Source: Formosa sp. Hel1_33_131 (GTDB taxonomy: Bacteria; Bacteroidota; Bacteroidia; Flavobacteriales; Flavobacteriaceae). Taken from it: a stretch of 32,000 nucleotides of DNA. The stretch's first letter is position 1. Every line of letters begins with the position of its first letter. The notes below the pieces were generated by a model. It saw only the letters and a list, made by a program, of their open reading frames with translations, searched no databases and was not told the DNA's origin. Shown piece after piece: positions 1 to 32,000 of this stretch. The stretch is taken from contig NZ_CP017260.1 of NCBI RefSeq assembly GCF_001735745.1, forward strand, positions 1,500,001 to 1,532,000. Direction: 5' to 3'. A program made the position numbers and the translations under genes.

Positions 1-2
1 TT

Positions 3-278
3 TTGGATTCAGAAGGAAATAAAATGACGTTAAACACTGAACTTTGGGATTCTATGTTTACAAGCTTTACAGAATTGTCATGGGAAGTGAAATCAATCGT
101 TCCATTAAAAATTCAAAATACAGATACAGAATCTGGAGTGACTGTTTTTTCAAGAGAAAGAAGAGTTCATACAGACGGTACTGTTTGGGAAAAGGAACTC
201 GTAGAATGGTTCTATTTCAATAAAGAAGGAAAAATTGCTAGAGCAACACAATACGAAAGAAGCTTGCCAAAAGAATAA
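3..278 (+). CDS. C-terminal part of a hypothetical protein (5' end lies outside the window)
   Basis: The reading frame is open from the window edge to TAA at 276-278. I recognise no diagnostic motif. An AT-rich spacer lies downstream. Confidence 0.4.
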   Translation: MDSEGNKMTLNTELWDSMFTSFTELSWEVKSIVPLKIQNTDTESGVTVFSRERRVHTDGTVWEKELVEWFYFNKEGKIARATQYERSLPKE

Positions 279-457
279 GGGATTTAATTTTTTATAAATC
301 TTAGAAAATAAATAAAATTTTAACTTATATAAACCCAATTCACCATATAGGTTGTATGTCAGAACACCTACTTATTTCACAACCAAAATGGAAATGCACT
401 AAACGACTCCTTTATTTTTTACGCTAAAATGTGACGTCCTGAAATAGCGTTACAAAA

Positions 458-1387
458 TTAATAAATTAAAGGTAGTGATTTTTTATCACTGCCTTTTTTG
501 TTTTTATATTGTTTTCTTTTGATTGTATTTTGTTTATGCATTTGTTTAGGCGTTAACATATAATTTGATAAATGGGGTCTAAAATCATTATATATTTTTA
601 TTGAATTTTGCACCAATTTACCTTTAGTTTCAAGGTTAGTATCGTATTTATCAATATCAAATTCCTGCTTTAAAATACCATTTACACGCTCTGCAATTGC
701 ATTTTCATAAGGGTCATATTTCTCAGTCATACTTGGTTTAATATTGTTTACATCTAGTGTTTTTTGATATTCATTTGAACAATACTGTAGTCCTCTATCA
801 GAATGATGAATAATAGGTTCTTTCGTATAGTTTCTGTTTTTTAGTGCCATCTCTAAAGCATTTAAAGACCCTTTAACACTTAAACTATCGGACACATTAT
901 AACCCATGATTTTCTTGGAATACGCATCTGTTATTAATGATAAATAACTTGGATTCCTCCTATTTCCTATATAAGTAATATCACTTACCCAAACCTGTTC
1001 TGGACGTATAAACTCTAATTTTTTAATCTGATTTTTATGTTTTCTAAATCGATGATGAGAGTTTGTGGTAATGTGATATTTCTTTTTAGGCTTAATCAAT
1101 AACCGATTTGCTCTTAGTATTTTAAATAATTTATCTCTGCCAACTCCAAGCTCTTTTAAGTCTTCTTTTAATAAATAATACAATTTCCTTGTACCAATTT
1201 TTGGCATGATAATACGTTTTGATTTCACTAATTCTATCACTTTAAAACTTAATTGAAGTTTTTCTTTGGTGGATTTAATAGATCGATAATAAACCTGTCT
1301 ATGAACCCCAAGTAACTCACAGGTAGCTGTTATGCTTTGTTTGTGTTGACTCGAGAAGTCTTTTATTACTTGGGTTCTTGCTTTTTT
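458..1387 (-). CDS. IS3-family transposase OrfB (rve/DDE integrase core), expressed as an OrfAB fusion by -1 frameshifting
   Basis: The ORF-track entry 458-1240 carries rve-type motifs (WVSDITYI, HHSDRGLQY, YDPYENAIAER). The same frame stays open upstream to the slippery site and reads ...ITATCELLGVHRQVYYRSIKS, an HTH_21-like segment. It lies in the -1 frame relative to orfA. Confidence 0.88.
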   Translation of the reverse strand, partial: KKARTQVIKDFSSQHKQSITATCELLGVHRQVYYRSIKSTKEKLQLSFKVIELVKSKRIIMPKIGTRKLYYLLKEDLKELGVGRDKLFKILRANRLLIKPKKKYHITTNSHHRFRKHKNQIKKLEFIRPEQVWVSDITYIGNRRNPSYLSLITDAYSKKIMGYNVSDSLSVKGSLNALEMALKNRNYTKEPIIHHSDRGLQYCSNEYQKTLDVNNIKPSMTEKYDPYENAIAERVNGILKQEFDIDKYDTNLETKGKLVQNSIKIYNDFRPHLSNYMLTPKQMHKQNTIKRKQYKNKKGSDKKSLPLIY

Positions 1388-1761
1388 CTGATAGGAATAT
1401 TGAACTCTTTTTCTGCAATATCTATCATCATATCAAACAAAATAGCTTTCTTATCCGCTCTTTCTGCTAAATATTCCGCCCTGTTTTTTTGCTTCTCAAG
1501 CAATTTAACTTGTTGTTCTAATTCTAAAATACGTTGTTCTGGTGTTTTAGACATACCTTGTTGAATTGTATATTGATAATCAAAGTTACCATATTTTTTT
1601 AACCAATTCCGAACTGTAGAAGCTGCTTGAATTCCATACCTGTCTAAAGCACCTGTTGTGGTTAATAATCCTTGCTCAATTTCTTGTACAATTTGTAGTT
1701 TTAAGCTTAAACTGTAATCTTTCTGTGTTCGCTTTTTGTAAGTTGAACCTTGTGTTTCCAT
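1366..1761 (-). CDS. IS3-family transposase OrfA (HTH DNA-binding part with a leucine-zipper-like C-terminus)
   Basis: This is a 131-aa ORF. The segment LSLKLQIVQEIEQGLLTTTGALDRYGIQAASTVRNWLKKY is a typical IS3 OrfA helix-turn-helix. The ORF ends just after the slippery site. Confidence 0.9.
   Translation of the reverse strand: METQGSTYKKRTQKDYSLSLKLQIVQEIEQGLLTTTGALDRYGIQAASTVRNWLKKYGNFDYQYTIQQGMSKTPEQRILELEQQVKLLEKQKNRAEYLAERADKKAILFDMMIDIAEKEFNIPIRKKQEPK
1381..1387 (-). promoter_or_regulatory. Programmed -1 ribosomal frameshift heptamer A AAA AAG
   Basis: On the minus strand the orfA codons are AGA AAA AAG (R K K). This is the X XXY YYZ pattern in the zero frame. It lies 5 codons before the orfA stop, and orfB is open in the -1 frame from here. 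Confidence 0.75.
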
Positions 1762-1790
1762 AATTAAATAGTGTTAGGTGTAACGCTATT

Positions 1791-2372
1791 TTAGGACGGG
1801 ACAAAAAGTAAAAACAAAAGACCATTTATTTTGTCACCAAGAGTTTTCCTTAGTATAGAAAATGCTTTTGTAATATGACCTTCTACAGATTTTGTGGAAA
1901 TATTTAAATAGTCTGCAATTTCTATATTGGTGAGTCCTTCATACTTACTTAATAAAAAGGTTTCCTTACATTTAGGAGGCAGGTTTTGAATTTCTTTTTT
2001 AACGAGCTTTATTAACCGCTCCAATGATTTTTCATCTTCTTCCTCCACAATGAAACTCAAGGCATCGATGTGTTTTTTTTCTAAGGCTAAAACGTTTTTT
2101 TGTTTTCTATATTGATCAATAAATTCATTGTAAACAGATTTATATAAATAGCTTTTAAAATTAAAATCATCTTTAAGTTTTTGACGTATTTTCCAAATTC
2201 TGATAAATACATTCTGAACAATATCTTCAGATAAATCATGGTCATTTGTAAGGCTAAACGCATAAAGACAAAGTTTATGATGGTAGCTGTCTATTAAAAA
2301 AGTATACGCTTTTGGCTCTCCTTTTTTTAGAGATTTCAGAAAAGAAATTTGATTTATAAAGATAGTAGGCAT
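1791..2372 (-). CDS. ECF-type RNA polymerase sigma-70 factor (FecI/PUL-associated type)
   Basis: The 193-aa product has a region 2 (DIVQNVFIRIW) and a region 4 HTH (LPPKCKETFLLSKYEGLTNIEIADYLNISTKSVEGHITKA). Its last 4 codons and its stop codon lie inside the IS right inverted repeat. Confidence 0.9.
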   Translation of the reverse strand: MPTIFINQISFLKSLKKGEPKAYTFLIDSYHHKLCLYAFSLTNDHDLSEDIVQNVFIRIWKIRQKLKDDFNFKSYLYKSVYNEFIDQYRKQKNVLALEKKHIDALSFIVEEEDEKSLERLIKLVKKEIQNLPPKCKETFLLSKYEGLTNIEIADYLNISTKSVEGHITKAFSILRKTLGDKINGLLFLLFVPS

Positions 2373-2488
2373 AATAAGGGGTATGCTATAAGTAGGTCGT
2401 TATAATTGCGAAAATATAAAAAAAATCACCAAAAAAGTAAGGGTTATTTAAAATACTTACGTCTTAGTAGTGTATTAAAGATTAAGTA

Positions 2489-3631
2489 ATGTCCAAAAAA
2501 AGTCAAAAATTAATTATACAATTCCTTACAAAGCAAGCTTCTTTTGTTGAGTTAGAAGCGCTCTCTACATGGCTTGAAAACCCCAAAAATGAGAAGGAGT
2601 TTATAAACTACATCAAGCTTAACTATGCGATTGATTTCAATATGAAACAATTTGATGCTGCTAGATCAAAAAAAGAATTGCAGAAATTTATTAGTAAAGA
2701 ACGCCGAATTCGTCAATTGCGTAAAATCCGAAACCTATCTAAATATGCGGCTCTACTCATAACCTTTTTGGGAATTGGGTATTTATATCAAAACAACTAT
2801 TTTTCGACAGCACCTGAATTTGTGATCCCTTCGGATAGTATTACACTTCAATTAGAAAATGGGGGCATTAAAGTCATTCATGAAGACGATTCTAGTAAAG
2901 TACAGGATGCTCAAGGCCGTGTGATTGGTACTCAAAACGGCACACAATTAGTATATAGCAGTCCTCATGCAAAAGAAGAATTGGCATTTAATACACTAAC
3001 GGTGCCTTATGGGAAACGCTTTGAACTTCAGTTATCGGATGGGACAAAGGTTCATTTGAATTCGGGTACCTCCTTAAAATACCCGGTTAAGTTCATAGAA
3101 GGAGCCAATCGTCACGTGTTTTTGGAAGGAGAAGCATTTTTTGATGTAACGTCAAATAAGCAGGCTCCATTTGTTGTGAACGCTGAGGATTTAAATGTAG
3201 AAGTCTTTGGAACGGCGTTTAATGTGTCGGCATATCCAGAAGATTCCTCTACGGATGTTGTTTTGGTCGAAGGATCTGTGGCGCTTTATAATGAAAATAA
3301 AACGTTAAAAGAGGGCATTACTATTGTGCCTGGAACAAAGGGTTCTCTTATAAAAAAACAAAGCAATATTACTACCGAAAAAGTAGATACAGAGCTTTAT
3401 ACACAATGGATGAAGGGCGGTTTGATTTTTAGAAATAGCAGTTTTGAAACGATTTCTAAAAAACTGGAGCGTCATTATAACGTGAAAATAATAAACACAA
3501 ATGAACAACTCAATAAAGAGGTTTTTAATGCAAGCTTCAATGAAGATACTATAGAAGTGATCTTGATTTATTTCCAAAACAGTTACAATCTCGAATATAA
3601 AATAGAAAAAAATACCATTTATATAGATTAA
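2489..3631 (+). CDS. FecR-family transmembrane anti-sigma factor/sensor
   Basis: The 380-aa product has an N-terminal cytoplasmic part, one TM segment (YAALLITFLGIGYLY) and a periplasmic FecR-like domain (LSDGTKVHLNSGTSLKYP...EGEAFFDV). It lies immediately upstream of an STN-bearing SusC. Confidence 0.9.
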   Translation: MSKKSQKLIIQFLTKQASFVELEALSTWLENPKNEKEFINYIKLNYAIDFNMKQFDAARSKKELQKFISKERRIRQLRKIRNLSKYAALLITFLGIGYLYQNNYFSTAPEFVIPSDSITLQLENGGIKVIHEDDSSKVQDAQGRVIGTQNGTQLVYSSPHAKEELAFNTLTVPYGKRFELQLSDGTKVHLNSGTSLKYPVKFIEGANRHVFLEGEAFFDVTSNKQAPFVVNAEDLNVEVFGTAFNVSAYPEDSSTDVVLVEGSVALYNENKTLKEGITIVPGTKGSLIKKQSNITTEKVDTELYTQWMKGGLIFRNSSFETISKKLERHYNVKIINTNEQLNKEVFNASFNEDTIEVILIYFQNSYNLEYKIEKNTIYID

Positions 3632-3846
3632 ACTTAAACTAAAAAAGATGAAACATCCATGTAACCGATAAAAAACAATAAATATAAACAGATGAAATAA
3701 AAACAAAAAACCTCAATCTAAAACAACAAAATCACTTTGTCTTCTTGAAAAATAGAATAAAAAAACCGGAAAATGCTGTAACATTCCCCGGTATTTATAA
3801 GTGATCAACTAAAATCAGTCATTCACTATTTAAACACTTTAAAAAT

Positions 3847-6800
3847 ATGAAAAAACTTCATGAAATGAAAGGTAAATCTCTACCTTTTATAAAATTTGAT
3901 TTAAAAATGAAATTAACAACCCTTTTTGTCTTCGCTACATTTTTTAGTATGCTTGCAAGCAATACAGGGTATTCCCAGACACTCACTTTAAATGAAGAAA
4001 ACACTTCGATAGTTAAAGTAATTGACAAAATTGAAGCTATGTCAGAGTACAAATTTATTTACAACACTAAATTTGTTGATTTAAATCGGATAGTTTCAAT
4101 ACAACTAAAAGATGCAAGTATTGAAACAGTACTTAGCAGCTTATTTAATAATACATCCACAGCCTATCAAATATTAAGAGAAACACAAATCATTCTTAAA
4201 CATAAAATGGTTATTGATAAAAGCGATCATTTGGATATGCCTTTGACGACTATCAAGAAACAGCAAAATCAAATTAGCGGAACGATAACCGACGATACAG
4301 GCCAACCTTTACCGGGCGCTACCATTATAATAAAAGGAACTTCTACAGGGACTACAACCGATTTTGATGGCAAGTTCATCTTACAAATAGACGACGAAGA
4401 TGCCGTACTTTTAGTGTCTTATATTGGTTTTACGACTCAGGAAATAACTGTAAACGGTCAAACTGAAATAAACATTCAATTAGTAGCGGATTCTGCATTG
4501 GATGAGGTTATTTTAATCGGATACGGAAGTGTTGCAAAAAAAGAATTAACAGGTGCTGTTGCCACTGCAGGTAACATTGAAGACCGTGCGGTTACCAATG
4601 TACAAGAAGCACTGCAAGGAAACGTGTCAGGAGTTACGGTCTTAGCCGACGGCGGAGATCCCACAAGCACACCAACAATTAAAATTAGAGGACTGGGAAC
4701 CTCTTCAGCAGAAAAACCGTTGTGGATCGTTGATGGTGTCCCTTATTATGGAGGCCCCATCAACCCATTTGATATTGAGTCACTCACCGTCTTAAAAGAT
4801 GCAGCCTCTGCCTCAATATATGGAGTTCGTGCAGCAGCAGGCGTCATTTTAGTGACGACTAAAAAAGGAAAGCAAGGGAAGATTCAAGTCGATTTTGGAG
4901 CCTTTACGGGCGTTCAAAGCGTGTATGAGAAACCTGTAGCATTAAATGCACAACAATATACCGACATGTATAATATTGCGTACGATAATTCTGGAATCCC
5001 ACGATTAGATTATTTTAATGGCAACACTAACCCTGACAGATTGATGCAAAGAACCAATTGGGTTGACGAGATTTTTAGAAGTGGAATTATTCAAAACTAT
5101 GACATTGGATTGCGTGGTGGTTCAGAAAAGTATTCCTTTTCATCTTCTTTAGGATACAACAAAAAAGAAGGAATTCTTATCAATACCTATGCCGACCGTA
5201 TAAGTTTCCGATACAACTCCGCCATTAAGTTAAGTGATAAAATTAAAATCGGCGAAAACTTCTCCTACACCCTTACCAATGGCCAATCTGCATTTACAGG
5301 GACGCAAACAGCAGATGGAGGAACTAATTACAACGGTGTTATTGCGGCGGCAATCAAAGCACCACCCTTTGTGCCGGTGTATAACTCAGAGGGCGTTTAC
5401 AGCGATGTTTCGGACGGACAAAACGGAGACGTGATTCACCCTCTAGGCACCTTAGAACGTATTAATATAGACAATCCAGAAAGAAATACGTTTGGAAATC
5501 TTTTCTTGGAATATAAACCAACAGAAAAACTTACTCTAAAATCGAGTTATGCGATCAATTACTCTGATGAATTTTATAAAGAATTTGACCCTCGTGTAGC
5601 AGAAGCTTCAAAGTTGAGCAAGACCACCAACACCTTAACTCAAATTCAGGCCAATGAAATAAATTGGTCTTGGGAAAACACATTAAATTATACAACCAAA
5701 TTTAATGATGCACATGCGTTTCAGTTATTAGGAGGCTACTCCTTACAACACCAAGAGCGAGAATTAAATGGGATTGTAGCTGAGGGTTTTGAAAATGAGG
5801 ATCCAAAATTTTTATTCTTACCATTGGCGGAGGAGATCAAAGATATAACCTATTCATTTTTCGAAAATAACTTGATTTCATTTTTTTCAAGAGTACTTTA
5901 CGATTATGATAAAAAATATTTCTTTTCTGCCAGTATTCGAAGAGATGGCTCCTCAAAGTTAGCTCAAGACAGACGTTGGGAAAATTTTCCATCTGTTGCA
6001 GTTGGGTGGGCACTCTCTGAAGAAGACTTTTTTAAATCTGACTTTGCAAGCAATTTAAAGTTAAGAGCCAGTTGGGGGCGGGTAGGTAATATTGAAAGCT
6101 TATCGTCTTATCCAACAAATTTACCATTATCAGATGAAAATATAATCCTAGGATTAAATGGATATCAAACAGGCATTGTCCTTGATGGGCGTTCCAATCC
6201 TAACATCAATTGGGAAATTTCGGAAACGACAAACTTTGGTTTGGATTTTACTTCTGAAAATAATAAATGGAATTTAACAGCAGATTATTTTATTAAAGAC
6301 ACAAATAGATGGCTTAACCGAACGCCTGTGAGTTCCTTAGAGGGAATTGGGACTTCTCCATTTGTGAACTCTGGGAAAATCCGAAATAATGGTTTGGAAC
6401 TTGCTTTAGGGTACAATAAAAATGAAGGGGATTTCACCTACAATGTTTCAGGGAATGTATCCTTTATCAAAAATGAAGTTCTTGAATTAGCACCTAAGTT
6501 TGACATTATTGTGGACGATATTACGCAAGTCGCAGCTCTTTATCCACTTGCAAATGCAGTGGGTCAACCTCTTTTTTCTTATTATTTAATTGAATCAGAT
6601 GGTTTATTAAGAACCGATGCAGCAGTAACTGACGCAAGGGCTAATGGACAACCCAATGCCCAATTAGGAGACCTTCGTTTTATAGATAAAAATAAAGATG
6701 GTGTGATAGACGATGACGATCGAGTTTTTAAAGGGAGCGCATTTCCAACCGTGTCTTATGGATTAAACTTTTCGGCAAATTACAAGAAATTAGACTTTTC

Positions 6801-7227
6801 GTTATTTTTACAAGGCACAAAAGGTGGTGTGGCATATAATGGCTATAAAGCATTAGGAATCTATCCCGTGAATACATCAGTTTCTGGAGCTAATCTGTTA
6901 GATATGGCCTTAGACACTTGGCATCCAGGAAATCCAAACGCTTCCAATCCAAGATTATCAATCGATGATCCCAATAAAAACCTCCAAGCCTCTGACTTTT
7001 GGTTAGAGGATACAGATTATCTGCGTTTGAAAAACCTATCTATCGGCTACACCTTGCCAGAAAGCCCTTATTTTCAAAAATTACGAATCTATGTTACGGG
7101 ACAAAACGTACTGACTTGGACAGACTATTCTGGTTTAGATCCAGAAGTTTCCAACCGTGGGGTTGATGGCGGACAGTACCCTGTTGCCAGAACATTTACT
7201 TTAGGATTTAATCTAACTTTAAAATAA
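3847..7227 (+). CDS. SusC/RagA-family TonB-dependent outer-membrane transporter with an N-terminal STN signalling extension
   Basis: The 1126-aa product has a long signal region. It has an STN-like segment (VKVIDKIEAMSEYKFIY...), a CarboxypepD_reg-like segment (ISGTITDDTGQPLPGATIIIKGTSTGTTTDFDGKF), a plug and a beta-barrel. The C-terminus is barrel-type (FTLGFNLTLK). Confidence 0.93.
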   Translation: MKKLHEMKGKSLPFIKFDLKMKLTTLFVFATFFSMLASNTGYSQTLTLNEENTSIVKVIDKIEAMSEYKFIYNTKFVDLNRIVSIQLKDASIETVLSSLFNNTSTAYQILRETQIILKHKMVIDKSDHLDMPLTTIKKQQNQISGTITDDTGQPLPGATIIIKGTSTGTTTDFDGKFILQIDDEDAVLLVSYIGFTTQEITVNGQTEINIQLVADSALDEVILIGYGSVAKKELTGAVATAGNIEDRAVTNVQEALQGNVSGVTVLADGGDPTSTPTIKIRGLGTSSAEKPLWIVDGVPYYGGPINPFDIESLTVLKDAASASIYGVRAAAGVILVTTKKGKQGKIQVDFGAFTGVQSVYEKPVALNAQQYTDMYNIAYDNSGIPRLDYFNGNTNPDRLMQRTNWVDEIFRSGIIQNYDIGLRGGSEKYSFSSSLGYNKKEGILINTYADRISFRYNSAIKLSDKIKIGENFSYTLTNGQSAFTGTQTADGGTNYNGVIAAAIKAPPFVPVYNSEGVYSDVSDGQNGDVIHPLGTLERINIDNPERNTFGNLFLEYKPTEKLTLKSSYAINYSDEFYKEFDPRVAEASKLSKTTNTLTQIQANEINWSWENTLNYTTKFNDAHAFQLLGGYSLQHQERELNGIVAEGFENEDPKFLFLPLAEEIKDITYSFFENNLISFFSRVLYDYDKKYFFSASIRRDGSSKLAQDRRWENFPSVAVGWALSEEDFFKSDFASNLKLRASWGRVGNIESLSSYPTNLPLSDENIILGLNGYQTGIVLDGRSNPNINWEISETTNFGLDFTSENNKWNLTADYFIKDTNRWLNRTPVSSLEGIGTSPFVNSGKIRNNGLELALGYNKNEGDFTYNVSGNVSFIKNEVLELAPKFDIIVDDITQVAALYPLANAVGQPLFSYYLIESDGLLRTDAAVTDARANGQPNAQLGDLRFIDKNKDGVIDDDDRVFKGSAFPTVSYGLNFSANYKKLDFSLFLQGTKGGVAYNGYKALGIYPVNTSVSGANLLDMALDTWHPGNPNASNPRLSIDDPNKNLQASDFWLEDTDYLRLKNLSIGYTLPESPYFQKLRIYVTGQNVLTWTDYSGLDPEVSNRGVDGGQYPVARTFTLGFNLTLK

Positions 7228-7233
7228 AACAAC

Positions 7234-8781
7234 ATGAAAAAAATTAAATATTTATTAAGTCTCATAACGCTTGTTGTATTGTTTACGAGCAGCTGTTCAG
7301 AAGAATTTTTAGAAGTTGAACCAAAAGGTGCCCAAACGGCAGCTACTTTTTTCAAAACAGAAACGGACGTTACTAGAGCGATCAATGCCTTGTATTTAAT
7401 GAATGATTTTCAAGGCATTTATGGCAGGGGAATGTTTTTATATTCTTTAATCGCAAGTGATGATTTTGTGGTTGGAAAATCCAAAGCCCAAATTGAAGAT
7501 ATAAAAAACTTTGTGACTACGGGATCAGGCTCCTACACTAGAGATATTTGGTCAAAACATTATCAAGTGATAAAAAGAGCAAATGACATTATTAATAATG
7601 TCCCTGGTATTGAAGGCGTTTCAGATGAGGTAAAGAATTTAGCTTTAGGAAATGCACATTTCATGCGTGGCTTGGCATATTATCAGTTAGGTATAGTTTA
7701 TGGAGACGATCGGGCAGGGATTCCTATTGTTGATGAATTTACAACGGATTTTTATATTTCCAGACCTGAAAGCGTAACAGTTACTTATGAATTTGCCGCT
7801 AAAGACTTCACCAAAGCTGCTGCATTATTGCCATTATTTAGTGAGCTTTTACCTTCGAATTATGGGACAGCCCATAAAAATGCAGCCTATTCCTATTTAG
7901 CAGCCGCACATTTGCACAATGCTGAATTTGACAGTGATTCTTGGCAGAAAGTAATTGATGCTTGTAATGCTGTGACCGCTACCCAAGATGTATTGGAACC
8001 TAATTATGAAGACATTTTTAAAATTTCCAACAATTGGGGGATAGAGTACATCTGGTCTATTTCAAGCAACACTACTGGAGGGAGTATTTTACCAGGAGCT
8101 TCTTTAGAGAATAAGGGTTGGGGTAAATACAATGGATGGGGCTATTTTGCACCAACGCTTGATTTGTACGAGTCGTACCAAGTTGGAGACTTAAGAAGAG
8201 ATGCAACCTTATTGGCTTTTGCAAATGAGTTTGTGTTCTTTGGAGAAACTAGAAAATATTGGTCTACTAGGAGTCTAACAGGATTCCAACTTAAAAAGTA
8301 TATGGAGCCTTACAGCTATCCTGATGGAATACATCTGAATGGTAATGGAGATCATCCAACAACGGACTTAAATCCATCCTTGATGCGTTTAGCAACAGTA
8401 CTTCTAATGCGGGCTGAAGCCAAAATCATGCTTGGTCAAAACGGAGATCCAGACTTAAACAGAGTCAGGGTTCGGGCGGGTCTTTCCCCTATAACAGGAG
8501 CAACGCTTGAACATGTTAAATACGAACGCAGAGCTGAATTTGCTGGAGAGGGTGTAGATGGTCGTTTTTACGACTTATGCCGCTGGGGAGATGTCGCTGA
8601 GATTAAGAAAGCATTGAGCGGCAGACAACATGACGACAAAGAAGATCCTGACTCTGGATTTAGTATAATAGAAGTTTGGTCAGAACGAAGTAATTTTGAT
8701 TTAGTGAAACATCGTGTATGGCCCATTCCTCCGAATGTTATTGATAGCAGCTTAGGTCTTATAAAACAAAACGAAAGATAA
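7234..8781 (+). CDS. SusD/RagB-family outer-membrane lipoprotein
   Basis: The gene starts 6 nt after the susC-like stop. It has a lipoprotein signal (LFTSSC). TPR-like SusD features are present (RALYLM, MRGLAYYQLG, LLMRAEAKI, ERRAEFAGEG...DLCRWG). Confidence 0.9.
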   Translation: MKKIKYLLSLITLVVLFTSSCSEEFLEVEPKGAQTAATFFKTETDVTRAINALYLMNDFQGIYGRGMFLYSLIASDDFVVGKSKAQIEDIKNFVTTGSGSYTRDIWSKHYQVIKRANDIINNVPGIEGVSDEVKNLALGNAHFMRGLAYYQLGIVYGDDRAGIPIVDEFTTDFYISRPESVTVTYEFAAKDFTKAAALLPLFSELLPSNYGTAHKNAAYSYLAAAHLHNAEFDSDSWQKVIDACNAVTATQDVLEPNYEDIFKISNNWGIEYIWSISSNTTGGSILPGASLENKGWGKYNGWGYFAPTLDLYESYQVGDLRRDATLLAFANEFVFFGETRKYWSTRSLTGFQLKKYMEPYSYPDGIHLNGNGDHPTTDLNPSLMRLATVLLMRAEAKIMLGQNGDPDLNRVRVRAGLSPITGATLEHVKYERRAEFAGEGVDGRFYDLCRWGDVAEIKKALSGRQHDDKEDPDSGFSIIEVWSERSNFDLVKHRVWPIPPNVIDSSLGLIKQNER

Positions 8782-8834
8782 TTCTTTACATTATTTATCA
8801 GGGTTTAAATTAGTCAAAATCAATTCATGATTTG

Positions 8835-8872
8835 ATAAGTGCATTCTTAATAGAATGCACTTATTTTATTTT
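8835..8872 (+). terminator. Rho-independent terminator after the susD-like gene
   Basis: A perfect 13-bp stem (8835-8847 pairs with 8852-8864) has a 4-nt loop and is followed by a T-rich tail (TTTATTTT). Confidence 0.8.
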
Positions 8873-8945
8873 GAATTAAGAAATAACATCTCTCATTCAT
8901 TTTAACGAGTTTCAGAACTTATTTTAATTTTTTTAAAAAATCAAT

Positions 8946-10289
8946 ATGAACTTCTCCAAATTCCCACCTTTATCACAAGTACTTCCTTCAAAAGATAAAA
9001 TACCAGAACATCTTGTTTCTAAAAAATATAAACATTGGAGGTGGCGCATGTTTATTGGGATGTATATAGGGTACACTATTTTTTATTTCACACGGAAAAA
9101 CATATCTCCTGCATTGCCTTTAATTAGCGAAAAACTAGATATTGACATTATTCAATTAGGGATATTAAGCAGTGTTTTTTATGTGGTTTATGGTATTGGA
9201 AAGTTCATTAGTGGACTCTTAGCAGACAGAGCAAATATCAGAATGTTTATGGCCATTGGGCTTTTTCTAGCATCCCTCATACATTTGTTTATTGGATTTT
9301 TAGATAGTTTATATCTAATTGTTTTCTTTTGGGGACTCAATGGAGCCTTTCAATCCATGGGGTTTCCGCCAATTGCGAAAGGTTTAGTCCACTGGTTTTC
9401 ACCACGAGAAAGAGCAACGAAATGGACTATCTTATCCTCTTCACATACGGCAGGTACCTTTGGAATTGGACTCCTAGTTGCTGGAATTATCAACCTGTAC
9501 AACAAAGGAGTTGTAGGCTGGGAAGCTGTTTTCTATGTACCAGGCATTATAGGGTGTTTAACCGCTATATTTTTGTTTATTACATTGCGGGATCGTCCTG
9601 TTTCCTTAGGGTTGCCTCCAATTGAAGACCATAAGAACGAGAGACCCATAGTAGAGTTGATCGAAAAATCAAAATCGCATTGGGAGCTATTAAAAAAACA
9701 TATTTTTACCAATAAATATATTTGGCTGTTAAGTTTGGCCAACATGTTCATTTATATCATTCGTTTTGGAACTTTAGACTGGGCAACAATATTCTTGTAT
9801 GATATAAAAGGGATTGATCAGGTACAAGTAGCCATTTTTTGGACATTAATGCCTTTGGCAGGAATCCCAGGAGGCATAGTAGCAGGTTATTTGGCCGATA
9901 AATTTTGGAATGGACGCTGTGTTCCTATTAACGTTATTTACCTTGTGTTGTTAACATTTAGCATCGTTGTTTTTTATTTTTATTCAGGACCTAATAACAT
10001 TATTCTAACGGGGGTCTTTTTGTTGCTAATTGGCTTCCTCATCGATGGACCTCAAAACTTAATAAGTGGGGTGCAAGCCTCCAGAGTCACAGTCAAACAG
10101 GCCATTTCTGCAGCCTGCGGAATGACAGGTTTTTTCGGTTACGTAGGGGCTACCTTTTCAGGAATAGGATTGGCTTACATAACGGAATCTTTTGGGTGGA
10201 TGGCGATGTATGGAGTCTGTGCATTATCATCAGTTCTGTGTTTGATTTTAGTACTAATGACTTACAAAAAAGAAAAGGGGCATTCATAA
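8946..10289 (+). CDS. MFS organophosphate:phosphate antiporter (GlpT/UhpC/UhpT family)
   Basis: The 447-aa product has about 12 predicted TM segments. Blocks match my memory of E. coli GlpT: RWRMFIGMYIGYTIFYFTRKN, GxxxDRxN, GFPPIAKGLVHWFSPRER and GLPPIEDHKNE (GlpT has GLPPIEEYKND). I cannot tell which substrate subfamily it belongs to. Confidence 0.85.
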   Translation: MNFSKFPPLSQVLPSKDKIPEHLVSKKYKHWRWRMFIGMYIGYTIFYFTRKNISPALPLISEKLDIDIIQLGILSSVFYVVYGIGKFISGLLADRANIRMFMAIGLFLASLIHLFIGFLDSLYLIVFFWGLNGAFQSMGFPPIAKGLVHWFSPRERATKWTILSSSHTAGTFGIGLLVAGIINLYNKGVVGWEAVFYVPGIIGCLTAIFLFITLRDRPVSLGLPPIEDHKNERPIVELIEKSKSHWELLKKHIFTNKYIWLLSLANMFIYIIRFGTLDWATIFLYDIKGIDQVQVAIFWTLMPLAGIPGGIVAGYLADKFWNGRCVPINVIYLVLLTFSIVVFYFYSGPNNIILTGVFLLLIGFLIDGPQNLISGVQASRVTVKQAISAACGMTGFFGYVGATFSGIGLAYITESFGWMAMYGVCALSSVLCLILVLMTYKKEKGHS

Positions 10290-10342
10290 TCACGTAAATC
10301 GATTCGTTTCAAACTTAAAAACTCTAGTTTTAAAATACAAAG

Positions 10343-10369
10343 CCCAACCCTAAACAGTTGGGTTTTTTT
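10343..10369 (+). terminator. Rho-independent terminator after the MFS gene
   Basis: CCCAAC (10343-10348) pairs with GTTGGG (10357-10362) and is followed by T7. Confidence 0.7.
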
Positions 10370-10462
10370 GTGCTCTACTAATGAATTTGAATATTAACAT
10401 TTACTTATTAGACAGTAATTTAATTTTTTCATTAAATTGCACATTAAAATCCTACTAAAATT

Positions 10463-12493
10463 ATGAAAAAGCTCGCAACACTTTTATTGTTTTTAATCAG
10501 TTTTTCTGGGTTCTCTCAGATCATAAATTCTGTCAAATGGGAATTTGGCTCGGAGAAAATTTCAGAAACAGAGTACGATCTTATATTCGTAGCTAAGATT
10601 GAATCCCATTGGGCACTTTACTCACAATTTGTAGAAGAGGGGGGGCCTTTACCAACCGTTTTTTCATTTCAACCAGCTCCTGGTTTTGAGCTCATTGAAA
10701 AGGTGAAGGAATTAGAGGCAAACAAAGTGACGCAACACGACCCTGTGTTTGACATGATCGTTTCAAAATATTATGACAAAGCCATTTTTAAGCAACGCAT
10801 CAACGTAAAATCTCCCGAATTTAGTATCAGTGGGAATATTGATTTCATGACCTGCGACGACACACAATGCACCTATTTACCAGACAATCCATTTACATTT
10901 AACTATTCTGCTGAAGCTGGTTTTGTAATTGTAGGAGGGACGCCAGTATCCGATTCGGAAGTTTCTGAGAATGCCGATCAGATTTTATATGGAATGTCGA
11001 TCGACTCCATCTCAAAAGCCTTGGTAAAATGTAGTACACAATTAACCTCGCTATCGCAAGATATCAAAGCGTCCAACAACTCCCTCTGGAAGATTTTTGG
11101 ATTGGGTTTCCTTGGCGGATTATTAGCACTTTTAACCCCTTGTGTATTTCCAATGATTCCTTTAACGGTCAGTTTTTTCACCAAAAAAGGGGGGGATGGC
11201 ACTCAAAAAGGCGGCGTCTCCAAAGCTATCTTATATGGTTTTTTCATCGTACTGGTTTACCTAGCACTCAGCATTCCATTTCACTTATTAGACTCTGTTA
11301 ACCCCGATATTTTAAATGAAATTTCCACCAATGTTTGGTTAAATGTCATTTTCTTTGTCATCTTTATATTTTTCGCATTTTCATTTTTTGGCTATTACGA
11401 ATTAACCTTGCCATCCACTTGGACAAATTCCACGAGCAAAGGCGAAGGAATTGGTGGGATCTTAGGTGTCTTTTTTATGGCGTTGACCTTATCAATTGTG
11501 TCCTTTTCATGTACAGGCCCTATTCTTGGTTCCTTGCTTGCAGGCTCCCTTTCGGCAGATGGTGGCGCTTGGCAACTGACCGCTGGAATGGCAGGTTTTG
11601 GGGTGGCACTAGGGTTGCCCTTTGCATTATTTGCGATGTTTCCAAACATGCTAAAAGCCCTTCCAAAATCTGGGGGATGGCTCAATACAACTAAAGTTAT
11701 TTTAGGGTTTTTAGAACTCGCTTTGGCCTTTAAATTTCTCTCCAACGCCGATTTAGTAAAACACTGGGGACTCCTTAAAATTGAAGTCTTTTTAGGGATT
11801 TGGATTGTTGTGTTTGCAGGATTGGCACTCTATATTTTAGGAAAATTAAAATTCCCACACGATTCTCCATTAAAAAAACTATCCTTTTTCAGAATCGCTT
11901 CTGGAGTCTTGGTTTTTGCTTTTGTGGTCTATTTAGGATCCGGGTTTAGGGTCAATAAAGAAACGCAAACATTCACACCACTCACATTATTAAGTGGATT
12001 GGCACCGCCTGTTGGCTACAGCTTTTTGTATCCAAACGACTGTCCTAATAATTTTGAATGTTTCAAAGATTTAAAAGAAGGCGTTGCTTACGCTCAAAAA
12101 GTAAACAAACCCATCTTACTTGATTTCACCGGATATGCCTGTGTAAATTGTCGTAAAATGGAAGAACATATTTGGCCAAAAGCCTCTATCAAGCCTTATT
12201 TTGAAAATGACTATGTATTGATTTCTCTTTATGTAGATGATAAAAAAGAATTGCCAGAAGATCAAAAATTAACGGTCGAACGTCTTGGAGGCGGCACACG
12301 TGTTTTAGAAAATTACGGTCATAAATGGGCGCATTTTCAAACACAGTTTTTCCAATCCAATTCTCAACCCTACTACGTGTTACTAGATTCGAATGGGAAA
12401 CAGGTGTTAAACGAGCCAGTTGGCTACACGCCAGATGAAGAAGATTACAAAGCCTTTTTGGATTGCGGACTTGAGGTTTTTGAAACGCTTTAA
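10463..12493 (+). CDS. dsbD: DsbD-like thiol:disulfide interchange protein (N-terminal periplasmic domain, CcdA-type membrane core, C-terminal thioredoxin fold)
   Basis: The 676-aa product has a signal peptide. The membrane core carries the paired Cys motifs LTPCVFPMIPL and SFSCTGPILG. The C-terminal segment has a thioredoxin-like CxxC (GYACVNCRKME). Confidence 0.85.
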   Translation: MKKLATLLLFLISFSGFSQIINSVKWEFGSEKISETEYDLIFVAKIESHWALYSQFVEEGGPLPTVFSFQPAPGFELIEKVKELEANKVTQHDPVFDMIVSKYYDKAIFKQRINVKSPEFSISGNIDFMTCDDTQCTYLPDNPFTFNYSAEAGFVIVGGTPVSDSEVSENADQILYGMSIDSISKALVKCSTQLTSLSQDIKASNNSLWKIFGLGFLGGLLALLTPCVFPMIPLTVSFFTKKGGDGTQKGGVSKAILYGFFIVLVYLALSIPFHLLDSVNPDILNEISTNVWLNVIFFVIFIFFAFSFFGYYELTLPSTWTNSTSKGEGIGGILGVFFMALTLSIVSFSCTGPILGSLLAGSLSADGGAWQLTAGMAGFGVALGLPFALFAMFPNMLKALPKSGGWLNTTKVILGFLELALAFKFLSNADLVKHWGLLKIEVFLGIWIVVFAGLALYILGKLKFPHDSPLKKLSFFRIASGVLVFAFVVYLGSGFRVNKETQTFTPLTLLSGLAPPVGYSFLYPNDCPNNFECFKDLKEGVAYAQKVNKPILLDFTGYACVNCRKMEEHIWPKASIKPYFENDYVLISLYVDDKKELPEDQKLTVERLGGGTRVLENYGHKWAHFQTQFFQSNSQPYYVLLDSNGKQVLNEPVGYTPDEEDYKAFLDCGLEVFETL

Positions 12494-12556
12494 TAGATTA
12501 GTTTAAATCAAAACATTAATTTTTAGTAACTTTGAAATAAATTTAACAACGAACCA

Positions 12557-13147
12557 ATGCTAGATAGCTTTTTTAAATTTTTAGAATTAGGACTTTATCA
12601 TATTGTAAGCTTCAAAGGCTATGACCATATTTTATTTTTAGTGGTCTTATCGATCCCCTATCTTTTTAAAGACTGGAAACGCTTGCTGTTATTAATATCC
12701 TCTTTTACCTTAGGGCACACGCTTAGTTTGTTGTTAGGAGTTTATGACATCATAAACTTAAAGAGCAATGTGATCGAGTGGTTGATTCCGTTTACCATCA
12801 TTATCATGGCACTTTATAATGTGTTTACCGCCGGGAAAGCATCTAAACAATCCAACCCGATCATTATATTTAGTCTTGTTTTATTTTTTGGATTCATTCA
12901 CGGTTTAGGGTTTGCCAACGCTTTTGAATCGATGGTAACTGCGAATGAAAGCACCTTATTATCCGTATTGGAATTTGCATTAGGAATTGAGATTGGACAA
13001 TTTGTAATTGTCTTCTGTATCTTGTTTTTCGGATTCTTAGGACAAACTATATTTAGATTCTCTGTTCGGGATTGGGTGATGGTTCTTTCGGCCGTTGTGA
13101 TTGGTCTTATGCTCCCTTTGATTTTTAACAGTCCCCTTTTTTCTTAA
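12557..13147 (+). CDS. HupE/UreJ-family membrane protein
   Basis: The 196-aa polytopic protein begins with the family signature GLYHIVSFKGYDHILFLVVL (GxxHIxxGxDHxLFL) and carries a later GFIHGLGFA motif. Confidence 0.7.
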   Translation: MLDSFFKFLELGLYHIVSFKGYDHILFLVVLSIPYLFKDWKRLLLLISSFTLGHTLSLLLGVYDIINLKSNVIEWLIPFTIIIMALYNVFTAGKASKQSNPIIIFSLVLFFGFIHGLGFANAFESMVTANESTLLSVLEFALGIEIGQFVIVFCILFFGFLGQTIFRFSVRDWVMVLSAVVIGLMLPLIFNSPLFS

Positions 13148-13167
13148 GTAAATAATCACCCCTTTTT

Positions 13168-13590
13168 ATGACCACACAAAAGCAACTTAAATACGACAAA
13201 GCTTATCTTAGAATGGCTTCTGAATGGGGAAAATTGTCGTACTGTAAACGCAAACAAGTAGGCGCGATAATTGTCAAAGATCGCATGATTATTTCTGACG
13301 GCTATAATGGAACCCCTACGGGTTTTGAAAATTTTTGTGAAGACGAAGAAGGCTACACCAAATGGTATGTTTTGCATGCAGAAGCCAATGCCATTTTAAA
13401 GGTCGCTGCCTCCACACAATCGTGTCATGGTTCCACCTTATACATTACCTTATCACCTTGTCAAAGTTGCAGTAAATTAATTCATCAAGCGGGGATTACT
13501 CGAGTGGTTTATAGCCAAGCCTATAAAGACCTTTCGGGAGTTGAGTTTCTTGAAAAAGCAGGCATTCAAGTTGAATTACTAACCCTGTAA
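13168..13590 (+). CDS. Deoxycytidylate (dCMP) deaminase, ComEB-like zinc deaminase
   Basis: The 140-aa product has the cytidine/deoxycytidylate deaminase zinc motifs HAEANAI and PCQSCSKLI. Confidence 0.85.
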   Translation: MTTQKQLKYDKAYLRMASEWGKLSYCKRKQVGAIIVKDRMIISDGYNGTPTGFENFCEDEEGYTKWYVLHAEANAILKVAASTQSCHGSTLYITLSPCQSCSKLIHQAGITRVVYSQAYKDLSGVEFLEKAGIQVELLTL

Positions 13591-13591
13591 T

Positions 13592-15193
13592 TTGATGTCC
13601 TTAAATCAAAAACACCTACCATTTTTTGTTGCAGCTCTTTTGGCGATAGGCATTTATATCGGCTCAAAATTAAGCACTAACATCCCAAGTCCTTTTGCAA
13701 GCACTAAAAACATCAGCAAACAAAAATTAAATCGACTCATTGATTATTTAGAATATGAGTATGTTGACCCTGTGGATACAGACAGCATTGTGGAAGGTTT
13801 TATTGAGACCGTTTTACAGAATCTCGATCCACATTCTTCATACATTCCAAAACAAGATTTAGCCTCGGTTACTGAAAACATGAAAGGCGACTTTATTGGG
13901 ATTGGTGTCCGTTTTTATAATTATAAAGACACCATCACAGTCATTCGACCTATTGAGGGCGGGCCGAGTTTTCGTGCTGGGATTCTGGCAGGCGATCGTA
14001 TTTTAATGGCAGATGATGACACAATTCACGGTCAGAATTGGGGTCAAGACAAAGTCATCGATAGACTTCGAGGTGAAAAAAATTCTAAAGTTCAATTAAC
14101 AATCAAACGTGCAGGTGTTGATAGTTTATTGAGTTTCGAAATCATTCGCGCCGAAGTGCCCATCAAAAGTGTGGTCACTTCTTATATGATCAATCCAACG
14201 CTTGGCTATATTAAAATTAATCGGTTTGCTGAAAGCACCTATTTAGAATTTGAAAAAACAGTTGAGGATTTACTTTCTAAAGGCGCCTCAAATTTAGTAT
14301 TGGATTTGCGGGACAATCCAGGGGGGTTTTTACAAATCGCCGAACAAATTGCGGATGAATTTTTAGAAGATGGAAAACTCATTTTATTTACGAAAAACAA
14401 AACCAATGAAACTGTTGAAAGTTTTGCGACCTCAAAAGGACGTTTTGAACAGGCTGAGGTGTATGTGCTGATCAATGAAAATTCTGCGTCTGCCAGCGAG
14501 ATTGTTGCAGGGGCACTTCAAGACAATGACAAAGGTACTATTGTTGGGCGCCGTTCTTTCGGAAAAGGATTGGTTCAACAAGAAATGGATTTGGGCGACG
14601 GCAGTGCCATCCGGTTGACGACCTCTAGATATTACACCCCAACAGGGCGTTCTATACAGCGGTCGTATGCCAAGGGTTCAGAATCTTATTACGACGACTA
14701 CTATGAGCGCATAGACGACAGAGCGGTGGACACACTGCAATCAAAAGGGATCGCCGACAGTCTTCAATTTACAACTCCCAAAGGGAAAATCGTATATGGT
14801 GGTGGTGGAATTATTCCAGATGTTTATGTGCCTTATGATGTAAATTTTAATAACGACATTGTCGAATTCTTAAAAACTACGGGCGTTATGGACTTTTTTG
14901 TCTTTGAACATTTAGACGGTCAGCGTGCGCAGTATTCAGAACCTTCGGAGGTGGAATTTTCAAACAGCTTCGAAATTTCGGAGGCGATTTATCAGCAATT
15001 TGTAGCCTATTTCACAGAGACTACAAAACTAGAAAATGATGCGTTCGACATTTATAAAAGTTCTATAAAAACGCTTTTGAAATCTGCTTTCGCAAAACAA
15101 CTTTTTGGAGACAATACAGCCGCAAAAATTTTGAGCTCATTTGATCCCATGTTGCAAAAAGTAAACGATTTAGAAGCCCTAATTGTAAATTAA
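13592..15193 (+). CDS. S41-family C-terminal processing (tail-specific) peptidase
   Basis: The 533-aa product has an N-terminal TM anchor, a PDZ-like segment (GIGVRF...GGPSFRAGILAGDRIL) and an S41 catalytic region (VLDLRDNPGGFL, NENSASASEIVAGALQD, GKGLVQ). The more likely start is the ATG at 13595. Confidence 0.9.
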   Translation: MMSLNQKHLPFFVAALLAIGIYIGSKLSTNIPSPFASTKNISKQKLNRLIDYLEYEYVDPVDTDSIVEGFIETVLQNLDPHSSYIPKQDLASVTENMKGDFIGIGVRFYNYKDTITVIRPIEGGPSFRAGILAGDRILMADDDTIHGQNWGQDKVIDRLRGEKNSKVQLTIKRAGVDSLLSFEIIRAEVPIKSVVTSYMINPTLGYIKINRFAESTYLEFEKTVEDLLSKGASNLVLDLRDNPGGFLQIAEQIADEFLEDGKLILFTKNKTNETVESFATSKGRFEQAEVYVLINENSASASEIVAGALQDNDKGTIVGRRSFGKGLVQQEMDLGDGSAIRLTTSRYYTPTGRSIQRSYAKGSESYYDDYYERIDDRAVDTLQSKGIADSLQFTTPKGKIVYGGGGIIPDVYVPYDVNFNNDIVEFLKTTGVMDFFVFEHLDGQRAQYSEPSEVEFSNSFEISEAIYQQFVAYFTETTKLENDAFDIYKSSIKTLLKSAFAKQLFGDNTAAKILSSFDPMLQKVNDLEALIVN

Positions 15194-15393
15194 GACTTTT
15201 CTTTTACCGTACGATCTATCTTTTTAACAATCCTCCATATTGTGAATAACAGAATGGCGCATCCACCTGCCAATGCGGTGATGATGGCTGTATAACTTTC
15301 CTTTTCAAAGGGCGCATCAAAGTTTATTTTTGTGAGGTTGAATGCAATAATCCCAAGAGCCACTACCGATAATAAATAAGTTAAGATTCGCAT
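15190..15393 (-). CDS. Small two-TM membrane protein, hypothetical
   Basis: The 67-aa product has two hydrophobic helices. The ORF lies directly downstream of the MarC-family gene, with only a 1-nt gap between them. Confidence 0.45.
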   Translation of the reverse strand: MRILTYLLSVVALGIIAFNLTKINFDAPFEKESYTAIITALAGGCAILLFTIWRIVKKIDRTVKEKS

Positions 15394-15394
15394 A

Positions 15395-15973
15395 TTATAA
15401 TAAAAATTTAATATTAGAAGTAAATAGTTTTACGGCAATTGCCAAGAGGACAACGCCAAACACTTTTCGTATGATATCGATCCCATTTTGTCCAATAAAC
15501 CGTTCGATTCGATTCGAGGTTTTAAGGACGATAAAAATCACAACCACATTCACGATGACTGCAACGATGATGTTTTCTGTGTGAAATTCAGATTTTAAAG
15601 ACAGCAGGGTTGTGAGGCTTCCAGGCCCTGCAATCAATGGAAATGCCAATGGAAACACGGAAGCGTTCATACTGGTACCTTCTTCTTGTTTATAGAGGGT
15701 AATTCCTAGGATCATTTCGAGGGCAATAAAAAATAATATGAACGCACCCGCAACTGCAAATGAATGCACATCAATACCAATAAGATTTAGGATACTGTCA
15801 CCCAAAAACAAAAAGATGATCATAATAATGCCCGCAATAACCGAGGCCTTTTCACTTTGAATATGCCCAGCTTTCTTGCGCAAGTCAATAATAATAGGGA
15901 TGTTTCCCACAATGTCAATCACCGCGAAAAGCACCATAAATGCCGTTAAAACTTCTTTAAAATTGAAATTCAT
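15395..15973 (-). CDS. MarC-family (UPF0056) integral membrane protein
   Basis: The 192-aa product has 6 predicted TM segments. Family-like blocks are present (FAVIDIVGNIPI, FPLAFPLIAGPGSLTT). Confidence 0.8.
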   Translation of the reverse strand: MNFNFKEVLTAFMVLFAVIDIVGNIPIIIDLRKKAGHIQSEKASVIAGIIMIIFLFLGDSILNLIGIDVHSFAVAGAFILFFIALEMILGITLYKQEEGTSMNASVFPLAFPLIAGPGSLTTLLSLKSEFHTENIIVAVIVNVVVIFIVLKTSNRIERFIGQNGIDIIRKVFGVVLLAIAVKLFTSNIKFLL

Positions 15974-16082
15974 GATTACAAATTATTTTTATGCAAAGGT
16001 CGAATAAATAATTATAATCACAAGTTTATTTTGAGCGATTATTTAGGCTTAAAATGTTCACAATTAACAGTATATTTGGCGC

Positions 16083-16655
16083 ATGTTTCAAATAGGAAAA
16101 ACCATTGTGTCCGAAGACATTATTGAGAAAGATTTTTTATGCAACCTGAGCGCTTGTAAAGGGGCCTGTTGTGTAGATGGTGATGCAGGTGCGCCGCTAG
16201 AAGCTGCCGAGGCAACGATACTAGAAAACATCTATCCCATTATAAAGCCCTACCTTAGAAAAGAGAGTATCGATGCGATTGAAGCGCAAGGCACCCATGT
16301 GGTCACCGAAGAGGGGGAACTAGAAACCCCTTTAATTAACGGAGCCGATTGTGCCTATGTGATTTTTGATGATAAAAACACCGCTTTATGTGCTATTGAA
16401 GAAGCTTACAATCAAGGAGAAGTCGATTGGAAAAAACCAGTGTCCTGTCATTTATATCCAGTGCGTATCAAAGACTACAGTGAGTTTTCTGCCGTCAATT
16501 ATGACAATTGGGAGATCTGTGATGCCGCTTGTACCTTAGGTAAAGAACTACAAGTGCCCGTCTATAAATTTGTCAAAGAAGCCTTGATTCGAAAATTTGG
16601 AGCCGATTGGTACGCCGAATTAGAACAAGTCGCTGCCAAACACAGTCAAAAATAG
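16083..16655 (+). CDS. Cys-rich DUF3109-family protein
   Basis: The 190-aa product has an N-terminus (IGKTIVSEDIIEKDFLCNLSACKGACCVDGDAGAPL) that matches my recollection of the Bacteroidota DUF3109 family. This is unverified. Confidence 0.6.
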   Translation: MFQIGKTIVSEDIIEKDFLCNLSACKGACCVDGDAGAPLEAAEATILENIYPIIKPYLRKESIDAIEAQGTHVVTEEGELETPLINGADCAYVIFDDKNTALCAIEEAYNQGEVDWKKPVSCHLYPVRIKDYSEFSAVNYDNWEICDAACTLGKELQVPVYKFVKEALIRKFGADWYAELEQVAAKHSQK

Positions 16656-16968
16656 TATTAGCGCAGTGCTTAAGGTGGTGGTGCAAAATCCATCCTCTTT
16701 TCAAATATTTTTATCAATTTTATTAAACGAAGTGTTTTTAATTCAACTTACTGCTTAATATTTCTGTAAGAGAGAGGGTCGAGTTAAGCATCTCTAAACA
16801 AGTATTTTACCTTTTTAATCTTAAATTATTTTTGTAGGAAAAAAGCTACTCGTTGTTAAAAACTCATAGGCAATGTTTATAAAAATGGCTTTCATTTAAG
16901 GCAACTATTTTGAACCTTTGTTAACCGCTCAAACGCGTATTTTTTTTTAACCCAGAATTTTAATTTAG

Positions 16969-17949
16969 ATGTCACAAGTAGAACCGATTTTACAAGAAAA
17001 CAAAGACCGATTTGTCATTTTTCCAATCCAACACCATGATATATGGGAATGGTATAAAAAATCAGAAGCAAGTTTTTGGACGGCTGAAGAAATTGATTTA
17101 CATCAAGATTTAACGGACTGGGCGACGAAGCTGAATGACGATGAGCGTTATTTTATCAAGCATATATTAGCATTTTTCGCAGCGAGTGACGGGATTGTAA
17201 ATGAAAATTTAGCAGAAAATTTTGTAAACGAAGTGCAATACAGTGAAGCAAAATTCTTCTACGGATTCCAAATCATGATGGAAAATATTCATAGTGAAAC
17301 CTATTCTCTATTAATAGATACCTATGTAAAGGATGAGGTTGAAAAAGACAAATTATTCAATGCGATCGATAATTTTCCAGCTATTAAGAAAAAAGCAGAT
17401 TGGGCTCTTAAGTGGATAGAGTCTCCAAGTTTTGCAGAGCGTTTGATTGCATTTGCAGCCGTGGAAGGGATTTTCTTTTCAGGCGCATTTTGTTCAATTT
17501 TCTGGTTAAAGAAACGTGGCTTGATGCCGGGATTGACGTTCTCAAATGAGTTGATTTCTAGAGATGAAGGCGTGCATGCAGACTTTGCAGTCCACCTCCA
17601 CAACAAACACCTTATCAATAAAGTTCCTAAAGAGCGCATCAGAGAAATCTTATTGGACGCTTTAACGATTGAAAGAGAATTTATTACTGAATCTCTACCA
17701 GCAAGTTTGATTGGTATGAATTCAAAATTGATGTCTCAGTATTTAGAATTTGTAACCGATCGCTTATTACAAGAATTAGATTGCGAAAAAGAATACAACA
17801 CATCAAACCCATTTGATTTTATGGACATGATTTCGCTTCAAGGAAAAACAAATTTCTTTGAAAAAAGAGTGGCTGAATATCAAAAGGCGGGGGTCCTCAA
17901 CAAAGAAGAAGAGGGTGCCGATAAATACAGTTTCGATTCTGAATTCTAG
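16969..17949 (+). CDS. nrdB: Ribonucleoside-diphosphate reductase, class Ia small (beta/R2) subunit
   Basis: The 326-aa product has di-iron/tyrosyl radical site blocks ([52 protein letters not shown]). The acidic C-terminal tail ends in F. Confidence 0.95.
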
Positions 17950-17972
17950 AACAACACCTAGAAGAAGAACTT

Positions 17973-17997
17973 AAAACGAATTATACAATTCGTTTTT
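17973..17997 (+). terminator. AT-rich stem-loop just after nrdB (possible weak terminator or attenuator)
   Basis: AAAACGAATT (17973-17982) pairs perfectly with AATTCGTTTT (17987-17996) around a 4-nt loop. The T-run is part of the stem, so its strength as a terminator is uncertain. Confidence 0.4.
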
Positions 17998-18139
17998 CAT
18001 AAATCAACCTTTTGGTTTTCTTAAATGGCAACCAAACACAAAAAACAACTAAGTATTTGAGGCAACTCCAATACGTCTAGGCTAACTAACTAACCGCTTT
18101 TTTGAAGCAGTATCAAAAAAGCAAAAAAGACCAAAAAAA

Positions 18140-20653
18140 ATGTATGTACTAAAAAGAGACGGCAGAAAAGAAGAAATCATGTTTGACAAAATCACAGCAA
18201 GAGTTAGAAAACTCTGTTATGGTTTAAATGAATTGGTCGATCCTTTAAAAGTTGCCATGCGCGTTATTGAAGGGCTGTATGACGGTGTGACGACCAGTGA
18301 ATTGGACAATCTTGCCGCAGAAGTAGCCGCAACAATGACCACGGCACACCCTGATTATGCAAGACTTGCAGCGCGGGTATCTGTTTCTAACTTACATAAA
18401 AACACAAAAAAGACTTTTAGCGAAGTCATGCACGATTTATATACCTATGTCAACCCAAGAACAGGAAAAGATGCCCCTTTATTATCTGATGAGGTTTACA
18501 ACGTAATTATAGAAAACAAAGAAAAATTAGATTCTACAATTATATACAATAGAGATTTTGGATACGATTACTTTGGGTTTAAAACCTTAGAGCGTTCCTA
18601 TCTTTTAAAGTTAAATGGTATCATTGCAGAACGCCCTCAACACATGTTGATGCGTGTTTCTATTGGGATACATTTAAACGATTTGGATTCTGCCATCGAA
18701 ACTTACGAATTGATGTCCAAAAAGTTTTTCACCCATGCAACGCCTACCTTATTTAACTCAGGGACTCCAAAACCACAAATGTCGTCTTGCTTTTTATTAA
18801 CTGCAAAAGACGATAGTATTGATGGGATTTATGACACTCTAAAACAAACGGCTAAAATCTCACAATCTGCTGGAGGTATTGGTTTGGCAATGCACAACAT
18901 TAGAGCGACTGGAAGTTATATTGCGGGGACCAATGGTACCAGTAACGGAATTGTTCCAATGCTGCGTGTTTTTAATGACACGGCACGTTACGTCGATCAA
19001 GGTGGTGGAAAACGAAAAGGAAGTTTTGCGATTTACCTAGAGCCATGGCATGCTGATATTTTTGATTTTCTTGATTTAAAGAAAAATCACGGGAAAGAAG
19101 AAATGCGTGCAAGAGATTTATTCTATGCCATGTGGATTCCAGATTTATTTATGAAGCGTGTGCAAGAAGATTCGTTTTGGACCTTAATGTGTCCGAACGA
19201 GTGCCCTGGATTGCCAGACGTTCACAGTGAAGAATTCGAAACACTTTACCTGAAATATGAAGAATTAGGCAAAGGACGTAAAACCATAAAAGCAAGAGAG
19301 CTTTGGGAGAAAATCACCGAATCTCAGATAGAAACAGGAACGCCTTATATGCTTTATAAAGATGCGGCCAACAGTAAATCAAACCAAAAAAACTTAGGAA
19401 CGATTCGTTCGTCCAACCTTTGTACAGAAATTATTGAGTACACTTCACCAGATGAAGTGGCTGTTTGTAACCTTGCGTCCATTGCGTTGCCAATGTTTAT
19501 CAAAGATGGCAAATTTGATCATCAAGAATTATATACAATCACCAAACGTGTGACGCGAAATCTAAACAAAGTGATCGACCGAAATTATTACCCAGTAGTT
19601 GAAGCCGAAAATTCAAATATGAGACACCGTCCAATTGGAATCGGTGTGCAAGGATTGGCAGATACGTTTATCAAACTGAGAATGCCTTTTACAAGTGACG
19701 AAGCAAAACAATTGAATCAAGATATTTTTGAAACAATTTACTATGCCGCCGTGACTGCTTCTATGGAAGAAGCGACCGAAGACGGGCCGTATCAAACTTA
19801 TGAAGGTTCTCCAATTAGTGAAGGAAAATTCCAACACAATTTATGGGGTCTTAAAGATGAAGATTTAAGCGGTCTTTGGGATTGGGGAACATTGCGCAAG
19901 CAAGTACTAGAAAATGGGGTGTGTAACTCTCTTTTAGTGGCACCAATGCCAACGGCAAGTACCTCTCAAATTCTTGGAAACAACGAATGTTTTGAGCCTT
20001 ACACTTCAAACATCTATACCCGTCGCGTACTGTCTGGAGAATTCATTGTGGTTAACAAGCACCTTTTGGAAGACTTAGTGGAACTAGGACTGTGGAACGA
20101 AGGTTTAAAGCAGGATATCATGCGTGCGAACGGATCCATACAACATGTGGATGTGATTCCACAAGACATTAAAGAATTGTATAAAACGGTTTGGGAATTG
20201 AGCATGAAAGATATTATTGACATGTCGCGTCAGCGTGGTTACTTTATCGATCAATCACAATCTTTAAATTTATTTATGGAAGGGGCCACAATGGCTAAAC
20301 TCACGTCTATGCATTTCTATGCTTGGAAAAGTGGATTGAAAACAGGGATGTACTACTTAAGAACAAAGAGTGCAGTCGATGCCATTAAATTTACTTTAGA
20401 TAATAAGAAAAAGGAAGCACCACAGCCAGAAACGGTTGAAGTTGCAGCCGCAGTAGAAACAGCAGTTATAGAAACTCCCGTTGTGGAAACAGCGGTTTTG
20501 GAAAAGCAACAAGAAAAAGCAGCCAACACTGCCGCCAAATTTTCTCAAGAAACAACCGTTGACGTAGCACCCATGTCTGCTGAAGAAATGAAAGCGCTGG
20601 TTCAACAAGCAAAAGAAGCTGAAGGCGATGACTGCCTGATGTGCGGGTCTTAA
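18140..20653 (+). CDS. nrdA: Ribonucleoside-diphosphate reductase, class Ia large (alpha/R1) subunit with ATP-cone and C-terminal CxxC tail
   Basis: The 837-aa product has an N-terminal ATP-cone ([16 protein letters not shown]). Catalytic blocks are present ([30 protein letters not shown]). The C-terminal redox tail is DDCLMCGS. Confidence 0.95.
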
Positions 20654-20665
20654 TACAAGTTTAAA
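20592..20665 (+). repeat. Direct repeat copy 1: the functional 3' end of nrdA plus 12 nt downstream
   Basis: This sequence recurs at 26458-26530. The two copies share a 46-nt perfect core (AAGCAAAAGAAGCTGAAGGCGATGACTGCCTGATGTGCGGGTCTTA). Only 2 differences fall in the 62 coding nt. Confidence 0.9.
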
Positions 20666-20675
20666 TATTATATCT

Positions 20676-20707
20676 AACCTCCTAATGAAACTTAGGAGGT
20701 TTTTTTT
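20676..20707 (+). terminator. Rho-independent terminator after nrdA (current configuration)
   Basis: AACCTCCTAA (20676-20685) pairs with TTAGGAGGTT (20692-20701) around a 6-nt loop. A T-run follows to 20707. Confidence 0.85.
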
Positions 20708-20729
20708 GCGCCGTACAGTTTCATAGCCG

Positions 20730-20765
20730 TGCAGTCTCTACGACCTTTTTACGCTAAGCCGCCCC
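20730..20765 (+). repeat. 36-nt repeat X, copy A (partner at 26390-26425)
   Basis: TGCAGTCTCTACGACCTTTTTACGCTAAGCCGCCCC compares with TGCAATCTCTACGACTCTTTTACACTAAGCTGTCCC at 30/36 identity in the same orientation. Each copy lies just inside one nrdA-3' repeat. Confidence 0.6.
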
Positions 20766-21006
20766 TCGCTGCCGCACGAATCCTTTCGTGTGGTCATAAA
20801 GAAAAGTAACGAGTTTGATAAAAACAAAGAATTGTATTTTAAATTTAAGAAGGAGGTTAGATGAGTAGAAATTATAAGTTTCATAATCCAGAAGAATATG
20901 TTTATAGTAGTGCCGTTGATTATGCAGATCAAAAAGGATTTATAGATGATGTGCTGGTTTTTAGAATGTTAAATCACCACACGAAAGGATTCGTGCGGTA
21001 GCGGGG
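20763..21006 (+). mobile_element. 244-bp hairpin-ended repeat element (MITE-like), copy 1, carrying a Y1-transposase relic ORF
   Basis: By eye this copy is 100% identical to 24129-24372. A 23-bp perfect terminal inverted repeat core, CCGCACGAATCCTTTCGTGTGGT (20772-20794), pairs with 20976-20998. It lies within imperfect ends of about 32 bp (CCCCTCGCTG... and ...TAGCGGGG). Each arm contains its own hairpin, CACGAA-TCCT-TTCGTG. Confidence 0.8.
20861..21001 (+). pseudogene. 46-aa relic of an IS200/RAYT-like (Y1) transposase inside repeat copy 1
   Basis: An AAGGAGG lies 5 nt upstream of the ATG. The product is MSRNYKFHNPEEYVYSSAVDYADQKGFIDDVLVFRMLNHHTKGFVR. The N-terminus resembles the MSRKYKFHNPEG... 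start, and the middle resembles the ...PE(D/E)(W/Y)xYSSAxDYxxxKGLxD... C-terminus, of Bacteroidota Y1_Tnp proteins as I recall them. The catalytic core is missing. The ORF is too short to appear in the ORF track. Confidence 0.6.
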
Positions 21007-21224
21007 ACACTATTAAAGAAAAAACGAGAGTAATAAACAAGAAAAAAATAAATTTAGAGAAAACTAATAGAACTTTTATAAAAAATAATAATGGGTTAGA
21101 CATAGTAATAAGAAACGAAAATAAAAGAGTTTCTACCCCGTATTTTTATCCATTAAATATAAATTCTTGCTATACGTATTTCCATCCTCTACATGGAAAT
21201 GTTGAGCTTTGTTACAAAGGTAAA

Positions 21225-21443
21225 GTGAATTTCGATAAATTTAAAAATGTTTATAAAATTGAATACGTTCAAAAAGAGACAGATGGAATTAGTAAGGTTT
21301 TGTATTTAGATAAAGATTTTACTTTCATTGGAATATCTGAAATATATGGATCTAGTTATGATTTAGATAAAGAAATTAGAGTTTTAGAATCCGATATTCC
21401 GTTAGAAATATTAAAAGTTTTGGTTCCGAATGTTTACTATTAA
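21225..21443 (+). CDS. Hypothetical protein, probably the 3' part of a gene truncated by repeat copy 1 (possible orphan immunity gene)
   Basis: The track ORF starts at GTG 21225. The same frame is open with no ATG back to 20973, which is inside the repeat element. The ORF ends 9 nt before the Rhs frame opens. Confidence 0.35.
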   Translation: MNFDKFKNVYKIEYVQKETDGISKVLYLDKDFTFIGISEIYGSSYDLDKEIRVLESDIPLEILKVLVPNVYY

Positions 21444-21476
21444 AAATAATAACTACGCAATGGCAACATTGGACAA

Positions 21477-23405
21477 TTGGTGCGTTATGGTCAAAACCCA
21501 AACAACAACTCGCAATCTAGAGGCATGGACTATTTAAAATATACCTATGACGACGGCAACCAACTGACAGGAGTAAAGGACCACTATAACAATACCACCG
21601 CCAACAGCATGGGCGGATTTAAGGATGGAAACACCACCCCAGTAGATTATGCCTACGACACCAATGGCAACATGACCGTGGATAAAAACAAAAACATTAC
21701 AAGTATAACCTACAATTATTTGAATTTACCAAAACAAATACAGTTTGACAATACGTCTCCTTTAACCGACGGTACAATTTCTTATGTGTATGATGCTACG
21801 GGAGTTAAAATAGAAAAAAGCGTTTCACAGGTTGGTTCAGGAACGACTTTTACTCAATATGCTGGGAATCATATTTATAAGAAAACGGTTCCTGTGGTTA
21901 ATAACCCCAATCCCCCAACATACGAATTTAAATTAGAATTCATCTCTCAACCCGAAGGTTATATAGAACCAAACGCAACTGGTGGTTTTGACTACATATA
22001 CCAATACAAAGACCATTTGGGCAACATTCGGTTGAGCTACAAACAAGAAGGTTTAGAATCGGTTATAGATGATTTTAATGATGGTACAACAGGCAGTTGG
22101 GGTGCGTATGCATCAACCATTTCAAATGTAAATAACTCCCTGAAAGTAAGTGTATCAGGTGGAGGGTTTGGAGTTTATAAAACACTGTCCGTAACGGCAG
22201 GAGAACCCATTCATATCCGTTTAAATTTAGACAAAGGCACCACAGATAAAGTAGTACTTAATGAATTTTCTCAAGGCAATCTCTCTGATTTGACCGAAGG
22301 CTCTAACAACATCACTTATACCCCCACCACCACAGGAGATTTTCATTTGTTAATCGCTAAAGACCCCACAAGTAGTGATGTGGGCACACAAACGTACTTT
22401 AATGTAGACGACATAGAAATCACAATGGGAGAAGATGAGTTGGTGATTGTAGAAGAAAATAACTACTATCCTTTTGGACTTAAACACAAAGGGTATAATA
22501 ATATTGTATCAGCTAACGCCAATAGTGTGGCTCGGAAATTTGGTTTTGGAGGTAAAGAACTACAAGACGAACTCGGTCTTGATTGGTATGATGTATCTGC
22601 TAGAAATTACGACCCTGCAATTGGTAGATGGTTTAATCCAGACCCATTAGCAGAAGAGTTTTCAGATTGGTCACCATATACTTATGCGTTTAATAATCCA
22701 ATATACTTTATTGATCCAGATGGAATGGCTGCTGTTCCACCAGATGACTATGTGTTCAATGAAAATGGAGATTATGTTAGGAGAGATATTAATAATAAGC
22801 CAGATAAAATTGTAATTGAAAACTCTAAAACTCAAGAAATTCAAGGAAAATATAATTTTAACGACCCAAATGATGTAGTAGATATTAATTCTGGTAAAAT
22901 AAATAAAGTCAGAATGGTTACTCAAAATGAAATTGGAGACGAAATAGTGAAAAACGGTTCAGCTTTAACAGTAGCAAGAGGTGAATCAGCATTTAAGTAC
23001 ATTGAAAGAGAAAGTAGACCTCCAGGTGATGAATCAATATTTTCAGGAATAAGTACGGGAAAACTTGATGGAGTTTCAACAAGCAAGTTAGTGCAAAATG
23101 GCATCGGTGCTTTGACACTTATTAAAGGAAACGGCTCTTCGAGGGATGGAACAGGTTATAATTATAAAGATTTTGGAAACTTTATTTGGGGAAGGTCTGG
23201 AAAAGCCCTTAATTTAGGTATTACTACATTACAATTCGGTGCACACCTTAATAATGCTTTTAATGGTAATTCAGATAATGGTGGAATGAAAACAGGAATA
23301 CGTGATTCAGAAGCAGATCAAAGAGCTATACGAGCCGGATATTATTACCCTAATGGAGTTCCAATTTATAAGGATCCATTAACAAGTTCTCCTAGGGGTG
23401 AATAA
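21477..23405 (+). CDS. Orphan (N-terminally truncated) Rhs/YD-repeat protein fragment with RHS core end and a C-terminal polymorphic toxin domain
   Basis: YD repeats are present (YTYDDGNQLTGV, YAYDTNGNMTVD, YVYDATGVKI). The RHS-associated core is present (YQYKDHLGNIRLSY, NNYYPFGLKHKGYN, YDVSARNYDPAIGRWFNPDPL) and ends in the PxxxxDPxG(L/M) motif PIYFIDPDGM (DPDGM = 22713-22727). An AT-richer tail of 226 aa follows. The frame is open only from 21453 and the first start candidate is TTG. There is no signal peptide or N-terminal trafficking domain. Confidence 0.85.
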   Translation: MVRYGQNPNNNSQSRGMDYLKYTYDDGNQLTGVKDHYNNTTANSMGGFKDGNTTPVDYAYDTNGNMTVDKNKNITSITYNYLNLPKQIQFDNTSPLTDGTISYVYDATGVKIEKSVSQVGSGTTFTQYAGNHIYKKTVPVVNNPNPPTYEFKLEFISQPEGYIEPNATGGFDYIYQYKDHLGNIRLSYKQEGLESVIDDFNDGTTGSWGAYASTISNVNNSLKVSVSGGGFGVYKTLSVTAGEPIHIRLNLDKGTTDKVVLNEFSQGNLSDLTEGSNNITYTPTTTGDFHLLIAKDPTSSDVGTQTYFNVDDIEITMGEDELVIVEENNYYPFGLKHKGYNNIVSANANSVARKFGFGGKELQDELGLDWYDVSARNYDPAIGRWFNPDPLAEEFSDWSPYTYAFNNPIYFIDPDGMAAVPPDDYVFNENGDYVRRDINNKPDKIVIENSKTQEIQGKYNFNDPNDVVDINSGKINKVRMVTQNEIGDEIVKNGSALTVARGESAFKYIERESRPPGDESIFSGISTGKLDGVSTSKLVQNGIGALTLIKGNGSSRDGTGYNYKDFGNFIWGRSGKALNLGITTLQFGAHLNNAFNGNSDNGGMKTGIRDSEADQRAIRAGYYYPNGVPIYKDPLTSSPRGE

Positions 23406-23426
23406 CATCATAAAAAAAGTAAAAAA

Positions 23427-23993
23427 ATGAATACGAGAGTTAAAATTTTATTGTTGATTTTGTTAACATTATTTTGTTCTTGCAAAAACACAAATCAGCA
23501 TTTAGATAAGAAGATTTCAATAATTCAGAACTCAAATTTTGAATTATTTGAAGGTGTAAGAATTGAATCAAGATATATTAAAGATGGCATACATCAAGCT
23601 CCATTTTTCACAAAACAACTAAATAACCGAAATTATTTTTTACCAAATGCTTCTTATTATGGATGTGATTTTGGAGATTTTAAATGTTTAGAAAAGGCTA
23701 CTGAGGTAGGTTCTGATCCAATTGATTTTGCATATGAAAATAATGTGTCAAAAGAAAAGGCTAATATTTTTATTGGAGATTACACAAAAAAAATCATTAG
23801 GGAGTTTGAAAAACTTAGAGTAAGTCAGGTTCTTAGTGATTCTAAAATAGGTGATTGTTTGATTTTTTTCCTGAAGGATAATTACATACTAATTCATGTA
23901 AATATTCCTTCTGAAATTTATAATTCATATTGGAAAACTGAAATTTTAAAAGCAGAAAAAATTAACCAGAGATGGTATTTGATTAAAAAATAA
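23427..23993 (+). CDS. Putative cognate immunity protein (lipoprotein) of the Rhs C-terminal toxin
   Basis: The 188-aa ORF starts 21 nt after the toxin stop, the canonical immunity position. It has a signal peptide with a lipobox-like LFCSC. It is AT-rich like the toxin tail. Confidence 0.55.
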   Translation: MNTRVKILLLILLTLFCSCKNTNQHLDKKISIIQNSNFELFEGVRIESRYIKDGIHQAPFFTKQLNNRNYFLPNASYYGCDFGDFKCLEKATEVGSDPIDFAYENNVSKEKANIFIGDYTKKIIREFEKLRVSQVLSDSKIGDCLIFFLKDNYILIHVNIPSEIYNSYWKTEILKAEKINQRWYLIKK

Positions 23994-24128
23994 ATATAAA
24001 ATTAATTCTAGCCATATGAAGACCTTAATAATGATATTACTGATGAGTTTAATTATTGGATACTAATACCTGCTAGAGAAACTCAAGTTAGAGAAAAAGT
24101 TGAAAACCCTATTAGGGTAGAACAAAAT

Positions 24129-24372
24129 CCCTCGCTGCCGCACGAATCCTTTCGTGTGGTCATAAAGAAAAGTAACGAGTTTGATAAAAACAAAGAATTG
24201 TATTTTAAATTTAAGAAGGAGGTTAGATGAGTAGAAATTATAAGTTTCATAATCCAGAAGAATATGTTTATAGTAGTGCCGTTGATTATGCAGATCAAAA
24301 AGGATTTATAGATGATGTGCTGGTTTTTAGAATGTTAAATCACCACACGAAAGGATTCGTGCGGTAGCGGGG
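24129..24372 (+). mobile_element. 244-bp hairpin-ended repeat element (MITE-like), copy 2
   Basis: This copy is identical to 20763-21006 and lies in the same orientation. Its flanks are unrelated to those of copy 1, and no target duplication is visible. Confidence 0.8.
24227..24367 (+). pseudogene. 46-aa Y1-transposase relic ORF inside repeat copy 2
   Basis: The sequence is identical to 20861-21001. Confidence 0.6.
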
Positions 24373-24515
24373 TAATAGTAAAGGAGAAAGTATAAAGCGT
24401 TTTTAGAGTTTTAAGGAAGATAACCATAAGCTTATTGTTTTAATTTACCATTGTTTTCGTCATTGTTCTGTAAATATAACTGCAGCTTGTCATTCCCAGA
24501 AGCCTGAACCAAAAA

Positions 24516-24725
24516 TCATTTAGAAGCTTTAATTAAATTACTACCAGCAGTAATTAAAATAATAAATCCAAGAATACAAAATACTAGAGAAACTTCTGCT
24601 GCGGTAACAATATCCTCGGGATGCCAATTATATAAAATAGGTAGAATCCTAGCCATGCGAGAAGCTAAAAGCAAAGTACCTGCAATTGTGAAATTAACAC
24701 CAGCCGTTTTAAGTCTTGAGTTCAT
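24516..24725 (-). CDS. Small two-TM membrane protein, hypothetical
   Basis: The 69-aa ORF has two hydrophobic segments. I recognise no homology. It lies inside the accessory segment. Confidence 0.35.
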   Translation of the reverse strand: MNSRLKTAGVNFTIAGTLLLASRMARILPILYNWHPEDIVTAAEVSLVFCILGFIILITAGSNLIKASK

Positions 24726-24878
24726 GTTTTCTAAAATTTTAAAGAGGTTCGGTACAAAATTAGAAAAATGCAGTGCAGTTAAGCTTTTAATTATAGGAAA
24801 CCATAAGTCATCCTATATCACAAGATGAATAGAGTTTTAATATGGGGCGCTGTTTGATGAAGGAAATTAACTTGGCTA

Positions 24879-26180
24879 TTATATTATTTTTATGATTCGA
24901 ATTCGTTTGTCGTGCTTGCTGTTTTCTTTAACAATGACCTCTTTTTTTGAGCCGATATTTTTTGAAATCACCTTATTCATGTTTTTTAAACTAGATCGTA
25001 GTTTTTTGGATTTGGATTCGTAGGACATAGTGGGCTCATAGAAATTTAGAATGTAGGGATTTTCAAGCCCCTTATTTTTAGTTTTCAATAATTCATCCAA
25101 AATATAGTTTTCATTTTCGTTTAGTTCCTCCCTTATAGCATCAATATTCTTAAGAATTTTATCTTTAGTATCTTCAGTCTTTCTCAAAATGAAACATACT
25201 AAAATCAACAAAATTAAACCACCAAAAATTAAAAAGTTAAAAAGTGAATTCGTTGCTGTAAACAAGTCATAGGTCTTTACATTATTAGTTAGAAATTCCT
25301 TTTTAGCAAAAAAAACAGGTTTCTCCTTCCCGTTTATATGGTTATTGGAAACCACCATAAATTGATTTGATGCCGGATTGTATGTAATTGACGATGCTCC
25401 CCATACGAGTTCAGAATTAAAACCTTCGAACTTTTGGATCTTATTATTTTCAATATCTATGAGTAAACAATTTTGTTGTGTGATGATTAAATACTTTCCA
25501 TTATACGGGACTATTTTCACAAAGCTAAGTATCAAATTGGGTTCAACGATCTCACTGATGTTCGTTTCGCCAAGATACTGCCAGGAATGTGAATTTAGAT
25601 CTAACGTCCAGACATCTTGCAAAAGCTTTGTAGAAACTTTTAATTGACCGTCTGTGTTTTTACGAAAACCACCAAAAATATACAGGCTGGAATCTTTTAC
25701 ACTAGCAATTGCTAAACGTCTCGGTTCTGGATGATTTTCATCTGAAAAATAATTAAACTCATACCATTCTTTAACATCGTTATCAAAATATATCAGATTA
25801 TTTGTATTATTAAAAAGCCCATACCCTCCAAAAGAGTAAACCTTTTCTTGGTACTCAAATAACGAGGACTGGTATTTATTTCTATGATCAAAAGAACGAT
25901 CAAGCCTCTTAAATGTATGATTTTCAAAAGAAAACACCAAGCCGATCCCCTTTGAGATTAGATAAGTTTTTTTATTAGTATTTAAATAGTCAAAATTAAA
26001 ATGTGGAAATGTCGTATTATGTTTGATCACTTCAAAATTTTGACCATTTTTAGTTTTATATATCTTTTCACTATCAACAAGATAAAAATAGTCGCCTTTT
26101 TGAAATGCAATATATTGGTCACTAATCAGTTCAGGGATACTTACTAGGTTGATGAGAAGTAAAGTTGCAATTTTGAACAT
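24879..26180 (-). CDS. Kelch-repeat beta-propeller protein with a single TM helix and a ~100-aa cytoplasmic tail (possible winged-helix DNA-binding tail)
   Basis: The 433-aa product has a signal-like N-terminus. Kelch-type signatures are present (KVYSFGGYGLF, SLYIFGGFRKN, DVWTLDL). A TM helix spans about residues 313-332 (LFNFLIFGGLILLILVCFIL). The basic tail is LNENENYILDELLKTKNKGL...KLRSSLKNMNKVI...DKRIRIIKI. Confidence 0.7.
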   Translation of the reverse strand: MFKIATLLLINLVSIPELISDQYIAFQKGDYFYLVDSEKIYKTKNGQNFEVIKHNTTFPHFNFDYLNTNKKTYLISKGIGLVFSFENHTFKRLDRSFDHRNKYQSSLFEYQEKVYSFGGYGLFNNTNNLIYFDNDVKEWYEFNYFSDENHPEPRRLAIASVKDSSLYIFGGFRKNTDGQLKVSTKLLQDVWTLDLNSHSWQYLGETNISEIVEPNLILSFVKIVPYNGKYLIITQQNCLLIDIENNKIQKFEGFNSELVWGASSITYNPASNQFMVVSNNHINGKEKPVFFAKKEFLTNNVKTYDLFTATNSLFNFLIFGGLILLILVCFILRKTEDTKDKILKNIDAIREELNENENYILDELLKTKNKGLENPYILNFYEPTMSYESKSKKLRSSLKNMNKVISKNIGSKKEVIVKENSKHDKRIRIIKII

Positions 26181-26389
26181 AGTTAAATTGAATTATATTA
26201 CTAAATTAAAGCTTTTAAAACAAAATTTAACCCTCCAAATGGATTTATGTGTGATGATTTTAGTGATTTTATAATTAGTGCTTTGTGTAACACCAAGTTA
26301 TGTGAAAACACTAAAAACGGTAAACACTTTAGTGCTTAAGGTTTACGGTTAGTTTATATGCAGACTTACGGATTTAAGGGGGTAGTCCC

Positions 26390-26425
26390 TGCAATCTCTA
26401 CGACTCTTTTACACTAAGCTGTCCC
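26390..26425 (+). repeat. 36-nt repeat X, copy B
   Basis: This copy matches 20730-20765 at 30/36. It is followed by a mini-hairpin, CCC-GAATAA-GGGG, at the position where copy A abuts the 244-bp element. Confidence 0.6.
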
Positions 26426-26457
26426 GAATAAGGGGTTTGTACTGGTAGTGATTGAGG

Positions 26458-26530
26458 AAGCGCTGGTTCAATAAGCAAAAGAAGCTGAAGGCGATGACTG
26501 CCTGATGTGCGGGTCTTAGTAAGGTTTAAA
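26458..26530 (+). pseudogene. Displaced remnant of the nrdA 3' end (direct repeat copy 2)
   Basis: The remnant reads GCG CTG GTT CAA TAA where nrdA reads ...CAA CAA GCA... It then matches nrdA perfectly for 46 nt up to a TAG stop. No ORF lies upstream of it. Confidence 0.85.
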
Positions 26531-26533
26531 ATC

Positions 26534-26567
26534 AAAAAAGCACCTAGTTCAAATTAGGTGCTTTTTT
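26534..26567. terminator. Bidirectional Rho-independent terminator between the nrdA remnant and the convergent PiT gene
   Basis: The structure is an A6 tract, then GCACCTA, an 8-nt loop, TAGGTGC, and a T6 tract. It lies 23 nt beyond the PiT stop codon (26590) on the minus strand and 4 nt after the nrdA-3' remnant on the plus strand. Confidence 0.85.
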
Positions 26568-26589
26568 ACGTAGTCAAATAAATTAGTGT

Positions 26590-28890
26590 TTACTCATTCT
26601 CATCACTGATTTTAGCAGGTTTTACGCTACTGTCATATTCTGTGTGGTATTCTTCTAACAAGCCTGTTGTAGCATTCAACAAGTCTTTGGTTTCTAGTAA
26701 CAAGCTAAAGTAAAGCGTCGTATTTTTCGGACTCGATTCCTCGGTACGGGTTCGTTGTACTTGGGCCTCAATATTAGATTTAAGAATCCCTGAAATCTCA
26801 TTTTTCTGCTCAATAATCGATCCTATTTTTTCGAAGGATTCGGAGTTAAAAACCACAATCGCTTCAGAGAATAATTGTTGTATGGCATCATTGATTTGAC
26901 TCAACTCTTTAATTTGATTGAACTTCAGTTTTTTGTGATTGTTATGAACGTGCTTATGACTCACTTTAGTAATATAAGTCAAGGATTGCGCCATGTCCTG
27001 AAGGTACCCTAAAATAAGAATGTAAAAATTACTGGCCCCGATACTCGATTCATCTAAGTTTTTAATAAAGTAAAAGATATTATCTCTCAATTCATCCACT
27101 TCATCCGAGAGCTTAATAATTTGCTTTTTGTTCTTTTTAAGGGAGTCTAAATTTTGTTGAGCAAGGCCGTTGAAAGCAGCTGCATAAATTTTCTTACCAC
27201 GATTTAGAACGTTTCCAATATTTTCTGCACTCTCAATAATCACCCCCTGAACAGAACTACTTTCTGTTTTTTTCAAACGGTCATCCGATGCAATCTCTTG
27301 GGTCTTTTTTCTATGAACGATGGAGCTTCTAATAAGTAAAGAAATCGCAGTTAAAAGAAGAATTGGAAACATCACTTCTAAGTTCAAGTTTAGCAAGTAG
27401 GCAACCAAAGCCGCGGCACTAAAAGCACTAAAGGCCGTAAAGAACCAACCGCCAATAACATTAAGCACTCCTGCTACACGATATACAGCACTTTCTGACC
27501 CCCAAGCTCTATCGGCTAAGGAAGTTCCCATCGCAACCATAAAGGTCACGTAGGTTGTTGAGAGTGGTAATTTGTAGGAAGTTGCAATAGATATTAAAAC
27601 AGCCGCTACCATAAGGTTTACAGCCGCTCTGACCAAATCAAAAGCAGGCAATTCATGCACCTTGTTTTGAGTTAATTTTATGACCGGTTGTTCAAATTGT
27701 TGTTCAATTTTTTCTTGCCAGGATGTCGGTAAAACATAAGCTGAGAATTTTGAAGCGCCCATTGCAAACCTCACAAAACCACGGGATAATGTATTGGGTT
27801 GAAAACGCTCTTTTGTTTCCCCTTGACTAGACAAATCTAAAGACGTCTTAACAACATCTTTTGCCTTCGTAGAAAACCATAAGGTCACCACCATCACCAT
27901 TCCAGCGCCAAACAACAACCAGTTGTTGGTAGGAACTTTAGAGGCCAATACATCCATTGGAAATTCAGAGGCTGAAACGCCAGATGCCGACCATTCTATA
28001 AATGCATTATAAGCAGCTACGGGAACACCAATAAAGTTCACAAGGTCATTACCCGCAAAGGCCAATGCCAATGCAAACGTTCCAACAATAATAATGAGCT
28101 TATAAATATTCACTTTTGCAAAAGCAATCAGTACATAAGACAATAAAGACCAGATCACTGAACTAATCAATACAATAGTTAAGACTTGCATTTCTAAGAA
28201 ATCTTTCATTGTTTCCCCACCAAGGATATCAAAAGATTGTTTGGCGTATGAAGTTCCTTTCAAACCTTTCATAAAGATAAAATAGGTAATCGCAGTCAGT
28301 GCAATTCCACTAAAAAGAGCGCCTACCCAATGTGCTTTTCTTTCGAAATTATAGGATAATAAGAGCCTAGACACCCATTGCACGAGTGCTCCAATAGAGA
28401 ATGCAACCACTACCGAAAGGAGGATTCCGAATATAATTTGAGAAGCTTTTGACGTATTTATATAATTTACGACTTCGCTAAAATCACCGCCATTTGCGCC
28501 AATTTTAATCAATGCCATTGCGACGGCTGCCCCTAATAATTCAAAGACAATAGAAACCGTTGTTGAGGTTGGCATCCCTAGGGAATTAAAGAAATCCAGA
28601 AGCAAAATATCTGTGATCATGACAGCCATGAAAATAATCATAATCTCGTTGAACATAAATTCACTCGGATTAAAAATTCCTTTTCGCGCTACTTCCATCA
28701 TTCCACTCGAGAAAATCGCACCAACAGCGACCCCAACACTGGCCACAATCATGATGGTCTTGAACGAAATTGCCTTGGAACCAATCGCTGAATTTAAAAA
28801 ATTCACAGCGTCATTACTAATTCCAACGACCAAGTCAGCAATAGCCAAAAAGGCCAAAGCGATAATCATATATAAATAAATATTTTCCAT
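26590..28890 (-). CDS. PiT (PHO4) family inorganic phosphate transporter with a long C-terminal soluble helical extension
   Basis: The 766-aa product has duplicated PHO4 signatures (GISNDAVNFLNSAIGSKA and GNDLVNFIGVPVAAY). The protein is polytopic to about residue 530. A hydrophilic tail of about 230 aa follows, which may be PhoU-like; this is unverified. Confidence 0.9.
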   Translation of the reverse strand: MENIYLYMIIALAFLAIADLVVGISNDAVNFLNSAIGSKAISFKTIMIVASVGVAVGAIFSSGMMEVARKGIFNPSEFMFNEIMIIFMAVMITDILLLDFFNSLGMPTSTTVSIVFELLGAAVAMALIKIGANGGDFSEVVNYINTSKASQIIFGILLSVVVAFSIGALVQWVSRLLLSYNFERKAHWVGALFSGIALTAITYFIFMKGLKGTSYAKQSFDILGGETMKDFLEMQVLTIVLISSVIWSLLSYVLIAFAKVNIYKLIIIVGTFALALAFAGNDLVNFIGVPVAAYNAFIEWSASGVSASEFPMDVLASKVPTNNWLLFGAGMVMVVTLWFSTKAKDVVKTSLDLSSQGETKERFQPNTLSRGFVRFAMGASKFSAYVLPTSWQEKIEQQFEQPVIKLTQNKVHELPAFDLVRAAVNLMVAAVLISIATSYKLPLSTTYVTFMVAMGTSLADRAWGSESAVYRVAGVLNVIGGWFFTAFSAFSAAALVAYLLNLNLEVMFPILLLTAISLLIRSSIVHRKKTQEIASDDRLKKTESSSVQGVIIESAENIGNVLNRGKKIYAAAFNGLAQQNLDSLKKNKKQIIKLSDEVDELRDNIFYFIKNLDESSIGASNFYILILGYLQDMAQSLTYITKVSHKHVHNNHKKLKFNQIKELSQINDAIQQLFSEAIVVFNSESFEKIGSIIEQKNEISGILKSNIEAQVQRTRTEESSPKNTTLYFSLLLETKDLLNATTGLLEEYHTEYDSSVKPAKISDENE

Positions 28891-28959
28891 AATATAGTTT
28901 CTATTATTTGGCTAATTTCTTAAGACTTTCGGTTTGTAAAGTTAAGTTAATGTTATGTT

Positions 28960-30165
28960 TTAGAAATGAATATCGAACCCGAGTCTAAAAGTGATATTAT
29001 CTTCTTGACCGTCCAAGGTTGTATAGCTTATATCACTTTGAACCTTCAGCTTATGTCCAACAAGAAATCTATTGAATCCTAATGTATATTGTTTAGAAGG
29101 AAGTGTTTCTGTAATTGATTCGTAATCTAGTGTTGTAAAACGTCCTGCAATCTCGTAGTTGTTTTTAAATAAATATCCAGCCTGTAGGTTTAAAGCATTT
29201 CCTGTCAGTACAATATCGCCCGTTGGAGTAATTCCATCTGCTTCTGTAGCTATAACATTGTCCGCCGTACGTTTGGCATATTCAGCCATAAATGAAACTC
29301 CATTGTATTTAAACATTGCATCTACAAAAACAGTTGTTTGGTTGGTTTCAAAAATAGTTTCATCAGTTCTAATCATGTAGTCCCCTGCAAAACCGCGTTC
29401 ACGAACTGCATTTTCATTAAAGTTGTAAGTAACCCCCACCATTAGTTTCGATGTCCCTTCTCTTTTTAGATCTGACTGGCTGTAATCTCCTTTAGATTTA
29501 AAGGCTCCAAAGGGTAAAAACTCCAGTCGAGCAGTGTACTGTAGCCCACCTTCATTTCCTTCAGTGACGTTACGACCTTCGCCTTGTGATATGGCAAATT
29601 TTTCGCGCATTAAAAAGTTACCACCTAAGTTAGATTTGTGACGGATTTGGATTCCTAAATCACGGTCAATATTAAATCGACTATTTAATAAAGAACGATC
29701 AATTAACTGCAAATTAGCAGAAGATACTACACGTTCCACATTACCTGGAAGTTTTGTTTGACCTGCCCATAGCTCCCAGTTTTTTGAAAACTCCCACATA
29801 ATTACAGCATCTAAAATATATCTGGGTGTGTTTCTGTTAAATTGATTTGCCCCAGAAATATCTCTATTTGATAACCCTAACTCTAGTTTGTATCTTAATT
29901 TTGGGCTGTAAGCAAAACCGTCAAATTTTAAACGTGAACGACGAACAATAAAATTATGCTCTGGACTTACAAATTGGTTTCCGTCGTGATCCCATGAGGA
30001 CATAGAACGCACTTGAAAGCGTGGTGCAAATTTCACACTAAATGTGCTGTCTTTTGCTACGAAATTGATCAGCCCTTTTCCAAAGGTAGTATCACTGATT
30101 TCTTGAGATTGAACGGTTGTAATTGCAATAAGAACGATTGCCACAGATAGAATTCTGAATTTCAT
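28960..30165 (-). CDS. Phosphate-selective porin O/P (OprO/OprP-like) family outer-membrane protein
   Basis: The 401-aa product has a signal peptide and an alternating beta-strand pattern that ends in F. Blocks such as RRSRLKFDGF, LELGL and WAGQTKLPG match my memory of this porin family in Bacteroidota. It lies directly upstream of the PiT gene on the same strand. Confidence 0.75.
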   Translation of the reverse strand: MKFRILSVAIVLIAITTVQSQEISDTTFGKGLINFVAKDSTFSVKFAPRFQVRSMSSWDHDGNQFVSPEHNFIVRRSRLKFDGFAYSPKLRYKLELGLSNRDISGANQFNRNTPRYILDAVIMWEFSKNWELWAGQTKLPGNVERVVSSANLQLIDRSLLNSRFNIDRDLGIQIRHKSNLGGNFLMREKFAISQGEGRNVTEGNEGGLQYTARLEFLPFGAFKSKGDYSQSDLKREGTSKLMVGVTYNFNENAVRERGFAGDYMIRTDETIFETNQTTVFVDAMFKYNGVSFMAEYAKRTADNVIATEADGITPTGDIVLTGNALNLQAGYLFKNNYEIAGRFTTLDYESITETLPSKQYTLGFNRFLVGHKLKVQSDISYTTLDGQEDNITFRLGFDIHF

Positions 30166-30169
30166 TAGA

Positions 30170-30311
30170 GTATTAGTTTTTGTCGATGCAAATAACTTAA
30201 ACTAATGTTATCTTAATGTTTCCTAAAGATTAAGATAGAATGAAAAAAAGCTGCCTGGCCAAGGGCAGCTTATTAGAAATCATCATTTTTGTAGTCGACA
30301 AAAACTAATAC
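30170..30311. repeat. 17-bp perfect inverted repeat pair enclosing two hairpins, directly upstream of the porin start codon
   Basis: GTATTAGTTTTTGTCGA (30170-30186) is the exact reverse complement of TCGACAAAAACTAATAC (30295-30311). The 108 nt between them hold a 9-bp hairpin (TATCTTAAT...ATTAAGATA) and a GC-rich terminator hairpin. Confidence 0.8.
30243..30271 (-). terminator. Minus-strand Rho-independent terminator located inside the porin/PiT leader (attenuator or sRNA 3' end)
   Basis: On the minus strand the sequence reads AAGCUGCCC-UUGGCC-AGGCAGCUU followed by further U residues, giving a 7-U run in total of which 2 are in the stem. On the plus strand the tail is poor (TTATTAG). No minus-strand gene ends upstream of it. 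Confidence 0.6.
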
Positions 30312-30652
30312 ATTACAATGATACTAATTGGTTGTCTAGACTCTGTAAATATTATAATTAATCATGAATCTAGTGTAAGGGAAACGTTAAGGAATCATTA
30401 AACCTATGAAATGGATAGATGAATCGGTGGATTTAAAATCAAATTTTATAGGATTGTTGGGCTTCTTTATTTTTAATAGTTTACCATCAAGCTGTTGTAA
30501 AAGAGGTTCTAAATGGTATCCTTACACTGGTGTTTTTGATTAAAGCGCGTCAATTCGTAAACCCTCATGTTAATTTAATGTAAACAAATTGTTGATTTTG
30601 TGTAAATTTTTGTATATTTATAATCTAATTTAGAACTTCAATACACTTTATT

Positions 30653-31012
30653 ATGAAAAAATATATACTTATAGGACTTGTTTTTATTGGAACATTGGCT
30701 TATGCTCAAAACACAAACCAACCAAAACTAGAAGCCAAAGGCGATGTGACATTAGCGACCTATTTTTATGAAAACGGCGCCATTCAACAAGAAGGAACCT
30801 TTGATAAAAAGGGTAAACTAGAAGGCCTTTGGACCAGTTATGATTTTAAAGGGAATAAATTATCTCAAGGTAATTATAGTAATGGAATTAAAACAGGGAA
30901 ATGGTTTTTCTGGACTGAAAATTCTTTAAAAGGGGTCGATTTTGTAAATTCAAAGATTATGAATGTCAATGAATGGAATCTTAAATCGGAACTTGCAGTA
31001 AGCATGAACTAA
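30653..31012 (+). CDS. Secreted MORN-repeat-variant protein
   Basis: The 119-aa product has a signal peptide (LVFIGTLAYAQ). It has repeats of the MORN-variant type (GKLEGLWTSYDFKGNKLSQGNYSNGIKTGKWFFW). Confidence 0.6.
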   Translation: MKKYILIGLVFIGTLAYAQNTNQPKLEAKGDVTLATYFYENGAIQQEGTFDKKGKLEGLWTSYDFKGNKLSQGNYSNGIKTGKWFFWTENSLKGVDFVNSKIMNVNEWNLKSELAVSMN

Positions 31013-31030
31013 AATCCCATTATATAAAAC

Positions 31031-31059
31031 AAAAAAAGCACCCACAGGGGTGCTTTTTT
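31031..31059. terminator. Bidirectional Rho-independent terminator (MORN gene and TonB-dependent receptor)
   Basis: The structure is an A7 tract, then GCACCC, a 4-nt loop, GGGTGC, and a T6 tract. It lies between convergent genes. Confidence 0.85.
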
Positions 31060-31085
31060 GTGTTATAATCAAGTGACTAATTCAA

Positions 31086-32000
31086 TTAAAATTTATAAGA
31101 ATACCCTATAGATACTTCTGTGCCAGGTTGGAAGCTAGAAAAAGTTTTTGAAGCAGTCTTGTAAGATTCATAAACGCTTTCTCTTTTACTGTTAAGAATA
31201 TTAGAGACCTTTACATCGATAGTTGATTTTTTGTCTTGGCCAAAACTTTTGTTAAGCGTAAAGTTGAGGCTGCTAAACGGTTTTGTATATACATCTGGAA
31301 CAATTCCAGTTCCTACCACTTCCAATGTTTTGCCTTGGACATTAAAAAACAACCCAGTTTGAAGTCCTGTATCCGAGTTGGTATAGTTTAGCCCTGTATT
31401 AATAAGGAATGGGGATTGGCCTTGTAAATCTCTTGTGTCTTCAATAGACTCTCCATCTCTTGCCGCTAATACACGTCTGTTATATTCGTCTATGTTCATT
31501 GTTAATTCTGAATTAATATAGGATGCGTTGATGTTAAACTTAAGTTTATCTAAGCTTTCCAAAATAAATCCTAATGATTTTCTAAATTCAAACTCAATTC
31601 CATAAACCTTTGCAGAACCCAAGTTTTTAGGGGTTATTTGATCCGGAGCTGACTCGTAAAAAGTTAATTCTATCGGATCTGTGAAGTCTTTGTAAAAGGC
31701 ACTAAAAGCAAACATTTCACTGCCCTCTCCAAATTTTTCAAAACGGACATCAAAATTATTAATATAGGATGGCGTCAAATCAATATTTCCAATAAAAAGA
31801 CGGTTTGTAATGGCATCAAAAATTTGACTTTTTGAAGCTTCCTTAAATGAAGGACGTGCTGTTGTTCTTGAATAAGACCCCCTTAAGTTTTGTTCATCTG
31901 TAAGGCTGTAAATAATATTAGCAGACGGGAATACATCAAACGTATCTATTATTTTAGAATTTTTGTACACGTCTGTAGCTGCCTGGTTTTGCCCTGTATA
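31086..32000 (-). CDS. TonB-dependent receptor, C-terminal beta-barrel part (5' part outside the window)
   Basis: The frame stays open past the track's GTG at 31970 to the window edge. The sequence shows a typical barrel strand pattern and C-terminus (VSIGYSYKF). Confidence 0.85.
   Translation of the reverse strand, partial: YTGQNQAATDVYKNSKIIDTFDVFPSANIIYSLTDEQNLRGSYSRTTARPSFKEASKSQIFDAITNRLFIGNIDLTPSYINNFDVRFEKFGEGSEMFAFSAFYKDFTDPIELTFYESAPDQITPKNLGSAKVYGIEFEFRKSLGFILESLDKLKFNINASYINSELTMNIDEYNRRVLAARDGESIEDTRDLQGQSPFLINTGLNYTNSDTGLQTGLFFNVQGKTLEVVGTGIVPDVYTKPFSSLNFTLNKSFGQDKKSTIDVKVSNILNSKRESVYESYKTASKTFSSFQPGTEVSIGYSYKF

What the first reader, a model, noticed from the sequence alone, without database searches (positions are those of the whole stretch)
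20592..26567. About 5.8-kb accessory segment inserted into the 3' end of nrdA, bounded by a duplicated nrdA terminus, with no recombinase
What the sequence shows:
- The last 62 coding nt of nrdA plus about 12 nt downstream occur twice, at 20592-20665 and 26458-26530. The copies share a 46-nt perfect core.
- The second copy has a C-to-T change that creates an in-frame TAA, and its stop codon is TAG rather than TAA.
- A faint protein-level echo (EE..ALVQ) continues just upstream of the second copy.
- The downstream copy, not the one that completes nrdA, is followed by the bidirectional terminator (26534-26567) shared with the convergent PiT gene. That looks like the ancestral nrdA/terminator/pit junction.
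- The functional copy carries its own, different terminator (20676-20707).

This is the design of integrative elements that target the 3' end of a gene and bring a replacement end. Here the target is an essential RNR gene rather than a tRNA.

The 5.8 kb encode no integrase, excisionase or replication gene. They carry two Y1-relic repeats, an orphan Rhs toxin/immunity module, a small membrane protein and a Kelch-TM regulator-like protein.

Two readings are possible. The segment may be a decayed island. Alternatively it may be an element mobilised in trans with an unrecognised mechanism.
Basis: partly seen in the sequence, partly recalled or inferred. Interest (0 to 1): 0.75.

Follow-up and report, generated by a model that had tools for sequence, protein, structure and literature searches.

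The report
Old gene islet splitting nrdA's end
The duplicated end of the ribonucleotide-reductase gene is real and marks an old insertion next to it, but the 5.8 kb is several layers of ordinary genome change rather than one hidden mobile element.

Summary
The nrdA 3' end is duplicated at 20592-20666 and 26458-26532 (75 nt, with a 46-nt perfect core). With gaps the match runs 114 nt, through both terminators. Eleven related species read nrdA, about 80 nt with a terminator, then pit, and window 26458 onward is collinear with that junction.

1. An old islet (Kelch-TM gene plus a 69-aa gene, and remnants of a lost lipoprotein gene). It sits beside pit in three other lineages and diverges as much as its flanks. 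No version carries a recombinase.
2. D1, a 245-nt MITE-like repeat, present or absent among conspecific contigs.
3. An orphan Rhs toxin/immunity cassette between two D1 copies. D1 also punctuates the main rhs array.
4. A strain variant in which the islet is replaced by an IS3 fragment.

Within the species, nrdA's last 1.4 kb plus the islet is nearly SNP-free between divergent flanks, which points to spread by homologous recombination. One contig starts with a circle-or-tandem junction. That is a hint only.

Verdict: a fixed insertion scar plus ordinary recombination. It is a new member of a known kind, of moderate interest.

The parts
18140..20653 (+). nrdA, class I ribonucleotide reductase large subunit, 837 aa, intact
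   Evidence: Pfam hits to ATP-cone, Ribonuc_red_lgN and Ribonuc_red_lgC (E=8e-214).
20592..20666 (+). Copy 1 of the repeat: the last 62 nt of nrdA plus 13 nt downstream. This is the live gene end.
20676..20707 (+). Terminator T1 (CCTCCTAA..TTAGGAGG followed by T8), unidirectional here. It is the same type as both terminators of L117.
20726..20766 (+). D7a, a copy of a dispersed repeat of about 60 nt found only in this species. It is truncated here by D1 and full-length in variant B contigs.
   Evidence: nhmmer E=1.7e-11; sequences.
20763..21007 (+). D1 copy 1: a 245-nt MITE-like element with 34-nt terminal inverted repeats and a 46-aa relic ORF (20861-21001).
   Evidence: The link to REP-associated tyrosine transposases is indirect.
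21225..21443 (+). 72-aa ORF in the cassette leader. The leader is shared at 98.5% with the alternative cassette in L106.
21477..23405 (+). Orphan Rhs C-terminal fragment: YD repeats, the Rhs-associated core ending in DPDGM, then a toxin domain of about 225 aa. It has no N-terminal delivery domain.
   Evidence: TIGR03696 E=1e-17, above the cutoff. DNA similarity to the 3' part of the main rhs gene in L101. Protein sequence.
23427..23993 (+). 188-aa lipoprotein-like gene, presumed cognate immunity gene. GC content 25.6%.
   Evidence: Position and signal/lipobox sequence. The exact protein recurs in several other contexts. The immunity role is inferred.
24129..24373 (+). D1 copy 2, identical to copy 1 over 244 nt.
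24409..24493 (-). Two short remnants that flank a deleted lipoprotein gene. The gene is still present in L116 and L117.
24516..24725 (-). 69-aa small membrane protein, always paired with the Kelch gene.
24879..26180 (-). 433-aa protein with a Kelch beta-propeller, one transmembrane helix (about residues 306-336) and a cytoplasmic tail. Identical to AOR28492.1 (FORMB_14500).
26387..26445 (+). D7b, the second copy of the dispersed D7 repeat. By eye, its weakly conserved tail seems to run on to about 26457, abutting copy 2.
   Evidence: nhmmer E=8e-17; alignment.
26458..26532 (+). Copy 2 of the repeat: the displaced, non-coding nrdA end, with an in-frame TAA and a TAG stop.
26534..26567 (.). Terminator T2, bidirectional. 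It is the ancestral terminator shared by nrdA and pit.
26590..28890 (-). PiT/PHO4 phosphate transporter gene, convergent with nrdA.
19286..26575 (.). Nearly SNP-free tract between strain backgrounds that differ by 4-12% on either side. It covers the last 1.4 kb of nrdA, the islet, copy 2 and T2.

Best explanation
The interval is a layered accessory islet in Formosa sp. Hel1_33_131, not a single element.

Layer 1 (old). A small block of envelope-protein genes entered by one recombination event inside the last ~60 nt of nrdA. Today the block is the Kelch-TM gene plus the 69-aa gene. It once also held a lipoprotein gene and a fourth ORF. The incoming DNA carried its own nrdA end and terminator (T1), which now complete nrdA. 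The native end and terminator (T2) were left beside pit as a 114-nt pseudo-copy.

My committed guess for that first event is homology-anchored capture of a fragment of a related chromosome, with nrdA as the anchor and no dedicated recombinase (about 45%). An integrase-borne island that later lost its integrase is the next option (about 35%). This step is inferred, not shown.

Since then the islet has been inherited vertically:
- The pseudo-copy has been lost in L116 and L130.
- It stays close to the live copy in the window and in L117, most simply through gene conversion.
- Within the species, the islet plus 1.4 kb of nrdA spreads between strain backgrounds by ordinary homologous recombination. 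The right-hand edge of that tract lies at the copy 2/T2 block.

Layer 2. D1, a 245-nt MITE-like element, inserted into D7a.

Layer 3. An orphan Rhs toxin/immunity cassette was captured by recombination between D1 copies. D1 also separates cassettes in the main rhs array.

Separate variant. In some strains an IS3-linked deletion removed the whole islet.
For: Shown:
- Empty sites (nrdA, 77-122 nt, pit) occur in 11 species, and copy 2/T2/pit is collinear with L002.
- T2-type terminators are native in L002, L006, L009, L013 and L116. T1-type occurs in window copy 1 and in both L117 copies. T1 and T2 differ by compensated stem changes.
- The islet lies beside pit in L116, L117 and L130; L117 also shows nrdA on the other side, whereas the L116 and L130 contigs end before it. 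Kelch-region and flank DNA identities to the window are equal for L116 and L117: 87.8 versus 87.7, and 83.4 versus 83.0 to 84.6. For L130 they are 82.7 versus 85.9, the latter over only 496 nt of pit.
- L117 has its own duplication with different limits: 86 nt at 96.5%, made of 28 nt of coding sequence plus the terminator. L130, which is 91.6% identical to L117, lacks it.
- No recombinase domain is present in any version.
- Variants A to D in conspecific contigs were defined by blastn and by reading the sequence.
- D1 has at least 6 distinct flanks and lies between rhs cassettes.
- The cassette has an Rhs-associated core domain and occurs in other genomic contexts.
- The IS3 fragment of variant A is 99.75% identical to window 1283-1681.
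- Only 3-4 SNPs fall between 19286 and 26575, against dense SNPs outside that tract.

Inferred: the mechanism of the first event, gene conversion between the copies, and D1-by-D1 capture of the cassette.
Against: - The primary mechanism cannot be read from the sequence. The layout is also exactly what a site-specific integrase produces.
- The start of the L108 contig joins the left flank of copy 2 to the right flank of copy 1. If real, this means circles or tandem copies exist.
- Three independent boundaries coincide at 26567-26575: the end of the repeat unit, the deletion edge of variant A, and the edge of the SNP-free tract. That could mark a specific site rather than a homology block.
- In L117, copy 2 is identical to the window over 27 coding nt, although neutral DNA between the two is 17% diverged. 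Drift alone does not explain this.
- The nrdA side of the L116 and L130 loci, and the closest sister species L001, were not seen because the contigs end.
Confidence: 0.6

Rival explanations
1. The islet is an active non-autonomous integrative element. A site-specific recombinase encoded elsewhere recognises the nrdA tail/terminator, excises the islet as a circle, and re-inserts it into empty nrdA-pit sites.
For: - The layout is att-like, with a replacement gene end.
- The contig behind L108 begins with the junction expected of a circle or tandem copy.
- Breakpoints recur at 26567-26575.
- There is precedent for a recombinase-less island moved in trans: the H47 island (PMC3191183).
Against: - The islet diverges in step with its flanks in L116 and L117, and roughly so in L130.
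- None of the other 78 full-length nrdA loci from other species has an nrdA-tail duplicate within 10 kb.
- No empty site appears among the conspecific contigs read.
- All size variation is accounted for by D1, the cassette and IS3.
- There are no plasmid, phage or viral copies.
- The junction rests on a single contig end, and the contig includes only 38 nt of the copy-2 flank.
Confidence: 0.12
2. The islet is a decayed integrase-borne island. A larger element integrated site-specifically into the nrdA 3' end, bringing a replacement end. It then lost its integrase and mobility genes before the present lineages split.
For: - The design matches e14/icd-icdC (PMC13626634).
- The islet has demonstrably lost genes. 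The lipoprotein gene and a fourth ORF are present in L117 but deleted in the window and in L130.
Against: - There is no integrase remnant, and little room for one, in any of the four versions.
- In L117, the fullest version, nrdA, a bidirectional terminator and a convergent four-gene operon look like an ordinary chromosomal neighbourhood with no mobile-element hallmark.
Confidence: 0.22
3. The origin was purely local. The nrdA tail plus terminator first duplicated in tandem, the cargo landed between the copies later, and T1 and T2 diverged in place.
For: T1 and T2 are alignable, and the repeat unit is a neat tail-plus-terminator module.
Against: - It needs two events.
- T1 versus T2 differ at about 17 of 53 positions with compensated stem changes, while the adjacent 61 nt differ at 1 position. 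Uniform in-place decay does not give that pattern.
- T2 matches the outgroups and T1 matches L117.
Confidence: 0.05
4. The duplication is an assembly artefact.
For: None.
Against: Both copies are present with identical sequence in more than 25 contigs from long-read and short-read assemblies of different samples.
Confidence: 0.01

Closest known systems
e14 prophage (and phage 21) integrated in icd of E. coli, leaving the icdC pseudo-end (Hill et al. 1989, as summarised in PMC13626634)
   Same: The insertion lies within the 3' end of a housekeeping gene. The incoming DNA supplies a replacement end with a few differences. The displaced native end survives as a pseudo-copy at the far junction. 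Recombination between the two ends would restore a chimeric gene.
   Different: e14 is a 15-kb prophage with its own integrase and excisionase, and it excises on SOS induction. Here there are 2-6 kb of envelope and toxin genes, no recombinase in any version, vertical inheritance over species-level divergence, and no demonstrated excision.
Microcin H47 genomic island of E. coli (PMC3191183)
   Same: It is a small island flanked by extensive, imperfect direct repeats and carries no recombinase of its own. Hybrid junctions form within segments of identity between the repeats.
   Different: H47 excision and integration were shown experimentally and are RecA-independent. Here there is only one contig-end hint. 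As far as the abstract read here says, the H47 repeats are not described as a gene end plus terminator.
Orphan Rhs-CT/immunity cassettes downstream of rhs genes (PMC3150448, PMC3967940)
   Same: The fragment is a truncated rhs with the core end motif plus a toxin domain and a small downstream gene. It shows homology to the main rhs core, and its content is polymorphic between strains.
   Different: This cassette sits at a locus remote from the main array. It is bracketed by a MITE-like repeat (D1) that also separates cassettes in the array. In classic cases the exchange runs through the rhs core homology itself.
REP / REP-associated tyrosine transposase (RAYT) systems and MITEs (from my own knowledge; NCBIfam NF047646)
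   Same: D1 has 34-nt GC-rich terminal inverted repeats containing a hairpin, many copies at different sites, presence/absence polymorphism, and an ORF that looks like a transposase with its middle deleted.
   Different: The link to RAYT is indirect: D1 ORF to the Dokdonia relic P0046 at E=6e-5, then P0046 to NF047646 at E=0.002, below the cutoff. No full-length partner gene was seen. In variant C, D1 replaces 30 nt rather than inserting cleanly.
Flexible genomic islands of marine bacteria exchanged by homologous recombination in conserved flanking genes (from my own knowledge)
   Same: A variable interval lies between conserved core genes (nrdA and pit). Different genera hold different genes there. 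A near-identical tract crosses divergent strain backgrounds.
   Different: Such islands normally leave no duplicated gene end. Here a 114-nt copy of the left flank sits at the right border.

Membership tests
Integrative element inserted in the 3' end of a gene (e14/icd type) | Direct repeats made of the target gene's 3' end flank the insert | tested here: met
   75 nt at 91%, or 114 nt at 84% with gaps.
Integrative element inserted in the 3' end of a gene (e14/icd type) | Empty sites in relatives read gene, native downstream sequence, neighbour | tested here: met
   Eleven species have nrdA, 77-122 nt, then pit. Window 26458 onward is collinear with L002.
Integrative element inserted in the 3' end of a gene (e14/icd type) | An integrase or recombinase gene lies inside the element, next to an att site | tested here: not met
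   No such domain was found in any ORF of the window interval or of the L117 islet.
Integrative element inserted in the 3' end of a gene (e14/icd type) | Excision gives a circular junction and a restored empty site | tested here: inconclusive
   One contig (L108) starts with the expected hybrid junction. No empty site was found among conspecific contigs. Reads could not be inspected.
Integrative element inserted in the 3' end of a gene (e14/icd type) | The same element occurs at the same target in unrelated hosts, or on phages or plasmids (horizontal spread) | tested here: not met
   It was found only in close relatives and diverges in step with its flanks in L116 and L117, roughly so in L130. 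None of the other 78 full-length nrdA loci has a tail duplicate within 10 kb. There are no phage, plasmid or viral hits.
Recombinase-less island moved in trans (H47 type) | Extensive imperfect direct repeats and no recombinase of its own | tested here: met
Recombinase-less island moved in trans (H47 type) | RecA-independent excision and integration | not testable with these tools
   This needs culture work on strain Hel1_33_131.
Orphan Rhs-CT/immunity cassette | Rhs-associated core domain followed by a variable C-terminal domain | tested here: met
   TIGR03696 at 64 bits against a cutoff of 32.5, residues 330-417. The DPDGM motif is followed by about 225 aa.
Orphan Rhs-CT/immunity cassette | Lacks the N-terminal delivery region and shares core sequence with a full-length rhs gene elsewhere | tested here: met
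   The ORF starts within the YD repeats. Its DNA is similar to the 3' part of the DUF6443 protein gene in L101.
Orphan Rhs-CT/immunity cassette | The downstream gene neutralises the toxin | not testable with these tools
   Only position and co-occurrence are known.
MITE / REP-RAYT derivative (D1) | Terminal inverted repeats and several copies with unrelated flanks | tested here: met
   34-nt arms at 91% complementarity. At least 6 distinct flank pairs.
MITE / REP-RAYT derivative (D1) | The internal sequence derives from a Y1 (RAYT) transposase gene | tested here: inconclusive
   There is no direct HMM hit. The chain runs through P0046 to NF047646 at E=0.002, below the cutoff.
MITE / REP-RAYT derivative (D1) | Presence/absence polymorphism at a given site | tested here: met
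   Variant B versus variant C. In C, D1 replaces 30 nt of B.

The most novel reading that the evidence does not exclude
The copy of the nrdA tail plus terminator may not be a dead scar. It may be a working, portable homology arm or att-like site. Recombination between the two copies would release the islet as a circle or amplify it in tandem, as the start of the L108 contig suggests. The circle could then re-enter any related genome at the highly conserved nrdA end. The enzyme would be RecA or an unlinked recombinase. That would make this a recombinase-free mobile islet that rides on an essential gene.
Probability: 0.15. Interest if true: 0.65.

Novelty: new member of a known kind. Interest (0 to 1): 0.4.

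Why it matters
This is a clean, well-sampled example of how a variable spot next to an essential gene is built up in an abundant North Sea bloom bacterium, Formosa sp. Hel1_33_131.
- An old insertion scar left a spare copy of the gene end.
- A small repeat element landed in the islet.
- That repeat then served as a docking point for interbacterial toxin cassettes, which differ from strain to strain.

If the spare gene end still promotes excision or transfer, this would be a simple way for genes to move between related bacteria without any dedicated enzyme. If it does not, the locus is still a useful marker of strain-level toxin diversity. It is also a warning against reading every att-like repeat as a hidden mobile element.

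Tried and rejected
- Exact-protein look-up of NrdA found nothing on record. The PiT look-up gave only two contigs of the same type.
- Rfam and tRNA scans of the interval found nothing.
- A 32-nt part of the 46-nt core has no match in viral contigs. The Kelch protein has no real match on plasmids or phages.
- The metagenome scan with the Kelch protein returned only 3 loci.
- I thought I saw a decayed nrdA remnant in L116 (GACTGCCTCATAGCGCGG). It is not above shuffles, so I rejected it.
- I considered D7 as the true att site of the Kelch islet, since copies sit just inside both ends. I rejected this because D7 is absent from L116 and L117 and occurs in the rhs arrays.
- I considered variant A as the empty site. 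I rejected this because it carries an internal IS3 fragment, lacks T2, and sits in a background 99.96% identical to islet-bearing contigs.
- I tested for a foreign 3' part of nrdA using sliding identity against outgroups. The result is not informative, because the C-terminal linker is hypervariable.
- The consensus fold of D7 shows no convincing structure.
- Looking up P0031 only showed that it is the window's own Kelch protein.


Full report
**1. The observation.**
The last 62 coding nt of nrdA plus 13 nt downstream occur twice, at 20592-20666 and 26458-26532 (75 nt, 91% identity). The 46-nt core is perfect in both copies and never arises in shuffles. The C-to-T change that creates TAA, and the TAG stop in copy 2, are as described. 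With gaps, the similarity runs on through both terminators: 20592-20705 versus 26458-26567, 114 nt at 84%. The repeated unit is therefore the gene tail plus its terminator.

T2 (26534-26567) folds as a strong hairpin with an A-run and a T-run, so it works in both directions. T1 (20676-20707) is a hairpin followed by T8 on the nrdA strand only. The claimed protein-level echo upstream of copy 2 is not above chance. Those bases look instead like the end of a repeat, D7b; that reading is by eye and weak.

**2. Where the window comes from.**
The Kelch protein is identical to AOR28492.1 (FORMB_14500) of Formosa sp. Hel1_33_131, and the D1 ORF is FORMB_14480. Many metagenome contigs of the same species were retrieved.

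**3. The empty-site prediction holds.**
I fetched 80 nrdA loci, one per Flavobacteriaceae species.
- Eleven have nrdA, a 77-122 nt gap, then convergent pit.
- blastn places window 26458-28974, not copy 1, collinear with the nrdA end, terminator and pit of L002.
- T2-type hairpins (GCACCT..AGGTGC) follow nrdA in L002, L006, L009 and L013, and sit beside pit in L116.
- Other genera hold unrelated genes between nrdA and pit.
- None of the other 78 full-length nrdA loci among the 80 has a second copy of its own nrdA tail within 10 kb.

**4. The 5.8 kb is layered.**
Conspecific contigs show four states.
- *Variant B.* Window 20770 is joined to 24371 through 30 nt. There is no D1 and no toxin cassette, and both nrdA-3' copies are present. 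It occurs in backgrounds 96-100% identical to the window.
- *Variant C.* As B, but one D1 replaces the 30 nt.
- *Variant D.* The window itself: D1, cassette, D1. L106 has the same cassette leader but a different toxin part at this locus.
- *Variant A.* Window 20656-26573 is replaced by 410 nt, of which 399 nt are 99.75% identical to the interior of the IS3-family element at window 1283-1681. It has lost T1, the islet, copy 2 and T2. Its flanks are 99.96% identical to islet-bearing contigs, so it is a derived deletion and not an empty site.

The D1 copies and the toxin cassette are later additions.

**5. The old core.**
The Kelch-TM gene plus the 69-aa membrane gene lie beside pit in three other lineages.
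- *L116* (87.7% DNA identity) has T2 but no recognisable copy 2.
- *L117* (83%) has nrdA, T1, a fourth ORF, a lipoprotein gene, the 69-aa gene, Kelch, a second nrdA tail, T1 again, then pit.
- *L130* (91.6% identical to L117) has lost the second tail and two of the genes.

Window 24409-24493 holds remnants that flank the lost lipoprotein gene. Kelch-region identity to the window equals flank identity for L116 (87.8 versus 87.7) and L117 (83.4 versus 83.0 to 84.6). For L130 it is 82.7 versus 85.9 over only 496 nt of pit. So the islet has co-diverged with its hosts. No ORF in any version has a recombinase domain. More distant Kelch homologues sit in unrelated chromosomal contexts.

**6. What the two repeat copies say.**
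In L117 the duplication is 86 nt at 96.5%. It covers only the last 28 nt of nrdA plus 58 nt that include the terminator. MAFFT extends it about 10 nt further left with two mismatches. Both L117 copies carry a T1-type terminator.

In the window, T1 and T2 differ at about a third of positions with compensated stem changes, while the adjacent 61 nt of tail differ at one position. That unevenness fits an incoming gene end with its own terminator better than decay in place. The near-identity of the tails within each genome, against 17% divergence between genomes, is most simply explained by gene conversion. That is inference.

**7. How the first insertion happened cannot be read from the sequence.**
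In its fullest form (L117) the islet looks like an ordinary chromosomal neighbourhood: nrdA, a bidirectional terminator and a convergent four-gene operon. I therefore favour homology-anchored capture of a related chromosome fragment (about 45%) over a since-decayed integrase-borne island (about 35%). The layout itself is that of e14 in icd, with its icdC pseudo-end (PMC13626634).

**8. Present-day movement.**
Between the window and diverged conspecific backgrounds, SNPs are dense left of 19285 and right of 26576. Only 19922, 20287, 24414 and 25398 differ in between. So the last 1.4 kb of nrdA, the islet, copy 2 and T2 have recently spread across backgrounds by homologous recombination.

The right edge of that tract coincides with the end of the repeat unit and with the deletion edge of variant A (26573/4). 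L100 combines a window-type left side with the other pit haplotype, switching at the same place. A perfect-match block next to a pit 3' end carrying about 10% SNPs would favour exchange there. A specific site is not excluded.

**9. A hint of excision.**
The contig behind L108 starts with the last 38 nt of the copy-2 left flank, continues through the tail carrying the T variant and the core, and then runs into the copy-1 right flank, T1 and the islet. That is the junction of a circle or a tandem copy. It rests on one contig end, and I could not inspect the reads.

**10. D1 and the toxin cassette.**
D1 is 245 nt long, with 34-nt inverted ends and at least six different flank pairs. It separates orphan cassettes in the main rhs array behind a DUF6443 protein.

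Its 46-aa ORF matches a 69-aa relic in Dokdonia. The N-terminus of that relic hits the REP-associated tyrosine transposase model at E=0.002, below the cutoff. The 'Y1 relic' label is therefore plausible but not proven.

The 642-aa ORF has the Rhs-associated core domain and the DPDGM end motif, and lacks a delivery domain. The same cassette occurs in other contexts. [quoted passage not shown] Capture by recombination between D1 copies is the simplest reading, and it is inferred.

**11. Composition.**
GC content of the accessory genes is 30.4% for Kelch, 25.6% for the immunity gene and 32.7% for the cassette as a whole. nrdA is 39.7% and pit 38.2%.

**12. Verdict.**
The feature is real and was well spotted. 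It is best explained as a fixed insertion scar with later, ordinary layers. The trans-mobilised-element reading keeps about 12-15%.

Noticed in passing
window 308-10335: About 10 kb is absent from the closest other species, L001 (window 1-307 and 10336 onward are adjacent there). The segment holds an IS3-family element, two ORFs, a SusC/SusD pair and an MFS transporter. In some conspecific contigs it is replaced by HxlR/SnoaL-type genes. This is a second variable region in the window.
   Followed up: partly
window 458-1761 (-): An apparently intact IS3-family element: orfA at 1366-1761 and orfB at 458-1240 with an rve domain. An internal 399-nt piece of it, 99.75% identical, is what replaces the islet in variant A strains.
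   Followed up: yes
window 28850-30600 (porin O/P gene 28960-30165): Two deeply different alleles exist in the species. Identity is only 60-73% across the phosphate-selective porin gene, while neighbouring DNA is 95-97% identical. The porin is 398 aa in one haplotype and 401 aa in the other.
   Followed up: no
window 20726-20766 and 26387-26445; L101 6833 and 11138; L104 2888 and 7200; L105 3969: D7 is a dispersed repeat of about 60 nt (CCGTGCAGTCTCTACGACTCTTTTACGCTAATCTGTCCCTTATAAGGGAAT), seen only in this species. Copies sit just inside both ends of the islet and 160-200 nt upstream of orphan toxin genes in the rhs array. It has no convincing fold and its function is unknown.
   Followed up: partly
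L122 (ENA ERZ10646643 contig_4353) 1-10148: A long-read contig links a full-length rhs gene (DUF6443 N-terminus) directly to the window's toxin cassette, then D1, the 69-aa gene and Kelch. This is either a chromosomal rearrangement through D1 or cassette homology, or an assembly chimera.
   Followed up: partly
window 20400-20520 (nrdA C-terminal linker): This stretch is repetitive and hypervariable (GTAGAAACAGCAGTT / GTGGAAACAGCGGTT). Two independent contigs break at window-equivalent position 20503/4 (L001 and L107), and alignments to other species fail here.
   Followed up: no
L131 and L132: A shorter (251-aa) Kelch-family paralogue is again followed by the 69-aa gene, but in a different neighbourhood with an HTH regulator. 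The two genes therefore behave as a unit.
   Followed up: no
L116 (reverse complement) 2390-2545; L117 (reverse complement) 3480-3654: At the same spot between the Kelch promoter region and pit, each lineage carries a different GC-rich segment with inverted repeats. Nothing is shared with D7 or with the other lineage. The spot attracts small repeat-like insertions.
   Followed up: no

Follow-up and report, generated by a model that had tools for sequence, protein, structure and literature searches.

Why does an Rhs toxin/immunity module in the chromosome of Formosa sp. Hel1_33_131 lie between two short elements that agree in every base, and what have these elements to do with its movement? The window, that is, the whole 32,000-nt stretch of DNA that was analyzed, holds the two 244-bp copies at positions 20763-21006 and 24129-24372 (both on the + strand), in direct orientation and with a start-to-start distance of 3366 bp; the 3122 bp between them (21007-24128) contain a 72-aa open reading frame (ORF), an Rhs fragment, and a 188-aa lipoprotein gene. 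A first-pass annotation had described these copies as identical, directly repeated, hairpin-ended units that enclose the module, and re-inspection brought out no base differences. An extension of the repeat to 261 nt at 97% identity was rejected, the additional part matching at 9 of 17 positions, which is chance level for A/T-rich flanks. The identical peptide encoded by both elements appears under two NCBI accessions from this strain (AOR28486.1 and AOR28490.1), whose numbers, being four apart, fit two element copies with three genes between them, and the element-cassette-element order is reproduced in independent contigs (L132 and L133; numbers with the prefix L denote the related loci that were compared).

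Both ends of the element are REP hairpins. In copy 1, the left end (20763-20797, + strand) consists of the tail CCCTCGCTG and a 23-nt hairpin core, CCGCACGAATCCTTTCGTGTGGT (20772-20794), and the right end (20973-21006, - strand; core 20976-20998) is the reverse complement of CCCCGCTA plus the identical core, with GGTAGCGGGG as the tail on the + strand. Copy 2 has its cores at 24138-24160 (+) and 24342-24364 (-), and these four element ends account for all four occurrences of the core in the window, where none is expected. The nested hairpin that had been reported in each arm is present, but the length of 6 bp does not hold for the C-rich strand, which forms a stem of 9 to 10 bp (CCGCACGAA/TCCT/TTCGTGTGG, with one G-T pair); on the G-rich strand, the hairpin has 6+3 bp. 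Folded as single-stranded DNA (ssDNA), as had been proposed, the ends form stable hairpins, more so on the C-rich strand (-8.4 and -9.2 kcal/mol, z -3.6 and -4.6) than on the G-rich strand (-7.5 and -7.1 kcal/mol), and the entire element folds end to end (-43.1 kcal/mol, z -7.2).

The suspected resemblance of these ends to REP/RAYT (TnpA-REP) systems is real. The core recurs exactly across the Bacteroidota (phylum-wide consensus of the REP end, cCCCCGCTNCCGCACGAATCCTTTCGTGTGGT) and lies, inverted, on both sides of full-length RAYT genes in L028, L040, and L046 (twice), at a spacing of 660 to 690 bp; the two cores of each window element are 204 bp apart. As in REP/RAYT systems, the flanking hairpin repeat is also dispersed without the gene: at 82 of 118 loci, the core has no Y1 coding sequence within 300 bp, and arrays of cores are present in L054 and L077. 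A difference lies in the tag GNAGCGGGGG, the tail consensus, which stands 3′ of the stem on the G-rich strand and contains GTAG in only about half of the instances (N = T in 69 of 136), whereas E. coli REPs carry GTAG ahead of the hairpin (PMC6006769, PMC3733652).

Between its ends, each copy has a 46-aa ORF (20861-21001 and 24227-24367, + strand) that reads into the right REP and that had been interpreted as an internally deleted Y1 transposase. BLASTP against the full-length 188-aa RAYT of L046 bears this out, with identities of 10/10 over residues 1 to 10 and 16/26 over residues 159 to 184 (E values for the two segments, 5e-6 and 6e-10), so that the relic fuses RAYT residues 1-10 to residues ~159-184. 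The suggested HMM comparison gave a divided result: the L046 protein passes Pfam Y1_Tnp (PF01797; 33.7 bits, cut-off 23) as well as the NCBIfam REP-associated tyrosine transposase model (NF047646; 89.1 bits, cut-off 80), but the 46-aa peptide has no Pfam match. The full-length relatives, Y1/HUH proteins ~188 aa long, carry an HVH motif and YIHNNP, a further likeness to REP/RAYT systems; the relic lacks the HUH and catalytic Tyr motifs (neither HVH nor YIHNNP is present) and does not encode a RAYT family member. The deletion junction, rightly placed at a shared PE dipeptide, falls at shared N-P-E codons that form a 12-nt direct repeat, ATAATCCAGAAG, in the parent type: L059 has this repeat at both deletion edges, and ~440 bp of coding sequence was lost between the two. 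Judged from its sequence, the 244-bp unit descends from a Bacteroidota RAYT gene (Y1/HUH) and is now dead and non-autonomous; it has kept both REP hairpins but, unlike REP/RAYT systems, has no catalytic core. The parent probably belongs to Bacteroidetes subclass 2.6 of Quentin et al. 2018 (PMC6006769), which is group 5 of Bertels (PMC5581495). The AAGGAGG that had drawn attention does stand 7 nt upstream of the relic's ATG, but it precedes only 1 of 37 RAYT starts and does not characterize the transposase family; of the four SNPs inside the relic ORF, three are nonsynonymous.

The enclosed cassette begins with the 3′ remnant of a 209-aa immunity-position gene (21007-21443, + strand), which is intact in L129 (5385-6014) and L140 (7833-8462); what had been listed as a truncated ORF is the 72-aa ORF (21225-21443) within this remnant. 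At the junction (marked by a slash), the intact gene reads TTTTGTAGGGG/ACACTATT, versus GCGGTAGCGGGG/ACACTATT at the element end in the window. An orphan Rhs fragment of 642 aa (21477-23405, + strand) comprises a YD-repeat/core part, then a C-terminal toxin region of ~225 aa. Its Rhs-associated core domain (TIGR03696) spans residues 330 to 417 (~22464-22727; 64.3 bits, cut-off 32.5); no Pfam domain scores above cut-off, and the toxin region has no family match. Without a DUF6443 N terminus, the fragment conforms to the orphan module layout of core, variable C terminus, and small downstream gene. This last gene (23427-23993, + strand; 188 aa, 26% G+C) is of lipoprotein type, with a Cys-containing signal peptide and no family match; its position suggests that it is the immunity gene, and with the Rhs C-terminal region it makes up a putative toxin/immunity pair.

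Elements and cassette, together with a 69-aa ORF and a Kelch-repeat gene, occupy an older island bounded by a 114-nt duplication of the nrdA 3′ end. The first copy comprises the nrdA 3′ end and terminator (20592-20705, + strand), and a second, diverged 3′ end marks the right island edge (26458-26567, + strand); the duplication, 91% identical over 75 nt and 84% over 114 nt, is found in all alleles. Adjoining copy 1, and having CCCT in common with it, is a fragment of a second array-junction repeat that we call R2 (20729-20766, + strand; GTGCAGTCTCTACGRCYYTTTTACGCTAA...CCCT), a motif that also precedes orphan toxin fragments in the two Rhs arrays of Formosa (L119 at 10843 and 15148, L147 at 3114, L143, and L131).

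These two orphan toxin/immunity arrays and the nrdA site are the only three places at which the element was found, so that the remaining copies also sit among Rhs toxin/immunity genes: four in array 1 (L119) and three in array 2 (L140, L147), with none elsewhere in the 56 contigs examined for four peptide variants or in the metagenome scan. All copies have + orientation relative to the Rhs and immunity ORFs, mostly just 3′ of immunity-position genes or at the array edge, and copy 1 is 98 to 100% identical to all those in the arrays. In L119 and L141, full-length Rhs genes with DUF6443 stand at the head of the arrays. Neither an integrase nor a transposase gene is seen next to the arrays (12 to 20 kb per locus), and no recombinase family is among the called genes of the window, L119, L139 to L141, and L147. 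The window's cassette recurs elsewhere with other flanks, accompanied by one element or none.

Alleles differ by whole units that have elements as their bounds. In metagenome contigs assembled from short reads, which have their junctions in repeats and some of which could be assembly paths, a solo-element allele at the nrdA locus (L120, L121, L128) equals the window minus exactly 3366 bp, that is, the cassette and one element; L145 has lost 6763 bp between elements E2 and E4, with one element left behind; L160 has a tandem duplication with a period of 2825 bp, or E3 to E4; and L130 is array 2 with its last toxin/immunity pair swapped for the window's toxin region and 188-aa gene, the left junction falling after the Rhs core and the right one inside the element. 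Other contigs have a single element running into the right flank (L126, L127) or a different cassette at the nrdA site (L124). SNPs at element positions 166, 190, 202, and 213 are present in all combinations, and the orthologous copies E2 and E3 vary between strains in their paralog-type SNP combinations; such mosaics point to sequence exchange inside the elements (gene conversion). Since copies exchange sequence in this way, the 100% identity of the window copies does not require the very recent transposition that had been read from it and presumably reflects either recent duplication or gene conversion.

The related sequences suggest that the remnants are the shared homology through which Rhs cassettes have been gained, lost, duplicated, and swapped, and we hold with moderate confidence, from these sequence comparisons, that the RAYT relic supplies Rhs arrays with portable homology for RecA-type recombination. 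Recombination of this type between direct copies would loop out the cassette and one element, and unequal exchange would duplicate the same unit; a looped-out circle of 3366 bp, or sister-strand exchange, could re-enter at any resident copy. With the Rhs core as left arm and the element as right arm, a double crossover would replace the C-terminal toxin/immunity cassette. The element-cassette-element order of the window would be one state of the locus and the solo-element allele the other, and end-specific events (the original insertions and the adjacent deletion into the 209-aa gene) must also have taken place at some time. The earlier proposal that the elements help to move toxin/immunity modules may thus hold for recombination handles, although not for a composite transposon.

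That the elements are passive passengers, MITEs inserted independently at cassette borders whose spacers, being A/T-rich, dispensable, and rich in hairpins, tolerate or attract insertions, while cassettes are shuffled solely via Rhs-core homology, we consider unlikely. Core-to-core recombination without elements is seen in L138 versus L119 (long-read contig) and in the mosaic L129, three cassettes of array 2 have no element between them, and other Bacteroidota REP copies lie in ordinary intergenic DNA. But a comparison of 14 copies found no conserved target, and no target duplication either, in agreement with the first-pass annotation; in addition, every copy is co-oriented, the indels match element-to-element units exactly, the L130 swap ends in an element, and independent insertion into a 2.7-Mb genome would not be expected to stay confined to three loci.

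It also seems quite improbable that a RAYT acting in trans cleaves ssDNA at the foot of the REP hairpin and so brings about an integron-like exchange, in which two direct copies, or a copy and a look-alike site, are joined and a single-stranded circle of cassette and element reinserts at another element's end. This reading draws on two breakpoints that coincide precisely with an element end. In one, copy 1 runs at its right end into the middle of the 209-aa gene, and the gene has there a GTAGGGG site similar to the terminus of the element (GTAGGGG/ACAC in the gene versus GTAGCGGGG/ at the element end); in the other, in L131 and L136, the cassette 3′ end is joined to another gene at the exact left element boundary, with no element present. 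Crossing-over inside elements does not yield such breakpoints, which counts against the homology reading; they call for extra events, be it insertion, adjacent deletion, or end-specific cleavage. Enzymatic exchange would also agree with the stability and strand asymmetry of the REP hairpins, with a window in which cassette and element are inserted directly 3′ of a resident element's right end, and with the exact conservation of the REP core across the phylum alongside a highly conserved RAYT, which argues that enzyme and site form a pair that is functional somewhere. However, no full-length RAYT was found in any Formosa locus examined or among the best 120 relatives, the mosaic SNPs point to exchange inside elements, and the microhomology at the look-alike site is only 4 nt, which replication slippage explains as well; RAYTs are not known to move cargo.

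A composite Y1 transposon, the vehicle proposed by the first-pass annotation, in which the outer ends act together and the 3.6-kb block transposes whole, is very hard to sustain: cargo does lie between two identical direct copies, the lack of a target duplication matches Y1 transposition, and L046 has two identical full-length RAYT copies around two small genes, but entry into a naive site implies an empty site with no element, whereas the cassette-free alleles (L120, L121, L128) keep one, look-ups of the immunity-position protein and the relic peptides and a junction-probe scan placed the block at the nrdA locus only, the cassette occurs with one element or none and other flanks, and copy 1 has array-type sequence (R2) as its own left flank.

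Portable homology of this kind has partial counterparts among known systems. Like REPINs and IS200/IS605-type MITEs, the unit is short and non-autonomous, with two inverted hairpin ends, no target duplication, and a presumed dependence on a transposase in trans, but it retains the fused first 10 and last ~26 transposase codons, from which its origin by internal deletion is still readable, and its spread is less consistent with transposition than with recombination or duplication along with cassettes. In contrast with REP/RAYT systems, the copies found are few (up to about nine in one metagenome sample) and confined to Rhs arrays rather than scattered in high numbers. Integron gene cassettes are co-oriented and have at their 3′ end an imperfect inverted-repeat hairpin site, attC. 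The Formosa cassettes likewise are co-oriented, in part with a 3′ hairpin site, are gained or lost as a cassette plus one site, and may pass through a circular intermediate, but no integrase or attI-like site is seen in the arrays (12 to 20 kb per locus), the site is 244 bp long with a gene relic, and some cassettes have none; homologous recombination explains the exchange more simply. The rAID-1 arrays of Bacteroidales, which hold immunity genes separated by repetitive intergenic sequences, have been described as integron-reminiscent and as pointing to active gene acquisition (Ross et al. 2019, 10.1101/471110). They, too, are Bacteroidota arrays of interbacterial-conflict genes with intergenic repeats, but they have a conserved XerD-family tyrosine recombinase and immunity genes only, whereas in the Formosa arrays no recombinase is seen, the repeat derives from a RAYT gene, and Rhs toxin fragments accompanied by immunity-position genes form the cassettes.

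The Formosa modules share with the orphan arrays of Rhs/CDI systems (Poole 2011, PMC3150448; Koskiniemi 2014, PMC3967940; reviewed in PMC4436062) a core fragment, a C-terminal toxin region, and an immunity gene placed 3′ of a full-length rhs, as well as recombination in the conserved core that activates, deletes, or duplicates modules. They differ in having a second, non-coding block of homology, the RAYT relic, 3′ of the modules and at the array edges; such a relic would give Rhs modules homology on both sides and would allow insertions and deletions of whole units.

The two copies of the element, at 20763-21006 and 24129-24372 of the window, are indeed identical over all 244 bp and lie as direct repeats with a spacing of 3,366 bp, as the first-pass annotation had claimed. 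The 3,122 bp that they enclose hold a 72-aa ORF, a 642-aa Rhs fragment, and a 188-aa lipoprotein-type gene, and this cassette borders the elements with the termini ACACTATT... at its start and ...GAACAAAAT at its 3′ end. The 46-aa peptide encoded by the element has two NCBI accessions four apart in Formosa sp. Hel1_33_131 (AOR28486.1 and AOR28490.1), and the duplication is therefore present in the deposited genome; the same element-cassette-element arrangement recurs in two contigs from other samples (L132 and L133). The ends of the element form an imperfect inverted repeat with a 23-nt core (CCGCACGAATCCTTTCGTGTGGT) that occurs four times in the window, where none is expected. On its C-rich strand, this core is a hairpin in itself, with a stem of 9 to 10 bp (one G-T pair) and a TCCT loop (−8.4 and −9.2 kcal/mol; z −3.6 and −4.6); the complementary strand gives a weaker fold, and the two ends are also able to pair with one another (−43.1 kcal/mol; z −7.2). 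Among the 14 copies compared, there is neither a target duplication, in agreement with the initial description, nor a common target sequence. Rfam returned no RNA family over 20400-26700, and a 47-nt inverted match (70%) at 13136-13182 was judged to be due to chance.

The 46-aa ORF had been proposed to be an internally deleted Y1 transposase, a claim that its full-length relatives bear out. Pfam gave no match to this peptide or to two other relic peptides because they are too short, such that the test had to use a full-length relative; a word-indexed protein search with the 46-aa peptide returned other relics only and no parents. Full-length parents were found through a DNA scan for the 23-nt core (one genome per species), in which three loci (L028, L040, and L046) display inverted core pairs 660 to 690 bp apart around an ORF of 182 to 188 aa. 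The L046 protein passes both Pfam Y1_Tnp (33.7 bits, cutoff 23) and the NCBIfam equivalog “REP-associated tyrosine transposase” (RAYT; 89.1 bits, cutoff 80). The 46-aa peptide matches its residues 1 to 10 (10/10) and 159 to 184 (16/26, E 6e-10), with nothing between, so that the relic lacks the catalytic motifs HVH and YIHNNP. The closest full-length gene found (L059) is 89% identical in nucleotide sequence over the 3′ part and has the 12-nt string ATAATCCAGAAG at each edge of the segment missing from the relic; the relic is therefore the product of a deletion between short direct repeats. Such relics are common, and further examples have decayed alike (L001, L023, L051, L079, L098, L113, and a 69-aa Dokdonia protein). 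By description, the relic family fits the Bacteroidetes RAYT subclass 2.6 (Bertels group 5), whose members average 179 aa, carry YIH[QN]NP, and have “atypical secondary structures” that flank the gene and are also found as copies elsewhere (Quentin et al. 2018, PMC6006769). Three of the four SNPs within the relic ORF alter an amino acid, and we regard the ORF as a fossil. Its ATG is preceded, at a distance of 7 nt, by AAGGAGG, a strong Shine-Dalgarno-like motif (20848-20863 and 24214-24229); as a signal of the RAYT family it was rejected, being present at only 1 of 37 RAYT gene starts (the other 36, in other Bacteroidota, have A-rich leaders instead), and it is peculiar to the Formosa relic lineage.

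Across the Bacteroidota, the 23-nt core occurs in at least 118 stretches (one genome per species) from Flavobacteriales, Bacteroidales, Marinilabiliales-type genomes, and Chitinophaga, and it is base-for-base identical in Flavobacteriales, Bacteroidales, Marinilabiliaceae, Prolixibacteraceae, and Chitinophaga (L001 to L118). The RAYT proteins that go with it share 73 to 99% identity among the best 120 of 2,942 hits. This conservation is unusually tight for a repeat-transposase pair and suggests that the pair either is under strong constraint or has spread horizontally. The consensus of the repeat, from 136 instances, joins cCCCCGCTN to the core and has a sharply defined outer edge, and the core stands without a transposase nearby in 82 of 118 loci among the matches listed. 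A general, phylum-wide association of the core with Rhs genes was dropped, since the link is weak: among the matches listed, only 5 to 7 of 118 8-kb blocks with the core contain Rhs-like sequence, and the REPs there are single and do not punctuate the locus. A locus with four same-strand REPs (L077) has ordinary genes. As the core shows no general tie to Rhs loci, its association with them in Formosa is a co-option specific to this lineage rather than a trait of the whole family. Individual loci show other arrangements: in L046 (5063-7675), two identical, directly oriented full-length RAYT elements lie 1.9 kb apart around two small genes (one DUF3592) and adjoin a CdiI-like immunity gene, a bracket architecture like that of the window but with intact transposases; L059 (434-3642) has two tandem full-length RAYT genes (period 1,413 bp), then another REP, then an ORF with YD/RHS-repeat-like sequence (weak Pfam match only); and in Flavobacterium fluviatile (L054, 242-1503), at least nine same-strand REP copies, mostly spaced by 79 to 99 nt, form a BIME-like tandem array adjoining a full-length RAYT.

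Within Formosa, exact-sequence look-ups of four relic peptide variants covered 56 contigs, and all copies in them fall within three loci: two Rhs orphan toxin/immunity arrays and the nrdA site of the window. Array 1 (contig L119) consists of two large Rhs genes and the orphan modules downstream of them; its elements lie at 7611, 9903, 13841, and 16666, and the one at 16666 stands at the border with housekeeping genes. Array 2 (L139 to L141 and L147) is headed by a 1,703-aa DUF6443 Rhs gene and has elements after the immunity-position genes of the head gene, after the last orphan module, and after a small toxin-antitoxin-like pair. All copies are 98 to 100% identical and are oriented as the Rhs and immunity-position ORFs. 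A probe for the deletion junction hit six short contigs in the JGI metagenomes (five overlapping Formosa elements or array 2, one unrelated) and yielded no new element sites there. Together, the arrays make up ~1% of the 2.74-Mb genome, and independent random insertion would not be expected to yield this three-locus distribution. The Rhs core domain of the orphan fragment matches TIGR03696 (64.3 bits); neither the toxin C-terminal region (residues 418 to 642) nor the immunity-position genes could be assigned to a family by Pfam or NCBIfam.

At the nrdA site, three contigs (L120, L121, and L128) have the DsbD...nrdB-nrdA...Kelch-PHO4 neighborhood with one element and without the cassette, that is, the window minus exactly 3,366 bp (the solo allele). 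Another contig (L124) has the right flank and element of the window with a different cassette, sharing only 21029-21499. Directly left of copy 1 lies a fragment (20729-20766) of R2, a second repeat family, which in both Rhs arrays is positioned upstream of orphan toxin fragments. Since R2 is left of the element even in the solo allele, this allele, too, contains array-type DNA, and “reduced array” describes it better than “naive target”. Further R2 copies (GTGCAGTCTCTACGRCYYTTTTACGCTAA..GTCCCTTATAAGGGAATG) occur only in Formosa loci (L119 at 10843 and 15148, L147 at 3114, L143 at 623, and L131 at 3545). The region of the 72-aa ORF (21007-21443) corresponds to the 3′ portion of a 209-aa gene, of which array 2 and L129 carry intact versions; compared with array 2, the window has a 1,879-bp deletion from the right end of the element to a GTAGGGG site inside this gene. 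In L129 (a 16-kb long-read contig), the Kelch flank and the cassette of the window are preceded by a whole mosaic DUF6443 Rhs gene, with no left element; this contig is a larger array or a rearrangement at the nrdA locus. It ends (1-141), adjoining an Rhs gene, in a copy of the end of an IS3-family-like insertion sequence, which in the window occupies 458-1806 on the minus strand (131-aa and 260-aa ORFs, inverted ends TGTAACGCTATTT..., family called by ORF reading and not by domain search). In all alleles, the last ~75 nt of nrdA and its terminator are duplicated (20592-20705 and 26458-26567, 5.9 kb downstream; 91% identity over 75 nt, 84% over 114 nt) around the R2 fragment, element(s), cassette, a 69-aa ORF, and a minus-strand Kelch-repeat gene. 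The intervening DNA thus resembles an insertion that entered the 3′ end of nrdA long ago, and no integrase is left.

Contigs differ from one another by whole units delimited by elements. Array 1 lacks the DNA from its element E2 to its element E4 (6,763 bp) in L145, with one element remaining, and the unit E3-cassette-E4 is in tandem in L160 (2,825-bp period). In L130, the last toxin/immunity pair at the end of array 2 is replaced by the toxin region and 188-aa gene of the window, with the left junction just past the Rhs core and the right one inside the element; core-to-core recombination without elements is seen in L138 and L129. SNPs at element positions 166, 190, 202, and 213 occur in every combination, and the paralog-type combinations of the “same” copy (E2 or E3) differ between strains, a mosaic characteristic of copies that undergo gene conversion. 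Additional SNPs of the element lie at positions 1, 49, and 239 to 241. Most recombinant alleles come from short-read metagenome assemblies and have their junctions within repeats, so that assembly paths could account for some of them; in sample ERZ27295489, the solo contig (L126) is unbroken and the cassette is on a contig of its own (L135), an argument for real solo genomes in that sample. In a single short-read contig (L134, 1800-2050), the element past the window cassette has an inverted interior and carries left-end-type tails on both outer sides (CCCTCGCTG ... CAGCGAGGG) before an unrelated flank; this could be a real inversion or conversion between inverted ends, or an assembly path. Two breakpoints fall exactly at an element end: the GTAGGGG junction in the 209-aa gene, and a junction in L131 and L136, where the last pre-element base of the cassette runs straight into another small lipoprotein gene and the element is missing. 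Crossing-over inside elements cannot make such breakpoints, and earlier insertions, adjacent deletion, or end-specific cleavage are needed; simple insertion/empty-site pairs were sought at both, and none was found.

The simplest reading of the distribution, alleles, and rearrangements, which we regard as probable, is that the relic provides portable homology for recombination. Recombination between direct copies would delete or duplicate a cassette plus one element, a looped-out circle or unequal exchange would allow re-entry at any resident copy, and the element together with the Rhs core would supply the homology on two sides for cassette replacement; the window structure and the solo allele would then be two states of one exchange. 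The relic origin, the distribution and orientation of the copies, the unit-sized contig differences, and the SNP mosaic are shown by the sequences; a RecA-type pathway, the direction of the events, and the function of the cassette genes we infer. That the element is a purely passive passenger is unlikely, as this would leave its co-orientation and the unit-sized indels unexplained. An integron-like cassette exchange catalyzed by a RAYT is kept alive by the two exact-end breakpoints, but we find it quite improbable: no full-length RAYT occurs in any Formosa locus examined, no Formosa protein is among the best 120 of the 2,942 relatives of the L059 RAYT, exchange clearly occurs inside elements, and the 4-nt microhomology is equally compatible with slippage. 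The exact-end breakpoints and the phylum-wide conservation of enzyme and site are also compatible with the REP hairpin ends being live substrates of a trans-acting RAYT, by which a cassette plus element would be cut out as a single-stranded circle and reinserted at the end of another element, a proposal that we hold to be a long shot. The composite transposon suggested by the first-pass annotation is hardly credible, contradicted by an empty allele that keeps one element and by the absence of the 3.6-kb block from the other loci searched.

Earlier work has described RAYT/REP pairs of Bacteroidetes (PMC6006769), much is known about Rhs orphan arrays and the way they recombine (PMC3150448, PMC3967940, PMC4436062), and the rAID-1 immunity arrays of Bacteroidales have integron-like repeats with a XerD-type recombinase (10.1101/471110). 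In the open-access literature, we found no paper tying a RAYT relic, or any MITE, to the boundaries of Rhs cassettes. The anatomy is clean, the population polymorphism makes the association testable, and ordinary homologous recombination is the most economical mechanism. Orphan toxin/immunity arrays are thought to be reshuffled via one-sided homology in the conserved toxin core; with a common noncoding block at its other side, a cassette would have homology on both sides, which would explain clean, unit-wise cassette gain, loss, duplication, and transfer between distant loci, including the satellite site by nrdA. Decay to short relics kept as recombination handles in conflict loci is a fate of RAYT genes not described in the open-access papers searched. 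The abundant, bloom-associated Formosa population, with its several coexisting alleles, is a natural system for asking whether a RAYT still cuts the REP hairpins. If the hairpin ends are live substrates, polymorphic-toxin arsenals would be diversified by an integron-like cassette system based on Y1/HUH, which would give a RAYT/REP pair a first concrete cellular role.
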